A DNA stretch of 61,886 nt from a virus (lineage: Duplodnaviria; Caudoviricetes). Made by a program: the position numbers and the translations under genes. The stretch is taken from IMG/VR virus record IMGVR_UViG_3300025879_000023, positions 1-61,886 of that record; one strand, written 5' to 3'. The notes beneath the pieces are model-generated. The model had not been told where the DNA came from. It made no database searches and saw nothing but the letters and a program-made list of their open reading frames with translations. Below are positions 1 to 61,886 of the stretch, piece by piece (within the stretch, counting starts at the first letter, position 1; each line of letters begins with the position of its first letter).

Positions 1-2
1 AA

Positions 3-677
3 CAAAGGGGTTATGTAACACCAGATGAGTTTAATAAGATAGGTACACAAGTTCAATTAGAAATATTTGAAAAGTACTTTGAAGATCTTAATCAACAACT
101 ACGTGTGCCACAAGCTGACAGTGAATATGCTGACAGACAAAAAAACATTGACAATAATATATCCATTTTTAAAACAATAGGTAATGCTACTTATAATTCA
201 GCTGGATATTTTTTTCCGCCAAATGATACACACAGAATTGGCACTGTAATTTATAAAGACGAAGTAGAATTGCAAAGGGTTCAAAGGAACGAATTGCTTA
301 ATATAAACATGTCTAAGCTTACAAGACCAACAACAACTCACCCTATATACGTTTATGAAGAAGGTACTACTGCAACTCCTCCACGTATATATGTCTATCC
401 AAAAACTATAACTACGGCTTCTGATATAACGGTTTCTTACATAAGAAAACCAGCTAATGTTGTTTGGGGCTACCAACAATTAGGAGGAGGCGCTTGGACT
501 TCTGGTCCGTATATATATAACCCAGCAACATCAACGCAATTTGAATTAGATGCTACTGAACAAACTAACGTTATAACTAAAGTGCTTTTATACATGGGTA
601 TCGTTATAAGCGATCCTCAAGTAATACAAATAGCCGCACAACAGGCTCAAGTAGAAGAAGCAAATAAAAAAAGCTAA
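3..677 (+). CDS. Tail tubular/ring protein (P22 gp4-like, crAss-like ring protein), 5'-truncated
   Basis: Frame is open from base 3 (QRGYVTPDEFNKIGTQVQLEIFEKYFEDLNQ...), so the true start lies before the window. Contains the YIRKP..V.WGY motif and precedes the tail genes. Confidence 0.7.
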   Translation, partial: QRGYVTPDEFNKIGTQVQLEIFEKYFEDLNQQLRVPQADSEYADRQKNIDNNISIFKTIGNATYNSAGYFFPPNDTHRIGTVIYKDEVELQRVQRNELLNINMSKLTRPTTTHPIYVYEEGTTATPPRIYVYPKTITTASDITVSYIRKPANVVWGYQQLGGGAWTSGPYIYNPATSTQFELDATEQTNVITKVLLYMGIVISDPQVIQIAAQQAQVEEANKKS

Positions 678-683
678 TAGATT

Positions 684-1907
684 ATGTCCAAACCAAATAA
701 CGGTTTAATAACCGAAACAAATAGCCAATATTATTCTGGGTCACAAAGTTTTACAACAGAAGCTGGACAAACTTCTTTTACGTCAACTTTTAATACAGAT
801 TTAGTTTTTGGTAGTTATACTCCAAATAGCTCTGACTATAGTTTAAACAATTTTGTTTTATATAGCAGTTTAAGTGGTTTGCCTGGTACTTTCAATGAAT
901 ACGTTGAAGCTTATTCTGTTTTAGATAATACCATTACTTTAGCTACAGCATTACCTGCAAACAGTTATTTAATAATACAACTTAAAACAAAAGATGGTGG
1001 CGAGTTTGGAAATGAAGACGCATATGGTGATGCAGTAGAAAATAACTATGGCGGATACGAATATATTAAATTAAACGATATAATAAATAACTTTTTAGTT
1101 GCTTATGTTGGAGCTGGCAAGTTAATATCTGATGTAAAAAGAACTGATGTTATTTTTCATGCTAAGCGTGGGTTACAAGAATTTAGCTATGATACTTTAA
1201 AAAGTATTAAATCACAAGAACTAAGTGTCCCTCCTAGTTTAAGCATTCCATTGCCTCAAGATTATGTAAATTATGTAAAAGTTTCTTGGGTTGACGAATT
1301 AGGTGTAAAACATCAAATATTCCCAACGCAATTAACAAGCAACCCCTATGCAACTCCTATACAGGATAATAATGGAATACCTATTCAAGACAATTACGAA
1401 GAAAACCTTCAAGGGTCTTCTCAAACAATTGAAAGATGGGCAGAAGCAAATAAAGACAAGGTAAACAACATAAGTACATTAAACGAATATAATAATGGGC
1501 TTGATGGTGAAAACTATTGGGGTAACTATGATAATTTCTTTGGACAAGCTTATGGGTTGGACGGTAAATACGCTAATATAAATGGTTACTTTACTTTAAA
1601 TCATAGAGAAGGAAAAATATCTTTCTCAAGCGACCTTGTAGGCGCTTTAATTATATTAGAATACATATCAGATGGTTTAGCGTATGATATGGATACTAGA
1701 GTGCCTAAAATGGCTGAAGAGGCAATGTATAAGCATCTTATGTACAGTATTATTTCTACAAGAGCTAACCAACCAGAGTATGTGGTTCAAAGATTTAAAA
1801 GAGAAAGATCTGCGGAACTTAGAAACGCTAAAATAAGATTATCCAATATTAAACTTAGCGAAGTAATACAAGAGATGAGAGGTAAGTCTAAGTGGATTAA
1901 ACATTAA
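684..1907 (+). CDS. Tail ring/adaptor structural protein
   Basis: 407 aa with motifs FHAKRGLQEFSYD, LPQDYVNYVKVSW and LEYISDGL, typical of crAss-like/Cellulophaga podovirus tail ring proteins; synteny agrees. Confidence 0.7.
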   Translation: MSKPNNGLITETNSQYYSGSQSFTTEAGQTSFTSTFNTDLVFGSYTPNSSDYSLNNFVLYSSLSGLPGTFNEYVEAYSVLDNTITLATALPANSYLIIQLKTKDGGEFGNEDAYGDAVENNYGGYEYIKLNDIINNFLVAYVGAGKLISDVKRTDVIFHAKRGLQEFSYDTLKSIKSQELSVPPSLSIPLPQDYVNYVKVSWVDELGVKHQIFPTQLTSNPYATPIQDNNGIPIQDNYEENLQGSSQTIERWAEANKDKVNNISTLNEYNNGLDGENYWGNYDNFFGQAYGLDGKYANINGYFTLNHREGKISFSSDLVGALIILEYISDGLAYDMDTRVPKMAEEAMYKHLMYSIISTRANQPEYVVQRFKRERSAELRNAKIRLSNIKLSEVIQEMRGKSKWIKH

Positions 1908-1911
1908 TTAA

Positions 1912-4900
1912 ATGGCTGAAATTAAAAATAATTTTATAAAAGCCAAAATGAACAAAGACCTGGACGACAGGCTTGTTCCTTCTGGAGAATATAGAAATGC
2001 GCAAAATATATCTATAAGTAGATCAGAAGGATCTGATGTTGGTGCTTTAGAAAATATATTAGGTAATTCTAAAGTAAACATTAGTGACCTTGGAATAAAT
2101 AATTTAGATGTTATTGGCTTTTTAGCTGATAGTGCAACTGATAGTATATATTTATTTTTAACTAATTACACAGATACATCTCCTTCTGGTTTAAGCAATT
2201 TTGCTCCGTCATCTGCTAATTGTATAATATCAAAATACAATAACGTTTCTAATACATATATAAAGCTTGTGCAGGGAAGTTTTTTAAACTTTTCTAAAAA
2301 TAGTCCAATAACCGGCGTTAATATACTAGAGGATTTGCTGTTTTTTACAGATAATAGAAACCAACCTAGAAAAATAAACGTTGCTTTAGCAAATACAAAC
2401 TCTTCGCCTAATCCAACATATTACGTTACAGAAGATACTATTTCTGTTGCTAAGCCAGCTCCGTTTGAAGCCATAAGACTTATTGATATTTCTTCTGGTT
2501 CAAGTAATTTAGAATCAACCATGGTTAATCCTGCACAAGAATTTATGCCAGATGGTTCTGAAAATCCTGATTATGATCCAAATTGGGATGGTGATCCAAA
2601 TTACCTTAAAGATAAATTTGTTAGATTTAGTTATAGATATAAGTTTGATGATGGCGAGTATTCTATAATTGCCCCGTTTACTCAAACATGCTTTATACCT
2701 AAACAGCAAGGATATTTTTTAGAAGGTGATCAAGACGAAGCGTATAGAAGTACAATAGTAAGGTTTTTTGAAAACAACGTTACTAATATTGGCTTAAATA
2801 TACCTTTTCAAACTACCAACCCAAAAACAGATTTACATATAAGTGAATTAGAAATTTTATATAAAGAATCCGATTCTACAAATATAAAAGTAATAGAGTC
2901 TATTCCAGTAAATGCTGTAGTTAGCAATATGCAGTCAAATGTAAACAAAACTGTTTACACTTTTGATTATATATCTACAAAGCCATATAAAACTTTACCG
3001 GCGGATCAAACGACTAGGGTTTATGACATGGTGCCAGTTAGAGCACTAGCCCAAGAGGTATCTGGCAATAGGGTTATGTATGGTAATTTTATGGATAAAA
3101 TGTCACCGCCAAGATCTTTAGATTATGGCGTTGGATATTCTAATAAACTTTATATACAAGACAACGAAAAATATCAAAGTCAAGTTGAATATCCTAACCA
3201 TACTTTAAAGCAAAATAGGAACTATCAGGTAGGTGTAGTATTATCAGATAAATTTGGCAGGCAATCTTCAGTCATTTTATCTTCAAACGATTTTTCAGGA
3301 TCAGAAGAGGAAGAAGTGCAGTATGGAGGTTCAACTATATATTTACCTTATTTTAATGGTGAACTTTCAGAAATACTAAGCTGGCCAGGCTATGCTCTTA
3401 GGGTTTTGTTTAATTCTGCAATTCCTGGAGTAGATTCAACAATTGAAGGTTATCCTGGTTTATATAGCTCTACAAATCCACTCGGCTGGTATTCTTATAA
3501 AATTGTAGTAAGACAACAAGAACAAGACTATTACAATGTATTCTTACCTGGTATTTTAAATGGTTATCCCAGTGGAACAACAAACTTTAATACTGAAGTA
3601 GATCAAACAGCAAACATCGTATTAATAAACGATAACATAAATAAAATTCCAAGAGATTTATCTGAAGTTGGTCCTGATCAAAGACAATACAGAAGTAGTG
3701 TTCAAATATTTGGTAGAGTAACACCAGATCCTTTAGATTCTACTTTAAACAAACAATATAAGCCTGGTATATTATCAGATACAGTTGTTTCAATATCTAC
3801 TGTAAATGATACTAACTACAATGAAACACAAGGATTAGATTTAGTATATCCGGAGTTTTATCAAAGTGAAACAAATCCACTTATCGGAAGGGTTAGCACA
3901 CAGCAGTCTATAGGAACTATTGGTAGTGCCACTTATAATATAACACTTGGAGTGTATGAAACTTCTCCAGTAATATCTTTATTAGATATATATTGGGAAA
4001 CAAGTACAACAGGATTAATTTCAGAATTGAACAATGAAATAACCCAAGGATTTAATGGTCCAGTTTATATTAATTTAAATGGAATATATAACCATAATGA
4101 AGGGATGGCTCCAGGCACAAAAGTAGTAAGCGGGGCTTATGCGGAAACAAGTGCTAGGGTTCCTATAAATGATAGAGAAGTATCATTTGAATTAGTTTCC
4201 GTTGTAAACGGTGGAGGAAATGATATTACAAATTCTTTTAATTTAGAAAAAACCCCAAATTCAAATTATCAATTTGATTTATTTATTGATGGAAGTTTCT
4301 ACTATGGAAGCAACAGCCAAAATGATATTAATATAAGAAATTTTACATTTACGGTAGCATGCACCGATAGTATTGATGGAACTACTCAAAATTTAGAATT
4401 TACTGGAAGCTTAAGCAATGTAGCGCCTAGTATAACAAATTGCCCTGGCTCAATAAATACAGGTGAATTAACCTCTCCTTGGGAAGTTTTTGATATGGAA
4501 GGAGTAAATGGATCTTATGGAATTCCTTTTATTGGATTAAAATGGGGATTAAAAGATATTAAAAAATTAGGAACATTAATTAGCGATCAAGATATGTTTG
4601 CTATAGATCAAACTAGCGGTCTTATAACAAATACAAATGGCACAGCAGAAGAAGGAGCAACGTATGAGTTTACTGTTACATTAGAAGATGCTGCTGGTGA
4701 ATTTGCTGAAGATTGTATTATATATGCTACTATTGGATCTGCTGCTCCAACCGCAACAATTATTCCGCACGCATCTTTGGATTCTACACAATCAACATAC
4801 TGGTATGTTTCATGGCTAGCTCTTGGTAGTGAATCAGAAGTTGGAATGCAACTATACTCTGGCCAAGAACGTACAGGTAGTCCACTTCCGCCGCCACCAG

Positions 4901-5118
4901 ATGGAAATTTATCGGTTTTAATAAATAAAGAAGACGGATTGCCAGTTTCTGGCGTAACTCTTGTTGAGTTCTTTTTTAAGCCGGAATCATCAAGCACTTG
5001 GCGACTAGTAGACTTTATAGAATTAGACCCAGGCACTCCCGGCCAATTATATTTTACTTTTACAAATGTACAGGATTATTACGAGTATAAGGTTAAAATC
5101 AAGGAAGGGGTAAGTTAA
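1912..5118 (+). CDS. Tail stabilization/muzzle protein (P22 gp10-like), N-terminal part, with C-terminal Ig/cadherin-like extension
   Basis: N-terminus KMNKDLDDRLVPSGEYRNAQNI...VGALENILGN plus LFFTDNRNQPRKIN and RFSYRYKFDDGEYS are characteristic of this family. Confidence 0.8.
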   Translation: MAEIKNNFIKAKMNKDLDDRLVPSGEYRNAQNISISRSEGSDVGALENILGNSKVNISDLGINNLDVIGFLADSATDSIYLFLTNYTDTSPSGLSNFAPSSANCIISKYNNVSNTYIKLVQGSFLNFSKNSPITGVNILEDLLFFTDNRNQPRKINVALANTNSSPNPTYYVTEDTISVAKPAPFEAIRLIDISSGSSNLESTMVNPAQEFMPDGSENPDYDPNWDGDPNYLKDKFVRFSYRYKFDDGEYSIIAPFTQTCFIPKQQGYFLEGDQDEAYRSTIVRFFENNVTNIGLNIPFQTTNPKTDLHISELEILYKESDSTNIKVIESIPVNAVVSNMQSNVNKTVYTFDYISTKPYKTLPADQTTRVYDMVPVRALAQEVSGNRVMYGNFMDKMSPPRSLDYGVGYSNKLYIQDNEKYQSQVEYPNHTLKQNRNYQVGVVLSDKFGRQSSVILSSNDFSGSEEEEVQYGGSTIYLPYFNGELSEILSWPGYALRVLFNSAIPGVDSTIEGYPGLYSSTNPLGWYSYKIVVRQQEQDYYNVFLPGILNGYPSGTTNFNTEVDQTANIVLINDNINKIPRDLSEVGPDQRQYRSSVQIFGRVTPDPLDSTLNKQYKPGILSDTVVSISTVNDTNYNETQGLDLVYPEFYQSETNPLIGRVSTQQSIGTIGSATYNITLGVYETSPVISLLDIYWETSTTGLISELNNEITQGFNGPVYINLNGIYNHNEGMAPGTKVVSGAYAETSARVPINDREVSFELVSVVNGGGNDITNSFNLEKTPNSNYQFDLFIDGSFYYGSNSQNDINIRNFTFTVACTDSIDGTTQNLEFTGSLSNVAPSITNCPGSINTGELTSPWEVFDMEGVNGSYGIPFIGLKWGLKDIKKLGTLISDQDMFAIDQTSGLITNTNGTAEEGATYEFTVTLEDAAGEFAEDCIIYATIGSAAPTATIIPHASLDSTQSTYWYVSWLALGSESEVGMQLYSGQERTGSPLPPPPDGNLSVLINKEDGLPVSGVTLVEFFFKPESSSTWRLVDFIELDPGTPGQLYFTFTNVQDYYEYKVKIKEGVS

Positions 5119-5147
5119 ATAAAAACAAAAATAAGTGATTATAAATT

Positions 5148-6545
5148 ATGGCAGCATCAATAGAAGTATCATACTTTAATTCGTTTTGGTTAAAACAGGT
5201 TCGAGATACAAATAGCGATGCTGTTTGGCCAGACGGTTATCCATACCAAAGTTCGTTTCCAGGTACAGCTGTAAATGGAGATAACAATTGGTTTATTGAA
5301 GAATCAAGAATTAGGGGAGGATATAATAATACTCAAGTAGATTTAGGTGTAAAAGCGTATATAGTTGAGGAGGAGTCAAAACAACAGCATAGATCAAACG
5401 CTTTAATATATTCAGGTATATTTAATTCAAGAACTGGAATTAATAATACAAATCAATTTTCAGTCGGCGAAAGCATCACAAAGGCTACTGATCCAGCTAA
5501 TGGGTCAATACAAAAGTTATATGCTGAAGATACAAATTTAATAGTATTTCAAGAAAATAAAGTAAGTAGAGCATTAATAGATAAAGACGCTATATATTCA
5601 GCCGAGGGTAATGCTTCGGTAACATCAACATCTCTTGTAGTAGGACAAATAGTGCCTTATGCTGGTAATTTTGGTATTAGCAGAAACCCTGAAAGTTTTG
5701 CTGTTTATGGTTATCAAAAATATTTTGCAGATAAAGATAGGAATGCTATTTTAAGATTGTCTATGGACGGTATAACGGAAATATCTAATTATGGAATGTC
5801 CGACTTTTTTAGAGACAATTTAAGTGATATAGGAGAATATGGCAAAATTGTTGGTGGTTATGATATACATAATAAAAACTATACAATTTCACTGCAAAAA
5901 ACAGCGGCTTTACAAAACAACCAAGATGATCCGTCTAACTATGCTACTTTAAGTTTCGATGAATTAGTAGGAGGCTGGAGCAGCTTTTATACCTACAAGC
6001 CTACGGGTATGACCAGCTTAAAAAATAAATTTTTTAGTTTTAAAAACGGAGTTATATATAAGCATTATGCTGATACAAATGGAAACAATAGAGGTTATTT
6101 TTATGGTTCTTATTCTCCATCAAATATAACTTTTGTGTTTAACGAAAACTCTTCAACTTCTAAAAATTTCCAAACAGTAAATTATGAAGGCGACAATGGC
6201 TGGCAAGTTACAAGTTTTTCTTCTGACCAACAAAAATATGATAATGTAAATGGTGGCTGGTTTAGTTATGACGATACAACAGCTCAAGTGCCAAGTTATA
6301 GTCAAACATATAATGATGGCGGCGTAATTTATAGATTAGGTTTTGATAGAAAAGAAAACAAATATTTTGCTAATTTAATAAACAATAGCCCAGCTAGAGA
6401 CGGGGAGGTTGTTTGGGGTAATGAAATGTCCGGTATTAAAGGATATTTTGCAACCGTTACATTTTCTACGGATGCTATTACAGATATTGGCGGCGCTAAA
6501 GAATTATGGAGCGTTGGATCAAAATTTGTAGTATCTTCGTATTAA
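5148..6545 (+). CDS. Tail stabilization/muzzle protein, C-terminal part
   Basis: Motifs GSIQKL, YAGNFGIS.NPESF, LRLSMDGITEIS.YGM and GWSSFYTY correspond to the C-terminal half of crAss-like muzzle proteins. Confidence 0.75.
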   Translation: MAASIEVSYFNSFWLKQVRDTNSDAVWPDGYPYQSSFPGTAVNGDNNWFIEESRIRGGYNNTQVDLGVKAYIVEEESKQQHRSNALIYSGIFNSRTGINNTNQFSVGESITKATDPANGSIQKLYAEDTNLIVFQENKVSRALIDKDAIYSAEGNASVTSTSLVVGQIVPYAGNFGISRNPESFAVYGYQKYFADKDRNAILRLSMDGITEISNYGMSDFFRDNLSDIGEYGKIVGGYDIHNKNYTISLQKTAALQNNQDDPSNYATLSFDELVGGWSSFYTYKPTGMTSLKNKFFSFKNGVIYKHYADTNGNNRGYFYGSYSPSNITFVFNENSSTSKNFQTVNYEGDNGWQVTSFSSDQQKYDNVNGGWFSYDDTTAQVPSYSQTYNDGGVIYRLGFDRKENKYFANLINNSPARDGEVVWGNEMSGIKGYFATVTFSTDAITDIGGAKELWSVGSKFVVSSY

Positions 6546-6555
6546 ACAGCAAAAA

Positions 6556-7002
6556 ATGAAATTAAGTCAATTTTATAAAAAATTAGAAAATCTTCAAGAT
6601 GTTATTATAGCAAATAATGATAAAGAAGGTTTATACGGCGATGGTAAAAGCTTAGTTAATAACGAAGACTTTCCTATTACACATGATTTCTCAGATCAGT
6701 TGTATATGCGTAAAATGGAAATGAAAGCTGGAAGTATAGTTGTTAGTGCAATACATCATACCGATCATTTTTGGTTTTTATTAAAAGGCAGAATAATTGT
6801 TAATGATTGTGGCGAAGTAGTCGAGCATATTGCTCCATGCTATGAAAAGTCAAAAAAAGGAGCTAAGCGATTAATTCACTGCGTTGAAGATTGCTTATTT
6901 ATAAATGTACATAAAAATCCAACGAATACAGAAAACATGGAGGAAATAGAAGATTTTTTATACTCTATGACTCTGGAGGAATATAAAGAAAAAAACAAAT
7001 AA
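6556..7002 (+). CDS. Cupin-fold protein
   Basis: HDFSDQLYMRKMEMKAGSIVVSAIHHTDHFWFLLKG...KR...FINVH resembles the cupin-like family often found beside podovirus internal virion genes. Confidence 0.6.
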   Translation: MKLSQFYKKLENLQDVIIANNDKEGLYGDGKSLVNNEDFPITHDFSDQLYMRKMEMKAGSIVVSAIHHTDHFWFLLKGRIIVNDCGEVVEHIAPCYEKSKKGAKRLIHCVEDCLFINVHKNPTNTENMEEIEDFLYSMTLEEYKEKNK

Positions 7003-7003
7003 T

Positions 7004-7723
7004 ATGGCAGGAATTCTAGCAGCTGGTATTGGTGCCGGTGTATCTTTATTAGGGGGTATATTTGGTGCTTCAAAAGCTAAAAAACAAGCAAAAGCAGCTG
7101 ATAAGCAAAGAAAAATAGCGGAAGCTAAAATAAACCATTTAGAAAGAACAAGGCAGCCAATTGTAAATCCATATGAGAGTGTTACAAATGTTAGCGGTCT
7201 TGCTACTGATTTAAGCGGTCAATTAAGTAATCCTTTCGAAAGTTTAGGTGTAGCTACTCAAGCGGCTGAAATGCAAATTGAAGAAGCAGATATAGCTTTA
7301 GCAAATACTTTAGACACAATTAGAGCTACTGGGTCTGGGGCTGGTGGCGCAACCGCGTTAGCGCAAGCTGCCTTACAAAGTAAAAAAGGTGTTTCTGCAA
7401 GCATTGAACAACAAGAAGCTCAAAACGAAAAATTAAGAGCTCAAGGAGAAAGCCAATTGCAGCAAGCAAAAATGGCAGAACAGCAAAGAGTGCAGGGTGT
7501 TCAAATAAGTGAAGCACAAAGAGTGCAACAAGCAGAAGCAGCTGGAAAGCAATTTATGTTTGGAGCTCAAGAGCAAAGAGACGTTGCAAAATTAGATAGA
7601 CTGTCTGGTCAAGAAAGCCAAGCAAGAGCCAATGTAGCTCAAGCAAATCAAGCAGGCGCTGCAGCATGGAGCGGCGCAATAAGCTCTATCGGCGGTATAG
7701 CCGGTTCATTAGCGGGAAAGTAG
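7004..7723 (+). CDS. Internal virion/ejection (cargo) protein; probable -1 frameshift extension to 7833
   Basis: Gly/Ala-rich hydrophobic termini and an Ala/Gln coiled coil, located after the tail genes. Ends in G GGA AAG TAG. Confidence 0.7.
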   Translation: MAGILAAGIGAGVSLLGGIFGASKAKKQAKAADKQRKIAEAKINHLERTRQPIVNPYESVTNVSGLATDLSGQLSNPFESLGVATQAAEMQIEEADIALANTLDTIRATGSGAGGATALAQAALQSKKGVSASIEQQEAQNEKLRAQGESQLQQAKMAEQQRVQGVQISEAQRVQQAEAAGKQFMFGAQEQRDVAKLDRLSGQESQARANVAQANQAGAAAWSGAISSIGGIAGSLAGK

Positions 7724-7742
7724 CAACCCCAAGCGCGGGGTT
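7714..7742 (+). promoter_or_regulatory. Putative -1 programmed ribosomal frameshift signal (GGGAAAG plus AACCCC/GGGGTT hairpin)
   Basis: In-frame X XXY YYZ heptamer at 7714-7720, stem 7725-7730/7737-7742, and a -1 frame open for 37 codons to TAA at 7831-7833. Confidence 0.65.
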
Positions 7743-7843
7743 AGACATTAATAATAAAGCACTAGAAACATATAGAAATCCTAGTATATATTCAACAGGT
7801 AGCGCCAGTAATGATTATGGTTCGTTAAGTTAAACAAAATAAA

Positions 7844-9409
7844 ATGAGTTATAGAAATCCAGAAATAATAACTGATAAGTCAGGAGAAATATTAGCACAG
7901 GGCTTTGCGTCGTTTGGCCAAAGTATGGCTGCTGGTGTTACTAAAGCTATTCAAAGAGCTGATGAAATAAAAAGACAAAGAAAAGCTGATACTTTGCGGC
8001 TTAATAAGTTGGATACCGACATTAAAATTCAAGGCGCTAAAAAAGCAGCGGAGTTTAAATCTAATCTACCTAAGACATCTTTAAACACAAAGCTTAATCC
8101 TATTATAGACCAAAGAATTAAAGCTGCTGGAGACGCTCAAATGGCTTTATATAATGAATCAGATCCTGAAGTAAGAAGCCAGCTTTTAAAAGTTATTCAA
8201 GACGCTGATAGTTTTTTAGTAAACACTGGAGCTTTTTTAGAAGATTTAAAAAGCGAAGCAGCTGCTTTTAGAGAAAGAAAAAGCGGAGGTTTAAATAAAC
8301 AATGGGGTGTTAACGGGATTGACGAACAAGATCGAGTTAATAAATTTGGTTTATTAAGCGTGCTCTCAGGCGAAGCTGAGGGTGATATAGATTTGGAATT
8401 TGATACAGAGTCAAATTCATTAAATTTAAATGCTTACGGTAAAATTGGAGAGGAAAGCTGGAATGTTAACGGATTTAATAGCAATAATTATTTAGCATCG
8501 GGCAGCGAACTATTTCATGAAATACCCCAAATGTTAGAAGAAAGCATAACTGCTTCTACAAAAATTATAACTAATGATAAAGGCGAGCTATTGCCAAATG
8601 TGGTAGGAAAACCTGTTACAAAAAGAATATATCAAGATGTTGTTAATGATAATGATCAAAAAATAGGTAGAAAACTTGTTGAAGGTCAAATTGAAGAAAT
8701 TAATCAATCAGCAATAGATAATTTAATTAAAAAAGAAATTTCTTCGTCTGTAGCTGGATTTAATGCCGCAGCTCCTTTGGATCAAAACGCAATTTTTTCA
8801 TATGAATTGGATGCTCCGTATAAAAGTTATAGTGATTTTTTAGAAAAAGTAAAAGACCCAAAAGAGCAAGATAAGATCCTTTATCAAATGTTCAAAGAAA
8901 AAACAATTGAGGGCATTGGCGAACAGTTTCAATCATACGAAAAAGACGGTCAAAAAGTTTATTTTAGAGCAGTAACTCCTTTAAAAGAGGTTAAAGCTGA
9001 AAAACCTGAAAAAACAACTAAATTAACTAAGGATGATAAACTTGATTTAAAAGTTCAAGAAAATTTAACAAAAGCAGATAACATTTTAAAATGGGAAGGT
9101 GTAGACGATATGAGCTCGCCTATATCTAAAAGTTTAGCTAATGTTGATTTCGAATCTTTAGTTGGTGATGAATTAGGATTAAAAGCTACTCCTTTAAATG
9201 ATAAAGATAGCGGAGAGCAAATTGGTTGGACTATTTTAAATCCAGACTTAAAGCAGTGGGGTCAAGATATTCTTTTTGAAGAAACAATTCCACAAATAAA
9301 TAAAAAAATAAAGCTAGCTATTGGTTCTAATTGGGCTGGATTATCAGAAGATCCTACAGCTAAAACAACAGCAGCTGATCTTATACAAAAATACTCACAA
9401 AGTAATTAA
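7844..9409 (+). CDS. Internal virion/ejection protein
   Basis: 521 aa helical protein starting MSYRNP, lying between the cargo genes. Confidence 0.55.
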   Translation: MSYRNPEIITDKSGEILAQGFASFGQSMAAGVTKAIQRADEIKRQRKADTLRLNKLDTDIKIQGAKKAAEFKSNLPKTSLNTKLNPIIDQRIKAAGDAQMALYNESDPEVRSQLLKVIQDADSFLVNTGAFLEDLKSEAAAFRERKSGGLNKQWGVNGIDEQDRVNKFGLLSVLSGEAEGDIDLEFDTESNSLNLNAYGKIGEESWNVNGFNSNNYLASGSELFHEIPQMLEESITASTKIITNDKGELLPNVVGKPVTKRIYQDVVNDNDQKIGRKLVEGQIEEINQSAIDNLIKKEISSSVAGFNAAAPLDQNAIFSYELDAPYKSYSDFLEKVKDPKEQDKILYQMFKEKTIEGIGEQFQSYEKDGQKVYFRAVTPLKEVKAEKPEKTTKLTKDDKLDLKVQENLTKADNILKWEGVDDMSSPISKSLANVDFESLVGDELGLKATPLNDKDSGEQIGWTILNPDLKQWGQDILFEETIPQINKKIKLAIGSNWAGLSEDPTAKTTAADLIQKYSQSN

Positions 9410-9417
9410 ATAAAATT

Positions 9418-12400
9418 ATGAACGAATTAGAGCAAATAGTTCAGAGAATGATTGATGCTGGTGAATCAGAAGAAAACATAGCACTAGTAATAAAAGAGTA
9501 TAACAGCAAAACTTTACAGCCTTCTGAAAATGTGGGAAAGCCAGAAAGCCAAGGACTGGGTGCGCCTGTGGCGGAAAATGCAGCACCCGAAATTCAGCTA
9601 ACCGATACGGTTTCGCCATCGGCAGGTGGTTCTTTGGAATTACCAACCACTAAAGCTTATAGCATTGATGGCAAAAAGGTAACAAAAGAAGAATTTGATA
9701 ATTATACAAAAGAGCAAGAAAAAAAGAAAGAAATTGCTAAAATGAGCTTTATTGATAAGCTTAAAGTTGATTTAGCTAAAGGAAGTGTTAGTTTAGGTGA
9801 AATGTTTGCGTCAGTGCCTGAAACTATATATGATATAGCTTCATTGCCTCAAAACTTATTAGCAAAAATACCTGGTTTAGAAAAATTAAAAACTAGTTCT
9901 AAAGATTTTAAAGAGACAATTAATGTAGAAAATCCTATATTAGAATATTATTCTCAAGAAAAAGAGGAACTTGAAAAAGTGCAGAACATATATAACAATG
10001 CGAATTACGATACGCAAGGCATATATGAAAACTTTAAAAAAGGAAATTATTCTGATGGATTTAAACAGCTTGCTAGCGGCATAACCGAGAGTGCTCCCGT
10101 TAGTATATCTATGATGGTTGGTGGCGCAACTACTTCTATTGGTAAACTTAGTGCTGGCGGCACTGTGGTATTTGCTGGGCCAGAAATTGCAACTCAAAGA
10201 GAAGAAAAGCCAGAGCAATCAGAATTTGCAAATGTAATAAAGGGATTAGGTCTAGCAGCAGCAGAGACCGTATATAGCTCTATTGGTACAGGTACAATAG
10301 GTAAGGTATATAAAGACATATTACTTAGAGAAGGTAAAGAAGAAGGAGTTAAGGTATTTAGAAAAGGGCTGGTAGACATGTATTCTACTGCTTTAAAAAA
10401 GTTCGGCGCCCCAGCAGCGATGCTTGGAGAAGGCGTGGAAGAAGTAGCCACAACTATTACGCAGAACATGATAAACGAAAAAAACCCATTTGAAAATGTA
10501 GCTGATTCCTTTATACAAGGAGTTGGTGGTGGAGGCATATATGGGGCTCCGATAAACACTGCTCAAGCCATATCTGGAGTTAAAGACGGTATTACCAATA
10601 TAAAAATAAATAAAGAATTAAAAAATTCAAGCTTTAATAATATAGTAGACGCGTTTAAACCAGGAGCTAAATCCGAAGAGGCAACTATTAATGTTTCTAA
10701 AATTAAAAACGTTACTTCTGTATTTGACAAAAAAGTTAATTTAGAGGTTGAAAATGGAAACATTACAGAGTCCGAAGCTTATGACACTAAATTAAATTTT
10801 AGAAAAACACAACAAGCTGTAAACAGGCTTAAGCCGTTAGAATTTTCTTCTACTTTTGAAACAGAAGCTGTGGACTTGTTAAAAGAAAAAGAAAATTTAT
10901 CTAATGAAATAAAAGAAATTAACGATCCAAGTTTAACAGTTGTTCAAAAAACAAAATTAGAAACAATAAATAACAGGTTAGAAGAGCTTGTTATCGAAGA
11001 TTCTAAGACAAAAACAAAAGTAAAAGGCGAAGAGGATATTGCTAAGGCTAAAAAAATAGCAGAAGCTTTGCCTGAAGAGTTAAATCTTACTATAGAAGAT
11101 TTTGAAACTACAGCTGAGCTACAAGAAGCTTTGCAAAAAGAAGGCAAAACAGAGGGCGAAGCAAAAAAATTGTCTGATTCTTTTGGTTTTATTGTGCAAA
11201 AACCAAATGGTGGACCTCAAAAAATATATATAAACAAAGAGGTTGCTTTTAATTCTGGCGTGGCCACTACTGCTCAACATGAAGTTTTGCATGCTGTTTT
11301 AAGAAAAGCTATACCTGGTAACATTGAATTAGGAAAAAATTTAAAAGATTTTGTAGAGGAAATTGCCGGGGATAAATTCATGAACACTGAATTTGCTCAA
11401 AGGTTTGAGGCTTATGAGTTAGAATATGATAATACATTAAATAGTTTAAATACAGAATTAGATAGCGGAGCTATATCACAAGAAAAATACGAAACTGAAT
11501 CGCAAAAAGCATTAAGTAATTTATGGGAAGAAACTATGCCTTTGCTTTCAGAATCCATTACAAATGGTGATATTGACGTAAAGTCATCTATATGGGAAAA
11601 ATTAAAAGATTTTTTAAATAGAGTATTTAATACTTCTAATATTAAAAATGTTAAGTTTGATTCAGGTAAAGATGTATTTAATTTTGTAAAAGATTACAAT
11701 AAAATATACAAGACTGGAAAAGGCATTAAGACTCTTTCTAAAATAGCAAAAGGGGATATAGAAGGTAAGCTTGTAACAAATCAAGAATCAAAAATAGATG
11801 AAGTTATTAAATCATCTGTAGGTGATTTAGCATCAAGTAGAGTTCAACAAATATACGATGAACAAGGTGTTGCGGGAGCTATGGATATTGTTGATGAGTA
11901 TAAAGGTATGGCGGCTAAAATTGCCGCGGTATACAGAGATAGGCCTGGGTTTGAAACGTATAAAGAAGATTTAATAGATGGTATTTTAAACGATCCAACT
12001 TACGGGGTTTTAGGGTTAACTTTAAAATATAAGCCAGAAGAAAACAAAGGAGTGCCTTTGGCTGCTTATATTAATAAATATTTGCGACCTAGAAGTATTA
12101 CTTTAGCTAATCAACTTTTAGGCAAAGACGAAGCAAGTACATTTAAATCTGATATTACAGAAGTAAAAGATGTAATGGCTACAGAAACAGCAGAGGATGC
12201 TATTACTGCTTCTGAAGAAATTGCAAAAGAAAAACCTGTTAAAAAGAAACCTAAGCTTAGGGAATCTATTAGGCTAGACTCTGAGCTTAATGAAAAATTA
12301 AATAACGCATTACAAAAAGCAATTGCTTTAAATATTAAAAAATTTGATCAAGCTAAAGGGCAGAATCAAACAATATCCCCATTTGTAGCCGATGTTAAAA

Positions 12401-15400
12401 TAGACCTAGCCGAGCTTCTTGAAAAAGACGTAGTCAAATTAATAAAAAGCCAAGGTGTTGAAAATTTTTTAATAGAAAACAGAGAAGCTTTACTTGATAA
12501 TCTTACTACAACATTTTTATCTAAGCATCCGTTTTTTAGAAAAGGTATACTTAAAAGAGTAAAAGGAGAATGGGTCGCTCCGACTAAAGTTAGCACGTAT
12601 AAATACGATTGGATTAACGAAAAAACAGGAGATAAACTTAAAATAGATAGAGATAATGCAGCTGGCAGAGGTTTAACTTCTGGCCCTGAGTTTATTAAAA
12701 GAAATCCAAAAATAAAAGAAATATTAAAAGAAAATGAATTTGTAGATTATCATTTTCAAGATGGTGCTTTAAGAAATAAAATTAAAACAAATCCAGTTAA
12801 TTCTATTGCTAGACAAATATCTTCAGAATATGGCTTAGAAGTTCTGCAAGATGATTTACTTACGGAAGGGCCGTTAACAAAAGCTATTTCTGAAAGAGCA
12901 GATTTATATGGCATTGTAGTAGCTAAAGCAAGTGCTGAAAAGGCAGCTAAAGATATAGACAGGGGATTAATTAAATTCTCTATGTCAACCGCTCGAGTTG
13001 CGGATTCTGTTGTTAAAGGATATTTAAAATCTACTGACGGTATTAATTCTAAAGAATATAAAGATTATATAATCAGTCTTGGCAAAGATGGTAGTTATAT
13101 AGATGATTTAATTCAAAATAATTTATGGATTACGGAGCTTCTTCAAAACGAAAAAGCGGCTAATAAAGGATTAAAATATGAAAAGGTAATTGAAAGATTG
13201 CTTAATTCAACAATAAAAGAATCTGTAAAAGATTTTAAAGTTAAAATTTTAAAAGACCCTAAGCAAGGAGGTTTTTCTTCTAAAGGAAAAGGTGATTTAT
13301 CAATAGCTTTTAAAGACGTAATAGCAAATATTGAATTAAAATTAAATTCTGAAGCACAATCCGGAAGTTTTACTATAAAAAATATTGGCGAACAAAAACC
13401 AATTGAGGTAACAAACAAAAAAACAAGCTATCTTAAAGAAATGCAAGATGCTGTTGATAGTAAAGAATTTAAAGATGGTATTGCTAATTTTTTAAAGAAT
13501 GCAAAAGCAGAATTAAAAAGGCAAGGGTTTGATCCAAAAGAATATGATACAAGTAAGTTTCCTGTAGATCTTCCTAAAAGTGTAATGGAATCAATTGAAA
13601 AAACTGGTTTAAGTTTTAATATAGATCTTGAAAACTTAAATGAGATTATTGATTTTTATTCTAATAAAGGCGTCAACTATATTCAGATCGGAGATAAAGG
13701 ATTATTTTCAATTGGTAAGGATGTTCTAGGACTTGGTATTATGGCTCCAAGTTTACGTGGAAAAGGACAAATAAGGGTTAGAATGTTATCTTCTAACAAA
13801 GGAAAAGATATTAGATCGCAAAGATTTAGAGCATTTTATAACTTTACAGAAGTTAATACTCAAGATGGAGGTTTAACATTAGATAAACCGGATGACATTA
13901 AATTAATGTTAGAATCTGGCATTGATAATATAAAATTTTCTAAATCGATGGAGGCAACTCCTGAGGTAGAAAACTCTATGAATACCACGTTTAATAAAAT
14001 TATTGAACGTAAAAAAGGCGTTCTTGCAACTGAAACTATTTCAAAAGCAACAGCTAAATTAGCTGGTCAAAAAGAAGGTAGATTTAAATTATTTGTTCCG
14101 CCAACTGCTGATGATTTATTAGGTTTAGTATATAACTTTTTAGGAACAGGCAAGCAAGGAGATGCTGATATGCAATTTTTTAATGAAAAATTGTTTAGAC
14201 CATTAGCCAGAGCAAATTTTCAATTAAATGCTGAACGACAAGCTATAAAGCAAAGATGGCAAGAAGTTGTAAAATCAAATAAAGGCATTACCAAGGTTCT
14301 TAGGAAAGAAAGTGACTATAAGTTTTATACAAATGACCATGCTGTTAGAGCGTGGATGTGGGATAAACTTGGTTATGATATTCCTGGAATAAGCGAAACA
14401 GACAAGGCAGCATTAATAGAATCAGTTAATTCTAGTGAAAAGCTTTTAAAATTTGGAGAAGAACTTATAGATGTTCCAAACAAAAAAGAAAGCTGGTTAA
14501 AACCAGAAGATGATTGGACGGCTAGTACGGTTGAAATGGATCTTCAAGAAATACTAAGTAAAATTGGTAGAGCTAGAATATTTGAAGAGTTTATTACAAA
14601 TTCTGATATTATATTTTCAGAAGGTAATTTAAATAAAATTGAAGCAGCCTACGGTCCAAAATTAAGAGGAGCATTGGAAGATATGCTTTATCGTATTGAA
14701 AAAGGTAGAGCAAGAAATGAAGGCGGGAATAAAATGGCTGCGGCATATTTAGATTGGGTCAGAGGCTCGGTGGCTACAACTATGTTCTTTAACACAAGAT
14801 CAGCATTGCTTCAACAACTTTCTATTGTTAACTTTACAAACTGGGAGGATAACAACATATTTGCTCAGGGTAAATTTATCGCAGGGAGCCCTAAAACGTA
14901 CGCAAAATATTGGACTGATATATTTAATTCCGATTGGATGAAAGAGCGTAGACAGGGCTTAAAAACAGATATAAACGAGTCTGAGCTTGTAGCTAAACTA
15001 GAAGGAAGCAAAAACAAAAACAAAGCTTTATTAGCTTATATTTTAGAAAAAGGATTTTCACTTACTAAATATGGAGATAATATCGCAATAGCAACCGGCG
15101 GAGCGCCGTTTTTGTATAACAGAGAACAAAAGTATATTAAAGAAGGCATGACGCCTGCTGAAGCAAAAAAAGAAGCATTTTTAGATTTTCAAGAATTAGC
15201 AGAAAGCACACAACAATCTTCAAGACAAGATTTATTGTCAAATCAACAGGTTAGTGTTATTGGCAGGATATTTTTAGCTTTCCAAAACACGACTATGCAA
15301 ATGACCCGCTTACAAAAGAAAGCTGCTTTAGATTTAATAAATAAAAGAGGTAGCTTTAAAGCGAATATATCAAGGCTTGTTTACTATGGCGCAATCCAAA

Positions 15401-16056
15401 ATACTATATTTTCTTTCTTACAAAGCGCTTTATTTGCTGGTGTTTTTGGAGATGATGAAGATGAAAATTTAAAACTAGATGATAAAACTTTAAGAGCTGC
15501 TAATACTGTACTCGATAGTGCATTAAGAGGATCCGGTATTGGTGGAGCAGCATTAGCTACATTAAAAAATGCAATTATTGCATGGGCAAAAGAAAATGAT
15601 AAAGGTTGGAAAGCTGATAATTCAAAAGTAATTATTGAATTACTAAATATTTCTCCAGCTGTTGGTATTAAGGCTAGAAAAATTAACACAGCAATGAATG
15701 CTTATAAATATGGCAACAAGGTAGTTGATGATGTTAGCTTTGCTAATCCAAATCACCCTTATTACGGTATTGCTGGAAGTTTAACTTCAGCAGCATTTAA
15801 CATACCATTAGATCGAGTTGTTACAAAAGCGCAAAACCTGCAAGCTTTAACAAATCAGGAAGCAGAAGCATGGCAACGTACAGCTCTATTTTTAGGTTAT
15901 AACACTTGGGATGTTGGATTAAAAGATCCTGAAATTGAAGCAGCTAAAAAATCTGCTAAAAAAAGTAAATCATCAAGCAGAACATCGGGCAGAACATCCG
16001 GTAGAACATCCGGTAGAACATCCGGTAGAACATCAGGAAGAAGCTCAAATAGATAA
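9418..16056 (+). CDS. Giant multidomain internal virion (ejected) protein with zincin, sigma-region-2-like and PD-(D/E)XK-like domains
   Basis: 2212 aa and last of the cargo genes. HEVLH at about 11278, sigma-like segment about 11860-12120, E..D..ELK nuclease motif about 13160-13380, helical C-terminal domain and a basic RTSG tail. Confidence 0.7.
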   Translation: MNELEQIVQRMIDAGESEENIALVIKEYNSKTLQPSENVGKPESQGLGAPVAENAAPEIQLTDTVSPSAGGSLELPTTKAYSIDGKKVTKEEFDNYTKEQEKKKEIAKMSFIDKLKVDLAKGSVSLGEMFASVPETIYDIASLPQNLLAKIPGLEKLKTSSKDFKETINVENPILEYYSQEKEELEKVQNIYNNANYDTQGIYENFKKGNYSDGFKQLASGITESAPVSISMMVGGATTSIGKLSAGGTVVFAGPEIATQREEKPEQSEFANVIKGLGLAAAETVYSSIGTGTIGKVYKDILLREGKEEGVKVFRKGLVDMYSTALKKFGAPAAMLGEGVEEVATTITQNMINEKNPFENVADSFIQGVGGGGIYGAPINTAQAISGVKDGITNIKINKELKNSSFNNIVDAFKPGAKSEEATINVSKIKNVTSVFDKKVNLEVENGNITESEAYDTKLNFRKTQQAVNRLKPLEFSSTFETEAVDLLKEKENLSNEIKEINDPSLTVVQKTKLETINNRLEELVIEDSKTKTKVKGEEDIAKAKKIAEALPEELNLTIEDFETTAELQEALQKEGKTEGEAKKLSDSFGFIVQKPNGGPQKIYINKEVAFNSGVATTAQHEVLHAVLRKAIPGNIELGKNLKDFVEEIAGDKFMNTEFAQRFEAYELEYDNTLNSLNTELDSGAISQEKYETESQKALSNLWEETMPLLSESITNGDIDVKSSIWEKLKDFLNRVFNTSNIKNVKFDSGKDVFNFVKDYNKIYKTGKGIKTLSKIAKGDIEGKLVTNQESKIDEVIKSSVGDLASSRVQQIYDEQGVAGAMDIVDEYKGMAAKIAAVYRDRPGFETYKEDLIDGILNDPTYGVLGLTLKYKPEENKGVPLAAYINKYLRPRSITLANQLLGKDEASTFKSDITEVKDVMATETAEDAITASEEIAKEKPVKKKPKLRESIRLDSELNEKLNNALQKAIALNIKKFDQAKGQNQTISPFVADVKIDLAELLEKDVVKLIKSQGVENFLIENREALLDNLTTTFLSKHPFFRKGILKRVKGEWVAPTKVSTYKYDWINEKTGDKLKIDRDNAAGRGLTSGPEFIKRNPKIKEILKENEFVDYHFQDGALRNKIKTNPVNSIARQISSEYGLEVLQDDLLTEGPLTKAISERADLYGIVVAKASAEKAAKDIDRGLIKFSMSTARVADSVVKGYLKSTDGINSKEYKDYIISLGKDGSYIDDLIQNNLWITELLQNEKAANKGLKYEKVIERLLNSTIKESVKDFKVKILKDPKQGGFSSKGKGDLSIAFKDVIANIELKLNSEAQSGSFTIKNIGEQKPIEVTNKKTSYLKEMQDAVDSKEFKDGIANFLKNAKAELKRQGFDPKEYDTSKFPVDLPKSVMESIEKTGLSFNIDLENLNEIIDFYSNKGVNYIQIGDKGLFSIGKDVLGLGIMAPSLRGKGQIRVRMLSSNKGKDIRSQRFRAFYNFTEVNTQDGGLTLDKPDDIKLMLESGIDNIKFSKSMEATPEVENSMNTTFNKIIERKKGVLATETISKATAKLAGQKEGRFKLFVPPTADDLLGLVYNFLGTGKQGDADMQFFNEKLFRPLARANFQLNAERQAIKQRWQEVVKSNKGITKVLRKESDYKFYTNDHAVRAWMWDKLGYDIPGISETDKAALIESVNSSEKLLKFGEELIDVPNKKESWLKPEDDWTASTVEMDLQEILSKIGRARIFEEFITNSDIIFSEGNLNKIEAAYGPKLRGALEDMLYRIEKGRARNEGGNKMAAAYLDWVRGSVATTMFFNTRSALLQQLSIVNFTNWEDNNIFAQGKFIAGSPKTYAKYWTDIFNSDWMKERRQGLKTDINESELVAKLEGSKNKNKALLAYILEKGFSLTKYGDNIAIATGGAPFLYNREQKYIKEGMTPAEAKKEAFLDFQELAESTQQSSRQDLLSNQQVSVIGRIFLAFQNTTMQMTRLQKKAALDLINKRGSFKANISRLVYYGAIQNTIFSFLQSALFAGVFGDDEDENLKLDDKTLRAANTVLDSALRGSGIGGAALATLKNAIIAWAKENDKGWKADNSKVIIELLNISPAVGIKARKINTAMNAYKYGNKVVDDVSFANPNHPYYGIAGSLTSAAFNIPLDRVVTKAQNLQALTNQEAEAWQRTALFLGYNTWDVGLKDPEIEAAKKSAKKSKSSSRTSGRTSGRTSGRTSGRTSGRSSNR
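15979..16041 (+). repeat. 12-bp tandem repeat (AGAACATCCGGT) x5 encoding (RTSG)5
   Basis: Read directly from the sequence. Confidence 0.95.
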
Positions 16057-16078
16057 ATTAAAACAAAAACAAACAATT

Positions 16079-16351
16079 ATGGAACCACTAATTATTATTT
16101 TAGGATTATCAATATTAACAAACATCGTATTAGGCTTTATGCACTTAGGTAAAATTAAAGATGCCGATAAAGACTTTATACCAGATGCTATTGAAGACAA
16201 AGCAAAAAAAATTAAAGATGAAACTAAGCATCGTGCTAAAAGAATTAAAGAAGAACTTAGCGATGTAGGAGCAGCTATTAAAGAAGTTGGAAATCAAATT
16301 GGCGATTTACCAGACGCTGCTAAAGGTAAAACCAGAAAAGGCAGAAAATAA
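16079..16351 (+). CDS. Small membrane-anchored coiled-coil protein
   Basis: ATG at 16079 follows an A-rich leader; MEPLIIILGLSILTNIVLGF forms a TM helix. The track start at 15935 is spurious. Confidence 0.7.
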   Translation: MEPLIIILGLSILTNIVLGFMHLGKIKDADKDFIPDAIEDKAKKIKDETKHRAKRIKEELSDVGAAIKEVGNQIGDLPDAAKGKTRKGRK

Positions 16352-16485
16352 TGGCGAAAGATGCGTGTTACCATAAAGTAAAAGGAAGATATAAAGTTTT
16401 CCCTTCTGCATACGCCTCAGGCGCAATAGCAAAATGCCGCAAAGTTGGCGCTAAAAACTGGGGGAATGGCAGTAAGAAAAAGTAA
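16351..16485 (+). CDS. Small basic conserved phage protein (MAKDACYHKVKGRYKVFPSAYASGAIAKCRKVGAKNWG...)
   Basis: 44 aa, absent from the ORF track. TAATG overlap with the upstream gene; PSAYASG motif recognised from marine phages (DUF5872-like N-terminal half). Confidence 0.7.
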   Translation: MAKDACYHKVKGRYKVFPSAYASGAIAKCRKVGAKNWGNGSKKK

Positions 16486-16741
16486 AGAAGGAGCTAGTCT
16501 TAAAAGATGGTTTAAAGAAGAGTGGACTGATATTCGCACAGGTAAAGCTTGCGGTAGATCAAAAGGCGACGGAAGAGGAGTGCCATATTGTAGACCTAAA
16601 AAAAGAATATCTTCTGCAACCCCTAAAACAGTTTCTGAAATGTCAGCTTCTGAAAAAGCTAAAAAAATAAAAGAAAAGAAAAGTCTTGGTCAACCAGCCG
16701 GAAAGCCTAAAAGAGTCAGTTCTTTAAAAAGAAAAAAATAA
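16466..16741 (+). CDS. Small basic protein, DUF5872-like (LKRWFKEEW..CGR..YCRP)
   Basis: Recognisable motif; ATG at 16466. Confidence 0.65.
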   Translation: MAVRKSKEGASLKRWFKEEWTDIRTGKACGRSKGDGRGVPYCRPKKRISSATPKTVSEMSASEKAKKIKEKKSLGQPAGKPKRVSSLKRKK

Positions 16742-16754
16742 TTAAAAAAAATAA

Positions 16755-17060
16755 ATGAGCAATATAGACGTAGACACCAAAATAAAGTTTACAATGTCGC
16801 AATTGATTACGGCTGGAGGTATGCTAATATCAATTGTAGGTAGTTATTATACTTTAAATTCTAAAATACAATCGCTAGAGGCTGCGTCTAATAAACTCAA
16901 ACAAAACGAACAACAATATACTTGGCCAGCTCAAAGAAAGTTAGAAGAGGATGTTGCTAATATGAGATTAGAGTTTGTGAATACAATGAAAGATTTAGAA
17001 TATTCAATGAAAGAATTGGATGAAATAAAACAAGAAATAAAAGAGAAGGAACAAAGATAA
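16755..17060 (+). CDS. Membrane-anchored coiled-coil protein (possible lysis accessory)
   Basis: One TM segment followed by a coiled coil; last gene of the + block. Confidence 0.55.
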   Translation: MSNIDVDTKIKFTMSQLITAGGMLISIVGSYYTLNSKIQSLEAASNKLKQNEQQYTWPAQRKLEEDVANMRLEFVNTMKDLEYSMKELDEIKQEIKEKEQR

Positions 17061-17092
17061 AATGGGCACCATACCCAATAGTTCCTGTAACC

Positions 17093-17125
17093 AAAAAGGG
17101 GAAGCTTCACGGCCTCCCCTTTTTT
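17093..17125. terminator. Bidirectional rho-independent terminator
   Basis: AAAAAGGGGAAGC-TTCAC-GGCCTCCCCTTTTTT between the two convergent gene blocks. Confidence 0.85.
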
Positions 17126-17157
17126 AATATAACTAACTAAACTAACTAAGTATTATA

Positions 17158-18927
17158 CTATCCATCACAAGATAAGCAATCTGGATCCATAGCTTTAGAA
17201 GCAATATCTCCTCTTAACACAGATTCTGTTCTGGTATAGTATAATGTTTTTACTCCTTTCTTCCATGCTTCAAAATGAACTTGATTAATCCATTTTGGTG
17301 TAGCAATACTTGGGAAGGCAAGATTTAAACTAACCGACTGGTCTATATATTGTTGTCTTATACCAGCTTGATTAACTAATTCTAACTGGTTTATTTCTTT
17401 AAACGTTTTAAATACATCTTTAACAGAATCATACCCGTTTAGCAGGTCTTGCTCAGACGCATCAGGTAAATATACTAGTTTTTTATTTATATACCCCCAA
17501 TCATCTAAAGTATTTATATCTTGAATACTTCCGCCGTCTTCGAGTATTTTGTTCCAGGTTTCATCTGTATCAATACCAGCTTTCTTTAAAACTTTAATAA
17601 GTTCTTTATTTTTGCGAATAAACGTACCTTTTGCAGATTGCTCCGTAAAAACATTAGCGGCCCAAGGCTCAATACCTGGACTAACATTCCCAGATAGTTT
17701 ACTATTTGATACAGTAGGTGCAATAGCCCTAAGATGAGTATTCCTAAATCCAGTGTCACGACACCAAAGAGGTTCTCCGTATACCTCGGCGAGTGCACGC
17801 GACGCCCTTTCGCTTTCAATTTTAATCTGGCTAAATATTCTCCTAGTCTCAAACTGAGCTTGTAATCCTTCGAAAGGTATTCCGTTTTGCTGGAGGTAAG
17901 TGTGCCACCCAAGGACTCCAAGACCAAGCGCTCTTCCTTTTTCTGCAGAACGAACTGAGTTTTCAAATCCTTTAAGGCCTTTAGCCTTTTGTAAAAACTC
18001 TTCAAGTACTCCATCAAGGAACCAAATCGCGTCATAAATAAGATTAGTATCTTTCCATTCTTCATATTTAGTAAGATTTAAAGATGATAAACAGCACACA
18101 AAGCTATGATTTTCATCAGTATGCAATGCTATTTCACTGCATATGTTAGTCATGTGTACTTTTAAACCGTTTTTCTTATACGCTTCGGGGTTGCTCTTGT
18201 TTGTATTTCCTTTAAACAAGATGTAAGGTTCTCCAGTAGCTTTTCTTTTTTGCAAGAGCTTACTCCATTTTCTTCTAGCTGTTGAATCTCCTTCTTCAAG
18301 CTTTCGCATAAATTTATCACCAATAACCGCGCACTGGTGTAAATTAAGGGATTGTCTATTAACATCACCTTTTGGTTCTCTAATTTCAAGCCATTCTTCG
18401 AAATCATCGTGATCAATGTTAATATTAACACTAGCTGCTCCGCGTCTAACTGATCCTTGATTAGTTGCAAGAATTGTGGAGTCATATATTTTACAAAAGG
18501 GTACGACCCCATCTGATGTGCCATTTCCTGTTATTTTAGCTCCGGCAGGACGAATCATATTAATTCCGATACCAACTCCCCCACCGTGTTTAGCTAGCAA
18601 CATCATTTCTAAATTCTTAGCGCCAATCTCTTGTATGCTATCCCCAACATCAATGCCAAAGCATGATATAGGCAAACCTCTGTCTGTACCCGTGTTAGAT
18701 AGCACTGGAGAAGCTAAATTCAACCAGCCCTTCCATATGTACTGAAAGAACTTATCTGCCAATTCTGGCTTATATAACCGCTTTGCAACAGTATTTGCTA
18801 CTCGCATATAAGCGTCTTTTGGCGTTTCGCCAACCATTAAGTATCCTCCAGATATTGTTTTTTTATACACCTCTGTATTACCCCAAGTAGGATAATCAAC
18901 CCCTTTTACCCAATCATTATTCCACAT
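17158..18927 (-). CDS. nrdA: Ribonucleotide reductase class I alpha subunit (no ATP cone)
   Basis: Motifs ASPVLSN, PISCF, GGGVG, TNICSEI, AIAPTVSNS, IDQSVS, TLYY and C-terminal CLSCDG. ATG at 18927. Confidence 0.95.
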   Translation of the reverse strand: MWNNDWVKGVDYPTWGNTEVYKKTISGGYLMVGETPKDAYMRVANTVAKRLYKPELADKFFQYIWKGWLNLASPVLSNTGTDRGLPISCFGIDVGDSIQEIGAKNLEMMLLAKHGGGVGIGINMIRPAGAKITGNGTSDGVVPFCKIYDSTILATNQGSVRRGAASVNINIDHDDFEEWLEIREPKGDVNRQSLNLHQCAVIGDKFMRKLEEGDSTARRKWSKLLQKRKATGEPYILFKGNTNKSNPEAYKKNGLKVHMTNICSEIALHTDENHSFVCCLSSLNLTKYEEWKDTNLIYDAIWFLDGVLEEFLQKAKGLKGFENSVRSAEKGRALGLGVLGWHTYLQQNGIPFEGLQAQFETRRIFSQIKIESERASRALAEVYGEPLWCRDTGFRNTHLRAIAPTVSNSKLSGNVSPGIEPWAANVFTEQSAKGTFIRKNKELIKVLKKAGIDTDETWNKILEDGGSIQDINTLDDWGYINKKLVYLPDASEQDLLNGYDSVKDVFKTFKEINQLELVNQAGIRQQYIDQSVSLNLAFPSIATPKWINQVHFEAWKKGVKTLYYTRTESVLRGDIASKAMDPDCLSCDG

Positions 18928-19144
18928 CTCCAAGATCTAATTTAGTTTCTTTTTCTTCTTTAACTTTTTCTTTCAATTGCTCTATAGCTTCGTCATATCC
19001 AGGCATCAATTTAACAGCCTCTAACGTACCAACAGATAAATCTTTAAGATATGTATTCTCGCTTAGTAATTGTTGCACTACATTGATTAATGCTTGTACT
19101 TTTTTTTCTAATAAATCTTGTCTACTTTGTTTTTGTCCTTTCAT
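18917..19144 (-). CDS. Hypothetical coiled-coil protein
   Basis: 75 aa ORF tightly packed between nrdB and nrdA. Confidence 0.7.
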   Translation of the reverse strand: MKGQKQSRQDLLEKKVQALINVVQQLLSENTYLKDLSVGTLEAVKLMPGYDEAIEQLKEKVKEEKETKLDLGDVE

Positions 19145-19159
19145 ATTATTTAATTTAAT

Positions 19160-20128
19160 TTACCATATATCTTCAAAATCTTCTCCTTCACCCGCTTTGC
19201 TATAGTCTGTTGGACGAGTAGCAAAAAAATCAGTGTGAGTAACACCACCTGTAAGGTGATAGAACCAGTCGAGGTTTTTTGATCCTTTTTCGTCAAATGC
19301 AAAGTAGGACCCAAGGTCGACGTATCCAAGTTCAACGAGTTTTTCGTTAAGTCTTTTTCTAATGAATTGTTTGAGATCGTAAGCTTTAATTCCTTCAACG
19401 TCTCCTGCTTCAAACATTTTGTCAATATAATTTTCTTCAGCGTTTAGCATTGATTCTGCTGCTGCAACAACATCTTCTCTGCAGTTGTTTAATAATTCTT
19501 TATCTTCTTCACACATGTGCCTAAAAAGCTGGCAGCCCATTCTACTATGCAACGACTCATCTCTTACGCTCCATTTCATTTGCTGGCCTATACCTTTAAG
19601 AAGATTTCTAAGTTGAAAACTATATAATACAGCAAAAGCAGAGTAAAGAGAAACGCCCTCAGCAAAAGCAGAAAATATAGCCAAAGACTTAGCAATACCG
19701 CGAGTATCATTGCCTTCATAAGAAACGAGTGCGTTAAACCTGTCCATAGTAGCTTCATCTTGTAAAAAAGCTTTAAAATCTTCCAGTCCAAGTGTTTCAT
19801 TTAAATAAGAATAAGCAACGGCATGAATTGTTTCTTGCGAACCAAACATCATGGCCATTTGTTGTATTTCATGTTTAGGGAACCAACTAACTACTTTTTG
19901 TGTCCAGTAGTCAGATACAGCGCATTCAGTTTGCGCAAAGCCTAGCAATATGTTACCTACTAAACTTTTTTCTTCTGGCGTTAATTTTTCATTCCAATCT
20001 TTCACGTCTCCTGACATACTAATTTCAGTGTGCAGCCAAAATGCTTGCGCTTGTTTTAGCCAACCTTCTGTAAAGTAGATTGGGTATTCAAAAGGCTTGT
20101 ACTCAATTCTCGGTGTAAATAATCCCAT
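19160..20128 (-). CDS. nrdB: Ribonucleotide reductase class I beta subunit
   Basis: Motifs YKPFEYP, FW...EI....D, ETIHAVAY, EGVSLYSAF, RDESLH and TDFFA.R.TDY. Confidence 0.95.
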   Translation of the reverse strand: MGLFTPRIEYKPFEYPIYFTEGWLKQAQAFWLHTEISMSGDVKDWNEKLTPEEKSLVGNILLGFAQTECAVSDYWTQKVVSWFPKHEIQQMAMMFGSQETIHAVAYSYLNETLGLEDFKAFLQDEATMDRFNALVSYEGNDTRGIAKSLAIFSAFAEGVSLYSAFAVLYSFQLRNLLKGIGQQMKWSVRDESLHSRMGCQLFRHMCEEDKELLNNCREDVVAAAESMLNAEENYIDKMFEAGDVEGIKAYDLKQFIRKRLNEKLVELGYVDLGSYFAFDEKGSKNLDWFYHLTGGVTHTDFFATRPTDYSKAGEGEDFEDIW

Positions 20129-20289
20129 TAGTCGTTTGTTATATTTTTAATTGTTCTTAATGTTGACTCCCACGAGTCTAGATATAAAAGGAGGTCTTTT
20201 TTAGTAACCCCCTTATTTTTTATTGCTTTCATTTCCTCAAGCATGTCATCTACCCACCATTCAATAGCGGATGCTTTATCGTTATTCAT
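20128..20289 (-). CDS. Hypothetical protein (MNNDKASAIEWWVDDMLEEM...)
   Basis: 53 aa, hand-translated; stop overlaps the nrdB start. Confidence 0.6.
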   Translation of the reverse strand: MNNDKASAIEWWVDDMLEEMKAIKNKGVTKKDLLLYLDSWESTLRTIKNITND

Positions 20290-20422
20290 CTTTAAAGATC
20301 TCTAAACATATATCTATAAATGGCAAATATAAAACATGTAACGATGAATCCGGCTGTGGATATGTTCTAATTCCTAATAATATGCCAGGATACAATCCAA
20401 TAGTTAATTCCCAATTTCCCAT
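20282..20422 (-). CDS. Hypothetical protein (MGNWELTIGLYPGILLGIRTY...)
   Basis: 46 aa, hand-translated; translationally coupled to its neighbours. Confidence 0.6.
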   Translation of the reverse strand: MGNWELTIGLYPGILLGIRTYPQPDSSLHVLYLPFIDICLEIFKDE

Positions 20423-20592
20423 TATTCTATTTTTATTTTATATTTATCTTGCATTTCAACAAGCTCTTTCCATTTAATTTTACCTTTTATTTCCCAACTC
20501 CATTTAATCCATTTATCAATCTGGCGCTGAGAATATTTTTGCCTAGCTAGCTTCTTCGCTTTTCCAGGATCAATTGTACTGTTCTGTCGCAT
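20422..20592 (-). CDS. Hypothetical basic Trp-rich protein (MRQNSTIDPGKAKKLARQKYSQRQIDKWIKWSW...)
   Basis: 56 aa, hand-translated; stop overlaps the next ATG. Confidence 0.5.
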   Translation of the reverse strand: MRQNSTIDPGKAKKLARQKYSQRQIDKWIKWSWEIKGKIKWKELVEMQDKYKIKIE

Positions 20593-20999
20593 TCAGTTTG
20601 ATTTTGTGGTTTGTATAAAGTAATGTTAGGAAATTGTTCTGATACTAATTTTTTAAACAGCTTCCATCGCATTGGAAATGATTCGTTGGCTCTACCTTTT
20701 GTTTCTATTATAAAATCGTCGCCTATAAAGTCTGGAGTATATTTAATTGGCAATATTCTTTTGCTTCCTCTATTTGCATAATCTCCTTTACCATTTGATT
20801 GTCTTTCATAAACTTCGTTTTCAAAATGAAAACCATTTAATAATACAAATGTTTCTCCTTCATATTTAGATCGTATCTTAGCTTTTTTTAAAGCCATATA
20901 CATATACTTCTCAAGTCCTGAAGCAAAGTCAATACCATCAAATGATACTTTCTTTGCTCTCACAGGTCCTTTTTTCCTACTTCTTTTCTTTATTGCCAT
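20547..20999 (-). CDS. T7 endonuclease I-like Holliday junction resolvase
   Basis: FASGLE...YE...KYTPDF..IIETKG PD-(D/E)XK signature. Confidence 0.8.
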   Translation of the reverse strand: MAIKKRSRKKGPVRAKKVSFDGIDFASGLEKYMYMALKKAKIRSKYEGETFVLLNGFHFENEVYERQSNGKGDYANRGSKRILPIKYTPDFIGDDFIIETKGRANESFPMRWKLFKKLVSEQFPNITLYKPQNQTECDRTVQLILEKRRS

Positions 21000-21277
21000 A
21001 TGTCATCATTATCAAGCATATGCCCATCGTGTGATGCTTCATATTTTTCTACAAGTTTATCTTGTAAAACCTCAGTAGTAACACGCTTAAGCTTTTCAAT
21101 ATAATTAACAGCATCCATAAGTTCTTCCTGTAAATGTGTCATCCAAACATTAAGATCGCTTGGATCTTGATCGAGCGTAACGCCATACTTTTTAAAGCCG
21201 ACATTAGATCGTTCAACAAATTTATCTACAACGCTTTCTATAACAGGATCACGAAATGTAATTTCTTTCTTATTCAT
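20990..21277 (-). CDS. Small all-alpha NTP-pyrophosphatase-like protein
   Basis: G.KKYG.TL...W..HLQEELMDAVNY motif. Confidence 0.55.
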   Translation of the reverse strand: MNKKEITFRDPVIESVVDKFVERSNVGFKKYGVTLDQDPSDLNVWMTHLQEELMDAVNYIEKLKRVTTEVLQDKLVEKYEASHDGHMLDNDDIWQ

Positions 21278-21278
21278 A

Positions 21279-22040
21279 TTAAGATTCTTTTACAAATGTT
21301 CCGTTAATCATTTTACCTTTTCTGTTTTGAATTACATTGTAAGCCGATTGCACACAATCTTCAATTTTAAGGTCTTCAAGTTTAGCTAAGTTTGTAAGAA
21401 CAACTACGCAATCACCAATAGCGTCAATAATTTCAGGTTTGTCTTTTTCAAGTATAGCTTTAGCTAATTCGCCAACTTCTTCTAAAAGCTTTATATATTG
21501 CGTTTTGCTATCGCCCTTAGTATATATTCCTTTTGCAGCAGCCCATAGACGTATATCGTCATATACAGTATGTACACTTTCTGTAAAATTTTCAGTAAAT
21601 GCTTCATAAAATGCTTTATTATATATAAAAGAACGTTGTTTGTCATACATTGAAATTACAGAATTATGTTCAATCCATCTAATTGATTCAGTTGTTAATT
21701 CAAATTCGCCAAGAGATGTTTCCCATTTCATTCCAATGTTTTCCATTAGGTTACCCTTTAATTTGTCTTTAGGGAAAGGAAAAGTTGTAGTTTGCTCGGT
21801 TACATTAATTTTCATTTGATTTGATTTTTTATTTATTAAGTCTTTATACAATTGTCTGTCTACTTTATACCCATATGCCTTTTGCAAAGCTATTTCTCTT
21901 TTAGATATATAGTGTATATCGTCGGAAGATTCGACAACTTCATACTCATTAGAATTGTAGCCTTGAGCCTGAGTAACCCTTAATTCAAGATTACGTGTAA
22001 CTCCAATTTTTTTACCAGGTATATGATATATATGATACAT
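21279..22040 (-). CDS. MazG-like nucleotide pyrophosphohydrolase with N-terminal GIY-YIG-like domain
   Basis: C-terminal KLLEEVGELAKAI...DAIGDCVVVL...RKGKMINGTFVK; N-terminal YHIYHIPGKKIGVTRNLELR. Confidence 0.8.
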   Translation of the reverse strand: MYHIYHIPGKKIGVTRNLELRVTQAQGYNSNEYEVVESSDDIHYISKREIALQKAYGYKVDRQLYKDLINKKSNQMKINVTEQTTTFPFPKDKLKGNLMENIGMKWETSLGEFELTTESIRWIEHNSVISMYDKQRSFIYNKAFYEAFTENFTESVHTVYDDIRLWAAAKGIYTKGDSKTQYIKLLEEVGELAKAILEKDKPEIIDAIGDCVVVLTNLAKLEDLKIEDCVQSAYNVIQNRKGKMINGTFVKES

Positions 22041-22052
22041 AACAATTTGTTT

Positions 22053-22868
22053 TTACCCTACCGATAACGGTGCTAAGATTGCGGGATGTGATTTATAATT
22101 ATTTAAAGATACGGAATTATGCACAGGCATAAAAATAGCATCGTTGTCAAGATACAAACCGTGTTCAACACTAATTGTTGGTAACTCATACATATATCTT
22201 TCTAATTGTTCAGAAGCTTGCTTTATATGATTACTATATAAATGACAATCACCTAGTTGTCCAATTAACGATCCTGCTTTTAAACCATTACCTTTAGCTA
22301 AGAACTCTAATAACAACCCATACATTGCAATATCATAAGGTAAACCTAAAAATATATCTACAGAACGTTGTTGCCACATTAAATCTATAACGCCATCATT
22401 AATATAAACTTGAAAACCGTAATGACAAGGCGGTAAAGCCATATCCGGCATTTCAATTGGGTTCCACGCGCTCACTATAAGACGTCTTGAATCAGGATTA
22501 GACTTAATATCTGCCAAAAGGTTTTTAAGCTGATCTACGCCGCCGAAATCGCGCCATTGCTTTCCGTATACAGGCCCTAAAGTGTTGTCTGTTCTTCCTG
22601 ATCTTTCATAATCAGCATCCCAGTAGTGCACTTTGTGGTTTTGCAAGTAAGTTATATCTGTTCTACCTTGTAAAATCCATAGAATTTCTGTTAAAGCAGC
22701 ATTGAACCAAACTTTCTTTGTAGTAAGTAAAGGAAAGCCATTACTCATATCGTGTCTTATTGTTCTACCAAACACGCTTAACGTGCCCGTGCCAGTACGA
22801 TCACTTTTCTTTTTGCCTTGATATAAGACTTCTGACATTAATTTGTGGTACTCTTCTTGTATATTCAT
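22053..22868 (-). CDS. thyA: Thymidylate synthase-family enzyme with Asn-to-Asp specificity change (possible dCMP methylase)
   Basis: Motifs DRTGTGT, FPLLTTKK, LGPVYG.QWR, DSRR, MALPPCH, QRSVD and HLYSNH are present, but LGLPYDIAMY replaces LGLPFNIASY. Confidence 0.9.
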   Translation of the reverse strand: MNIQEEYHKLMSEVLYQGKKKSDRTGTGTLSVFGRTIRHDMSNGFPLLTTKKVWFNAALTEILWILQGRTDITYLQNHKVHYWDADYERSGRTDNTLGPVYGKQWRDFGGVDQLKNLLADIKSNPDSRRLIVSAWNPIEMPDMALPPCHYGFQVYINDGVIDLMWQQRSVDIFLGLPYDIAMYGLLLEFLAKGNGLKAGSLIGQLGDCHLYSNHIKQASEQLERYMYELPTISVEHGLYLDNDAIFMPVHNSVSLNNYKSHPAILAPLSVG

Positions 22869-23149
22869 TATTTATTGTGTTTGTTGTAATAATATAAACA
22901 TGCTTTATAATACTCTTGCCATATATTGTCTTTTGTATATACACTAGGTGACAAATGAAAGGCTTTATAGTTTTCCCCTATACTTATGGCTATTTTCCAT
23001 TTATCAGGGTTTTGAACGTAATCTATTGCTTGAAGACCTATTCTTATGTTGTTTTTCAAACACCATTTGTATGCAGAAGCTTCTTCTTTATTTGCAATAT
23101 AATTATCTGGTAAATTGTTTTTCTTTTTATTTTTTAATCCGCTTCCCAT
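22868..23149 (-). CDS. Hypothetical protein
   Basis: ATG at 23149 overlaps the primase-helicase stop. Confidence 0.65.
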   Translation of the reverse strand: MGSGLKNKKKNNLPDNYIANKEEASAYKWCLKNNIRIGLQAIDYVQNPDKWKIAISIGENYKAFHLSPSVYTKDNIWQEYYKACLYYYNKHNK

Positions 23150-24870
23150 TAAATTTCCCAAGGCATTGCGTCGTTGTCAGCAACAGACTGGTTAGGATCA
23201 CGTATTGGCAAGAAACACCCTGACTTGTGCTCCCATTTGAAATGAGCTTCAGCACCGTTTTCGCCTAAATTTTGAAACTTAACTTTAAGTACTTTGGCTT
23301 TAACAGTTTTGTTTTCATAATCTCTATGAACTAATAACCCGTGGTAAGAAGCATCATACCATTCACCACCGCCTTTAATGTTATACATTGTAGGCTCTTC
23401 AATTTTGCCATTAGCATCCTTATACATTTTAGTTGGGTGTGCTACCACAATAACTAAAACATCATATTTTTTTGCAAATATTTCAATCTTAGTTAGGTAC
23501 TCAAGTGTATAAGCATTAACGTCTCCAGAATTGCCGTCATAATCTCTAACCTTATTAAAAGGATCAATAACTAAACACTTAATTCCTTTGCGCTTAACAA
23601 GCTCAGCACCTTTTCTAAGCACTCCTTCTAAGCTGTATCTATCCATATCAATATGATAGAAGTTTGAATTACAATGATCTGCAACTTGATCCCATTTACC
23701 ACTACCAATATCTTCCTTAGAAGGCATATCGCCCCATACTTTTCTCATTAATTTATGAGCGTGCAAATATGTTGGTGCGTTTTCAGGCGAAGCAAAAGCT
23801 GTTTTCCAGCCATAATTCATATTATACCCAACGACCATCTGATCAACAAAATCAGACTTTCCACTACTAGGTATGCCAGTAACAGTAATAAACTGGCCGG
23901 TATAAGTACTAAAAATATCGTCAAAATTTTTAAGGCCAACTTGGTAACCTGGTTTAAAACCGTTTCTAACAAAATCTGTAATCTCGTCTTCAATGTCTTT
24001 GAAGGTTGTGACTCCTTCGAGGGGAACTGGCTTTGCACCGGTAATACGCTGCGCCAAACTTTCTTTTCCATGTTTTAATAAATATTCGTTTGAATCTTTG
24101 CAGTCATCAAAAGTTGATATAAAACAAACTTCAGCTCCGAGTCTTCTAATAAACTCGCTTTGCAAGGCTTGTCCAGCCTCATCTCCGTCTAAAGCTAGTA
24201 TTACTTTTTCTTTATCAGTAAAGTAATCTATACAGTTATCTAAATAATCTAAATTGTTTGTTCCAAGTGTAGCACCATTTGGTACAGATACAACATTGGG
24301 TATTCCAGCTTCATGCAAACTAAGAGCATCCATTTCGCCTTCTACAATTACGCAATACTCATATCCAACTATTGCATTTATGTTATAGAAAACTTTTTCA
24401 GCGCCTTTATAAAGCTTAAAGTTTTTGCGTCCATCTCTGTATTTTACATTTATAAGGTCATCACCCATAAAGTAATTAAAATGAATAGCATTTTCTTCTT
24501 TTCCGGTTTGAGGCATAAATTCTTTGCCTTCTGTAACTTTAAGAGCTTTTAATGTATCGTTTGAAATTCCTCTACTTTGAAACCACTCTTGAACCTTAGT
24601 ACTTACTTCTTTAGGTTGTATTGGTTCTGGTTTAATGTAGACTTTTTCAGCGTTTCCTTTCCGCTGATATGTATGAAGTTGAAATGTGTTGGAGCAATGA
24701 TGGCAAGTGCCTAAGCCCCTTTCCCAATCATAAGATGCACATTTAGCTTTCTTATTTTCAGGTTTTCTATTTTCGGAACAAATAGGACAAATACCTTCTG
24801 GTTTACCTACTTGTAAATCATACTGGTTGAATTGTTCTATTTGAAATCCGTTTATCTCCGTTGTTTGCAT
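23149..24870 (-). CDS. Primase-helicase (T7 gp4/Twinkle-like)
   Basis: Zn finger CPIC...CHHC, TOPRIM motifs IVEGEMDALS and LDGDEAG, Walker A TGIPSSGKS, LVIDP and VAHP.K. Confidence 0.92.
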   Translation of the reverse strand: MQTTEINGFQIEQFNQYDLQVGKPEGICPICSENRKPENKKAKCASYDWERGLGTCHHCSNTFQLHTYQRKGNAEKVYIKPEPIQPKEVSTKVQEWFQSRGISNDTLKALKVTEGKEFMPQTGKEENAIHFNYFMGDDLINVKYRDGRKNFKLYKGAEKVFYNINAIVGYEYCVIVEGEMDALSLHEAGIPNVVSVPNGATLGTNNLDYLDNCIDYFTDKEKVILALDGDEAGQALQSEFIRRLGAEVCFISTFDDCKDSNEYLLKHGKESLAQRITGAKPVPLEGVTTFKDIEDEITDFVRNGFKPGYQVGLKNFDDIFSTYTGQFITVTGIPSSGKSDFVDQMVVGYNMNYGWKTAFASPENAPTYLHAHKLMRKVWGDMPSKEDIGSGKWDQVADHCNSNFYHIDMDRYSLEGVLRKGAELVKRKGIKCLVIDPFNKVRDYDGNSGDVNAYTLEYLTKIEIFAKKYDVLVIVVAHPTKMYKDANGKIEEPTMYNIKGGGEWYDASYHGLLVHRDYENKTVKAKVLKVKFQNLGENGAEAHFKWEHKSGCFLPIRDPNQSVADNDAMPWEI

Positions 24871-24897
24871 CGGGTAAAAAAGTTAGAAGTTAATTAA

Positions 24898-24931
24898 AAT
24901 AAGGGGAGCTGTTCACATTACTCCCCCTATT
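24898..24931 (-). terminator. Stem-loop (terminator/attenuator) between SSB and primase-helicase
   Basis: Minus strand AATAGGGGGAG-N12-CTCCCCTTATT followed by TTAATT. Confidence 0.6.
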
Positions 24932-24952
24932 GACACACACATTATTACAGAA

Positions 24953-25276
24953 TTAAAATGGCAAATCATCCTGTGGTTGTGCAGCAGGTGGAGCTGCTTG
25001 AAAACCACCTTGTTGTACTTGATTATCTCTTGGTGCTGCATCTACGTTTGTTCCATTAGACCAAACAACTTTTACATTTCCAAGATATACTTTGTCCGCT
25101 TTCGCTTCTCTTTCTTCTTTTGACTGTTCAACAATTACAGGCCCTTGGTTTCCATAATTGTCTACTGCGTCATTGAGTGTAATTGTAATAGGTAAATACT
25201 TTCCTTTTTTACCTTCAATAATTTTGTCTTTTGGTATCGCGTTTAAGTTGATACTAGTTTTAATAATTGATGCCAT
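24953..25276 (-). CDS. Single-stranded DNA-binding protein (Bacteroidetes phage type)
   Basis: GKKGKYL..YG....QSKEERE...YLGN core and acidic DDLPF C-terminus. Confidence 0.75.
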   Translation of the reverse strand: MASIIKTSINLNAIPKDKIIEGKKGKYLPITITLNDAVDNYGNQGPVIVEQSKEEREAKADKVYLGNVKVVWSNGTNVDAAPRDNQVQQGGFQAAPPAAQPQDDLPF

Positions 25277-25294
25277 AGTTTTAGTTTTAATTAA

Positions 25295-26035
25295 TTAAAG
25301 TGTTTTTGATATAAAATAATTCTTAGGATCGAAACTTTGATCCTTATAGTACAATCTGTACTGCTCAGCGGCTTCCTCAACTTTAAACTTACCACGCTCA
25401 AGGAACTGAGGGGAACAGTCAAAGATACCAATTTTTTTTGTTTTTTTATCTATAACCAAGAAAATAAAATCCATATTAAAATAACTTGAATATATAAATG
25501 CTTGACTATCATAGTTATAGTTTCTTGCGCTTTGCTCAAAACGTGTTATGTCTCCAGATGTTTTAAGATCAACAATAATACCTTGTGTATTGTTTTTAAT
25601 ATCTGTTTTACATTTCCACCATTCACCCGCTAATTCTATAAGGCCTGGAATTTCGTACTCAACATCTATGTCGCGAATTAAGCCATTTGCCGTTTCATTA
25701 GCCATAAGGGTTTCATTCAAGGCCTGTAGCATATCAGCTTCATGCTGCAATAAACATATCTCTGGGTTTGTCAGAGCTTTGTACTCATTATTGTTACGTG
25801 TTTTTGCATCAATAATTTTGTACCTATTCAGTTTTTCCGGTTCCAACACTAATGTGTGGAAGTAAGCTCCTTTTACCAAGTTCGGATTAGCGGGCTGTGG
25901 TTGGTGTAACATAAGAGGATCAGTTAAAAGAGTTCCTATGTTAGAATTAGATAAAAACTGTTTTCCGAAATCACCGTAATACAGCTCATCATCTTCTAGC
26001 TTTTTTAGTATGTCATTTAACTGAGCCTTTTTCAT
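25295..26035 (-). CDS. RecE/exonuclease VIII-like PD-(D/E)XK exonuclease
   Basis: Motifs LSNS, G..FH...LEP, KCKTD, VDLKT and Y.YDSQA..Y. Confidence 0.85.
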   Translation of the reverse strand: MKKAQLNDILKKLEDDELYYGDFGKQFLSNSNIGTLLTDPLMLHQPQPANPNLVKGAYFHTLVLEPEKLNRYKIIDAKTRNNNEYKALTNPEICLLQHEADMLQALNETLMANETANGLIRDIDVEYEIPGLIELAGEWWKCKTDIKNNTQGIIVDLKTSGDITRFEQSARNYNYDSQAFIYSSYFNMDFIFLVIDKKTKKIGIFDCSPQFLERGKFKVEEAAEQYRLYYKDQSFDPKNYFISKTL

Positions 26036-26559
26036 TATAGTGTTTTTAAAAGTTGAGGATCTACTTCGTATTTCTTTTTAATATCTTCTATAGTTCCTTT
26101 ACCAGATTTAATAAATTCTTTTGCTTTTTCTAAAGCTTGCCCTTCTAATTTAGGTTTTGTTACTGCCCTACCATGTTGATTTGTTGCATCCGAATCAGCT
26201 GTATCATCTATTAATAATAAATTCCCAAGCGCGTATTTTTTTCCATAAGAAGAACCGCTGCCATACTGTTGAGGCACTTGCATACCCTTTTGATTTAAAT
26301 CAACACCAACCAAAGCTGTTGCAGATATTTCAGCTGTACCATCAGATATTGTAGCAACTGATTTAAACATTGGAACAGGTTCTGTGGCTATTAACTCTTC
26401 GTCTATTTTAAAATACACACTGTATTTATCATTAAACGGCTTAAGTCCTTCAAGTATATCCTCAGCAGATCTGAAGTTGTACTTACCAAAAGAATTAAAT
26501 CTACTTTTCTTCGATTTAAACTCTACTTGGATTTTACTTAGTTTTTCGTGTAGTTTCAT
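26035..26559 (-). CDS. ERF-family ssDNA annealing protein
   Basis: Motifs N.FGKY.FRSAEDI and Q.YGS.SSY.KKYAL..L..IDD..D.D. Confidence 0.85.
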   Translation of the reverse strand: MKLHEKLSKIQVEFKSKKSRFNSFGKYNFRSAEDILEGLKPFNDKYSVYFKIDEELIATEPVPMFKSVATISDGTAEISATALVGVDLNQKGMQVPQQYGSGSSYGKKYALGNLLLIDDTADSDATNQHGRAVTKPKLEGQALEKAKEFIKSGKGTIEDIKKKYEVDPQLLKTL

Positions 26560-26583
26560 ATTAATTTAATTTAGTTATACATC

Positions 26584-27345
26584 TCAAAGATAATCAATTA
26601 CTTGCGAAGAATCTACATTTTCTATTAATTTTTGCACTGCTTGTTTCTTTATTTCAGAAATTCTCACATACGCACTTGATCCTTCTATATTTAATATTTC
26701 TGCTATTTTATTTGCAGAATGCTTATCACAATTAAGCCCATAGCTTAATCTCAATACTTCAAATTCTCTTTCATCTAAATGCTTTTTTAACAAACTTGTT
26801 AAATATACATTAAGCAAAGCTATATTATAAGGTTCAGACTGATCTGGTATTTGGTGCATCATATTTTCATCATCTTCATTAACTTGTTCATCAATACTTA
26901 AGAATATAGAATTAAAAAACATAGCCACCATTGCTTTATCTTTACCTTCATCTTTTCTAATTTCATTTAGCTTATGCTCTGGTATTCTTATATCACCTCT
27001 ATTAATATCAATAGCTCTTCGTATTGACCCTTTTATTCTTTTTGACAGGAATGACTTTAATGTTTTTTCTGGATCGTCAGATTCAATTACTGTCTCCCAA
27101 ATTATTTTATCTACCGCTCTTATTAGTCCAAGACTTCCATCTTGAATAAGATCTGTAATATCCATAACACCTGATGCTTGATCAGAAGTTGAAAACTTCC
27201 TAGCAATATTCTCTACCAATGGCAGGAAAGTAACAATTAGTTCGTCTCGTGTGTAATCTTGAAATGCTTTAAACTCAATTAAATTAATTGACGCTTTAAC
27301 ATCATCTTTATACCTCACATAATTGCGAATGTTGTACTTTTTCAT
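26584..27345 (-). CDS. RNA polymerase sigma-70 family factor
   Basis: Region 2 LPLVENIARKF...DLIQDGSLGLIRAVDK, IRIPEH, and region 4 LDEREFEVLRLSYGL...IAEIL...RI.EIK.QA..KL. Confidence 0.9.
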   Translation of the reverse strand: MKKYNIRNYVRYKDDVKASINLIEFKAFQDYTRDELIVTFLPLVENIARKFSTSDQASGVMDITDLIQDGSLGLIRAVDKIIWETVIESDDPEKTLKSFLSKRIKGSIRRAIDINRGDIRIPEHKLNEIRKDEGKDKAMVAMFFNSIFLSIDEQVNEDDENMMHQIPDQSEPYNIALLNVYLTSLLKKHLDEREFEVLRLSYGLNCDKHSANKIAEILNIEGSSAYVRISEIKKQAVQKLIENVDSSQVIDYL

Positions 27346-27961
27346 TTTGTTGATTTAATAGTTCTTTCTCATCTTTAAGTTCATTGGTTATATTTCGGTG
27401 TATGGTTCTAGTTGTGCAGTTTAATAGCTTAGCTATTTTTGTTATTGTTATTTTTTCGCCATTATCATTTATATAAAGCATCATGTCATATATGTCTGCT
27501 TCTGTTACTCTTTTTGTTTTACCTATCATTTGGCCCACAATGCTGAGCTTTTCTGATAATGATAATTTACACTGATATTTAAATATTATTTTACGTGTTT
27601 TATTTTTAGGCGGTTGTTCTAAATCTTTCATGCTAACATCGTAAACAATTTTGCTTACTGAATCATCTGGCGGTTCAAATGTTATAAATCCATTTTTTTT
27701 ATTACAAATATACTCTGCTAAATTATTAAAAGCTTTTTGATCAAGCTGAGGATTTAAATACCATAAAACTAATAAGTGCCACTTTAAAGATCTATAACTT
27801 GTTATTTTAGCTTTGCTTCTAAACAGATCGTAACACTCATGAGTACCATCTTCATAAAAGTAACCCCATTCAAAACATGCTGTTGGCTTGTCTGATATAG
27901 GTAACCTCCTATAAATTATCCGTCTTTGATTTAAATAATCAAGCAATCTTTCGTGCGACAT
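27308..27961 (-). CDS. DNA-binding protein with C-terminal HTH and possible PriCT-like domain (Rep-like)
   Basis: KITITKIAKLLNCTTRTIHRNI forms an HTH; CN..NGF....PPDDSVSKIV.DV resembles a primase C-terminal domain. Confidence 0.6.
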   Translation of the reverse strand: MSHERLLDYLNQRRIIYRRLPISDKPTACFEWGYFYEDGTHECYDLFRSKAKITSYRSLKWHLLVLWYLNPQLDQKAFNNLAEYICNKKNGFITFEPPDDSVSKIVYDVSMKDLEQPPKNKTRKIIFKYQCKLSLSEKLSIVGQMIGKTKRVTEADIYDMMLYINDNGEKITITKIAKLLNCTTRTIHRNITNELKDEKELLNQQNEKVQHSQLCEV

Positions 27962-27998
27962 TAGCCTATTACTATTTATATTAACTACCTATTGTCAC
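27955..27998. repeat. 44-bp inverted-repeat site, copy A (core inverted relative to B and C)
   Basis: GCGACATTAGCCT-ATTACTATTTATATTAAC-TACCTATTGTCAC; overlaps the ATG of the HTH gene. Confidence 0.85.
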
Positions 27999-28036
27999 TG
28001 TTTTTTTGTGAAAGTAGTAATTTTTTTTTAAAGTTG

Positions 28037-28378
28037 TTAATTTATTTTAGTTATTTGAACTTTATCCCATTTGCCAATTGGCATATCATTATTGATTAAA
28101 AAATCAATTCTTTTTTTATATCGTTTATTCATTAAGTCCCTAACTACCCATATACCTTCATAGGGGCAATCACAGGACACTTTTACTTTAGTGCCGAACT
28201 TATACCCTAATTTGTATAAATCTCGCGACACGGCTAAGATACGATGTTTATATGGATCTTCTAAGTCTATTTCATACATTGATGCCGTATGTCCTGGATC
28301 TTCATTTGTTTGTTCAGGTACTGCATTGTAAACGGTTGCTGTTACGCATGCTATTATACTTACTATTAATGTTTTCAT
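28037..28378 (-). CDS. 3D-domain (MltA/RlpA-like) cell-wall protein with signal peptide
   Basis: ATVYN...QT..DP..TAS, AVSRDL, FGTKV and V.D.MNKRY...IDFL. Confidence 0.75.
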   Translation of the reverse strand: MKTLIVSIIACVTATVYNAVPEQTNEDPGHTASMYEIDLEDPYKHRILAVSRDLYKLGYKFGTKVKVSCDCPYEGIWVVRDLMNKRYKKRIDFLINNDMPIGKWDKVQITKIN

Positions 28379-28419
28379 AATTTATTCTTTTCAATTAAAC
28401 TAAATTGTTTGATTTATAT

Positions 28420-28469
28420 GTAAACATATTGGTTTACTTTTATACATATATGTAAACACATTAGTTTAC
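28420..28469. promoter_or_regulatory. Tandem palindromic operators GTAAAC-N6-GTTTAC x2
   Basis: Copies at 28420-28437 and 28452-28469, 32-bp period, essentially intergenic. Confidence 0.6.
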
Positions 28470-28633
28470 TCGTCAAAAAATTCCTCTACTGCATCTGTAC
28501 CCCATTCTGCTGCTAAGGTTATTTTTCTTAAAAGTTCTACGTACTCTGTAAAGTCTATATCTGAATGGTCTACTTCTACCGAGTACTTATACTCGTACTG
28601 TTCTATTGTTATTCTGTAAGGTTGTTTTTTCAT
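28466..28633 (-). CDS. Hypothetical protein (MKKQPYRITIEQYEYKYSVEV...)
   Basis: 55 aa, hand-translated; ATGA overlap with the upstream gene. Confidence 0.6.
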   Translation of the reverse strand: MKKQPYRITIEQYEYKYSVEVDHSDIDFTEYVELLRKITLAAEWGTDAVEEFFDE

Positions 28634-29139
28634 ATCATTTTTACAATTGCGTCAAGACGTGTGTATAGCATATCAAGCTTTTCTTCGTCCACTGAATTAA
28701 TTAACTCTATGAATTCCTCTGTTTTATTTTTAGGTTCTATTTTTTGTTTCTTTAAAATATCTATCTCAAGATTTTGTTTAAATACTTTTGTTCTTAGCCT
28801 TTTGTTTTGCTCTGCTAAGTTTTTAATATTTAACATATTGGAGTCGGCATCTTCTAGGTTTTTATTTTCTACATTAACAGAAAATGAATCATATACAACT
28901 TTAAGAGGTTCTGAATACATAACAGCTTCATCAAATAGTTTTAAGCCGTGTAATACTGTTGCGTGATCTCTACCTACTAATTTACCAATTGACGTTAAAG
29001 ATTGTACTGTGTATCTTTTAGCAAGCTTATAGTATACAGCTCTTGCATAAGCCATATCTCTGGTTCTTGTTTTCTTTTTTAAACTAACTTTAATGTTAGC
29101 TTCAATATAATCTCTTATAGTTTCTAATTGTACTGTCAT
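28630..29139 (-). CDS. DnaA C-terminal (domain IV)-like DNA-binding protein with coiled coil
   Basis: R.RD...ARAVYY.LAK.YT..SL..IGK..GRDHATVLHG. Confidence 0.85.
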   Translation of the reverse strand: MTVQLETIRDYIEANIKVSLKKKTRTRDMAYARAVYYKLAKRYTVQSLTSIGKLVGRDHATVLHGLKLFDEAVMYSEPLKVVYDSFSVNVENKNLEDADSNMLNIKNLAEQNKRLRTKVFKQNLEIDILKKQKIEPKNKTEEFIELINSVDEEKLDMLYTRLDAIVKMI

Positions 29140-29144
29140 AATAT

Positions 29145-29345
29145 TTAATATAGTTGTTCAAAATCTATTATTGCATCTTGAGGAAAGTCTTTTAGTATTT
29201 TACTAGTGATGTCATCGATAACATGGTCAGCCAGTCTTGTATTGATCAGATACTCATGACGACCATAGCTATCAATTACTATAAGCTTACCCAATGTGAT
29301 CAAACTTATAATTCCACTTAATATACTTATTAAAGAATCTACCAA
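29145..29345 (-). CDS. Hypothetical protein (start uncertain)
   Basis: ORF fills the gap between the KTSC and DnaA-like genes. Confidence 0.45.
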   Translation of the reverse strand: MVDSLISILSGIISLITLGKLIVIDSYGRHEYLINTRLADHVIDDITSKILKDFPQDAIIDFEQLY

Positions 29346-29511
29346 TTGATTCAGAATGTTTCATTGCATAAAATATTTCAGTAGACACATTTTCAAATTG
29401 GTATACTCTTCTGTTTGCAAACTTAACAGTTAGCAGCTTAGCTTCAAAGTCATATGACATTGTTAAAATTGCACTTGAATTTACTTGTAGTTTTTCTTTA
29501 GTTACTTTCAT
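29287..29511 (-). CDS. KTSC domain protein
   Basis: V.SSAI..MSYD....LLTV.F....YQF.NV...F.AM..S.SIGRFFN.YIK. Confidence 0.85.
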   Translation of the reverse strand: MKVTKEKLQVNSSAILTMSYDFEAKLLTVKFANRRVYQFENVSTEIFYAMKHSESIGRFFNKYIKWNYKFDHIG

Positions 29512-29780
29512 AATTGGTTTCTTTTGGTTTTTAATTTTTGTATTTTTTTCTGTATTAATAATGCTTCAGTGTATTCTTCTTTAGCAACATGCTCACGCTC
29601 AATATCTTGCAACTCATCTATTTGAAAAGTAATAAATTCGTATTCGGTAATTTCATACCTATCGCCATGCTCATCAACTGCATAAAATCTTTCTGGTTCT
29701 TCTTGTGCTTTTTTACTACCAAGATCAAATATTTTCTCCGCTATTAGCGTTGATAAGCGTTGCATTTCTGACTCTGTCAT
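29508..29780 (-). CDS. Hypothetical protein with UVR-like C-terminal hairpin
   Basis: V.KEEY.EA..IQ.KI.KL motif. Confidence 0.6.
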   Translation of the reverse strand: MTESEMQRLSTLIAEKIFDLGSKKAQEEPERFYAVDEHGDRYEITEYEFITFQIDELQDIEREHVAKEEYTEALLIQKKIQKLKTKRNQL

Positions 29781-29973
29781 CTGTAATTAATTTTAAAATG
29801 TGTTTATATATTTCTACTTCTTGCTTGTGTTGCTTAATTTGATTGCGTTTTACAGCAGGGCTTTCGTCAATACCCATCCATTGCCAGTCGTCAGCTTCAG
29901 CTTGTTGCCATTTGTGTATAGCATTTTGCAGCTTAGCATTAATTTTGTTGTGTGCTTTTTCTCTTATATCCAT
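29725..29973 (-). CDS. Hypothetical protein
   Basis: 82 aa ORF in the early block. Confidence 0.6.
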   Translation of the reverse strand: MDIREKAHNKINAKLQNAIHKWQQAEADDWQWMGIDESPAVKRNQIKQHKQEVEIYKHILKLITDDRVRNATLINANSGENI

Positions 29974-30077
29974 TCTCTATCTATTTGAGTTTCTAAATCA
30001 GTTATACGTTCGTGCATTGATGCTAAGATACGAATTAATTGTTCGTTACTTGCATTTAATTTTAATATTTCTTCCAT
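29964..30077 (-). CDS. Hypothetical small protein (MEEILKLNASNEQLIRIL...)
   Basis: 37 aa, hand-translated; A-rich leader. Confidence 0.45.
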   Translation of the reverse strand: MEEILKLNASNEQLIRILASMHERITDLETQIDREWI

Positions 30078-30101
30078 AAATTTTATATTTTTTGTGTAAA
30101 G

Positions 30102-30224
30102 CTATTTGTATTTTAAATATAGTATATAGTTTAGTACAGCCCATGCAATTAAAAATAATGCTTTAGCTAGCTTCTCTATTACTGCAGCAAGTTTGTTGCT
30201 AGGTGTTATGAGTTGTTTATTCAT
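30102..30224 (-). CDS. Small membrane protein (MNKQLITPSNKLAAVIEKLAKALFLIAWAVLNY...)
   Basis: 40 aa, directly behind promoter copy 1. Confidence 0.55.
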   Translation of the reverse strand: MNKQLITPSNKLAAVIEKLAKALFLIAWAVLNYILYLKYK

Positions 30225-30230
30225 ACAATT

Positions 30231-30257
30231 ATATTATCAATTAGTATTCGTGCTAAG
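30231..30257 (-). promoter_or_regulatory. Early promoter motif copy 1 (degenerate)
   Basis: Minus strand CTTAGCACGA-N7-TTGATAATAT. Confidence 0.7.
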
Positions 30258-30258
30258 T

Positions 30259-30447
30259 TTATTTTTTAAACGAACTTTGTTTTACTAATTTATTTTTAAA
30301 TCTTGATTTGCCTTTAGTTTCAATAGACAACCATTCGTCGTCAGTTAATGGTTTACACTCACCAAGACCAGCTAATTTTTTGATACGTGCATAAGCTGCT
30401 TGCTTGCGTTGTTCTTCTTTGTATTGTAAAAATTCTTCTTTGGTCAT
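30259..30447 (-). CDS. Hypothetical basic protein (MTKEEFLQYKEEQRKQ...)
   Basis: ATG at 30447 lies just after the upstream stop. Confidence 0.6.
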   Translation of the reverse strand: MTKEEFLQYKEEQRKQAAYARIKKLAGLGECKPLTDDEWLSIETKGKSRFKNKLVKQSSFKK

Positions 30448-30449
30448 GA

Positions 30450-30797
30450 TTAAAAAGTATGTGCCATGTGATTTCTTATGTAAAGTTCCTTGTATAATTG
30501 TTCCCATCTGATGCTGTCGTCGTCTAGTCCGCAAGCATTAAGTATGTATTGATCAACATATATATTAGAACCTAAGTCTATAGCAGATTCGATTTCATCT
30601 TGAAGCATATAAGCATCAATATATATATCTCTATCAGTTATTACATTACCCCATTTACCTTGATCCATAGCTACATAAATATCGTAGCCATCTGCTGTTT
30701 GTATTGATTCAAATGTAACATCATAATCCGTTCCTTTGTGTTCAGTGTCAAGTATTGCTCCTGACTTTTCAATTACTAAATTTTTGTAGTGTGACAT
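30450..30797 (-). CDS. Hypothetical acidic protein
   Basis: Track ORF 30450-30806; probable start 30797. Confidence 0.65.
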   Translation of the reverse strand: MSHYKNLVIEKSGAILDTEHKGTDYDVTFESIQTADGYDIYVAMDQGKWGNVITDRDIYIDAYMLQDEIESAIDLGSNIYVDQYILNACGLDDDSIRWEQLYKELYIRNHMAHTF

Positions 30798-30799
30798 AA

Positions 30800-30988
30800 T
30801 TACCATGTTTTAGTTAAGTGTGTGTTATAATATTGTTTTAATGTTTTATTAAATATTTGTATTGCTTCGTCGTCTGTTTCTTTAATTATATTTTTTGTGT
30901 ATAGCATTTCAAGTAGTTGCTCGCTTACAAAGTCACAAGTAAGTTCGTATAGATCGCTAGATAGTTCTTGATATTCTGGCTTTGTCAT
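30800..30988 (-). CDS. Hypothetical protein
   Basis: 62 aa, coupled to its neighbours. Confidence 0.6.
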   Translation of the reverse strand: MTKPEYQELSSDLYELTCDFVSEQLLEMLYTKNIIKETDDEAIQIFNKTLKQYYNTHLTKTW

Positions 30989-31287
30989 TATTGTGCGATT
31001 AAGTTATTAGCTGCATACTCTTCAAATGATGGTCCGTGATCGTAGAAGTTTTGATAGATTGCATTGTAAGCTGCTTCTTCATAGCTTCGAGGTCTGCCAA
31101 ACAAATCGTCTTCTTGAAATACATCGTAGTTTAATTCGTCAACTGCATCTTTGCAATCTTTAGTGTAGATACACATATTGTCAACAACCTCGTGTATAGC
31201 AGCGTAGTAGTCGTCTAGATCTTGAATAGTATAATCTTTTAAGTCTAATAAAATTCGTTCAGTGTAAAGTCTTTCAAAGTGTGTCAT
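30988..31287 (-). CDS. Acidic early protein, possible Ocr-like DNA mimic
   Basis: 99 aa Asp/Glu-rich; DDYYAAIHEVVDN.CIY..D recalls T7 Ocr (DAIHMAADNAVPHYYAD). Confidence 0.5.
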   Translation of the reverse strand: MTHFERLYTERILLDLKDYTIQDLDDYYAAIHEVVDNMCIYTKDCKDAVDELNYDVFQEDDLFGRPRSYEEAAYNAIYQNFYDHGPSFEEYAANNLIAQ

Positions 31288-31314
31288 AGTTATATGTTTT
31301 TAGTTGTTACATTT

Positions 31315-31341
31315 ATATTATCAATTGTTGTTCGTGTTAAG
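31315..31341 (-). promoter_or_regulatory. Early promoter motif copy 2
   Basis: Minus strand CTTAACACGA-N7-TTGATAATAT. Confidence 0.75.
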
Positions 31342-31345
31342 CTTA

Positions 31346-31951
31346 TTAGTGGTATATTAATCCTACTTTGTTTGTTGTATTAAACCATTTGGTTGCGTTT
31401 AAATCATTCTCAGAAGCATTTGCGTATCCTGCTGCAGTTAGTTCATCTTTACTTTTAAAAATTTCTGTGTGACGATCAATTGTGCGATCAATCATATGTT
31501 TTTGTTTGCCCGAGTTACTATAGATAACATCAAAATTGTCAGGTAGTATTGTGTTTTTAAACATCTCAACCATATTCGTGTAGCTATAGAATTTAACATC
31601 TGGATTTTGTACTGCAATCTTTAACCACTTGTCAAGATATGCCCTAGAATAATAGTCGCCCGAGTCGTGTATGCGGACAAAGTCTGCTTTCTTCTTTTTT
31701 ATTTCATCATTCATTTTTGAAATGAATTCTGTTGTTTTAGTTAATTCATACCTCTTTTCAAATGCCGGTTTAACGTTCGACCATATATATGCACCTTTCT
31801 TAGCATAACAAAACTTAACACATTCAAGAGCCATCGGACAAGTTAATTTACCACTTGCAGATTTGTATGCAGGGATCCCAAAGTTAAATACCCGCTTGTT
31901 AAGTAATGTACTTGTTTTTTTTAGTTTAGAGTTTTGTGTAAGTAAATTCAT
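31346..31951 (-). CDS. Gp88-like (radical-SAM-related) protein
   Basis: N.KLKKT, TCPMA.EC.KFCYA, VRIHDSGDY and FYSYT. Confidence 0.75.
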   Translation of the reverse strand: MNLLTQNSKLKKTSTLLNKRVFNFGIPAYKSASGKLTCPMALECVKFCYAKKGAYIWSNVKPAFEKRYELTKTTEFISKMNDEIKKKKADFVRIHDSGDYYSRAYLDKWLKIAVQNPDVKFYSYTNMVEMFKNTILPDNFDVIYSNSGKQKHMIDRTIDRHTEIFKSKDELTAAGYANASENDLNATKWFNTTNKVGLIYH

Positions 31952-31977
31952 TTTAGTTTGTTTTAGTTGTTACATAT

Positions 31978-32005
31978 ATATTATCAATGCTCTACCGTGT
32001 TAACC
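31978..32005 (-). promoter_or_regulatory. Early promoter motif copy 3
   Basis: Minus strand GGTTAACACGG-N7-TTGATAATAT. Confidence 0.8.
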
Positions 32006-32008
32006 TTG

Positions 32009-32197
32009 TTAAAGCTTTAAATCTTTATTTATTTTTCTAATTTCTTTTTTCATTTCAATAATCAATTCTTTTAATACATATTTGTATTCAATCTTCAACG
32101 CAGCAAAATCTTCAAAATATAAATGCTTTCCTAAACTTGGTTTTGTTACCGCCGCGTGTATAGCATGCTCCCGTACCTTATCTTTATATAAACTCAT
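32009..32197 (-). CDS. Hypothetical protein
   Basis: ATGA overlap start at 32197. Confidence 0.6.
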   Translation of the reverse strand: MSLYKDKVREHAIHAAVTKPSLGKHLYFEDFAALKIEYKYVLKELIIEMKKEIRKINKDLKL

Positions 32198-32376
32198 GAC
32201 CATACTCTTATTAGATATTTTAATGTGTATTCTTCATCTTGTCTTGCAGTAAATTTCTTTGCTTCATCATATGCAGCATGTATATCCTCAGCATAAAAAC
32301 TATACTCAATTAGTTGTCTATTGTCTTGGACAGCTTGGAACTCTGTTCTATATAAGCCTAAGTTATTGTCTTCCAT
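32194..32376 (-). CDS. Hypothetical protein
   Basis: 60 aa; A-rich leader. Confidence 0.6.
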   Translation of the reverse strand: MEDNNLGLYRTEFQAVQDNRQLIEYSFYAEDIHAAYDEAKKFTARQDEEYTLKYLIRVWS

Positions 32377-32497
32377 AATTATATAAGTTTTATTTATATT
32401 GTTGTAAAGGTTGTTAATTATTTGTTAGAATTAAAAGTAATGGTGTTATAATGAAGAGTCTCGTACTCTGTCGCATTATTTCTTCGTGTGAAAAACA

Positions 32498-32541
32498 GCG
32501 ACATTAGCCTGTTAATTATTATAGTAGTAGGCTAACGTCCC
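32498..32541. repeat. 44-bp inverted-repeat site, copy B
   Basis: GCGACATTAGCCT-GTTAATTATTATAGTAGT-AGGCTAACGTCCC, intergenic. Confidence 0.85.
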
Positions 32542-32552
32542 ACTTTTTTTAG

Positions 32553-32771
32553 TTATAATTCTGCACTTTCAAAACAGTCGTATGCGTCAGTTACTTGTTT
32601 TATTTTGAATGCTGTTTTAAGATCTAGCAAGACGCTAAGTGTTAAGTCGCCTACAAATTTTTGCGTGGTGAGGTTGTGTTCAAGACGTTCACCGAGTGCC
32701 GGGTATTCTTTTTTGAATAAGATTAGTCTTGTTTGATATTGCGGTTGTAGTCTTTGGTTTAGTGTTTTCAT
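32553..32771 (-). CDS. Hypothetical early protein
   Basis: 72 aa behind promoter copy 4. Confidence 0.7.
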   Translation of the reverse strand: MKTLNQRLQPQYQTRLILFKKEYPALGERLEHNLTTQKFVGDLTLSVLLDLKTAFKIKQVTDAYDCFESAEL

Positions 32772-32794
32772 GTGTGTGTTTTTTAGTTACGTAT

Positions 32795-32822
32795 ATATTA
32801 TCAAATGTGTTTCGTGTCAACC
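32795..32822 (-). promoter_or_regulatory. Early promoter motif copy 4
   Basis: Minus strand GGTTGACACGA-N7-TTGATAATAT. Confidence 0.85.
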
Positions 32823-32826
32823 TTAT

Positions 32827-33003
32827 TTAAAAGTAGTCTTGGCGTATAAAGTTATTTATTATGTTATGTATAGCATCTTGATTGGTTCTTGTGTTGTGCA
32901 CATATCTTTCATCTTGTTTCCAATTCTTCAAGTTGTTTTCACCTTGCCACTTAGCATAGATCTCGTGAGCGATTTGTTGTAGTGTAGTTTCTTGTGTAGT
33001 CAT
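32827..33003 (-). CDS. Hypothetical early protein (MTTQETTLQQIAHEIYAKW...)
   Basis: 58 aa, hand-translated; exactly fills the space between promoter copies 5 and 4. Confidence 0.65.
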   Translation of the reverse strand: MTTQETTLQQIAHEIYAKWQGENNLKNWKQDERYVHNTRTNQDAIHNIINNFIRQDYF

Positions 33004-33027
33004 AGTTATATTATTTAATGTTCATAT

Positions 33028-33055
33028 TTATTATCAATTTAGTCTCGTGTCAACC
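33028..33055 (-). promoter_or_regulatory. Early promoter motif copy 5
   Basis: Minus strand GGTTGACACGA-N7-TTGATAATAA. Confidence 0.85.
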
Positions 33056-33220
33056 TTATTTATATTCATTGTCTAAGGATCCATGGATATAAGACTCTTC
33101 AATAGCACTTTGTATTTTAGCTAAGCACATTTTTTCTGAGATGGTTTGTTTATTTATGTAGCAATCCATTATTGAAGTGATGAGGTCTAGTGTTGCTTCG
33201 TTTGTTTTAGCTTCGTTCAT
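33056..33220 (-). CDS. Hypothetical early protein (MNEAKTNEATLDLITSIMDCY...)
   Basis: 54 aa, hand-translated; stop abuts promoter copy 5. Confidence 0.6.
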   Translation of the reverse strand: MNEAKTNEATLDLITSIMDCYINKQTISEKMCLAKIQSAIEESYIHGSLDNEYK

Positions 33221-33231
33221 AGTTGTATTTT

Positions 33232-33339
33232 TTAATTGTTAAAATCTTCATATACTTCTTGTACCCATTCTTTTTCATTAGGACCTAGTTGGTTGTAGTC
33301 CATACCAAATTCGTCGTTTGCAATTCCATTGTAAGTCAT
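33232..33339 (-). CDS. Small acidic early protein (MTYNGIANDEFGMDYNQLGPNEKEWVQEVYEDFNN)
   Basis: 35 aa, hand-translated; behind promoter copy 6. Confidence 0.6.
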   Translation of the reverse strand: MTYNGIANDEFGMDYNQLGPNEKEWVQEVYEDFNN

Positions 33340-33362
33340 AGTTATATTTTTTAGTTACATAT

Positions 33363-33390
33363 ATATTATCAATAGTCCTTCGTGTTAACC
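33363..33390 (-). promoter_or_regulatory. Early promoter motif copy 6
   Basis: Minus strand GGTTAACACGA-N7-TTGATAATAT. Confidence 0.85.
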
Positions 33391-33408
33391 TTTTTTATGT
33401 ATAGCATT

Positions 33409-33630
33409 TTATTTACAATACTTTTCTTCGTAGGCCATTAAATATTCTACTTGTTCTTTAAGATTTTTAAATTGTTTTTTTACTTGGTAGATTAATGGAG
33501 CTTGGTGGTAAGGGTTGTCTTGATTTGTTTTAAACCTTATGTATCTAGTTGTTGGGTATATTGCAGCCCATTTGCCATTTGCTAATGTGAAATAAAGATT
33601 TCCTTTTTTAGTTACTTTTATTAGTTCCAT
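33409..33630 (-). CDS. Hypothetical early protein
   Basis: 73 aa behind promoter copy 7. Confidence 0.7.
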   Translation of the reverse strand: MELIKVTKKGNLYFTLANGKWAAIYPTTRYIRFKTNQDNPYHQAPLIYQVKKQFKNLKEQVEYLMAYEEKYCK

Positions 33631-33653
33631 AATTATATTTTTTAGTTACATTT

Positions 33654-33681
33654 ATATTATCAATTTACTCTCGTGTCAACC
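33654..33681 (-). promoter_or_regulatory. Early promoter motif copy 7
   Basis: Minus strand GGTTGACACGA-N7-TTGATAATAT. Confidence 0.85.
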
Positions 33682-33864
33682 TTATCTTTTTAGTAAACTA
33701 TCTAAGAATAAAGCTATTCCATTCTCATAGTCTTGCATTGCTTTAGACTCTTCGCATGTGTAGATTGGTTTGTGTGTCATAGCTCTTGTTTCTACTCCAT
33801 TTTTAGTGTAGTCGATCCATGTGTAATTAGACTTAGGGCTTGTGTGAATTTTGTAAGGAATCAT
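33682..33864 (-). CDS. Hypothetical early protein (MIPYKIHTSPKSNYTWIDY...)
   Basis: ATG at 33864 follows the ATATAACT leader; stop abuts promoter copy 7. Confidence 0.7.
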   Translation of the reverse strand: MIPYKIHTSPKSNYTWIDYTKNGVETRAMTHKPIYTCEESKAMQDYENGIALFLDSLLKR

Positions 33865-33887
33865 AGTTATATATTTTATATTCATAT

Positions 33888-33915
33888 ATATTATCAAAGT
33901 GAACTCGTGTCAACT
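33888..33915 (-). promoter_or_regulatory. Early promoter motif copy 8
   Basis: Minus strand AGTTGACACGA-N7-TTGATAATAT. Confidence 0.85.
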
Positions 33916-33973
33916 CTTTTTTTATTTAGACTAAGTAATATTTAATTATTATTATTATTTTTTACTTACATAT

Positions 33974-34001
33974 ATATTATCAAATAGCACTCGTGTCAAC
34001 C
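33974..34001 (-). promoter_or_regulatory. Early promoter motif copy 9 (no ORF behind it)
   Basis: Minus strand GGTTGACACGA-N7-TTGATAATAT. Confidence 0.85.
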
Positions 34002-34483
34002 CTTTTAAAAATGCCCAAGGAAATGCTCAGTAATACACGTGAGGTGTCCTCAACGTAGCAAAGCTAAACGCAAAGTAAAACGTAAGTGTCAATGTAAACA
34101 TAGTATGGCGCCATAGAATATCCCAAACGTACACGAAAATCCCGCGGAAAGGTCAAACATAAACGCCAAAACGTCAGAAAAGCGGGGGACCCGGTCAAAA
34201 CAAAATCAAAAAGGTTTTTAGTGCAGCGTTGTAAAATATAGGTGTAATACCATACCTCAATATTTGCAACAATTTTTTTTCCATTCAGTGCTTTTATATA
34301 AAAAAAGGTGAATTTTTTTTAAAAAATTTCAAAAAACGCTACGCGTATTATATAAGGTACGGTGTAAAAGTGCGACGTTAGGGTGTTAATATAAATAGTA
34401 GGGGGCTAATGTCACCTTTTGGCATTTGATTGTAAAAATTGGGTCCTATGTGTAAGTATATATAGTATACAAATTACTTAAAA
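34002..34483. other. Divergent non-coding region: probable genome end/packaging site and/or origin
   Basis: About 480 bp without an ORF between the divergent blocks, with phased A-tracts, GC-rich patches and site copy C. Confidence 0.5.
34372..34415. repeat. 44-bp inverted-repeat site, copy C
   Basis: GCGACGTTAGGGT-GTTAATATAAATAGTAGG-GGGCTAATGTCAC. Confidence 0.85.
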
Positions 34484-34579
34484 ATGGCTATTAACTTAGG
34501 ATCTGACAACATTACGGATATTTATCTAGATGGAGAGCTTGTTACGGCTATTTATATAGGGGAAGAACAGGTATTATAG
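34484..34579 (+). CDS. 31-aa tail-fibre-associated peptide (MAINLGSDNITDIYLDGELVTAIYIGEEQVL)
   Basis: Hand-translated; resembles the KLGSDSVDKIYFNSDLIW motif of 39928-40170. Confidence 0.55.
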   Translation: MAINLGSDNITDIYLDGELVTAIYIGEEQVL

Positions 34580-34581
34580 GC

Positions 34582-34845
34582 ATGGCTAAGCAAAAACTAT
34601 CACCTGAAGCTGCAATAGCTAAGGCAAAGAGGGATTTACGCTATGCAAATAGTAGGGATCGCGAAATAAAAAGAGCAGATGCTCAAAAAAAGCGAAGAGC
34701 AGCAAAAAACTCTGGAAGAAGCATCGACGGAAAAGACTATGATCACAATACAGAGCGTTTTGTGTCGGCTAGTTACAACAGGGGAGGCACACAGAAAGGT
34801 GGTACCGATGGTACAAAGGCAGAAAAGAAATCAAGAAAGAAATAA
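34582..34845 (+). CDS. Small basic degenerate HNH-like protein
   Basis: GKDYDH...VSASYNRG motif. Confidence 0.55.
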   Translation: MAKQKLSPEAAIAKAKRDLRYANSRDREIKRADAQKKRRAAKNSGRSIDGKDYDHNTERFVSASYNRGGTQKGGTDGTKAEKKSRKK

Positions 34846-34851
34846 TATAAG

Positions 34852-37800
34852 ATGGCAATAATATATAGCTACGAACAGGAGGCAAATCCTCATTTTTCGG
34901 ATTTATTACTAGGTACAGATGTAAGTGCGGTTGGGAAACCCACTAAATCTTTTTCTATACAAAGCATTGTTGACTTAGTGCAGTCGGTTATACCAGGCGG
35001 TGGGACTGTTACAAGTGTTGCAACTAATGACACTAGTTTTATTTCAATGGGTGGCGGCCCAATTTTAACTTCGGGTACACTTACTGCTTCGCTTTCTGCT
35101 ACAGGTGTTCCATCTGTAAATACTTTCCTAAGAGGCGACAATACTTGGTCAACAATACCTGCATCGCCAAATACATTATATACTTTAAGCAGTAGTTTAG
35201 TTGGGACTAATGTTAATATTGACTTAAACGGAACAGATAGCACAAAAACAGTTGTTTCTTTAGCTGCTGGCCCAAATATAAGTTTAACAGACAATGGATC
35301 TAACCGTATTACTATAGGGGTAACTAATTTACCAGCCGGTACTGTTACTAGTGTAACAACAGGTAAAGGATTGGAAATACAGTCTGGAACTGCGACTAAA
35401 GATCCTAAGCTAGCCATTGATATTACAGGTAGTAATAACTACATAAAAGTATCAGAAGATCAAACTACAGCATTTGCTGAAGATGTTATCGCTTTTAATC
35501 AAAACTCTTCTACAAATATAAAAACCACTAAGTTGGGTGAAATTACACCGACTTCTTTAACGTTAATCAAAAACTATATAGACGCAGGTGACGCTGGAGA
35601 TATTACAAATACTACAGACAATTATGAAACCACAGCTTCTGTTAAAAATGTAGTAACATTAACATCGGCGGAATATACGGCATTGGCGCAAAAAGACGCT
35701 AATACAATGTATATTATTGCTGGTGCTCAGCCTACGTATACTACAACATTGGCTTTTACTAATAATATAGTAGGTACTGAATATACAATAGTTGGTGATC
35801 AAGCTGGTTTAGAAAAAACCGGACCTGTAAATGCCTCTTATGCTTATAATACCACTGTTTCTCCAAACGAGGGATATTACTTCTCTGTACCGGCTTCAAT
35901 AACAAATGCCAGTGGTTTATTTACTGCTGATGAAACGGTTAATACAATATTGTCAGGTACTGTATCTGCAATAGCTGATCCAGGTGTTACAGCTACACTT
36001 GCTCTTCAAGTAGCCCCAAGTATGGGCGTTGAGGGCGTTGAATACACTTTAGACGGAAACGTCTCGGGTAATACGGTTACAGGTTCATCTCCATTAGATT
36101 ATAGTTTTAATACTATAGTTAATGTAACCCCTGGATATACAGCTACAACACCGGTTGTGGTAGATAACGCATCGTCAACAAGAGACGGGCAATTAAACGC
36201 TAACGAAACAGTTATAACTTATATAACGGGCGCTATTGAAAAAGATCCTGGTGCTGAGGTAACAGTTACAGCTGATATAATAGAAAACTTTACCGGGGAA
36301 TATCCAAATGAAGCTACTATAGTTGTTACACCTTTATCATTTTCTGGCGACTCTCCTGTATTTTATGACTTTAATGTTTCTGTTGTTGCAAATGAAGGCT
36401 ACTATTTTGTTGAGCCACCTGTTATTACTGGTGATTTAACTGGTACATCAGAAGTTACTAGGGATGCTGTTATAAATGTTTCCGGTCAAATAGAAAAAGT
36501 AAGTAACACTGCTATTGTTAATTTAGAAATAACAAATACAATTGATGGGCCTTCAAATGGTTATACAGTTACTACTGTTCCGTCTTCATTACAACTAATA
36601 GGTGAAATACCTTTCCCTTATGCTTTTAATACTACTGTAACATTAAACGAAGGTTTTGAATGGATCTCAGGTGTTGCGCCTACAATTGAAAATGCTACAG
36701 GTACATCTAATACTGTAGGCGAGCAGACAGTTACAACAACAATATCAAATGCTCAAGTTGCAGAAACAACGCAGTTAGTAGAAGCTACATTAAATGTTGA
36801 CTATGTTATAACAGGTGACGCGGTATGGTCACCAGCAGGTGATCCTTTCGGAACAATACAAAGTGGTTTACCTCCTTTTCAATATAACTGGAACAATACA
36901 ACCGAATTCCCTAATAGAAAACCAACAGTTGTTATAGATGAGCCAAACTATGGTTTCTCTGTGACTCCATATACGGTACCATCGAGCATTGCGGATCAAA
37001 TAGTAGAAGACACAACAGTTAATGTTACGGTATATGCTACTATTGTGCCTATCGTTGAAACAGGAAGTGTTACTTTAGATGTACAAAACAATATAACACC
37101 TAGTGGGACTACAAGTGTTACTGTTACTAAATACTTAAATGGTGTTTTAGATGAATCAGCTGGAAATACTATAGAAGGAGAAGTTGGTGATACATATTCA
37201 TTTACTACAACAGCGGTTGCTATTGCGCCGAGCGAAATATCTAACGGTCCATTCTACTCAGAAGGTAATCCAGTCAGTGGAATTATAGGTTCTGGAAATA
37301 TTACTAGAACGCAAACTATAACTGGAGAAACTACAACAACATCTACACCAGTGGTAACTACTGCTACGGGTAGAACATGGAAAGCAATGAACGAAGGCGC
37401 TACAAGAGTTGCTCTTAGTTCAACCGACGACCAAGCTAGAGGATATTTTTACCAATGGGGTAGATTAACAGATGGGCACCAGTTAAAAAATTCTGATGCT
37501 GTTACTCAAACATCTGATTCAGACGACCCTGGATCAAGTGATTTTTTCAGGCAATTTTCAGAGCCTGTTGATTGGAGAATTCCTCAAAATAATGCTTTGT
37601 GGCAAGGAGTTAGTGGAGTTAATAATCCTGGAACAGACGGATTTAGATTACCAACGCAAGCAGAGTGGGAGGCTGAGGTGGCAACGTGGGATACGCCAGA
37701 CGCCGAAGGCGCTTTTAGGTCTCCTTTAAGGCTACCTATTAATGGGCTTAGGCAAGCAAGCGGAGGTGGATATGTGCTACAAGGAACCGCTGCACTATAT

Positions 37801-37980
37801 TGGACTAGTGACACTGACGGAACTAAATCTATAGCTATGAATGCTGGTGGTACATATTCCACAACAAACCCTTCTTCTACCGCCTATTACCCATATAGTA
37901 GAGCTATAGGTACAGGCGTAAGGTTAATACTCGATGAGGCTTACGATCCAAATTATTCTGGTTATACTCCGCTAATCTAA
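34852..37980 (+). CDS. Tail fibre/adhesin with about 6 Ig-like repeats and C-terminal Fibrobacter-major-paralog (C-type-lectin-fold) domain
   Basis: LRGDNTW motif, Y.FN..V..NEGY.F repeats, and G.YQWGR..DGHQ...GFRLPT.AEW...YWTS...G..VR. Confidence 0.75.
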   Translation: MAIIYSYEQEANPHFSDLLLGTDVSAVGKPTKSFSIQSIVDLVQSVIPGGGTVTSVATNDTSFISMGGGPILTSGTLTASLSATGVPSVNTFLRGDNTWSTIPASPNTLYTLSSSLVGTNVNIDLNGTDSTKTVVSLAAGPNISLTDNGSNRITIGVTNLPAGTVTSVTTGKGLEIQSGTATKDPKLAIDITGSNNYIKVSEDQTTAFAEDVIAFNQNSSTNIKTTKLGEITPTSLTLIKNYIDAGDAGDITNTTDNYETTASVKNVVTLTSAEYTALAQKDANTMYIIAGAQPTYTTTLAFTNNIVGTEYTIVGDQAGLEKTGPVNASYAYNTTVSPNEGYYFSVPASITNASGLFTADETVNTILSGTVSAIADPGVTATLALQVAPSMGVEGVEYTLDGNVSGNTVTGSSPLDYSFNTIVNVTPGYTATTPVVVDNASSTRDGQLNANETVITYITGAIEKDPGAEVTVTADIIENFTGEYPNEATIVVTPLSFSGDSPVFYDFNVSVVANEGYYFVEPPVITGDLTGTSEVTRDAVINVSGQIEKVSNTAIVNLEITNTIDGPSNGYTVTTVPSSLQLIGEIPFPYAFNTTVTLNEGFEWISGVAPTIENATGTSNTVGEQTVTTTISNAQVAETTQLVEATLNVDYVITGDAVWSPAGDPFGTIQSGLPPFQYNWNNTTEFPNRKPTVVIDEPNYGFSVTPYTVPSSIADQIVEDTTVNVTVYATIVPIVETGSVTLDVQNNITPSGTTSVTVTKYLNGVLDESAGNTIEGEVGDTYSFTTTAVAIAPSEISNGPFYSEGNPVSGIIGSGNITRTQTITGETTTTSTPVVTTATGRTWKAMNEGATRVALSSTDDQARGYFYQWGRLTDGHQLKNSDAVTQTSDSDDPGSSDFFRQFSEPVDWRIPQNNALWQGVSGVNNPGTDGFRLPTQAEWEAEVATWDTPDAEGAFRSPLRLPINGLRQASGGGYVLQGTAALYWTSDTDGTKSIAMNAGGTYSTTNPSSTAYYPYSRAIGTGVRLILDEAYDPNYSGYTPLI

Positions 37981-38014
37981 ATTATTTACTAAGTAATAAA
38001 AACAAAAAAACTAA

Positions 38015-39928
38015 ATGGCAATAATATACAGTTATCCACAGGTAAAACCTAAAACTACAGATTTATTAGTAGGTACAGTGGTTTATCAATCAGATGAAGC
38101 CAACCCGGTAGACGGCAACCCCACTAGGACTTTTAGCCTTAGAGATGTAGGTGAATTACTTTCTTCTTATAAATTATCAAGTAAAGCCCTTGGCCCAAAT
38201 GCCACTATAATTTTATCTGATGACTTTGATCATATTAGTGCTGTTAATTTAATTAGAGGCAGCGGTATATCAATAAGTGATAATGGATCAAATAATATTA
38301 CTTTAAGTAATACAGGCGTTTTATCTGTAGCAGGAGCAAATACAACTTTTATAAATTCAACTCCTGTTCTTACTTCTACTGGAGCAGTTACCGTATCCTC
38401 TAGCTTATCTGCTTCAGGTGGTGCTGGAAATAGAACATATTTAAGAGGCGACAATACTTGGTCAACCCCGGTCCTTACAGTAAATACGTTTAATACGTCG
38501 TTTATAGATTTATCTCCAACATCTTCTACCAATGGAGATGTTATTGTGTCGGCTTCATTATCAGCCGCAGGTACTCCTAGCGCGTCTAGATATTTAAGAG
38601 GAGATAATACATGGTCTACTCCATTAAACTCAATAGAAGCTTCAAATACAACTTATATAGCTACAACGCTATCCACGTCTGAAACTGGTAATGTTTCTTT
38701 TTCATCTGCATTGTCTGCTACGGGAACGCCAAGTTCTTTAAACTTTTTAAGGGGCGACAATGTTTGGGCAGTACCGGCCGGGGGTGGAACTTTAACATCT
38801 ATTGTAGCGGGCAACGGTATTAGCGTTGACGACACAGATCCAGCTAATCCAGTAGTAAGCAATACTGGCGTTTTGTCAGTAAACACTAAGACTGGTGATG
38901 CTGTATTAAATACAGATGATATTAATGAAGGCACAACAAACCTTTATGATAAAGTAGTAACAATTGAAGGTGACGGCGCAACTACCGTAACAAGCAATTA
39001 CCCTAGCTTTACTATTAGTTCAACAGACACTATTGGTTTAGAAAGCGTTGTTGCTGGAGATGATATAACGGTAGATAGCACTGATCCATTAAATCCAATA
39101 ATAAATAATTCAGCGCCTGATCGAACTGTTGTACTAGAGGAGGGGCCTAATATAACAATTAGCGGTATATATCCAAGTTTTACTATTTCTGCTGCTGATG
39201 CTCCAGAATCTGCGGTTACTTCTGTAAACACTCAAACTGGCGCAGTTGTTTTGGACACAGATGACATAGCAGAGGGTTTAACTAATTTATATGACAAAAC
39301 AGTCAGCATAACAGGTAGTGGTGCTGCTGTGGTTACCGGCGATTATCCTAGTTTTAATGTTTCAGTTACACCAGGAGAAGCCGGGGCAATAGCAAAAAAC
39401 AATTTTATTAGCAATGGTGTTCAAACAGATTATCAGCTATCAGTAACACCTACCTCAGCTACTTACACAGAAGTTTTTATAAGTGGTGTTTATCAAGAAG
39501 CATCTACTTATACATTATCTTCAGATACTATAACTTTATCTACCCCGGCTGATAATGGAGATACAATAGAAGTTGTTATTTTTGATTTAGGTACTGCAGG
39601 AAGCGGAGGTGGCAGCGGAGCTGTTGATTCTGTAAATGGAGAAACTGGTGTAGTAGTTTTAGATTCTGACGATATATCCGATATTGGAAAAACAAATCAG
39701 TGGGATAAAACAGTGGTATTAACTGGTGGTGGAGCAACAACAGTAACTGGAGATTATCCTAGTTTTACTGTGTCTACCCCAATTGTTGATACGTCTAGTT
39801 TTGTATCAAATGAAGATGACACCTACGCCACTACCCCGAAAGTAACTAATATAGTAACTTTAACGCAGGCAGAATATGATTTGTTAAGCCCAGCTAATGT
39901 GAACACTATGTATTTAATAATAGGATAA
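38015..39928 (+). CDS. Tail fibre protein
   Basis: N-terminus paralogous to 34852; three LRGDN.W repeats, SVN..TG.VVL.TDDI repeats and C-terminal TLTQAEYD..NTMYLI. Confidence 0.75.
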   Translation: MAIIYSYPQVKPKTTDLLVGTVVYQSDEANPVDGNPTRTFSLRDVGELLSSYKLSSKALGPNATIILSDDFDHISAVNLIRGSGISISDNGSNNITLSNTGVLSVAGANTTFINSTPVLTSTGAVTVSSSLSASGGAGNRTYLRGDNTWSTPVLTVNTFNTSFIDLSPTSSTNGDVIVSASLSAAGTPSASRYLRGDNTWSTPLNSIEASNTTYIATTLSTSETGNVSFSSALSATGTPSSLNFLRGDNVWAVPAGGGTLTSIVAGNGISVDDTDPANPVVSNTGVLSVNTKTGDAVLNTDDINEGTTNLYDKVVTIEGDGATTVTSNYPSFTISSTDTIGLESVVAGDDITVDSTDPLNPIINNSAPDRTVVLEEGPNITISGIYPSFTISAADAPESAVTSVNTQTGAVVLDTDDIAEGLTNLYDKTVSITGSGAAVVTGDYPSFNVSVTPGEAGAIAKNNFISNGVQTDYQLSVTPTSATYTEVFISGVYQEASTYTLSSDTITLSTPADNGDTIEVVIFDLGTAGSGGGSGAVDSVNGETGVVVLDSDDISDIGKTNQWDKTVVLTGGGATTVTGDYPSFTVSTPIVDTSSFVSNEDDTYATTPKVTNIVTLTQAEYDLLSPANVNTMYLIIG

Positions 39929-40170
39929 TGGATTTTTTAATAGGATCAACGTCGCTTGCATTAGGAAAAATAAAATTAGGATCTGATAGTGTAGACAAAA
40001 TATATTTTAACAGCGATTTAATATGGCCCCCGCAAGGACCATCTGTGTTTTGCTCTATTGAGGGTACGGCATCTTCTACATATTCTTTTAGCATTTGCTC
40101 TATTGAAGGAACAGCTTCGGCATCGTATTCTTTTAGTTCGTGTGCAATAGAAGGCCAAGCAATAATATAA
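39928..40170 (+). CDS. Small tail-fibre partner protein with 15-aa CSIEG repeats
   Basis: KIKLGSDSVDKIYFNSDLIWP followed by CSIEGTAS.YSFS repeats. Confidence 0.6.
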   Translation: MDFLIGSTSLALGKIKLGSDSVDKIYFNSDLIWPPQGPSVFCSIEGTASSTYSFSICSIEGTASASYSFSSCAIEGQAII

Positions 40171-40209
40171 AATAATTAAAGCTCTTTTAATTTTAAATAA
40201 TATAAAAAA

Positions 40210-41463
40210 ATGGAAGTACAAGTCCAACTGCAAATATCTGGAAACGACATATCATCGTATGATATATATCAAGACTCAGACAATTTTGCTACTCAATTAG
40301 TTACTGCAACGTCGAATGATTTATTGACTGGGATTTCGCTAATTTGCAACGATTTAACTAAAACAATTAGAGTAATTTCTAACGGTGGTTGTGGCACGCA
40401 AAGGGACATACCTATTAATTTTAATGACACAACGCCATCGGTTACAGTGCAAGGAGATGATCTTGTGGATTTGGATTCCTACTACTCTAATATGGCTTCA
40501 GATGGAAAAGGTAATATATGTTTAGTCTCTAATGGAGGGTTTAAAATATCGGTTAACAATGGATCAAGCTTTTCTCCAATACCATCTGCTTTGTTTACGC
40601 AGGGTGAATATCGATTTGTTATACGGGATAACAACAATTTTAGAATATTAAGTAGGGATGGGCAATTGGTGAATTGTTCATATAACGGTAGCACTTGGGC
40701 AATTAATGGCCCTTATTCCATATCGCCTATAACAGATACAATTTATGATTTTTATTTTTATAATAACTTTTATTATATAAAAACAAATAAAGAGCTATTT
40801 AGGGCTCCTGCCGGCGAGAATTTTCAAAGTGTTTTAGTTTTTGAAAACACATTAAACGCGGTAGCAAATAATAGTATGGATTCATACGGAGATGTTATGG
40901 TTGTTTCTGCAAGTGGAGATGGTTTTTATAAATCAACAGATAACGGTTTAAATTGGACAAAAATATACGATGGTCCAGGTGGGTTTGCCGGAACTGTTTA
41001 TGTTGAAAGTGAAACTAAATTCATGGTTCAGCTAGCTTCTAGTATAGCATCAACAGATAATAATTGGCTTTTTACACTTAACGGGGGGGTTAACTGGGGC
41101 TCTTCTTGGCTCGAACCAGTTAGGTATGCTAAGCTTTCTGCGCCCACAAGTCCGTATTGCTATTCAACTTCTATAATTAAAGTTGGGCCAAATTATTATT
41201 ATAATACTTCACCTAATAATGTCTCTGGCGCAACCAATCTTAAATACACTTCTACTGATATTTTTTCTACATCTTTTAGCGGTACGATTTATGAAGTAAA
41301 TAATTCCGAAATGAATATTACAGCAGCATTGCCTCCTGGTCTGGGTAGATATAATAATACCGATCTACTTTATTCTAAAGGCAGTATAGTATATTCAAGG
41401 TCTACCCCGTATAATTCAGATGTATCTACGTTTTGTTTAAGAGCTGATATAGCAAATACATAA
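40210..41463 (+). CDS. BNR/Asp-box beta-propeller receptor-binding protein
   Basis: ISVNNGSSF, YKSTDNGLNW and FTLNGGVNW. Confidence 0.65.
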   Translation: MEVQVQLQISGNDISSYDIYQDSDNFATQLVTATSNDLLTGISLICNDLTKTIRVISNGGCGTQRDIPINFNDTTPSVTVQGDDLVDLDSYYSNMASDGKGNICLVSNGGFKISVNNGSSFSPIPSALFTQGEYRFVIRDNNNFRILSRDGQLVNCSYNGSTWAINGPYSISPITDTIYDFYFYNNFYYIKTNKELFRAPAGENFQSVLVFENTLNAVANNSMDSYGDVMVVSASGDGFYKSTDNGLNWTKIYDGPGGFAGTVYVESETKFMVQLASSIASTDNNWLFTLNGGVNWGSSWLEPVRYAKLSAPTSPYCYSTSIIKVGPNYYYNTSPNNVSGATNLKYTSTDIFSTSFSGTIYEVNNSEMNITAALPPGLGRYNNTDLLYSKGSIVYSRSTPYNSDVSTFCLRADIANT

Positions 41464-41514
41464 TTAAAAACCGCCAAAACCAAGTAATAATAATATATAA
41501 CTAATAAAAGATAA

Positions 41515-43935
41515 ATGGCTACAACTAAAGTATCTAAAGGACTTATAAAAGACGGTGCCGTAACTATAGAAAAGTTAAACAACGCACTAGTAGTTACAGA
41601 AGCCGAGGGTATAGTAAATAACGATAATGACATTACAGTGCCAACCTCTGCTGCTGTAAAGCAATATGTGGATGATAATGTTGTTGGCGGGCTTATTTAT
41701 CAAGGTGCTTATGATGCTTCTACAAATACCCCAGCACTTGATAGCAGAGGCACTCAAATAGCTGTTACTAAAGGCTGGACATATACAGTTACAGTAGACG
41801 GAACGTTTTATGGTGAAACCGTTAGAGTTGGTGATGTGCTTATTGCTGAAACAGATTTAGCTGCTGGGGCTGGAGCTTTAACTGATTGGACAACGGTGCA
41901 AAGTAATATTGATTTAGCTACAGCTGGAACATCAGCGACTGCTGTAAGAGGATTAGCTGGTTTTGACACAGACAACTTTACTGTTGTTGATGGATTCGTA
42001 AATTTAAAAGCAGGTGATATTATACCTTCTACCGTAGTAACAAGCATTACTGCTGGCACTGGACTTACTGGTGGGACAATAACTACAAGCGGAACAATAG
42101 CCTTAGCTGATACCGCTGTAACACCTGGAACTTATACTAATGCGAACGTAACAGTTGACCAGCAAGGTAGAATTACATTAGCATCAAATGGAGCAGCTGG
42201 CGGTGTAACTTCATTTACTGCCACTGACGGCACTTTTATAACGCTAACGCCTAATACATCACAAACTGGAGCCGCTACTCTTACGGCTAATCTATCTGCT
42301 GCTGGAACTCCTGATGCAACCACATTTTTACGTGGCGATAACCAATGGGTAACAGTTGCTGGTACAACATATGATTATTCAAGTGCTCAGTCAGGCGATA
42401 ATGTAAATTTAAATTTAATTCCTTCAACGGGAGATACAGACACGGTTACTCTTGTTGCTGGGTCAAATATTCAATTAATTAATTCTGGAAATAGCGTTAC
42501 AATAAATGCTACTTCAGAACCTATTCCAACGGTATTACCAAGTGATTTTGTTTTTATAAATGTTAAAAACGAAACTGGTAGTACAATACCATTAGGAACA
42601 GGACTTATGGCTGTAGGTACTGATGGTAATTCAGGTCATATATTAGTAGCTCCAATGGTTGCTGATGGTTCTGTTGAACCTAAATACTATATTGGGGTAT
42701 TAGAAGAAGAACTTTTAAATGGAGAATTAGGTAGAGCTGTTACTCAAGGAGAGGTTAATCAAATAAACACTAATGCTTTTCTTGATTCTGATATTTTATG
42801 GTGTGATCCAGCAAACCCTGGAGGTTTTACAGCAACTGAGCCTTCTGCACCTAATTTAAAAATTTCTACAGCAATTGTATTGAACGCTTCAACAAATGGT
42901 AAAATATTTGTAAGGGTTCAAGGCAATGAAGGATTACACGAATTGCACGATGTAGGTATATCATCTCAAACAGATAAACAAGTACTTGCTTGGAATAATA
43001 CTGCTGGTTACTGGCAAAATCAAGATAACTTATATTCTTTAACTGCTGGCACAGGATTAAATGGTGGTACTATAACTACAACTGGTACAATATCGCTAGC
43101 AGACACCACTGTAACACCGGGCGCTTATACAAATGCTAATATAACAGTTGACCAACAAGGTAGAATTACTTTAGCTTCAAGCGGTGAGTCATTTTCAAGT
43201 TCAATTGCTAAAGATGATTTTGTAGGTGATGGTACAATACAAGCATTTAATTTATCCGTAACGCCTTTTTCTACATTATTTACAAGCGTTTACATTGCTG
43301 GTGTTTACCAAGAAAAAGAAACATATTCAATAACGGATAGTACTCTTACTTTTACTACAGCTCCTCCAAACAATGCTTCTATTGAAGTTATGTCAGTTGT
43401 TGTTGCAGATATAACGCCTGGCGCTAATACAATTACAAGGAATGATTTTACTGGAACTGGTAGTCAAACTGATTATACGTTAACAGTTGCACCTTCTAGT
43501 ATTAACTTTGTGGATGTATATGTAAGTGGTACATACCAAAACAAAGATACATTTACAATTGTAGGTACAACTTTATCTTTTTCTGAAGCTCCGGCTAATA
43601 GTGATGAAATAGAGGTGATTATAATATCTAATGTGTCACTGGTTCAAAATGAACAAGTAAATTATGGCGTTAATACAATATCAACAAGTACTACAGCTGT
43701 TAAAAATAACTTGTATGTATTAACTGCTGATTTAACATTAACACTACCGGCTTCACCTGCAAACGGTGATTCAATTAAAATAAGTAACTTATCAGGAGTT
43801 GCTACTTGTATACTAGGTAGAAATGGTAGTTTAATAATGGGTGTAGCATCTGATTTAACTTTAGATACGCCTTCAGCATCATTTGAGTTAATATATTCTG
43901 GAGCAACAAAAGGTTGGGTAATAGTAGGATTATAA
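41515..43935 (+). CDS. Tail fibre protein (multimodular)
   Basis: VTPGTYTNA.VTVDQQGRIT occurs twice, F.G.G...VY..G.YQ modules, and C-terminal LTLPASP..GD.I...RNGS.IMG domain. Confidence 0.75.
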   Translation: MATTKVSKGLIKDGAVTIEKLNNALVVTEAEGIVNNDNDITVPTSAAVKQYVDDNVVGGLIYQGAYDASTNTPALDSRGTQIAVTKGWTYTVTVDGTFYGETVRVGDVLIAETDLAAGAGALTDWTTVQSNIDLATAGTSATAVRGLAGFDTDNFTVVDGFVNLKAGDIIPSTVVTSITAGTGLTGGTITTSGTIALADTAVTPGTYTNANVTVDQQGRITLASNGAAGGVTSFTATDGTFITLTPNTSQTGAATLTANLSAAGTPDATTFLRGDNQWVTVAGTTYDYSSAQSGDNVNLNLIPSTGDTDTVTLVAGSNIQLINSGNSVTINATSEPIPTVLPSDFVFINVKNETGSTIPLGTGLMAVGTDGNSGHILVAPMVADGSVEPKYYIGVLEEELLNGELGRAVTQGEVNQINTNAFLDSDILWCDPANPGGFTATEPSAPNLKISTAIVLNASTNGKIFVRVQGNEGLHELHDVGISSQTDKQVLAWNNTAGYWQNQDNLYSLTAGTGLNGGTITTTGTISLADTTVTPGAYTNANITVDQQGRITLASSGESFSSSIAKDDFVGDGTIQAFNLSVTPFSTLFTSVYIAGVYQEKETYSITDSTLTFTTAPPNNASIEVMSVVVADITPGANTITRNDFTGTGSQTDYTLTVAPSSINFVDVYVSGTYQNKDTFTIVGTTLSFSEAPANSDEIEVIIISNVSLVQNEQVNYGVNTISTSTTAVKNNLYVLTADLTLTLPASPANGDSIKISNLSGVATCILGRNGSLIMGVASDLTLDTPSASFELIYSGATKGWVIVGL

Positions 43936-43949
43936 AATAATAAAAAGAT

Positions 43950-44507
43950 ATGAGTAATTTAACAGATTTTTTTCCATCAGGAGGCGGTGGAGGTTTAACC
44001 CCTAAGTTTGAAGAGTTTAATTCCTCAGGAACATTCACTCCATCTCAAGAGCTAATAGATGCAGGAGGATATATAGAGGTGTTTTTAGTAGGTGCAGGAT
44101 CATCCTCAAACAATGCAGGAAAAGGAGGAGGAGGAGGAGAGGTGATTATTAAAAAAATGTATTTAACATCTACAAATAATTGCACTGTAACAATAGGAGC
44201 CGCAGGAGCTGTGGGAACAAGTAACTATGGGGGAAATAGTATTTTTGATGGAACCCCTGCAGGAGGAGTAAGTGTTACATCAACAGGAGGTAATCAAAAT
44301 GGACAAGTACAAATGTTAGGTGCAGGTTTTGGAGCTTTGTCATCTACTGATCACGTTGGTGGTGGTAGCGGTGTGATGGGATATGGTGCTGGTGGCGCTC
44401 ACTATTCAGCAGGAGGAGTTTTATGGGGTAAAGCAAATTCAGGTCAAGGATCTAATACTTATAATTTTGCAGGATCTGGATATTGTTTAATTAAATGGTA
44501 CGAATAA
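43950..44507 (+). CDS. Glycine-rich tail fibre tip/adhesin
   Basis: F.SSGTFTP, VGAG, GGGGGEV, VTIGAAG and GSG.C.I.W. Confidence 0.65.
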   Translation: MSNLTDFFPSGGGGGLTPKFEEFNSSGTFTPSQELIDAGGYIEVFLVGAGSSSNNAGKGGGGGEVIIKKMYLTSTNNCTVTIGAAGAVGTSNYGGNSIFDGTPAGGVSVTSTGGNQNGQVQMLGAGFGALSSTDHVGGGSGVMGYGAGGAHYSAGGVLWGKANSGQGSNTYNFAGSGYCLIKWYE

Positions 44508-44509
44508 AA

Positions 44510-44857
44510 ATGGAAAACTTAATAGCTATAATAAGACAAGGTAAAGTAGAAAATATAATAGTAGCATCTGATGATTATGCTGCAACTTTACAAGATGAAA
44601 CTGTAAACGTAACAGGTAAAGGTGTTGGGATTGGTCACACATATAAAAATGGTGTGTTTACTGCTCCTGTAAAAACTTTAGAGGAAAAAACTGCTGAAGA
44701 AAAAGGGTGGAGAGATATGGAGCTTCAAGCAAGTGATTTTATCGTGCCATTAACTGATCATCCGCAGCACGCTGCTTATATGACATACAGGCAAGAGCTA
44801 AGGGATTATCCAGCTCAAGAAGATTTTCCAAACGGTACTAGACCAGTAAAACCTTAA
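44510..44857 (+). CDS. Tail fibre assembly chaperone
   Basis: WRD.EL..SD...YRQELRDYPAQ..FP...RP..P; ATG at 44510. Confidence 0.75.
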   Translation: MENLIAIIRQGKVENIIVASDDYAATLQDETVNVTGKGVGIGHTYKNGVFTAPVKTLEEKTAEEKGWRDMELQASDFIVPLTDHPQHAAYMTYRQELRDYPAQEDFPNGTRPVKP

Positions 44858-44860
44858 TAT

Positions 44861-45565
44861 ATGGCACTAACAAGAATATCAAACGATACTTTACAAGACG
44901 CTACTATAACGCAGCCAAAGCTTGGAGCGGAATTTACAACAAGCATTGTAATGCCTACAGTTACGGGTCCTTTAGTAGATTTATATCCTGGGCAAACTAT
45001 ATTTGTAGATTTTTATTACGGAACAGGGAGCGGTTCAGGAATCGATATAAGGTTTCCTAATTATACTGACCCTAATATAATCGTAAATCAATTAGTCGGT
45101 GCGACAGTTACATTTGATGGGCCACCAGGTTCAACTATAGGTTCAATTCCTTTGGGTAGTTACATAGTTGGCTCTAATGGGGCGTCTTTTATGGGTCCTA
45201 TGGGAGATTTTCTTGTAACCATTGTATTAAACCCAACAGAGCAAACAAACACTGATAATGGACCGGTTTATGGCCCAACTGCAACTTTACTACAAGCGGC
45301 TTCTTCTCCAACCGTAGATTTTAGTTCAGCTCAGGTGTTTACAAAAACACTCACCGCAAATGAAAATATAGTTTTTACAAATTACACCACAGGTGCTGTT
45401 AAAGATTTAGTAATAACGGGTGATTTTACACTAGGATTTACTACAGGAACTGTAAATATAGCTGCTGGTGAATATGATGGCACAGTGTCTAACTTAATAC
45501 AAGTAATCTGCGTAGATGATGTTACACCGACATTTTGGGTAACAATTTCACAACCTCAAATATAA
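44861..45565 (+). CDS. Tail fibre-related structural protein
   Basis: MALTRI N-terminus; C-terminal VDFSSAQVFTKTLT...YDGTVSNLIQ domain. Confidence 0.6.
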   Translation: MALTRISNDTLQDATITQPKLGAEFTTSIVMPTVTGPLVDLYPGQTIFVDFYYGTGSGSGIDIRFPNYTDPNIIVNQLVGATVTFDGPPGSTIGSIPLGSYIVGSNGASFMGPMGDFLVTIVLNPTEQTNTDNGPVYGPTATLLQAASSPTVDFSSAQVFTKTLTANENIVFTNYTTGAVKDLVITGDFTLGFTTGTVNIAAGEYDGTVSNLIQVICVDDVTPTFWVTISQPQI

Positions 45566-45568
45566 AAT

Positions 45569-46021
45569 ATGAAAGCAATAAAAATAAACGGCGAAATAAA
45601 AACATTTGGTTCAGTTCCTAAAAACTGGACAGACAGCAATGGCACGTATTTTAATATTGGCGATGGCTACGCTATTGGTTTTAAAAATGTTATTACTCCT
45701 GAATATAATCATTTAACTGAAGAGCTTTCTGAAATTAAACTTATTGACCGCGTATATACGTACGATGTAATTGAAAAGCCGATTAAGGGAACGCTATCTG
45801 AATTAAAAGAGCAAAAAGTATCTGAATTAAAATCTATTATAGGGGGCAGACTATCACAAACAGATTGGTACGTTATAAGACAAGCAGACGCAGGAACAGA
45901 TATTCCACAAGATATTAAAGATGATAGGGCAGCGTTAAGAACCGCAAGCGATTTAATTGAAGCAGAAATAAATGCTTTAACAACTAAAAAAGCAGTTGTA
46001 TTGTTTGACATTAACCTTTAA
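45569..46021 (+). CDS. Tail fibre assembly chaperone-like protein
   Basis: L.QTDWYVIR.AD.G..IP..I...RA.LR......E..I.AL. Confidence 0.65.
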   Translation: MKAIKINGEIKTFGSVPKNWTDSNGTYFNIGDGYAIGFKNVITPEYNHLTEELSEIKLIDRVYTYDVIEKPIKGTLSELKEQKVSELKSIIGGRLSQTDWYVIRQADAGTDIPQDIKDDRAALRTASDLIEAEINALTTKKAVVLFDINL

Positions 46022-46031
46022 AATTTAAGTT

Positions 46032-46907
46032 ATGTCTTTAAATAAAAGATTAATAAATACAGGAGGCGGAGGCGGCGGTGCTTTTGATGTAGCTAATTTT
46101 ACACCAATTAATTATTATAGTTTTTCCGCTGCAATAGGAGGAGATAATTATGGTGGTATTTGGTCTACAAATGGTTTGCATTATTACGTTTCAAAGTCTA
46201 CAACGACAAAAGGAGTTTATCAATTTGATGCTTCTACTGCTTGGGATGTGACATCTTTATCTTATTCAGGAAATTATAGTGCATTAACAGGTACTGAATT
46301 TGCAGCAAATTATCAACCCTTAGAAATAAGTAGCGATGGAGTTTATTTTTGGAGTGATAGAAGGGAATGGAACGGAAGTAGTTTTACTTGTGGAACTTTT
46401 AGATGGACATTAAGTACTCCTTATGATATTTCTACCGCAGGAAGCAGGATTAATTTCTACACATCAGGAAATAACAATGTTATATATTCTCAAAAATGGT
46501 ATAATGACGGAAGTTATTACCACGTTCAATATGGTACTACACATAGAGTGTTTAGTTGCCCAACTCCATATTCTCTAACAGGTGCTACTACTTTAAGTAA
46601 TGGGACAATAACTCAATCTGCCTCAGATGTATCAATGACACCTGATGGTTTGTTTTATTGTTGGGTATATTCAACAAGTAATAATGATAATATGACTTTT
46701 TATCAATTTCCATTAACAACACCTTTTGATTTAGACACAAGAACAACTACTACAAATTTTACTTATTCAAGATTAGATTTACCATCACCCCCATCAACTG
46801 TAAGACTTGCACACGGAATACAAATAAGTCCTGATGGAACAAAAGCGTATTATTTATCTTCTCAAGGTAGAGTTTTAGTTGAGTTTGATACTAATGCGGT
46901 TTTTTAA
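46032..46907 (+). CDS. Beta-propeller receptor-binding protein
   Basis: Repeats YQF..STAWDV, W.LSTPYDIS, QFPLTTPFDL and ISPDGTK.Y. Confidence 0.65.
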   Translation: MSLNKRLINTGGGGGGAFDVANFTPINYYSFSAAIGGDNYGGIWSTNGLHYYVSKSTTTKGVYQFDASTAWDVTSLSYSGNYSALTGTEFAANYQPLEISSDGVYFWSDRREWNGSSFTCGTFRWTLSTPYDISTAGSRINFYTSGNNNVIYSQKWYNDGSYYHVQYGTTHRVFSCPTPYSLTGATTLSNGTITQSASDVSMTPDGLFYCWVYSTSNNDNMTFYQFPLTTPFDLDTRTTTTNFTYSRLDLPSPPSTVRLAHGIQISPDGTKAYYLSSQGRVLVEFDTNAVF

Positions 46908-47001
46908 ATTATTAAAATAAAACGGAATATAAAAACCTTCAATTAAACTATGTGCGATAAAATATCATTCATTAGTAGGTTAAGCTAATTAAAAATTAAA
47001 T

Positions 47002-47073
47002 ATGTTAACAAAAGTAACAAACGATTTATTAGCGCTTGGTGAAAGCACAAGCGGTTTAAACAATAAAAAATAA
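47002..47073 (+). pseudogene. Truncated remnant of an M-x-LTKV-type fibre gene (MLTKVTNDLLALGESTSGLNNKK*)
   Basis: A-rich leader and an N-terminus like 41515, 44861 and 47077, but it stops after 23 codons. Confidence 0.5.
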
Positions 47074-47076
47074 AAA

Positions 47077-47667
47077 ATGGCAATAACAAAAGTAGTAGGT
47101 GAATTAATAGCTGACAATGCAATAGGCGCTATAAACTTAAATGTTTCTGGAAATGGAACAGCCGGCCAAGCATTACTATCAGATGGCGACGGCACATTTA
47201 GCTGGGGAGCCGCTGGTGAATCTTACACGGCAGGAACTGGAATAACCTTAACTGGAACAGAGTTTTCTATAGGGCAATCTGTTAATACTGCTTCAGATGT
47301 TCAATTTAATAGTCTTGGGGTTGGAACCGCTGCTCCAACAACCGCTGGATTAATTAGAGCAACCAATGACGTTGTAGCTTTTTACTCCTCTGACAAAAGA
47401 TTAAAAGATAATATTACAACTATACCAAATGCTTTGGATAAAGTATGTAAATTAGGTGGATATGAATTTGACTGGAACGCTAAGCAAGACGTTTACGAGG
47501 GTCATGACATTGGGGTTATTGCTCAAGAAGTTGAAGCAGCATTTCCAGAGTTGGTTGCCACAAGAGACAGTGGGTATAAGGCTGTTAAATACGAAAAGCT
47601 AGTAGCAGTACTTATTGAAGCTATCAAAGAATTAAAAGCGGAAGTTGAATCTTTAAAAAACAAATAA
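47077..47667 (+). CDS. Short tail fibre with peptidase S74 intramolecular chaperone
   Basis: SSDKRLKDNI...GVIAQEVE..FPELV...V.YEKLVAVLIEAIKEL. Confidence 0.85.
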   Translation: MAITKVVGELIADNAIGAINLNVSGNGTAGQALLSDGDGTFSWGAAGESYTAGTGITLTGTEFSIGQSVNTASDVQFNSLGVGTAAPTTAGLIRATNDVVAFYSSDKRLKDNITTIPNALDKVCKLGGYEFDWNAKQDVYEGHDIGVIAQEVEAAFPELVATRDSGYKAVKYEKLVAVLIEAIKELKAEVESLKNK

Positions 47668-47668
47668 A

Positions 47669-48097
47669 ATGGCGTTAGTAGGAGATTTGATTCAAACGGA
47701 ATATATAGAGTCTGCAACAGAGAAAAAAACAGTAGAGATTTTTTACCCTGAAAATTTAACTGAATTAGATAATAATTATGAAAAAAGAGGAACAAGCGAA
47801 CAAATAGAGGTTCCGTTAACAAAAATAAAAGAAAATATTATAGAAAATGTTTATGTAACGGTTCACTCTATGCACAGCTTTAAATTTGTTGCAGATGGCG
47901 AACACAAAACACTTTATAACATAACTTATAGAGTATACAAAAGTAAACAAGACAGGCTAAAGGATATAAATTCTTTTGTTTATCAAAACGTAGTAGACTC
48001 ACAAGAGATAAACTACAATTTAGATAAGAAAGAAATTCAACAAGCTTATGAAATCGTGAAAACAGTACAAGGGTTTGAAAATTTAATAAACGATTAA
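47669..48097 (+). CDS. Hypothetical protein (fibre-associated)
   Basis: 142 aa coupled to the S74 gene. Confidence 0.6.
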   Translation: MALVGDLIQTEYIESATEKKTVEIFYPENLTELDNNYEKRGTSEQIEVPLTKIKENIIENVYVTVHSMHSFKFVADGEHKTLYNITYRVYKSKQDRLKDINSFVYQNVVDSQEINYNLDKKEIQQAYEIVKTVQGFENLIND

Positions 48098-48100
48098 GAT

Positions 48101-49048
48101 ATGGCGGTACCTAGTAGCGGAGCTTTAGGATTATATTCAGATATAGGAGTAGAATTAGGTGTGCCTCAGAGCAATGTATCTCTAGGGTCAATGTCTGACT
48201 CAGCGGGATTTGCCGCTCCTGATGCTATGTCTGATTTTTATGGTTATGTGGATGCTATAGCTCCAAGTGTTACAACAAGCGCAATTAGTAATGTAGGCAC
48301 TACAACTTTAAGAGCTAATGGCAATGTCTCATCAGATGGTGGAGCAACTATAAGTCAAAGAGGGTTTTACATTGGAACAAATAGCTCATCTCCAACAAAT
48401 AATACTAAATACACTGTAGGAGGTACTACAGGCAGTTATTTATACAATGCTTCTGGTTTAAGTGATAATACAACTTATTACTGTTGGGCTTTTGCCACTA
48501 ATTCAGTAGGAACTACATATGGGGCAAGGGTTCAGTCAACAACTGTACAAGCATTTACACCAACATACGCACTTGCTAATTTAACAAGGACTCAAGTGTT
48601 AATAGGTAATATAAATTCTGCTATACCGCGTGCGGGTACTTTTACTATGTATGGATTGACATATTATATTAACCCTATAACAGGAGGATATGTAGGTACA
48701 TATAATGACAATGATAGCGCTTATTTAAATGTTGGGGATTGGTTTCCTGCAAATCAAAACTTTAGAACATTTGAAAGAAATCCAGCGAGTTATAATTGGG
48801 TAACAAACGCACAAAATGAGCATAGGGCTCAAATGAACACAACTATTGGCGAATGGAATAATTATTATTCAACTCACAATTTTGAATTAACTGCATATCC
48901 TGGCAAATCTTTTACTAACTACTCTTTTGGTAATGTTAAAACTATAAACCTTGGCACAAATCAATCTAGCTCAAGGTTATACGCATCAGGAAACGGCGAT
49001 ACTTATGGGGCTACCGCATACATTTGGGCAAGATTTAATTACTCATAA
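48101..49048 (+). CDS. Fibre-tip adhesin with FN3-like domain
   Basis: MAVPSSGAL...SL...PDAMSDFYG cap motif and V.SDGGA.I..RGF...GL..NTTYY..AFATNSVGT.YG. Confidence 0.7.
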   Translation: MAVPSSGALGLYSDIGVELGVPQSNVSLGSMSDSAGFAAPDAMSDFYGYVDAIAPSVTTSAISNVGTTTLRANGNVSSDGGATISQRGFYIGTNSSSPTNNTKYTVGGTTGSYLYNASGLSDNTTYYCWAFATNSVGTTYGARVQSTTVQAFTPTYALANLTRTQVLIGNINSAIPRAGTFTMYGLTYYINPITGGYVGTYNDNDSAYLNVGDWFPANQNFRTFERNPASYNWVTNAQNEHRAQMNTTIGEWNNYYSTHNFELTAYPGKSFTNYSFGNVKTINLGTNQSSSRLYASGNGDTYGATAYIWARFNYS

Positions 49049-49058
49049 TTAAAACAAA

Positions 49059-49112
49059 ATGATTACAGCCTTGAAAATATACCTATTGAACGCAGTAGCG
49101 CTTGCTGCTTAA
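49059..49112 (+). pseudogene. Remnant of a holin-like gene (MITALKIYLLNAVALAA*)
   Basis: Resembles the N-terminus of 52234-52386 (DIKLYIINAISL) but stops after 17 codons. Confidence 0.45.
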
Positions 49113-49163
49113 AAAAACCAAAAAACACGTAATCTTATAACTATTAACTATAAACCAAAACCA

Positions 49164-49454
49164 ATGACACTTTTTTACCGCACTCATTCGTGGAGTAGTG
49201 AACCACAAATTACCGATGAAACCAAAAAGCTATGGAAGCATATTGCTACTAAAGCTAATTGGAGAATCACCCAATTACCAAACGGTTTTTTTCAAACCGA
49301 ATACCAAGATCTAGAAGATAAAGATACTTGGAACGACGTAACCAGAAGAGAAACAGTTAAAGGTGCAGAAGCTGCTATTGATTCAACAATAGAGCACTAT
49401 GCTAAAAAACTAGAATTCTTAGACGGACCTAAAGTCGTTAAAACCTTTAAATAA
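49164..49454 (+). CDS. Conserved hypothetical protein
   Basis: NWRITQLPNGFFQTE...W.DVTRRET; 96 aa. Confidence 0.7.
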   Translation: MTLFYRTHSWSSEPQITDETKKLWKHIATKANWRITQLPNGFFQTEYQDLEDKDTWNDVTRRETVKGAEAAIDSTIEHYAKKLEFLDGPKVVKTFK

Positions 49455-49484
49455 AATACTACTTCAATCAAATTAAATTAAATT

Positions 49485-51041
49485 ATGTCAGACGCAATTG
49501 TCAAGAACCTAAGTTTCGGTAACGAAGCTAAGGACAAAGTATTTGAAGGTATCACAAAACTCACAAAAGCCGTTAGCTCCACGCTCGGGGCTAGCGGTAA
49601 ATGTGTGATGCTTGAAGATGGAAATGGAAGACCAATAATAACAAAAGACGGTGTAACAGTAGCAGATAGTATTATACTATTAGATCCTGTTGAAAATATG
49701 GGGGCAACGCTTTTAAAAGAAGCTGCTAGAAAAACCGTAAGCGAAGCAGGTGACGGCACAACAACCGCAACTGTATTAGCGCACTCTATACTAACTGAAG
49801 CTTACAATGTAGCCGATAAAATTAGTTCAAGAGATTTAAAAATAGGTATAGACAACGCTGTTGAAAAAGTAGTTAAATACTTAGAGTCAATTTCAGTTGG
49901 TGTACAAGGAGATATGATAGATCAAATAGCTACTATCTCTACAAACAATGATTCTGAATTAGGTAAAATTATAGGTGATGCCTTTAGATCTGTTGATGAA
50001 ACAGGTGTAGTTATGATGGAAACATCGTCGAATGGTTCTACAGAAGTAGAAATAGTAGATGGAGTACAATATAACAAAGGATTAACGAACTCTCATTTTG
50101 TAACAAGCAAAAGTCAAAGAGTTGCTGAATTAGAAAACCCTTACGTGTTATTAGTTGAATCGCCAATAGATAACATAAGACAAATTCAAAGCGTGCTAGA
50201 GTTTGTTATAAAGGGTAATAAGTCTTTACTTGTAATAGCCGATGTAGACCAGCCAGTACTTGCAACTTTAGCAATGAATAAAGTTAAAGGTAATTTAAAG
50301 ATCAATGTTATTAATGCACCCACGTATGGTGTTGCTAAAAAAGAAACATTAGATGATCTTGCAATGCTAACAGGCGCCACTATTATAAATGAAGACTTAG
50401 GAGATGATTTAGATTTAATTAATCCTCAATACCTAGGCTCTTGCATAAAAAGTGTAACTACAGACGAAGAAACAATATTACAAGTTGGAGAAGTTTCAGA
50501 AGAGGTTCAAAATACTATAAAAGGTATTAAAGAAAAACTACTGACAACTACTGAACCACATGAAGTGGTAAAACTTGAAAGACGATTAGCAAGACTTGCA
50601 GCTAAAATAGCTATAGTAAAAGTTGGTGCTAATTCTGAAATAGAATTAAAAGAAAAGAAAGATAGAGTAGAAGATGCTATATGCGCAACTAAAGCCGCAA
50701 TTAAAGAAGGTATTGTACCTGGTGGTGGAATTGCACTGTTAAACGCATCGGAAACAGTTAAAGCTAAATCAATAGGTGAAGAAGCTTTGTTAGAGGCTAT
50801 TAAGGCGCCGTTTAAGACCATTTTAGAAAACGCAGGTATAGAGTATCAAGAATCTCTTAGAGGCAAAGGAATGGGTCTAAATGTGATAACTGGTAAAAAG
50901 GTTAATATGATCAAACAAGGTATTATTGATCCATTATTGGTTACTAAAAGTGCATTAAGAAATGCTGCCTCGGTTGCTACAACTATTTTATCTACTGATT
51001 GTGTAATTAATAACTTAAGGATTAATGAAGGCAATAGGTAG
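49485..51041 (+). CDS. groEL: Chaperonin GroEL
   Basis: Motifs ITKDGVTVA, AGDGTTTATVLA, KDRVEDA, GIVPGGG and GIIDP..V. Confidence 0.97.
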   Translation: MSDAIVKNLSFGNEAKDKVFEGITKLTKAVSSTLGASGKCVMLEDGNGRPIITKDGVTVADSIILLDPVENMGATLLKEAARKTVSEAGDGTTTATVLAHSILTEAYNVADKISSRDLKIGIDNAVEKVVKYLESISVGVQGDMIDQIATISTNNDSELGKIIGDAFRSVDETGVVMMETSSNGSTEVEIVDGVQYNKGLTNSHFVTSKSQRVAELENPYVLLVESPIDNIRQIQSVLEFVIKGNKSLLVIADVDQPVLATLAMNKVKGNLKINVINAPTYGVAKKETLDDLAMLTGATIINEDLGDDLDLINPQYLGSCIKSVTTDEETILQVGEVSEEVQNTIKGIKEKLLTTTEPHEVVKLERRLARLAAKIAIVKVGANSEIELKEKKDRVEDAICATKAAIKEGIVPGGGIALLNASETVKAKSIGEEALLEAIKAPFKTILENAGIEYQESLRGKGMGLNVITGKKVNMIKQGIIDPLLVTKSALRNAASVATTILSTDCVINNLRINEGNR

Positions 51042-51285
51042 AAACTTAATAATAGAAAAAGTAAAAGAAGGAACCACCGAAACAAAAGGTGGTTTACTTC
51101 TTGCTGAAAACCAAAGGGAGGACATTAGGTATATTATGGCTAATGTAGTTTCTGTAGGTGATGAAACAGCTGGTATAAAAGAAGGTGATCAAATTTATTA
51201 TGATCGTCATGCTGGGCATAAAATAGAAGTGGATAAAAATATTTACCATATTATAAAATTACAAGATGTAGTTGTTGTTCTATGA
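51025..51285 (+). CDS. groES: Co-chaperonin GroES
   Basis: T.GGLLL mobile loop, VVSVG, I.EGD and DVV.VL. Confidence 0.9.
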   Translation: MKAIGRNLIIEKVKEGTTETKGGLLLAENQREDIRYIMANVVSVGDETAGIKEGDQIYYDRHAGHKIEVDKNIYHIIKLQDVVVVL

Positions 51286-51728
51286 AAAGGCTAGAAGCAG
51301 GAGATGTTCGAGAACTCAACCTGTTAAAACATTATCGAATAATAAGACAATGGGCTAGTAGAAACAACAACTTAAATGATGCGGATTTAGAATTACTGAT
51401 CTACTTTGATTGCATGGGCTTTTTTACCAAGCAAGATTATAAAATCGGTACGTATGCTTATAGCTGGGACAATAAGCGCTGGAACAGATTGTTGAAAGAA
51501 GGGTGGATTACGGTTTGGAGAAAAAGAAACCATACCACTCAAAAATATCATATATACAAAGTTTCATTTAAGTGCAAACAGCTTATAAGTAGGATGTATC
51601 GTATTATGCTTGGCGAAGAAGATATACCAACAAGTCATAGAAGAAATAATATAATGAAGGGCAAAACATATATGGATACTGTCCTTAAAACTGCAATTGA
51701 TAACGTAAACAAAGATAAAGACAGATAA
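51282..51728 (+). CDS. Hypothetical protein, possible winged-helix fold
   Basis: L..ADLELL.Y...RL.KEGWI..W...Y.VSFK.K pattern. Confidence 0.55.
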   Translation: MKRLEAGDVRELNLLKHYRIIRQWASRNNNLNDADLELLIYFDCMGFFTKQDYKIGTYAYSWDNKRWNRLLKEGWITVWRKRNHTTQKYHIYKVSFKCKQLISRMYRIMLGEEDIPTSHRRNNIMKGKTYMDTVLKTAIDNVNKDKDR

Positions 51729-51729
51729 T

Positions 51730-52005
51730 ATGTACAACCCAAATGAACAAATGATAGATCCAATGACTGGTATGCCGATGCAACAAACGGTAGTTCCACC
51801 AGCTCCTAGTAATACATTAGGTGCTGCTAAACCAGTTTTTAATAATACAACTCAAACTGCAGCTCAAGGGCTTTACGGAGATGTAGAGCAAAGACAAATG
51901 TCTATGGGTAATAGAACACCTATGTTCATGAAAGATCAAACTGGTGATGGTAAAATTACTAGAGCAGATGTTATAAAGGCTAGGATTGAAGGTTACAAAG
52001 AATAA
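51730..52005 (+). CDS. Hypothetical protein with EF-hand-like DQTGDGKITRAD loop
   Basis: Motif seen in the translation. Confidence 0.6.
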   Translation: MYNPNEQMIDPMTGMPMQQTVVPPAPSNTLGAAKPVFNNTTQTAAQGLYGDVEQRQMSMGNRTPMFMKDQTGDGKITRADVIKARIEGYKE

Positions 52006-52247
52006 TGATTAAACTAATAAAAGATATTATGAAAAAAACTACAACACCAGCTGTAAGTAAAATAGAGGCCCACGGTACAACCGGGGCTAATGCTTTATGG
52101 GATGGGCCATTAGATACCACTGGTTTTCCAATGGGTAAAGGTTCTAGCAGTGGAAAAAATGGTATGAAAGTTAACATGGCAGATGTTCCTTATTCAGAAG
52201 GGCCTATTACGTCAAAGACTTATGCTAAGGGAAATGGCAGGGGCTGA
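52005..52247 (+). CDS. Hypothetical virion-associated protein
   Basis: G.NALWDGP...GFPMGKGSS.G motif; start may be 52029. Confidence 0.6.
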   Translation: MIKLIKDIMKKTTTPAVSKIEAHGTTGANALWDGPLDTTGFPMGKGSSSGKNGMKVNMADVPYSEGPITSKTYAKGNGRG

Positions 52248-52386
52248 TATTAAACTGTACATCATTAACGCAATATCTTTATTAGTATCTATGACGAGCA
52301 TTGAGCCTGTATTAAAAATAATGCTACTAGTGGTTACTATTGGATATACTGCTAATAAGTGGTATCATTTGTATAAAAAGAAATAA
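52234..52386 (+). CDS. Small holin-like membrane protein
   Basis: ATG at 52234, two hydrophobic segments and a basic C-terminus, directly before the endolysin. Confidence 0.6.
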   Translation: MAGADIKLYIINAISLLVSMTSIEPVLKIMLLVVTIGYTANKWYHLYKKK

Positions 52387-52388
52387 AA

Positions 52389-52844
52389 ATGATTAGTAAG
52401 CACGTGTCTGATAAAGAAGGTGTTTATTCAAGGACTGCGCTAAGACTTGATATAGACAACACGCCTGAGCCATATCACTTGGTTAATATGCAGATAATTG
52501 CTGAACTTGTTTTTGAACCACTTAGAGAGTGGGTTGGTGGGCCTATAAAGATTAATTCTTTTTATAGGTGTAAAGAATTAAACTTAGCTATTGGAGGAAG
52601 TTCTAGATCACAACATTGTGAAGGTAGAGCTATTGATTTAGATGATACATTTGGCCATAAAACAAATGCTGAAATGTTTAATTATATAAAAGACAACTTA
52701 GATTTTGATCAATTAATTTGGGAATTTGGTGACGATAAAAATCCTGATTGGGTGCATGTTAGTTATGCCTCTGGTGATGAAAATAGAAGAAGAATATTAA
52801 AGGCTTACAAGCTTAATGGCAAAACAAAATACGAAGTAATATAA
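52389..52844 (+). CDS. Endolysin, peptidase M15 family
   Basis: INSFYRC..LN.AIGGS..SQH..G.AID...WVHVS. Confidence 0.9.
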   Translation: MISKHVSDKEGVYSRTALRLDIDNTPEPYHLVNMQIIAELVFEPLREWVGGPIKINSFYRCKELNLAIGGSSRSQHCEGRAIDLDDTFGHKTNAEMFNYIKDNLDFDQLIWEFGDDKNPDWVHVSYASGDENRRRILKAYKLNGKTKYEVI

Positions 52845-53128
52845 TGGCATATATACAAAACTCTCCTCTTAATAAACTTAAGAAAACAACTAAAGGTAAA
52901 GGAAGACACTTCCTTACTGCTAAAGAAGGTGCTGGAATGACAGAGGCTGGCCGAAAAGCTTACAATAAAGAAACTGGTGGTGATTTAAAAGCGCCTCAAC
53001 CAGGCGGTGGAAAACGCAAAAAAAGCTATTGTGCTAGGTCAAAAGGCCAAATGCAAATGCACAATATAGATTGTTCAAAAACACCAGATAAAAGAATTTG
53101 CGCAGCAAGACGCAGATGGAAATGCTAA
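52844..53128 (+). CDS. Small basic conserved phage protein
   Basis: GMT.AGR..YN..TG..LKAP...R.KSYCARS.G...ARRRWKC. Confidence 0.7.
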   Translation: MAYIQNSPLNKLKKTTKGKGRHFLTAKEGAGMTEAGRKAYNKETGGDLKAPQPGGGKRKKSYCARSKGQMQMHNIDCSKTPDKRICAARRRWKC

Positions 53129-53146
53129 CATTAATAAATAAATATT

Positions 53147-53308
53147 ATGGGAAATTACAGTAAAGGACCTTCAATGAAAGATTCAGAAATGAAAATGGAG
53201 AAACAAATGTCTATGGCTGGTCCGTCAATGACTGGTTCTCCAGCTAAAATGAATAACTCACCAATGGCTATGAAAGGTTCTTGGATGAGCAAACACTGTT
53301 CAAAGTAA
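53147..53308 (+). CDS. Met-rich small protein (MGNYSKGPSMKDSEMKMEKQMSM...WMSKHCSK)
   Basis: 53 aa, hand-translated, 11 Met; TAATG overlap with the next gene. Confidence 0.6.
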   Translation: MGNYSKGPSMKDSEMKMEKQMSMAGPSMTGSPAKMNNSPMAMKGSWMSKHCSK

Positions 53309-53466
53309 TGGAATCCAAAGGTTTAGGCGATACTGTTGAAAAAATAACTAAAGCAACTGGTATTAAAACAGTAGTTGATAAAGTATCAGAAGGCCTTAAT
53401 ATCCCTTGCGGATGCCAAAAAAGAAAAGAAGCTTTAAATAAAATGTTTCCATATAATGGCGTTTAA
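53308..53466 (+). CDS. Small conserved protein (GLGDTVEKITKATGIK...CGC..RKEALN)
   Basis: ATG at 53308; recognisable marine phage motif. Confidence 0.7.
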   Translation: MESKGLGDTVEKITKATGIKTVVDKVSEGLNIPCGCQKRKEALNKMFPYNGV

Positions 53467-53776
53467 ATTAAGTAATCCACCGTATTACATCGATAATACG
53501 CCTATATACAACGTAGACTTAGGCAACGAAGTATTAGGCAAAGCCGATAGAAACGGCAGCATACTTATAAATAAAAATATTACTGACGAAAAACAAAAAC
53601 AAGATGTAATTAATCACGAGAAAGTTCATTTAGATCAAATGAAAAGAGGTGATTTAGATTACAACGACAGTGCAGTTTTTTGGAAAGGTAAAAAATATTC
53701 AAGAGCGCAAATGAAGGAAGGCGCTAAAAATCTTCCTTGGGAAAAAGAAGCTTATAAAAAATCTAAAACAAAATAA
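53456..53776 (+). CDS. Zincin-like metallopeptidase domain protein
   Basis: VLGKA..NGSI.IN...HEKVH..Q...PWEKEA. Confidence 0.7.
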   Translation: MAFKLSNPPYYIDNTPIYNVDLGNEVLGKADRNGSILINKNITDEKQKQDVINHEKVHLDQMKRGDLDYNDSAVFWKGKKYSRAQMKEGAKNLPWEKEAYKKSKTK

Positions 53777-53778
53777 TT

Positions 53779-54111
53779 ATGGCATTTAAAATGAAACACA
53801 GCAGTCCTTTAAATATGATTAATAAAGGAAAAGATGATAACACAAAAAAAGGAAGCAGAATGAGTGCTTCTGAAGCGTCTGCGTCTGCAAAGCCGGATAT
53901 GGAAGTAACCATTACGGCTAAAAAGAAAACTGTGCCTAGAGGATATGCAGCTCCAGCTGGAGACGTTAAAAAAGGTAGAAAAGTTAAAGAGATAAAAAAA
54001 GAAAGAAAATTTGATACAGTATCTTTATCTCAAAAAGAAAAACAAGGTGCAAAAGGTGCTAAATGGGCTAAAACAAAAACTTATAGTGTACAAAACGTAA
54101 AGTTTAACTAG
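53779..54111 (+). CDS. Basic hypothetical protein
   Basis: Lys-rich, starts MAFKMKHSSPLNM. Confidence 0.65.
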   Translation: MAFKMKHSSPLNMINKGKDDNTKKGSRMSASEASASAKPDMEVTITAKKKTVPRGYAAPAGDVKKGRKVKEIKKERKFDTVSLSQKEKQGAKGAKWAKTKTYSVQNVKFN

Positions 54112-54113
54112 TT

Positions 54114-54569
54114 ATGCCTAAAGATAAAAAACCTTTTAAAGAAACCGGGCTGGGTAAATTTTTACTTGGTGCGGGCTCTACTATTATAGACGTAGTAGGC
54201 GATGCTCTTCCGGATAAAGGTCTTTTAGGTGTAGTTAAAAATTTAATAGATAAAGATCCAGATTTAAGTGAAGATCAAAAAGCAGAGGCTCACGATAGAT
54301 TAGTAGAACTTTATAGATTAGAAGTAGCTGATAGAGACTCAGCAAGAAAAAGAGAAGTTAACCTAAGAAAGTATGGAACTGACTGGATGTTTAATGCAAC
54401 AGGTATAGTTGGATTAGCGTCATTTGCTTTTTTAGTATATACAGTAGTTACTACAGAAGTACCGCAGTCGAATAAAGAAATTTTTATACATTTGTTAGGA
54501 ATTGTAGAAGGAGTAGCCTTAAGTATTTTTGGTTATTATTTCGGTTCTGCAATTAAAGATAATAAATAA
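54114..54569 (+). CDS. Holin-like membrane protein
   Basis: DRDSARKRE followed by two TM helices and YYFGS. Confidence 0.7.
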   Translation: MPKDKKPFKETGLGKFLLGAGSTIIDVVGDALPDKGLLGVVKNLIDKDPDLSEDQKAEAHDRLVELYRLEVADRDSARKREVNLRKYGTDWMFNATGIVGLASFAFLVYTVVTTEVPQSNKEIFIHLLGIVEGVALSIFGYYFGSAIKDNK

Positions 54570-54595
54570 CAATTAATTAAATTAAATTAAATCAA

Positions 54596-54838
54596 ATGAA
54601 AAAAGTACAAGAAATTACAAAAGAACAATTAGCAAAAATCCAAGAACAGCAAAAGCAGTTATCTGATTTGTTGAAAGATATTGGATTTGTAGAAGTTCAA
54701 AAGCACGCTTTATTACATAAACAAGCTGGTCTTAATGAAGAGATTGAAGCTTATAAAGCAGAATTGGAAAAAGAGTATGGGGCTATTACTATTGATATAG
54801 AAACAGGTTCTTATACTGAAATTAAAAAAGAAGAGTAA
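54596..54838 (+). CDS. Coiled-coil hypothetical protein
   Basis: LEKEYG...IDI.TG motif. Confidence 0.7.
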   Translation: MKKVQEITKEQLAKIQEQQKQLSDLLKDIGFVEVQKHALLHKQAGLNEEIEAYKAELEKEYGAITIDIETGSYTEIKKEE

Positions 54839-54839
54839 A

Positions 54840-55067
54840 ATGTCTTCTGTTATAAGAAAAATAAGTATAGGCTCTGACTATAAAAATGATGCAATGCACT
54901 ATGCTGTAGGGCAAAGCGTTTATGGCGGTCATAAAATAGCTTATATATTATTTGACGAACAGGATAGCTCTTATAACATTCACATAAAGAAGGACAGCGA
55001 GGTAATGCCATGGAAGAAGTTTAATTCTAACATGGCAATATCCGTTGAGTATGATCTCGAGTACTAA
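54840..55067 (+). CDS. Conserved hypothetical protein
   Basis: IRKISIGSDYKNDAMHY.VGQ. Confidence 0.7.
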   Translation: MSSVIRKISIGSDYKNDAMHYAVGQSVYGGHKIAYILFDEQDSSYNIHIKKDSEVMPWKKFNSNMAISVEYDLEY

Positions 55068-55672
55068 TGAGAAGTATTTACGACTTCATTGTGAAGCCAG
55101 TTGGCAAGCGCTATGACAACGAAAAGAAAGTTGGCGATAAAACCTTAATTACTAATTCATCTATTGAAAGCTTTAAATCGGTAAATAATTATGCTGAAGT
55201 TGTTGCGACTCCATTAGCGTATGAAACAGGTATAAGCGTGGGCGATATTGTTGTTATTCACCACAACGTTTTTAGAAGGTTTTACGACATGCGAGGCAAC
55301 CAAAAAGATAGTAGATCAATGTTTATTGACGGCCTATACTTTGTTGCGCCAGATCAAATATATTTATATGGGAATACTAAAAAATGGAAAACTTTTAATG
55401 ATAGATGTTTTGTTATTCCGATTAAAAATAAAGATAGCTTTTCTCTTGAAAAAGAGCAAGAGCTTATTGGTATACTTAAATACGGTAATAGTTCCTTACA
55501 GGCGCTAGGAATCAATCCTGGAGACCTCGTTGGCTACACTCCTGGAAGTGAATTCGAATTTGTGGTTAACGAAAAGAAATTATACTGTATGAAATCAAAT
55601 GATATTGTAATTAAATATGAATACCAAGGAGACGAAGAAGAATATAATCCAAGCTGGTCAAAAAGCAGTTGA
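55067..55672 (+). CDS. Tandem GroES-like domain protein
   Basis: FIVKP...AEVVATP...I.VGD.V..HH and a second CFV.P...G..PGD.VG....E......LY.M half. Confidence 0.6.
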   Translation: MRSIYDFIVKPVGKRYDNEKKVGDKTLITNSSIESFKSVNNYAEVVATPLAYETGISVGDIVVIHHNVFRRFYDMRGNQKDSRSMFIDGLYFVAPDQIYLYGNTKKWKTFNDRCFVIPIKNKDSFSLEKEQELIGILKYGNSSLQALGINPGDLVGYTPGSEFEFVVNEKKLYCMKSNDIVIKYEYQGDEEEYNPSWSKSS

Positions 55673-55889
55673 AGAATTAATAAAAGTAGCTAGAGAAAAA
55701 ATTGTTGATTCAGATGATGATATATCAGCTGATAGATTAAAAAATGCTGCAGCCACTAAAAAGCTAGCCATATTCGATGCTTTTGAAATACTAACACGTA
55801 TTGAGCAAGAAGAACAGCTATTAAATGATGAATCAGCAGATTCGCCGCAAAAAAACTTCAGAGGATTTGCTGAAGGTAGATCTAAGTAA
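55617..55889 (+). CDS. Probable terminase small subunit
   Basis: Helical 90 aa protein directly before terL; ends GFAEGRSK. Confidence 0.55.
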   Translation: MNTKETKKNIIQAGQKAVEELIKVAREKIVDSDDDISADRLKNAAATKKLAIFDAFEILTRIEQEEQLLNDESADSPQKNFRGFAEGRSK

Positions 55890-58114
55890 TGTACGAGCAA
55901 ACGTTATATAAAATACTGCCTGATCATATTAAGTCTAAAACCATTAAAATACAAAATAGGTATAATAAATGGGAATACGGCTATAATAAAGAGCATGATG
56001 TTGTTGTTATAAGCAAGACTGGTAAGATTGGAGAAATATACGAAATACAAGGATTAAAAATAGCTTTGCCATATATAGATAAAGCTTATTTAAGATCTGA
56101 AAATAAATTAGATCAGTACTGGGAAGCTCAAAGTATACCGGCAGAATTGTCAAAGATTAAAACAATTTTTGAGTGGGATACTTACCCAGATCATTTTAAA
56201 AACAAATGGTACGAGTATATTGATCAAGAGTTTGAGTACAGAGAAAAAGGTTTTTCGTTTTACAACAAAGGCGTTCCTACTTATATTACTGGTACACATT
56301 ATATGTATTTACAGTGGACTAAAATTGATGTTGGTCAGCCGGATTTTCGTGAAGCAAATAGATTATTTTTTATATTTTGGGAAGCTTGTAAAGCTGATAA
56401 CAGATGTTTCGGAATGTGTTATCTTAAAAATAGACGTTCAGGTTTTAGTTTTATGTCATCAGCTGAGTTAGTTAATCAAGCTACTATATCGTCAGACGCG
56501 AGATTTGGTATATTATCAAAGTCTGGTGCTGATGCTAAAAAAATGTTTACTGATAAAGTTGTACCAATATCTCTTAATTATCCGTTTTTCTTTAAGCCTA
56601 TTCAAGACGGTATGGATAGACCTAAAACAGAATTAGCTTATAGGGTTCCGGCTTCAAAGATTACAAGAAAATCAGTTGATAAAGTATCTAAAGATAAAAG
56701 TGAATTGCAAGGTCTTGATACAACAATTGACTGGAAAAACACAGGAGACAACTCGTATGATGGTGAAAAATTAAAATTACTAGCACACGACGAATCTGGT
56801 AAATGGGAAAGACCTGATAATATACTAAATAACTGGAGGGTTACAAAAACCACTTTAAGACTTGGTAGCAGAATTATTGGCAAGTGTATGATGGGATCAA
56901 CATCAAATGCTTTAGATAAAGGAGGTGAAAACTTTAAAAAACTTTATTATGACTCAGACGTTACCAAGAGAAACCGCAATGGACAGACTAGCTCAGGATT
57001 ATATTCTTTGTTCATACCTATGGAATGGAACTACGAAGGATTCATTGATACTTATGGAATACCTGTATTTGATACACCAGAAAAACCTGTTGAAGCCGCG
57101 GATGGCTCTTTAATTGAATATGGGGTTATAGAGCATTGGCAAAACGAGGTTGATGGTTTAAAAAATGATCAAGACGGATTAAATGAAATGTATAGGCAGT
57201 TCCCTAGGACAGAGCAGCATGCGTTTAGAGATGAAGCAAAACAATCTCTTTTTAATCTAACAAAAATATACCAGCAAATAGATTATAACGAAGACTTAAG
57301 AAATACTTCAGTTATAACTACTGGTAGCTTTGCTTGGGAGAATGGTATGCCTGACACTAGGGTTGTTTTTAACCCTCATAAAGACGGCAGGTTTAAAATA
57401 AGCTGGGTACCACCTAAACATCTCCAAAATCAAGTGATAATAAAGAATGGCACTAAATGGCCAGGAAATGAACACTTAGGGGCTTTTGGTTGTGATAGTT
57501 ATGACATATCAGGTACAGTTGATCAAAGAGGTTCTAATGGATCTCTGCATGGGTTAACTAAGTTTTCAATGGAAGATGTTCCTCCTAATCATTTCTTTTT
57601 AGAATATATATCCAGGCCTCAAACTGCCGAAATATTTTTTGAAGATGTTTTAATGGCTTGTGTTTTTTATGGTATGCCTTTACTGGCAGAAAATAACAAA
57701 CCTAGACTTTTATATCATTTTAAAAGAAGAGGATATAGAGGTTTCTCAATGAATAGACCAGACAAAGTTTGGAATAAACTTTCTGTAACTGAAAGAGAAA
57801 TTGGCGGAATACCTAACTCAAGTGAAGATATTAAACAAGCGCATGCAGCCGCTATAGAAACTTATGTAGAATCATATGTTGGTTTATTAGATACTGGTTA
57901 TGGGGACATGTATTTTCAAAGAACGCTAGAAGATTGGGCAAGATTTAATATAAACAATAGAACTAAGCATGATGCCTCTATTAGCAGCGGATTAGCTTTA
58001 ATGGCTTGTAACAAGCATAGGTATGTTCCTGCTAATAAAATAGAAAGAAAACCAATTGATTTAGGTTTTAAAAGATACAATAATGATGGTAGTACCTCAA
58101 AAATTATACTATAA
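55889..58114 (+). CDS. terL: Terminase large subunit
   Basis: KNRRSGFS (Walker A), HDESGK (Walker B), GSTSN, GCDSYD, AENNK and D..ISSGLA. Confidence 0.92.
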   Translation: MYEQTLYKILPDHIKSKTIKIQNRYNKWEYGYNKEHDVVVISKTGKIGEIYEIQGLKIALPYIDKAYLRSENKLDQYWEAQSIPAELSKIKTIFEWDTYPDHFKNKWYEYIDQEFEYREKGFSFYNKGVPTYITGTHYMYLQWTKIDVGQPDFREANRLFFIFWEACKADNRCFGMCYLKNRRSGFSFMSSAELVNQATISSDARFGILSKSGADAKKMFTDKVVPISLNYPFFFKPIQDGMDRPKTELAYRVPASKITRKSVDKVSKDKSELQGLDTTIDWKNTGDNSYDGEKLKLLAHDESGKWERPDNILNNWRVTKTTLRLGSRIIGKCMMGSTSNALDKGGENFKKLYYDSDVTKRNRNGQTSSGLYSLFIPMEWNYEGFIDTYGIPVFDTPEKPVEAADGSLIEYGVIEHWQNEVDGLKNDQDGLNEMYRQFPRTEQHAFRDEAKQSLFNLTKIYQQIDYNEDLRNTSVITTGSFAWENGMPDTRVVFNPHKDGRFKISWVPPKHLQNQVIIKNGTKWPGNEHLGAFGCDSYDISGTVDQRGSNGSLHGLTKFSMEDVPPNHFFLEYISRPQTAEIFFEDVLMACVFYGMPLLAENNKPRLLYHFKRRGYRGFSMNRPDKVWNKLSVTEREIGGIPNSSEDIKQAHAAAIETYVESYVGLLDTGYGDMYFQRTLEDWARFNINNRTKHDASISSGLALMACNKHRYVPANKIERKPIDLGFKRYNNDGSTSKIIL

Positions 58115-60526
58115 ATGAATATATACACAAATACCAATAGTTCTTTTCCAAGCCAAGTGGTTAGTGATGCGGAGAAAGCATCGTTAGAGTATGGTATTCA
58201 AGTGGCTAGAGCCATTGAACAAGAATGGTTTGATCAAGGAAGAACTAATGCTAACAGGTATCAAACAAACTATAATAACTTTCATCAATTAAGGTTATAT
58301 GCTAGAGGCGAGCAATCTATACAAAAATACAAAGATGAATTAGCTATTAATGGTGATTTATCTTATCTTAATTTAGATTGGAAGCCAGTACCTGTTATAT
58401 CTAAATTTGTAGATATAGTTGTAAATGGTATGTCGCAAAAAACATACGACATAAAAGCTTTTTCTCAAGATCCAGAATCTTTAAAGAAGCGAACAAATTA
58501 TGCGTTGGCGGTAATGAGGGATATGTATACTCAAGACCTTATTCAAAAAGCTAATCAAATAACTGGTGGTAATTTTTCAAATTCGTCATTAAGCCCTAGC
58601 GAGCTACCAGAAACAAAAGATGAATTAGAGCTGCATATGCAGCTAAGCTATAAGCAATCAGTTGAAATTGCAGAAGAAGAGGCAATAAATAATGTTTTAT
58701 CTGCAAACAAATATGATTTAATTAGACGAAGATTAAATTATGATTTAACCGTACTTGGTATTGCTGCGCTTAAAACGTCTTTTAATAAAGCAAATGGAAT
58801 TGTTGTAGACTATGTAGATCCTGCTTATATGGTATATTCATATACAGAAGATCCAAACTTTGAAGACATTTATTATGTTGGAGAAGTAAAATCAATTACA
58901 ATTGCTGAACTTAAAAAACAATTTCCTAATATAACCGAAGAAGAGTTAAAAGATATTCAGAACATGCCTGGAAATAGCCAGTATGTTTCTGGATGGGGAA
59001 ATTATGATGAAAATACTGTACAGGTTTTATATTTTGAATATAAAACATATTCAAATCAAGTATTTAAAATAAAACAAACAGAATTTGGATTAGAAAAAGC
59101 TATTGAAAAAGATGATAGCTTTAATCCTCCTCAAAACGATAATTTTGAAAGGGTTTCCAGAACTATAGAAGTATTATACTCTGGAGCAAAAGTGTTAGGC
59201 AATAATACTATGCTTGAATGGAAACTAGCGGAGAACATGACTAGGCCATATGCTGATACTACTAAAGTAGAAATGAGCTATGCAATTACAGCGCCTAGGA
59301 TGTATAAAGGTAGAATTGAATCTATAGTTAGTAAGGTAACAGGCTTTGCTGATATGATTCAATTAACGCATTTAAAGCTACAACAAGTTATGTCAAGAAT
59401 AGTTCCAGATGGAGTATTCTTAGATATGGACGGTTTAGCTGAAGTAGATCTTGGTAATGGTACTACATATAACCCAGCTGAAGCATTAAATATGTATTTC
59501 CAGACTGGTAGTGTTGTAGGTAGATCACTTACTCAAGATGGAGAATTAAATAGAGGTAAAATTCCAGTTCAAGAGCTGGCATCGTCTTCAGGGCAAGGCA
59601 AAATAGCTTCCTTAATAAATACATACAACTATTATCTACAAATGATAAGAGATGTAACTGGTTTAAATGAAGCAAGAGACGGTAGTAATCCGGATAAAGA
59701 TGCGCTTCTAGGGCTTCAAAAGATGGCCGCTAATCAATCAAATGTTGCAACTAGGCATATATTACAGTCGAGCTTATATTTAACCCTTAGAGCTTGCGAA
59801 AACATCTCGCTTAGGATTGCAGATTGCTTAGATTTTGAGCTAACCTCAAACGCGCTAGCTAATAGTGTATCTACTTTTAATTTAGAAACATTAAAAGAAA
59901 TAAAAAATTTAAATCTGCATGACTTTGGTATATACTTAGAGTTAGAGCCAGACGAAGAAGAAAAAGCGCAGTTAGAATCTAATATACAAATAGCATTACA
60001 GTCTGGAGGTATTGATTTAGAAGATGCTATAGATATTAGACAAATTAAAAACTTAAAGCTTGCAAATGAGCTTCTTAAATTAAAAAGAAAAAAGAAACAA
60101 GCCGCAATGGAGGCTGCTCAGCTTAATAACATACAAGCTCAAGCCCAAGCAAATGCAGAAACAGCTGAAAAAGCGGCATTTGCAGAGGTTCAAAAACAAC
60201 AAGCTCTTACACAAGAAAAAGTTAATATTGAACAAGCTAAGTCTCAGTTTGAGATACAAAGAATGCAAACAGAAGCTCAAATAAAAAGAGAGCTTATGGC
60301 CGAGGAATTTAATTATCAAATGCAACTAGCACAAATAAGAGCTACTGCTGAAGCTAATAAAATTTCAGAAGTTGAAGATCGTAAAGATAAACGAACAAAA
60401 ATACAAGCCACACAACAATCTGAGTTAATAGATCAAAGAAAAAATGATTTATTGCCAAAAGATTTTGAATCCCAAGGAAATGATGGCCTTGGAGGATTTA
60501 ACTTAGAGCAGTTTACGCCTAGGTAG
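58115..60526 (+). CDS. Portal protein
   Basis: LRLYARGEQS..KYK, LDWKPVPVISKFVDIVVNG and RDVTGLNEARDG; follows terL. Confidence 0.9.
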   Translation: MNIYTNTNSSFPSQVVSDAEKASLEYGIQVARAIEQEWFDQGRTNANRYQTNYNNFHQLRLYARGEQSIQKYKDELAINGDLSYLNLDWKPVPVISKFVDIVVNGMSQKTYDIKAFSQDPESLKKRTNYALAVMRDMYTQDLIQKANQITGGNFSNSSLSPSELPETKDELELHMQLSYKQSVEIAEEEAINNVLSANKYDLIRRRLNYDLTVLGIAALKTSFNKANGIVVDYVDPAYMVYSYTEDPNFEDIYYVGEVKSITIAELKKQFPNITEEELKDIQNMPGNSQYVSGWGNYDENTVQVLYFEYKTYSNQVFKIKQTEFGLEKAIEKDDSFNPPQNDNFERVSRTIEVLYSGAKVLGNNTMLEWKLAENMTRPYADTTKVEMSYAITAPRMYKGRIESIVSKVTGFADMIQLTHLKLQQVMSRIVPDGVFLDMDGLAEVDLGNGTTYNPAEALNMYFQTGSVVGRSLTQDGELNRGKIPVQELASSSGQGKIASLINTYNYYLQMIRDVTGLNEARDGSNPDKDALLGLQKMAANQSNVATRHILQSSLYLTLRACENISLRIADCLDFELTSNALANSVSTFNLETLKEIKNLNLHDFGIYLELEPDEEEKAQLESNIQIALQSGGIDLEDAIDIRQIKNLKLANELLKLKRKKKQAAMEAAQLNNIQAQAQANAETAEKAAFAEVQKQQALTQEKVNIEQAKSQFEIQRMQTEAQIKRELMAEEFNYQMQLAQIRATAEANKISEVEDRKDKRTKIQATQQSELIDQRKNDLLPKDFESQGNDGLGGFNLEQFTPR

Positions 60527-60557
60527 AAACAATTAATTAATTATATATTATTATATC

Positions 60558-61733
60558 ATGTCAGAACTCGTAAAACAAGAGGGGGATTTTAAATTAAAAA
60601 AGAAAAAACCCGCAATGAAAAAGCTTAATAACAATGAAGATGTTATTAAAGTTGATTTAACACCTAACAAAGAAGAAGATGCCATTCAAGAGCAAAGCAC
60701 AGATGAAAGCGTGTTACGCGCAGAACAACCCGAAGTGGAATTGCAAGAAGTGGTCGAAGGAGACGAAAAACCCAAAGTCGTTACCGAAGAGGTTACTGAA
60801 GAAGAGCCAGTAGTTATTCAAGAAATAACTGAAGATGAGGAAGAGGAAGTTAAAGATTTAACAGAACAAGTTGAACAGGCTGTTCAAGAAAATAACGAAA
60901 CAGGTAAACAATTGCCTGAAAATATTGAAAAGCTAGTTTCTTTTATGGAAGAAACCGGCGGAACTGTAGAAGATTATGTCAGATTAAATGCTGATTATAA
61001 TAATGTAAATAACGAAACATTATTAAAAGAGTACTATAAAAAAACAAGACCTCATTTAGATGCTGAAGAAATACAATTCCTTATGGAAGATACTTTTAGC
61101 TATGACGAGGAACTTGATGATGAGCGAGAAGTAAGAAAAAGAAAACTCGCCTATAAAGAAGAAGTTGCAAAAGCTAAGAACTATCTTGAAGATCTTAAGG
61201 GTAAATATTACGAGGAAATCAAGTTGAGACCTGGTATTACACAAGAGCAAAAGAAAGCGCTTGACTTTTTCAACCGATATAACGAAGAGCAAAGCATAGC
61301 TGCTGAACAACACGAAAGATTTAAAGCTGAAACTAAAAAGCTTTTTTCTGATGATTTCAAAGGTTTTGACATCAATGTAGGAGAAAAGAAATTTAGGTAC
61401 GGTATTCAAAACGTTGAAAAAGTAGCTGAAAACCAATCAAACATCAATAACCTAATTAAGAAGTTCTTAAATGATAAAGGGGATGTTGTTGACACGAAAG
61501 GTTATCACAAAGCTATGTATGCCGCCGAGAACATTGACAAAATAGCAGCACATTTTTATGAGCAAGGAAAATCCGATGCTGTAAAAGAAGTTGTTGCTAA
61601 ATCAAAAAATCCAAGCACTGATGTAAGACAAGCCGCCGCAGGCGATGTTTATATCAATGGATTGAAAGTTAAAGCTATTAGCGGTCTTGATTCTTCAAAA
61701 CTTAGAATTAAAACAAAAAAATTTAACAATTAA
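60558..61733 (+). CDS. Capsid scaffolding-like protein
   Basis: Acidic N-terminus; LPENIEKLV.FMEETGG and HFYEQGK.DA; lies between portal and capsid genes. Confidence 0.7.
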   Translation: MSELVKQEGDFKLKKKKPAMKKLNNNEDVIKVDLTPNKEEDAIQEQSTDESVLRAEQPEVELQEVVEGDEKPKVVTEEVTEEEPVVIQEITEDEEEEVKDLTEQVEQAVQENNETGKQLPENIEKLVSFMEETGGTVEDYVRLNADYNNVNNETLLKEYYKKTRPHLDAEEIQFLMEDTFSYDEELDDEREVRKRKLAYKEEVAKAKNYLEDLKGKYYEEIKLRPGITQEQKKALDFFNRYNEEQSIAAEQHERFKAETKKLFSDDFKGFDINVGEKKFRYGIQNVEKVAENQSNINNLIKKFLNDKGDVVDTKGYHKAMYAAENIDKIAAHFYEQGKSDAVKEVVAKSKNPSTDVRQAAAGDVYINGLKVKAISGLDSSKLRIKTKKFNN

Positions 61734-61744
61734 AAAAATTAATT

Positions 61745-61886
61745 ATGGCAGTAGTCGCGCCCGTATATGGGTCAATTAAACCGTCTCAGAAGCAACAACT
61801 TCTTGAGTCAAATTATTTAAACTTTACAGACGGATCTGGAAATGATTTCGCACAACAGTATTTACCTGAAATTTATGAGGCTGAAG
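61745..61886 (+). CDS. Major capsid protein, 3'-truncated
   Basis: MAVVAPVYGSIKPSQKQQLLESNYLNFTDGSGNDFAQQYLPEIYEAE; QQYLPE.YE motif and position after the scaffold gene. Confidence 0.75.
   Translation, partial: MAVVAPVYGSIKPSQKQQLLESNYLNFTDGSGNDFAQQYLPEIYEAE

Follow-up and report, generated by a model that had tools for sequence, protein, structure and literature searches.

A sigma-factor domain 2-like module embedded in a giant, probably virion-carried protein of an uncultured marine phage

The giant protein of an uncultured marine phage carries a segment that, on the evidence of its structural models, is a genuine sigma-factor domain 2, though one that has diverged strongly. The window analysed here is a stretch of 61,886 nucleotides (positions 1 to 61,886 of IMG/VR record IMGVR_UViG_3300025879_000023), and its features are collected in Table 1. 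A first-pass annotation of the same DNA had noted that 11860-12120 follows the sigma region-2 pattern and had proposed that the phage may inject a ready-made sigma-like factor. The stretch is translated in frame on the plus strand, without stops, as residues 815-901, and is central to a conserved module (aa 806-928) with linkers on either side. The sigma-2-like character of the module is upheld by the fold and profile comparisons below, while the ready-made sigma is weakened: the module appears to be sigma-2 only and not a complete sigma factor, with no Pfam match to Sigma70_r4 in the 2,212-aa protein, no sigma-3 or sigma-4 found after it, and a disordered linker and then a swappable domain following it. 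We consider it quite possible, and tentatively prefer the reading, that sigma-2 is a swappable cassette in an ejected giant protein, where it would act as an RNA-polymerase-docking handle and not as a promoter reader.

Table 1. Features of the giant gene, its module and related loci in the window (aa, residues of the giant protein unless a product length is given).
Feature	Position	Strand	Description
Virion protein with N-terminal crAss-type muzzle homology	1912..5118	+	Upstream of giant gene; phrog_14478, virion structural protein
Giant ORF	9418..16056	+	2,212 aa; closes rightward virion gene block
HExxH motif	11278..11292	+	aa 621-625; possible (putative) zincin metallopeptidase
I-K-S-S motif	11806..11817	+	aa 797-800; six residues before module; candidate cassette boundary; alignment unreliable there
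Sigma-domain-2-like module core	11833..12120	+	aa 806-901; helices corresponding to sigma regions 1.2, 2.1, 2.2, 2.3-2.4
Conserved acidic tail of module	12121..12201	+	aa 902-928, F..DVTE....ETAED; low-confidence helix
Lys/Glu-rich linker, predicted disordered	12127..12246	+	aa 904-943; pLDDT 30-41 in second model; variable in alignment
Domain X, alpha-plus-small-beta	12247..12963	+	aa 944-1182; follows module in this phage; pLDDT 80-96
I-K-F-S motif	12970..12981	+	aa 1185-1188; end of sigma-2 plus domain X cassette; candidate processing site
Second I-K-F-S motif	13930..13941	+	aa 1505-1508; start of conserved C-terminal block
Conserved C-terminal block B	13945..15987	+	aa 1510-2190; most conserved part of the family
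Free-standing phage sigma factor	26584..27345	-	253 aa; regions 2 and 4
Array of nine early-type promoters	30230..33999	-	TTGACACGA-N7-TTGATAATATA; ahead of small leftward ORFs

The assignment is carried chiefly by the predicted fold. Two AlphaFold models built from different alignments reach a pLDDT of about 90-97 over the module (94-97 over residues 1-95 in the first), and a VIA-align search of 48,161 PDB chains returned sigma-factor entries at all of ranks 1-22 for the first model and at ranks 1-18, in the same ranking, for the second. The best match is SigB (8x6g_H; Z 8.9 and rmsd 2.8 Å over 87 aa, or Z 8.4 with the second model), sigma70 (1sig) overlays at Z 7.5 and 2.5 Å over 86 aa, and chain F of the T4 late-transcription complex (7d7d_F) is also among the best matches at Z 7.6-7.7. 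The module model thus has the same helical fold as sigma-70 domain 2 (PF04542), as represented by these entries together with RpoS (5h6x), the N-terminal domain of SigE (8b3z) and sigma28 (6pmj), with Z values of 7-8.9 and an rmsd of 2.5-3 Å over about 87 of 96 residues. Foldseek points the same way, with sigma or RNAP-sigma entries in 47 of the 49 PDB rows listed, at a best E-value of just 0.33, and in BFVD one member of the family comes first (rmsd 1.1 Å), followed by many named phage sigma factors. The 2.2-equivalent helix has an insertion of 4-6 residues and is interrupted in the model at aa 859-863, which could change the surface presented to beta-prime.

An alternative that we regard as unlikely is that the resemblance is one of fold only, i.e., that a helical domain has kept, or converged on, the sigma-2 topology without any role at the polymerase, for example serving an ejection protein or internal virion protein as a unit for packing, spacing or contact with DNA or membranes. 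VIA-align Z values of 7-9 can come from common helical arrangements, as mostly helical models often show, and only one chain attains a Z of at least 8; the Foldseek E-values are all above 0.3 and the identity to sigma factors is 14-20%. Against this, nearly everything in the match lists is a sigma factor, across three libraries and for both models; no clearly unrelated fold is seen before rank 26 (Z 5.8), and the match spans 86-90 of about 96 residues at 2.5-3 Å.

Sequence comparison bears on the same question from both sides. Pfam Sigma70_r2 (PF04542) matched 0 of 29 module sequences even at E <= 10, gave no match at E <= 1 on the whole giant protein, and in a six-frame scan of the whole window found the separate sigma gene only; this would suit a resemblance confined to fold. 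The profile comparisons speak against it. A broadened profile (A5) searched against the PDB returned the N-terminal domain of SigE as top match (E = 0.0081), with Pro-sigmaK, RpoS and FliA next and all in register, so that sigma factors make up five of the first eight distinct sequences. With hhalign, the comparison to sigma-2 segments scored 20.5 in register, a value that 0 of 200 column shuffles reached (mean 9.7, sd 1.7, maximum 15.3). The in-register alignments had P = 0.0047 and 0.0015 at probabilities of 7-17%, the probabilities being low across runs (0.9-17%), and a narrow profile set against 10 cellular sigma factors alone produced nothing in register. The sequence-profile evidence is therefore marginal, and runs in the same direction as the fold. 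Sigma-type motifs stand at the expected places in the module (E-D-L-I, G-[VI]-L-x-L, [YF]-x-P and an aromatic residue in the last helix), and its best-conserved stretch, [SP]-L-x-[AG]-[YW]-[IL]-N..., aligns with sigma regions 2.3-2.4 and keeps the aromatic residue and the Asn. Regions 2.3-2.4 form the DNA-melting, -10 reading helix, and conservation centred there fits DNA reading at least as well as docking.

The module is widespread and occurs in one setting. It was found in 163 giant homologues at E <= 0.001 (929 candidates) and is conserved in 331 protein clusters at 50% identity in a library of 1.84 billion proteins. Of 50 related marine phage genomes, largely complete, at least 30 have it, always within giant ORFs of 1,755-3,405 aa and with sequence identity falling to about 20%. 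In the other 20 genomes it was not detected, a count that may reflect non-detection, as a broader profile recovered 12 of 32 cases earlier scored as absent. Among the 150 of the 331 clusters that were listed there is no free-standing form, the short proteins there resembling contig fragments. This confinement to giant proteins would again suit a fold-only resemblance. We also considered the module as a free-standing sigma of the T4 gp55 type and rejected this, its occurrences in relatives lying only within the giant ORFs; a free form could arise by processing only.

Within the giant protein, the module behaves as a cassette. Variable linkers flank it on both sides, and in its acidic tail, where pLDDT is about 50-55, the columns F104, D107 and E118 of the module alignment (A2) are conserved. 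Domain X lies downstream of the module in just 2 of 12 relatives tested, other domains taking that place in the remaining 10; it has no usable match in the Atlas, and in the searches that covered both domains the sigma-2 part fills the match lists. The protein as a whole is a chain of such cassettes, and its homologues conserve aa 760-1200 and aa 1510-2190 and vary at aa 1200-1500. Searches with the whole protein returned 0 PHROGs families and nothing significant in Pfam. LPD39 (in 28% of members) and LPD38 (in 88%) occur in the named Atlas clusters nearest to block B, and we treat them as leads only; the LPD38 model (PF18857) had no match in the window at E <= 10, and its control matched nowhere either. 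In one homologue (P0037) LPD14 scores 23 bits, under the cut-off of 27, and the other cargo domains found among homologues are Zeta_toxin/AAA, DUF6934 and DUF5763. Several unrelated domains thus vary among relatives, as in polyvalent proteins.

Several observations suggest, by analogy, that the giant protein is probably carried in the phage particle. Its gene stands at the end of the virion block, downstream of a gene whose product matches Pfam crAss_MUZ (1.6e-11, 43.6 bits, cut-off 27), and the cultured Flavobacterium phage elemoA (3,694 aa) and Cellulophaga phage phi38:1 (1,691 aa) have syntenic giant genes whose annotation is structural protein. Virion delivery is further indicated by composition: the protein contains 0 Cys residues against 13.9 expected from the other 43 ORFs (P about 9e-7), a Cys-free character that it has in common with this phage's other virion proteins. 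The case for its presence in the virion is one of analogy because the sequence similarity between the giant protein and the syntenic structural proteins of the cultured phages is limited to the HExxH and Gly-rich regions; the sigma-2-like module was not found in them.

The wider genome corrects part of the picture from which this analysis started. The first-pass annotation had contrasted the phage with canonical crAss-like phages, and this premise falls: the portal is closest to those of podoviruses of Flavobacterium, Cellulophaga, Maribacter and Tenacibaculum, so the phage is a flavobacterial-type podovirus and not a canonical crAss-like phage, the crAss-type muzzle homologue being present nevertheless. 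Three of its other statements hold. The giant protein contains no D.D.D motif, and no RNA polymerase family was found in 30 ORFs scanned with PHROGs or Pfam; on these motif and family searches, a crassvirus-type two-barrel virion RNAP was rejected as a candidate for the giant protein. The separate sigma gene encodes a full sigma factor (Pfam Sigma70_r2 2.2e-6, Sigma70_r4 2.6e-4; phrog_351 6.3e-24) whose identity over 80 related viral loci is 63-98%. Finally, a HExxH motif does lie near the module, about 180 residues upstream. This motif is nearly invariant, with H, E and H each at least 90% conserved in homologue alignments A1 and A4; the MPTase-PolyVal model (PF18818) gave no match at E <= 10. 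The columns of the first I-K-F-S motif read [IVA]KFS in 37 of 74 rows of alignment A1, and a consensus K.KFSK stands just before block B in the same alignment.

We tentatively propose the following mechanism for the docking handle. The giant protein would travel inside the particle and be ejected together with the DNA, in the manner of crassvirus cargo and polyvalent proteins. In the cytoplasm, possibly after cleavage by the HExxH domain at the K-F-S boundaries, the sigma-2 module would dock on the beta-prime clamp helices of the host RNA polymerase, which are to our knowledge the docking site of every sigma-2 domain. A module that docks at the sigma-2 site would therefore be a handle on the polymerase, and it might keep the enzyme at the incoming genome, bring the adjacent cargo domain to it, or compete with the host sigma. 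In the simplest case, the host holoenzyme would read the early promoters, and the free 253-aa sigma would serve later genes.

The early promoters bear on the choice between a docking handle and a promoter-reading factor. The motif TTGACACGA-N7-TTGATAATATA has 9 matches against 0.01 expected, and the 9-mer GATAATATA occurs 12 times against 1.66 expected, with 8 of these occurrences in the promoter array. It is conceivable, if improbable, that the ejected module is an injected minimal sigma that binds host core RNAP and itself recognises this -10-like 9-mer, starting transcription ahead of all phage protein synthesis and leaving the free sigma to take over later. The sigma-2 fold is consistent with such a role, as is the presence of T4 7d7d_F (Z 7.6-7.7) among the best matches; we take this chain to be gp55, which reads a -10-like element without a -35. 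The promoters of relatives are likewise dominated by the -10 side, with the core ACGA-N9-GATAATATA conserved in 47 of 50 related records and the -35-like TTGACA kept in just 12 of 50, an arrangement that a sigma-2-only factor could read. The best-conserved part of the module, with its aromatic residue and Asn in regions 2.3-2.4, is also similar to the corresponding part of the phage's own sigma, and the module and the free sigma gene travel together at the lineage level, since neither was found in the two cultured relatives tested.

Other features of the same promoters and proteins argue against this role. The first-pass annotation had called the early promoters unusual; in this phage they read TTGACA-N17-TATATA, a textbook form that on our reading is also near the Bacteroidota type TTG-N20-TAnnTATG, so that the host holoenzyme may be enough. 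All 20 records in which no module was detected retain the promoter core (mean 4.65 copies), compared with 27 of the 30 with it (mean 5.3), and the core remains invariant while the module diverges to about 20% identity. Neither a sigma-4 nor a gp33-like partner was identified, and the resemblance between the module and the phage's own sigma falls short of significance (P = 0.062 and 0.01). On present evidence, the nine early promoters need no special factor. Because no sigma-4 was found, because the core is kept without a detectable module, and because the module diverges while the core and the free sigma are conserved, we do not favour a promoter reader. The most explicit form of the idea, in which the virion delivers the sigma-2 cassette as a minimal sigma, perhaps excised at K-F-S by the HExxH domain, that loads onto host core RNAP at the entry site and opens GATAATATA of the nine early promoters, is in our view quite improbable. 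If true, a holoenzyme with a particle-borne specificity subunit would make the earliest transcripts, among them that of the phage's own sigma, which would be a third route to transcription competence beside the virion RNAP of N4 and crassviruses and the T4 Alt-type modifiers.

Docking could also serve to shut off the host, the module occupying the sigma site of free host core RNAP and blocking re-association of the host sigma, such that host transcription is depressed while preformed holoenzyme and later the phage sigma transcribe the phage DNA. A sigma-2-only domain in which the DNA-anchoring sigma-4 was not detected would suit such a mimic, as would a phage that brings its own complete sigma, and rapid divergence of the module would be typical of proteins in host-virus conflict. 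We nevertheless judge this very unlikely: the few molecules in a virion can hardly titrate thousands of polymerases, and the mimic would compete with the phage's own sigma too. Cargo copy numbers given in the main text of the crassvirus atlas are, e.g., 6-12 per particle (PMC10172136).

Returning to the docking handle, the closest comparisons show individual features of it in several known systems. Sigma factors carry domain 2 in the N-terminal half of a 20-70 kDa protein and show in-register profile matches to the module; here, in contrast, the domain is embedded in 2,212 aa, falls below the Pfam threshold in 29 of 29 sequences, carries the insertion in its 2.2-equivalent helix and has no sigma-3 or sigma-4 detected after it. 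T4 gp55 is likewise phage-encoded and sigma-2-only, and is a structural match; however, it is produced inside the cell as a free late protein of 185 aa that works with gp33 and the gp45 clamp, whereas the module is part of a probable virion protein.

The giant protein also resembles the polyvalent proteins, including the N4 virion RNAP, in its giant multi-domain form, its HExxH motif, its variable cargo domains and its virion-type position and composition. In the main text of their survey, Iyer et al. 2017 (PMC5512222) propose zincin processing of polyvalent proteins and a role in jump-starting transcription. The likeness has limits, in that the MPTase-PolyVal and LPD38 models have no match in the window at E <= 10, and in that the N4-type device is a polymerase, while a sigma domain would borrow the host enzyme. 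Crassviruses resemble this phage in having large genes just downstream of the muzzle gene (gp45-gp50 in phiCrAss001). The main text of the atlas reports that the genes after the muzzle gene of phiCrAss001 encode virion cargo found by mass spectrometry, and that crassvirus cargo is carried in the virion and believed to be ejected in a partly unfolded state to start transcription (PMC10172136). The present phage differs from them in lacking a detected RNAP family and a D.D.D in the giant protein, in its portal and terminase, which are closest to Flavobacteriaceae podoviruses, and in its genome of 62 kb against about 100 kb.

The word 'sigma' has 0 occurrences in the main text of the polyvalent-protein survey (PMC5512222) and 0 in the crassvirus atlas (PMC10172136). 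At the level of titles and listings, a literature search found no paper linking polyvalent proteins with a sigma factor, and for packaged or ejected sigma factors it found a T4 review only. In these main texts, whose supplements may hold domain tables, we therefore found no description of a sigma domain in an ejected giant protein.

A module that is an RNA-polymerase-docking domain in a probable virion protein implies that the phage may seize the host transcription enzyme on entry. Three routes to early transcription are known among phages: relying on the unaltered host holoenzyme, bringing in an RNA polymerase of their own, or delivering enzymes that act on the polymerase of the host to modify it. 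A sigma domain carried in a giant protein that is probably ejected would add a fourth, arriving with the genome as a prefabricated hold on the host enzyme. As the module is common (331 clusters and at least 30 of 50 genomes), this bears on a group of phages that is abundant in the ocean and probably infects Flavobacteriia, and the module offers a naturally minimised, fast-evolving sigma-2 domain for the study of the interface between sigma and beta-prime.

The stretch that the first-pass annotation had likened to sigma-70 region 2 is real: nucleotides 11860-12120 translate to the quoted sequence, residues 815-901 of the giant ORF, and modelling makes it very probable that the module to which it belongs adopts a sigma-2 fold. 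The AlphaFold2 model built from an alignment of the module alone (A2, 29 rows) has a mean pLDDT of 86.7, rising to 94-97 over residues 1-95; its helices span residues 2-22, 24-32, 40-53, 59-65 and 76-95. When this model was compared with 48,161 PDB representatives by VIA-align, sigma-factor entries filled ranks 1-22, among them SigB (8x6g_H; Z 8.9, rmsd 2.8 Å, 87 aa), sigma28 (Z 7.8), the RpoS fragment 5h6x (Z 7.6), the T4 late-transcription complex (7d7d_F; Z 7.6), sigma32 (Z 7.5), sigma70 (1sig; Z 7.5, rmsd 2.5 Å, 86 aa), pro-sigmaK, the SigE N-terminal domain and several ECF factors, and the earliest clearly unrelated fold was the Set2 SRI domain at rank 26 (Z 5.8); below a Z of 8-13 a common helical arrangement is possible, but a sigma match is the better reading because the match lists are so pure and the coverage is nearly complete. 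Foldseek against the PDB gave a best E of 0.33 and nothing at E <= 0.001, and 47 of the 49 rows listed are sigma or RNA polymerase-sigma entries with probabilities of up to 0.95. Searching BFVD returned a family member first (rmsd 1.1 Å), followed by many named phage sigma factors. A second model, covering residues 800-1210 and built from a 28-row alignment (A4), reproduces the domain at a pLDDT of about 90, and sigma factors again occupy VIA-align ranks 1-18 (SigB, Z 8.4).

The sequence evidence is fainter. The module lies below the Pfam membership threshold for Sigma70_r2, which found no match among the 29 members, even at E <= 10, nor in the whole 2,212-aa protein, while a six-frame scan of the window with PF04542 found the separate sigma gene only. 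Five PDB sequences were hit by A2 at E <= 10, and three of the five are in-register sigma factors, including the SigE N-terminal domain (0.25) and FliA (1.6). After broadening of the profile with nine divergent copies of the module, drawn from 50 related viral records, and nine ordinary copies (A5), the SigE N-terminal domain came top at E = 0.0081, followed by pro-sigmaK (0.38), RpoS (0.8) and FliA (0.85); the first eight distinct sequences comprise five sigma factors and three eIF1A. Using hhalign, A2 aligned in register with a mixed set of 19 sigma-2 segments (phage sigma factors together with ten cellular ones taken from two MAG genomes) at P = 0.0047 and a probability of 7.5%, and the broadened alignment did so at P = 0.0015 and 17%. 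Against the ten cellular sigma factors alone, the narrow A2 profile gave nothing in register and the broadened alignment a weak in-register match (P = 0.04). Column shuffles of A2 (n = 200) scored 9.7 on average (sd 1.7, maximum 15.3), versus 20.5 for the real alignment. The region-2 resemblance first seen by eye is therefore upheld by fold matches in VIA-align, Foldseek and BFVD and by weak but in-register profile matches, with Pfam negative, and we consider it likely that the module is a true, very diverged sigma-2 homologue. Alignment with the phage's own sigma alone was also in register, at P = 0.062 and 0.01; these values are too weak to establish paralogy between the module and that gene.

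The giant ORF is the final gene of the rightward virion block. Searched as a single sequence, its product matched no PHROG family, gave only noise against Pfam and with phmmer against the PDB, and had no tblastn match among 50,697 phage records. A word-indexed search with residues 760-960 nevertheless retrieved 163 proteins of 1,216-3,871 aa at E <= 0.001 (929 candidates), which, mapped on the query, are widely conserved over residues 760-1200 and 1510-2190 and variable in between. The full-length family alignment (74 rows) delimits a compact module at residues 806-928, with the stretch first recognised as its core, bounded on both sides by charged linkers of varying length; positions Y8, G58, L76, N81, L84 and F104 are invariant in A2. 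Among 1.84 billion representative proteins, the A2 profile matched 331 clusters at E <= 0.001 (272 at E <= 1e-10), and the best 150 of these 331 are all giant proteins or shorter pieces (107-3,294 aa), with no free-standing sigma factor among them. In the 50 related records, A2 detects the module in 18, within giant ORFs of 1,755-3,405 aa, and A5 recovers it in 12 of the remaining 32, giving at least 30 carriers, with identity dropping to 20-24% in divergent copies.

The earlier suggestion of a ready-made sigma-like factor is weakened by the surroundings of the module, which does not look like a complete sigma factor. It is followed by a linker (residues 904-943) that is predicted to be disordered (pLDDT 30-41) and then by a domain at residues 944-1182 (domain X; pLDDT 80-96 in the second model) for which Foldseek and VIA-align on the two-domain model found no match and Atlas no usable hit; the Foldseek matches to that 411-residue model were meaningless long helices. 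There is likewise no Sigma70_r4 signal in the 2,212-aa protein. Domain X lies downstream of the module in 2 of 12 relatives examined, and because a different sequence follows in the others, the module is a mobile cassette. Cargo domains vary across the family, those of homologues including Zeta_toxin/AAA, DUF6934 and DUF5763; in a 3,472-aa metagenomic homologue (P0037), residues 2356-2508 form a kinase-like Zeta_toxin/AAA domain, and LPD14 is matched below threshold. The HExxH at residues 621-625 is nearly invariant among homologues, and since the full-length family profile A4 retrieved only coiled-coil or low-complexity PDB entries (e.g., dynactin, Mediator), the zincin assignment stays at the level of the motif. 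Two I-K-F-S motifs, at residues 1185-1188 and 1505-1508, mark cassette boundaries and are candidate processing sites; [IVA]KFS occurs at the first in 37 of the 74 homologue rows, and KFS is found twice in the giant protein versus 0.7 times expected. Its C terminus carries a basic tandem repeat, some five copies of S-G-R-T, preceded by a Lys-rich stretch.

The record is 96% complete, with 61,886 bp at 34% G+C, and its sequence marks the phage as not a canonical crAss-like one, because portal and terminase have their nearest kin among podoviruses of Flavobacteriaceae (portal search, 87 records matched). The portal is 52% identical to one in an uncultured Caudoviricetes record; the values are 42.6% for Maribacter phage Panino, 42.5% for the elemo phages of Flavobacterium and 26-33% for phages of Cellulophaga and Tenacibaculum. 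None of the 44 ORFs is preceded by a Shine-Dalgarno-like motif (AGGA, GGAG or GAGG), their leaders being A-rich; Bacteroidota and their phages typically lack that motif, and such leaders fit a Bacteroidota host. Among genome contigs, a profile search found the module on only two short MAG contigs, one from a Parvibaculum and one from an Arcobacter MAG, the latter also having phage-type sigma genes on tiny contigs. These contigs with module or phage-type sigma (L086, L087, L093 and L095) probably belong to phages and were mis-binned by composition, and they do not count as evidence of a host. The rightward block starts near 34.8 kb, passes the record end and stops at 16 kb, and it encodes tail proteins, GroEL, terminase, portal and virion proteins; the leftward block extends from near 34 kb down to 17 kb and includes small early ORFs as well as sigma, ERF, a nuclease, primase-helicase and ribonucleotide reductase. 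The muzzle-family gene and the next ORF, 5148-6545, match the front and rear of one 1,474-position PHROG (phrog_14478), as if a single muzzle-like gene had been split in two. The 217-aa ORF upstream of sigma could encode a transcription regulator that pairs with it.

Coordinates of genes and sequence elements discussed in the text
Feature	Position	Strand or block	Match or remark
Virion protein, 1,068 aa	1912-5118		N-terminus crassvirus muzzle family; crAss_MUZ 1.6e-11
Giant ORF, 2,212 aa	9418-16056	+	
I-K-F-S, first boundary	12970-12981		
I-K-F-S, second boundary	13930-13941		
S-G-R-T repeat	15973-16053		
ERF recombinase and PDDEXK-like nuclease	25295-26559		adjoining sigma gene
Separate (free) sigma gene, 253 aa	26584-27345	-	regions 2 and 4
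217-aa ORF	27308-27961	-	directly upstream of sigma gene, 38-nt overlap with it; weak HTH_11, 4.9e-5, below cut-off
53-nt element (family D3)	27955-28007, 32498-32550, 34372-34424		
GTGTATAGCAT motif (families D6, D19)	28658, 29911, 30894, 32153, 33391		+ strand coordinates
Early promoter array	30230-33999	-	nine copies
GroEL homologue	49485-51041		phrog_5725, 1.3e-133
Portal	58115-60526	rightward block	

By analogy we infer that the giant protein is probably virion cargo, and it may be ejected. Mass spectrometry of phiCrAss001 virions detected cargo proteins and polymerase subunits that are encoded behind the muzzle gene (PMC10172136); here too the giant gene lies downstream of a muzzle-family gene. 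In Flavobacterium phage elemoA and Cellulophaga phage phi38:1, the product of the syntenic final gene (3,694 and 1,691 aa, respectively) is annotated 'structural protein', in phi38:1 by 'similarity to phi18:1' according to its record; the paper on Baltic Flavobacterium phages (PMC7077304) does not cover the elemo phages. These two proteins have almost no sequence in common with the giant protein and lack the module, and free sigma gene and module are both absent from the two cultured relatives that were tested. The giant protein contains no cysteine in 2,212 residues, versus an expectation of 13.9 based on the other 43 ORFs (Poisson P ~9e-7); several other virion-block proteins are also cysteine-free (5148-6545, 7004-7723, 7844-9409, 34852-37980 and 38015-39928), and the intracellular and replication enzymes of the phage contain 0.7-2.8%. 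In position, composition, variable domains and HExxH, the giant protein resembles the polyvalent proteins of Iyer et al. (2017), for which zincin processing and the jump-starting of transcription were proposed (PMC5512222), in a main text that never mentions sigma. Membership would be one of architecture only, since Pfam MPTase-PolyVal and LPD38 found nothing in the window at E <= 10.

The early promoters bear on what the module might do. The element TTGACACGA-N7-TTGATAATATA occurs nine times in the minus-strand array, with 0.01 expected, each copy preceding a small leftward ORF and reading as a perfect-looking TTGACA-N17-TATATA; the 9-mer GATAATATA is present in 12 copies versus 1.66 expected, eight in the array and four within genes. 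All 50 related records carry the free sigma gene and 12 the strict promoter pattern, and 47 contain the core ACGA-N9-GATAATATA, with one mismatch allowed, in several copies that favour one strand (0-2 for reversed-pattern controls). This core is all that is conserved in relatives, where the -35-like hexamer drifts to forms such as TTAATA, CTAACA and TAAACA. The promoter core is kept in all 20 records without a detectable module (mean 4.65 copies) and in 27 of the 30 with one (mean 5.3), and the free sigma is 63-98% identical across 80 loci, against 20-24% for divergent copies of the module. These comparisons speak, without settling the matter, against the module as reader of the early promoters; the argument from retention is weakened because A5 recovered 12 of 32 records first scored as lacking the module, so that the other 20 may be non-detections. 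The converse proposal, that the module is injected as a minimal sigma and drives these promoters itself, draws on that same uncertainty and on two further features, the dominance of the promoter by its -10-like element and the 2.3-2.4-equivalent helix being the best-kept part of the module; set against promoter retention and the contrasting conservation of module and free sigma, we regard it as decidedly unlikely.

Two other repeats were noted. The leftward early and middle region has 4-5 copies of the motif GTGTATAGCAT, which frequently follows a T-run and could represent another class of promoter or an operator. The three 53-nt elements are G+C-rich inverted repeats, two of them with a T-run at the end, and look like terminators bounding the early region.

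Prediction of a complex between the module (A2) and residues 180-420 of Flavobacterium johnsoniae beta-prime gave scores of 0.29, 0.31 and 0.29 (mark 0.32, no controls), which bear neither way on binding. A fold resemblance with no role at the polymerase is an unlikely explanation of the module, and a sigma mimic serving host shut-off is a very improbable one. We tentatively favour, at somewhat less than even confidence, a model in which the diverged sigma-2 domain is a putative docking handle. The giant protein, sigma-2 domain included, would be ejected into the host, where the module may dock on the beta-prime clamp helices of the host RNA polymerase; the early promoters would be read by the host holoenzyme, and the free sigma would serve the later genes.

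What the first reader, a model, noticed from the sequence alone, without database searches (positions are those of the whole stretch)
20990..22868. ThyA with the Asn-to-Asp switch next to two NTP pyrophosphatases: candidate 5-methylcytosine genome-substitution pathway
Seen: the ThyA reads QRSVDIFLGLPYDIAMY (GAT codon, + strand atc at 22332-22334) where thymidylate synthases have PFNIASY. The other ThyA motifs (DRTGTGT, RR, PPCH, HLY.NH, hydrophobic C-terminus) are intact. Known: this Asn (E. coli N177, L. casei N229) selects dUMP, the Asp mutants methylate dCMP, and T4 dCMP hydroxymethylase has Asp there naturally. Seen: it is directly followed by a MazG-like enzyme and a second all-alpha NTP-PPase-like protein. 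Inference: these could act like a dCTPase, supplying dCMP and removing dCTP, so the phage would build DNA with 5mC (or 5hmC) at the nucleotide level as an anti-restriction strategy. No dedicated kinase or polymerase is visible, so host enzymes would have to finish the pathway.
Basis: partly seen in the sequence, partly recalled or inferred. Interest (0 to 1): 0.9.

Follow-up and report, generated by a model that had tools for sequence, protein, structure and literature searches.

The report
Phage cytosine-methylating thymidylate synthase cassette
An uncultured marine phage carries a thymidylate-synthase look-alike whose base-reading residue is switched to the cytosine form, next to a nucleotide pyrophosphatase, so it probably builds 5-methylcytosine into its DNA, a known anti-restriction trick seen here in a pared-down form.

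Summary
The core observation holds. The 271-aa ThyA homologue (22053-22868, minus strand) has Asp (GAT, 22332-22334) where thymidylate synthases have Asn177, and every other catalytic residue is kept. The Asp is fixed in 120/120, 80/80 and 56/56 relatives, whereas 77/77 cellular ThyAs fetched alongside have Asn. A MazG-domain protein follows directly. The third gene is a conserved two-helix protein with no detectable link to NTP pyrophosphatases, so "two pyrophosphatases" is not supported. Published signature residues (Leu143, Asp169, Asp177) predict a 5-methyl-dCMP synthase, not a hydroxymethylase or hydroxylase. This kind of system is known (Xp12, PaMx74, MetaGPA viromes), and this scan has already met this marine phage family on other DNA. 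Three results are added here. First, 21 near-complete genomes lack a DNA polymerase B and any C5 or N4/N6 DNA methyltransferase, and the 20 relatives also lack a deaminase. Second, in sister genomes the same slot before MazG holds a short T4-gp42-like Asp enzyme (27 of 56 loci), which argues for DNA cytosine modification rather than thymidylate supply. Third, 11 TS-bearing genomes show almost no palindrome avoidance, while two TS-less structural relatives show extreme avoidance. No direct chemistry was available. Verdict: new member of a known kind, moderate interest.

The parts
22053..22868 (-). ThyA-like thymidylate synthase homologue with Asp at the E. coli Asn177 position. Predicted deoxycytidylate C5-methyltransferase (5-methyl-dCMP synthase).
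   Evidence: PF00303, E 3.6e-89. 46% identical to E. coli ThyA. Signature L143, C146, H147, D169, Y176, D177. It is the only TS homologue in the genome.
22332..22334 (-). GAT codon for Asp179, the residue equivalent to E. coli Asn177.
   Evidence: Coordinates computed. The Asp is present in 120/120, 80/80 and 56/56 relatives.
21279..22040 (-). Three-domain protein of 253 aa. The N-terminal alpha/beta domain (about residues 1-60) may be T5orf172/GIY-YIG-like. The middle domain (about 80-150) is unknown. The C-terminal domain (about 157-253) is a MazG all-alpha NTP pyrophosphohydrolase and the candidate dCTPase.
   Evidence: Pfam MazG 4.5e-8 and PRA-PH 1.4e-4. PHROG 'MazG-like pyrophosphatase' 6.8e-34. 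AF2 pLDDT 86.5. Fold matches to S-2L MazZ 7ody, 1vmg, human DCTPP1 7mu5 and RS21-C6 2oig. E187, E188, E191, D206 and D210 are invariant in 30/30 sequences. The T5orf172 lead is from the Atlas only. Its start lies 12 nt after the TS stop.
20990..21277 (-). Conserved 95-aa two-helix protein of unknown function. It is not demonstrably an NTP pyrophosphatase.
   Evidence: Found in 75 of 80 ThyA-selected loci. Invariant D10, R23, G27, K30, Y31, D38, W45, H48, Q50-E52, D55 and Y59. No family, PDB or fold hit.
22868..23161 (-). Conserved 97-aa protein of unknown function immediately upstream of the TS slot. It is present with both long and short TS types.
   Evidence: tblastn hits in 51 of 80 loci. 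Homologous small ORFs precede the short TS genes in sister genomes. No Pfam, PHROG or NCBIfam hit.
20547..20999 (-). DUF1064 nuclease-like protein, a conserved downstream neighbour (context).
   Evidence: PF06356, 3.5e-8. PHROG 'Holliday junction resolvase' 2.2e-11. Present in 77 of 80 loci.
17158..20128 (-). Class I ribonucleotide reductase, large (17158-18933) and small (19160-20128) subunits. This is the dNDP supply at the end of the same gene string.
   Evidence: phrog_84, 8.6e-154. PF00268, 1.7e-56.
23149..24870 (-). Toprim/DnaB-type primase-helicase upstream of the cassette. It is the only replisome enzyme found.
   Evidence: Pfam Toprim_2 9.6e-15 and DnaB_C. No PolA in the window and no PolB in 21 genomes.

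Best explanation
The gene at 22053-22868 encodes a thymidylate-synthase-fold enzyme retuned from dUMP to dCMP. With methylene-tetrahydrofolate it makes 5-methyl-dCMP (inferred from residues). The MazG domain of the next gene hydrolyses dCTP to dCMP, which both feeds the methylase and empties the pool of unmodified dCTP (inferred by analogy with T4 gp56 and the PRA-PH genes of Xp12-type phages). Host nucleotide kinases and the host replisome then turn 5-methyl-dCMP into 5-methyl-dCTP and build it into phage DNA (inferred, because the phage has no kinase or polymerase of its own). Cytosine is thereby largely or wholly replaced by 5-methylcytosine, which blunts restriction. What is shown: the fold; the Asp switch and its strict conservation; retention of all catalytic residues and of Leu143 and Asp169; the MazG domain; the conserved gene order; the absence of deaminase, second TS, DNA methyltransferases, polymerase and kinase families; the alternation of TS types in one slot; and the weak palindrome avoidance. 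What is not shown: substrate, product, MazG specificity and virion DNA composition.
For: (1) Asp replaces Asn177 while E58, W80, Y94, C146, H147, R166, S167, D169, H207 and Y209 are kept.
(2) Passages read in three papers bear on this. N177D/N229D mutants switch TS to dCMP methylation, and Asp177 marks TS genes of cytosine-modified virome contigs that co-occur with PRA-PH pyrophosphohydrolases (PMC8670742). Five of seven natural Asp-type TSs, and the Xp12 enzyme, gave 5mdC in E. coli when co-expressed with T4 dNMP kinase (bioRxiv 10.1101/2024.12.05.627091). Leu143 correlates with methyl products and Asp/Glu143 with hydroxymethyl products, and D169N marks 5-hydroxy-dCMP synthases (PMC13326640). 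The window has L143 and D169.
(3) The Asp is fixed in 120/120, 80/80 and 56/56 relatives, against Asn in 77/77 cellular relatives.
(4) It is the sole TS in the window and in 20 of 20 near-complete relatives. There is no ThyX in the window.
(5) The cassette is conserved: MazG follows in 79 of 80 loci and the 95-aa gene is present in 75 of 80.
(6) In 56 of 56 loci chosen by the primase-helicase gene, the slot before MazG holds an Asp-type PF00303 protein. There are 26 long forms like the window, 3 divergent long forms and 27 short gp42-like forms with Asp143. A hydroxymethyl product cannot yield thymidylate, so the shared role is more likely cytosine modification of DNA.
(7) None of 21 genomes has a C5 or N4/N6 DNA methyltransferase.
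(8) In 11 TS-bearing genomes, none of the 12 C/G-containing 4-bp palindromes falls below O/E 0.3, and only 1-3 of 39-54 testable 6-bp palindromes are strongly depleted. Two TS-less structural relatives have 5 and 2 such tetramers (CATG 1 against 145 expected; GATC 0 against 202) and 13 of 36 and 10 of 49 such hexamers.
(9) PaMx74, which the preprint states carries 5mC in place of C, has the same adjacency of pyrophosphohydrolase and Asp-TS.
Against: There is no chemical or enzymatic evidence.
No dNMP kinase was found. The published in-vivo assays added T4 dNMP kinase, and Xp12 is recalled (not checked here) to induce its own 5-methyl-dCMP kinase. The host may therefore not phosphorylate 5-methyl-dCMP well.
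There is no phage polymerase, so the host replisome would have to accept the analogue and host DNA would be labelled too.
Two of the seven Asp-type TSs tested in the preprint did not give 5mdC.
MazG specificity cannot be read from sequence. A relative, Cellulophaga phage phi10:1, has a MazG gene without any annotated TS in the region read, so MazG is not tied to cytosine modification in this wider group.
The C-terminus is 1-2 residues longer than in canonical ThyA across the family, with unknown effect on hydride transfer.
Some hexamers are still avoided: GATATC and ATGCAT each occur 0 times against about 17 expected in the window. Protection, if any, is not complete.
The palindrome contrast rests on only two TS-less genomes from other hosts and habitats, and the 11 TS-bearing genomes are kin.
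Confidence: 0.65

Rival explanations
1. The cassette is a detour to thymidylate. dCTP goes to dCMP (MazG), then to 5-methyl-dCMP (TS-Asp), which a host dCMP or dCTP deaminase converts to dTMP or dTTP. This would feed an AT-rich (34% GC) genome without leaving modified cytosine in DNA.
For: The genome is 34% GC. The phage has no canonical TS and no kinase for 5-methyl-dCMP. The preprint argues that Xp12-type phages make dTTP by deaminating 5-methyl-dCTP. Earlier scan notes propose 'methylate first, deaminate second' for some bacteria (not checked here).
Against: No PF00383 deaminase is present in the window or in 20 of 20 near-complete relatives. With a host dCMP deaminase, an ordinary Asn-type TS would do the same job. 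The same slot in 27 of 56 sister loci holds a gp42-like enzyme with Asp143, whose predicted hydroxymethyl product cannot become thymidylate. Relaxed palindrome avoidance is not explained by this reading.
Confidence: 0.12
2. It is an ordinary dTMP synthase after all. The Asp is tolerated in this lineage, and the gene simply boosts thymidylate supply beside the phage ribonucleotide reductase.
For: It is 46% identical to E. coli ThyA with all other active-site residues kept. It passes the NCBIfam 'thymidylate synthase' equivalog TIGR03284 (292 bits against a cut-off of 108). It sits in a string with RNR genes.
Against: All 77 cellular relatives fetched have Asn. Asp is invariant over 59-99% identity within the phage family. 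Mutagenesis cited in the papers read shows that Asn-to-Asp switches preference to dCMP. Natural Asp forms made 5mdC in 5 of 7 tests. It scores below the stricter equivalog cut-offs NF002497 and NF002496.
Confidence: 0.08
3. The enzyme acts on dCMP, but the final base is not plain 5mC. It could be a different C5 group, or 5mC further processed by the conserved unknown partners: the 97-aa and 95-aa proteins and the two N-terminal domains of the MazG protein.
For: Two of seven Asp-type TSs did not give 5mdC in the published screen. Three conserved proteins or domains of unknown function flank the TS in both the long-TS and short-TS genomes. The C-terminus is extended by 1-2 residues relative to ThyA.
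Against: Leu143 and Asp169 match methyl-forming enzymes. No glycosyltransferase of families PF00535 or PF00534 occurs in 31 genomes. No family for a further modifying enzyme was found.
Confidence: 0.1

Closest known systems
Deoxycytidylate C5-methyltransferase (5-methyl-dCMP synthase) modules of Xanthomonas phage Xp12 and Pseudomonas phage PaMx74 (Pamexvirus)
   Same: Both have a TS-fold enzyme with Asp at position 177 and Tyr at 176 (the GLPYD motif also occurs in PaMx74). Both keep Leu143, Cys146 and Asp169. Both sit directly beside an all-alpha NTP pyrophosphohydrolase gene.
   Different: PaMx74 adds a dCMP-deaminase-family gene, DHFR and its own DNA polymerase. The window has none of these. 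The PaMx74 enzyme is only 32% identical to E. coli ThyA, has Pro at 147 and lacks the ThyA C-terminal tail. The window enzyme is 46% identical, keeps His147 and keeps the tail. In a FastTree tree the window clade sits among Asn-type ThyAs, away from PaMx74, which suggests an independent Asn-to-Asp switch (quick tree only). The pyrophosphatases also differ: PRA-PH in PaMx74 against a three-domain MazG fusion here. The Xp12 sequence itself was not fetched.
Asp177 thymidylate-synthase homologues of cytosine-modified virome contigs (MetaGPA; eLife 2021, PMC8670742; bioRxiv 10.1101/2024.12.05.627091)
   Same: The same diagnostic residue and the same co-occurrence with a pyrophosphohydrolase. The predicted product is 5mdCMP, and several natural examples were validated in vivo.
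   Different: Those studies centre on TS genes linked to deaminases or carbamoyltransferases, and this family has neither. Whether contigs of this family are in their data sets could not be checked, because the supplements were closed.
T4 gp42 dCMP hydroxymethylase with gp56 dCTPase
   Same: The logic is the same: a TS-fold enzyme with Asp177 acts on dCMP, and an all-alpha NTP pyrophosphatase removes dCTP. Sister genomes of this family carry a short gp42-like enzyme in the very same slot.
   Different: The window enzyme has Leu, not Asp, at 143 and keeps the C-terminal tail. gp56 belongs to dUTPase_2 rather than MazG, and hhalign probability against the MazG family is 3. T4 also has its own dNMP kinase, polymerase and glucosyltransferases (the kinase is known from the papers read).
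Engineered E. coli ThyA N177D and L. casei TS N229D
   Same: Both are canonical ThyA scaffolds with the single specificity switch to dCMP methylation (cited).
   Different: The window protein is a natural, conserved form. It also carries F176Y and a slightly longer C-terminus.

Membership tests
Thymidylate synthase superfamily (PF00303) | Profile match over the whole fold, above the curated cut-off | tested here: met
   298.9 bits against a cut-off of 24.3, covering residues 6-270.
Thymidylate synthase superfamily (PF00303) | Catalytic Cys146 and phosphate-binding Arg166/Ser167, Arg126/127 | tested here: met
   These columns are invariant in alignments A1 and A4.
dTMP synthase ThyA (EC 2.1.1.45) | Asn at position 177, which selects dUMP | tested here: not met
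   Asp179 (GAT, 22332-22334) occupies this position.
dTMP synthase ThyA (EC 2.1.1.45) | Methylates dUMP and complements a thyA mutant | not testable with these tools
   This needs an enzyme assay or a genetic test.
Deoxycytidylate C5-methyltransferase (Xp12/PaMx74 type) | Asp at 177 with a hydrophobic residue at 143 and Asp at 169 | tested here: met
   L143, D169 and D177 in the window and in 80 of 80 family loci. The rule comes from PMC13326640.
Deoxycytidylate C5-methyltransferase (Xp12/PaMx74 type) | Produces 5-methyl-dCMP, with 5mC replacing C in virion DNA | not testable with these tools
   No isolate and no raw reads were available. All 24 sequencing runs found are kept as contigs.
Deoxycytidylate C5-methyltransferase (Xp12/PaMx74 type) | Common descent with the Xp12/PaMx74 enzyme | tested here: inconclusive
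   In the FastTree tree the window clade (18 rows, all Asp, support 99) is separate from PaMx74. PaMx74 lies on a long branch, and no careful ML or AU test was run. Xp12 was not fetched.
Xp12-type 5mC module | Linked dCMP/dCTP-deaminase-family gene that makes dTTP from 5-methyl-dCTP | tested here: not met
   PF00383 is absent from the window and from 20 of 20 relatives.
T4-type dCMP hydroxymethylase | Asp or Glu at position 143 and no ThyA C-terminal tail | tested here: not met
   The window has Leu143 and the tail. In contrast, 27 sister loci do meet this feature.
5-hydroxy-dCMP synthase (RB69/DLP3 type) | Asn at position 169 | tested here: not met
   Asp169 is present.
MazG / all-alpha NTP pyrophosphohydrolase (gene 21279-22040) | Profile match above the cut-off, four-helix fold and acidic metal-binding motif | tested here: met
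   PF03819 at 33.7 bits against 22. Foldseek probability 1.00 to 7ody, 1vmg and 7mu5. E187, E188, E191, D206 and D210 are invariant.
MazG / all-alpha NTP pyrophosphohydrolase (gene 21279-22040) | dCTP-specific hydrolysis (dCTPase role) | not testable with these tools
   Specificity cannot be read from the sequence.
NTP pyrophosphohydrolase (gene 20990-21277) | Any sequence, profile or fold similarity to MazG, PRA-PH or dUTPase_2 | tested here: not met
   Searches were all negative.

The most novel reading that the evidence does not exclude
A widespread family of about 60-kb marine Flavobacteriia phages may replace cytosine genome-wide with a minimal kit of one TS homologue and one MazG fusion. 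It would rely on the host's own kinases and replisome to handle the modified nucleotide. Across the family the synthase in a fixed slot alternates between a 5mC type and a T4-gp42-like 5hmC type, as in an arms race with modification-blocked and modification-dependent restriction. The always-linked unknowns (the 97-aa and 95-aa proteins and the two N-terminal domains of the MazG protein) would then be new pathway parts, for example a non-P-loop nucleotide kinase or a factor that biases the host replisome or nucleotide pool.
Probability: 0.3. Interest if true: 0.65.

Novelty: new member of a known kind. Interest (0 to 1): 0.4.

Why it matters
If the prediction holds, an abundant group of uncultured marine phages of Flavobacteriia carries fully or largely 5-methylated cytosine. 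Standard annotation hides this, because the gene passes an NCBIfam 'thymidylate synthase' equivalog. That would matter for how virome DNA behaves in methylation-sensitive library preparation and in nanopore base-calling. It would also bear on phage-host restriction ecology in the sea, and the family could be a source of compact dCMP-modifying enzymes. The pared-down gene set, with no kinase, deaminase or polymerase, asks whether a host replisome and host kinases can sustain whole-genome base replacement. The long/short synthase swap offers a natural experiment on how modification type evolves.

Tried and rejected
Second pyrophosphatase. The 95-aa protein was tested with Pfam, PHROGs, NCBIfam, PDB sequence search (single sequence and profile), an AF2 model with Foldseek against PDB, hhalign against the MazG family, and the ESM Atlas. 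Nothing links it to NTP pyrophosphatases, so that reading is rejected.

Direct evidence from reads. The look-up of sequencing runs listed 24 runs in 15 studies, all kept as Logan contigs. Two marine runs hold 0.87-0.91 of the sampled words and may be the source. Contigs cannot show base modification, so read laying was not used and these runs are no evidence of anything.

Cultured representative. By tblastn no phage record has this TS above 47.3% identity (4267 records). blastn found only a 65%-identical core stretch. The nearest structural relatives (Elemovirus at 45% and MW202828.1 at 64% TerL identity) have no PF00303 gene. Cellulophaga phage phi10:1 (42% primase-helicase identity) has DNA methyltransferases and a MazG but no TS in the region read.

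Glycosyltransferases PF00535 and PF00534 are absent from 31 of 31 genomes, long and short types alike, so no T4-like sugar step was found. Other transferase families were not searched.

Kinase hunt. The only Walker-A matches in ORFs of 50 aa or more are in the helicase, a tail-fibre-like ORF, the 2212-aa protein and the endolysin-like ORF. Thymidylate_kin and dNK are absent. No Pfam model of T4 gp1-type dNMP kinase was searched by name, so a divergent kinase cannot be excluded.

MazG comparisons. MazG against PaMx74 gp53 gave BLASTP E 0.031. MazG family against T4 gp56 gave hhalign probability 3. Neither shows specific kinship.

Counting and tree caveats. The regex count missed 4 of 150 representatives; the alignment-based count replaces it (139 Asn, 10 Asp, 1 Ser). 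The regex for position 143 hit the wrong Cys in the 3 divergent long forms; alignment A4 shows Leu143 for L202. The tree is FastTree only, with T4 and PaMx74 on long branches, and no AU test was run. The statement 'at least 9 Asn/Asp changes, 5 forced by starred branches' is therefore indicative only.

Literature. The paper searches (0 papers; 68 papers, 15 listed by title and abstract start) found nothing on this phage family. That is the whole basis for saying I saw none in print. Supplements of the eLife paper and of the preprint were closed; they may list contigs or enzymes of this family. Papers were read as search listings and found passages only, not in full.


Full report
What the window is. 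The window is a whole IMG/VR virus record of 61,886 bp, 96% complete by CheckV, with 34% GC and no tRNA genes. Its minus-strand block from 17158 to about 32000 holds, in order of transcription:
- small early genes, then a GP88-family protein, a DnaA-C HTH protein, an HTH protein and a sigma-like factor;
- Erf, an exonuclease and a 107-aa protein;
- a Toprim/DnaB primase-helicase and a 97-aa protein;
- the ThyA homologue, a MazG-domain protein and a 95-aa protein;
- a DUF1064 nuclease-like protein, two small ORFs, and the small and large subunits of ribonucleotide reductase.

The plus-strand blocks hold virion and tail proteins, GroEL/GroES-like chaperonins, an endolysin, the large terminase and the portal.

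Likely host. TerL and primase-helicase relatives among cultured phages all infect Flavobacteriia: Flavobacterium, Cellulophaga, Tenacibaculum, Maribacter and Riemerella. A 94%-identical TS gene lies on a 6-kb contig binned with a Flavobacteriales MAG. The host is therefore probably a marine member of the Flavobacteriales; this is an inference.

Checking the observation. The ORF at 22053-22868 (-) is a full-length PF00303 protein (E 3.6e-89) and is 46% identical to E. coli ThyA. In alignments to solved thymidylate synthases it reads GLPYDIAMY where they read GVPFNIASY. Mapped onto E. coli numbering, it keeps E58, W80, Y94, A142, L143, C146, H147, Q165, R166, S167, D169, G173, H207 and Y209. In the motif it changes only F176Y and N177D.

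The Asp is not a private mutation. It is present in all 120 of the 120 best-scoring database homologues at 65-97% identity. It is present in 80 of 80 IMG/VR loci, which also all have L143, H147, D169 and Y176. It is present in 56 of 56 loci chosen independently through the primase-helicase gene. Of the 80 best GTDB genome hits, three have Asp. These are short MAG contigs 63-94% identical to the window gene, and so are members of the phage family. The other 77, cellular ThyAs at 41-48% identity, all have Asn.

The two downstream genes. The next gene begins 12 nt after the TS stop and carries a MazG domain: Pfam MazG at 33.7 bits against a cut-off of 22 and PRA-PH at 22.6 against 21.3, with a PHROG 'MazG-like pyrophosphatase' hit at 6.8e-34. 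Its AF2 model (pLDDT 86.5) has three domains. The C-terminal four-helix domain matches cyanophage S-2L MazZ, Sulfolobus MazG 1vmg, human DCTPP1 and mouse RS21-C6 with Foldseek probability 0.96-1.00. The acidic residues E187, E188, E191, D206 and D210 are invariant in 30 of 30 family members. The N-terminal 150 residues are not explained; the Atlas points to T5orf172 (GIY-YIG clan), which is a lead only.

The third gene (95 aa) is conserved (75 of 80 loci) and is predicted to be a two-helix hairpin. Every test for kinship with NTP pyrophosphatases was negative.

What the literature already says. I read passages, not whole papers. The MetaGPA study (PMC8670742) took position 177 as its benchmark. 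Asn is typical of TS genes on unmodified virome contigs and Asp of those on cytosine-modified contigs, and TS co-occurs with PRA-PH pyrophosphohydrolase and deaminase domains. The study cites the N177D and N229D mutagenesis that turns TS into a dCMP methylase.

A 2024 preprint (10.1101/2024.12.05.627091) expressed natural Asp-type TS genes in E. coli with T4 dNMP kinase. It found 5mdC in plasmid DNA for 5 of 7, and for the Xp12 enzyme. It describes Xp12 and PaMx74 as phages with 5mC fully replacing C, and proposes that their linked deaminases make dTTP from 5-methyl-dCTP.

A 2026 NAR paper (PMC13326640) gives the finer signature. Leu143 goes with methyl products, Asp or Glu143 with hydroxymethyl products (T4, MilA), and D169N with 5-hydroxy-dCMP synthases. 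By these rules the window enzyme (L143, D169, D177) is a predicted 5-methyl-dCMP synthase. PaMx74's own cluster reads pyrophosphohydrolase, thyA (also GLPYD), dCMP deaminase, then DHFR further on, and the phage has its own DNA polymerase.

How this cassette differs. The window has no second TS or ThyX, no PF00383 deaminase, no DHFR, no PolA or PolB, no thymidylate-kinase or dNK family member, and no extra P-loop ORF. In 20 near-complete relatives (CheckV 90% or more) there is exactly one TS each (20 of 20) and no deaminase (0 of 20). With the window included (21 genomes) there is no PolB, no C5 methyltransferase and no N4/N6 methyltransferase. The pathway, if real, therefore runs on a minimal phage kit plus host kinases and the host replisome.

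Origin of the Asp switch. I built a quick FastTree tree of 169 rows: the window, 15 family members, 150 representatives at 50% identity, E. coli, PaMx74 and T4. The window clade is an all-Asp group of 18 rows (support 99) nested among Asn-type ThyAs. Among the 150 representatives, 139 have Asn, 10 Asp and 1 Ser. The Asn/Asp pattern needs at least 9 changes, 5 of them forced by well-supported branches. This suggests repeated, independent Asn-to-Asp switches, but the tree is not a careful one.

New comparative evidence 1: a swappable synthase slot. Loci were fetched through the primase-helicase protein (62 new loci, 68-98% identical). Of these, 56 have at least 2 kb downstream and 6 have too little flank. 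In all 56, the slot between the 97-aa gene and the MazG gene holds a PF00303 homologue with Asp177, mostly ending 6-98 nt before MazG. The forms are:
- 26 long forms like the window;
- 3 divergent long forms (31-35% identical to the window enzyme, with Leu143 by alignment A4);
- 27 short forms of 214-236 aa.

The short proteins match PF00303 (E about 8e-27). They align with T4 gp42, have Asp at 143 and at 177, and lack the ThyA C-terminal tail, which is the signature of dCMP hydroxymethylases. The 97-aa, MazG and 95-aa genes stay in place around either type. A hydroxymethylated product cannot be a route to thymidylate. The function shared by the slot is therefore more plausibly making a modified dCMP for DNA than making dTMP.

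New comparative evidence 2: palindromes. I examined 11 TS-bearing genomes: the window, 5 long, 1 divergent long and 4 short. In these, none of the 12 C/G-containing 4-bp palindromes falls below O/E 0.3 (the lowest is GGCC at 0.39). Only 1-3 of 39-54 testable 6-bp palindromes are strongly depleted.

The two structural relatives that lack any TS gene look very different. Elemovirus MT497068.1 has 5 tetramers below 0.3: CATG 1 against 145 expected, CCGG 0 against 13, CGCG 0 against 13, GGCC 1 against 25, and GATC 49 against 181. It also has 13 of 36 hexamers depleted. MW202828.1 has GATC 0 against 202, CCGG 0 against 26, and 10 of 49 hexamers depleted.

This fits a family that is shielded from most type II restriction by something other than site avoidance. 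The caveats are real. There are only two controls, from other hosts and habitats, and the 11 TS-bearing genomes are kin. Some sites are still avoided; in the window GATATC and ATGCAT each occur 0 times against about 17 expected.

Weighing the readings. I put 0.65 on a dCMP methylase feeding 5mC into phage DNA, with MazG as dCTPase. The main doubts are these:
- There is no phage dNMP kinase, whereas the published assays added one.
- The pathway depends on the host polymerase.
- MazG specificity is unknowable from sequence, and a MazG gene occurs without a TS in Cellulophaga phage phi10:1.
- The C-terminus is extended by 1-2 residues across the family.
- Two of seven natural Asp-type enzymes failed in the published screen.

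The rivals are a thymidylate detour through a host deaminase (0.12), an ordinary TS (0.08) and another final modification (0.10).

Novelty. The kind of system is known (Xp12, PaMx74, MetaGPA). This scan has already filed this same marine family, and many other Asp-type TS cassettes, on other DNA. Those notes agree with my reading but are not independent evidence. I therefore file the finding as a new member of a known kind, with moderate interest. The interest comes from the minimal gene set, the long/short synthase swap in one slot, the palindrome contrast, and three always-linked proteins or domains of unknown function. My two literature searches found nothing on this phage family. Supplementary files of the key papers were closed and may bear on that.

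Noticed in passing
L194:3164-3823, L231:9223-9909 and 25 other loci (L192-L250): Sister genomes of the same phage family carry, in the window's ThyA slot, a short (214-236 aa) T4-gp42-like TS homologue with Asp143 and Asp177 and no C-terminal tail. It is a predicted dCMP hydroxymethylase. No PF00535 or PF00534 glycosyltransferase was found in these genomes.
   Followed up: partly
window 21279-22040, residues 1-150: The MazG protein has two extra N-terminal domains that are conserved across the family (invariant Y5, H6, K11, G13, T15, R21, E32, E49, Y58, T84, F87, Y140, N141). The first resembles T5orf172/GIY-YIG by Atlas features only. Their function is unknown.
   Followed up: partly
window, whole genome: The hexamer palindromes GATATC and ATGCAT are entirely absent (0 against about 17 expected each). 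GATATC is also absent or depleted in five relatives (G016, G020, G021, G026, G028). This hints at a restriction enzyme that the putative modification does not block.
   Followed up: partly
window 49485-51041 and 55067-55672: The phage encodes GroEL-like (phrog_5725, 1.3e-133) and GroES-like (phrog_13932, 1e-20) chaperonins, as do its Elemovirus and MW202828.1 relatives.
   Followed up: no
window 9418-16056: A 2212-aa ORF has no PHROG or Pfam family hit. The relative MW202828.1 has an even larger ORF (741-12320) in the matching structural block.
   Followed up: no
window 17158-31951 and 20 related genomes: The whole family has a primase-helicase, Erf, an exonuclease and RNR but no PolB (0 of 21 genomes), and the window has no PolA. 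Replication presumably uses the host polymerase.
   Followed up: partly
L015, L017, L022, L023, L041, L044, L045, L057-L059, L062, L073, L075: In a subset of relatives the 95-aa gene lies upstream of the TS gene instead of downstream of MazG. The trio is therefore rearranged but kept together.
   Followed up: no
window 22053-22868: NCBIfam equivalog TIGR03284 'thymidylate synthase' is passed (292 bits against a cut-off of 108), so routine annotation will name this Asp-type enzyme an ordinary thymidylate synthase.
   Followed up: yes
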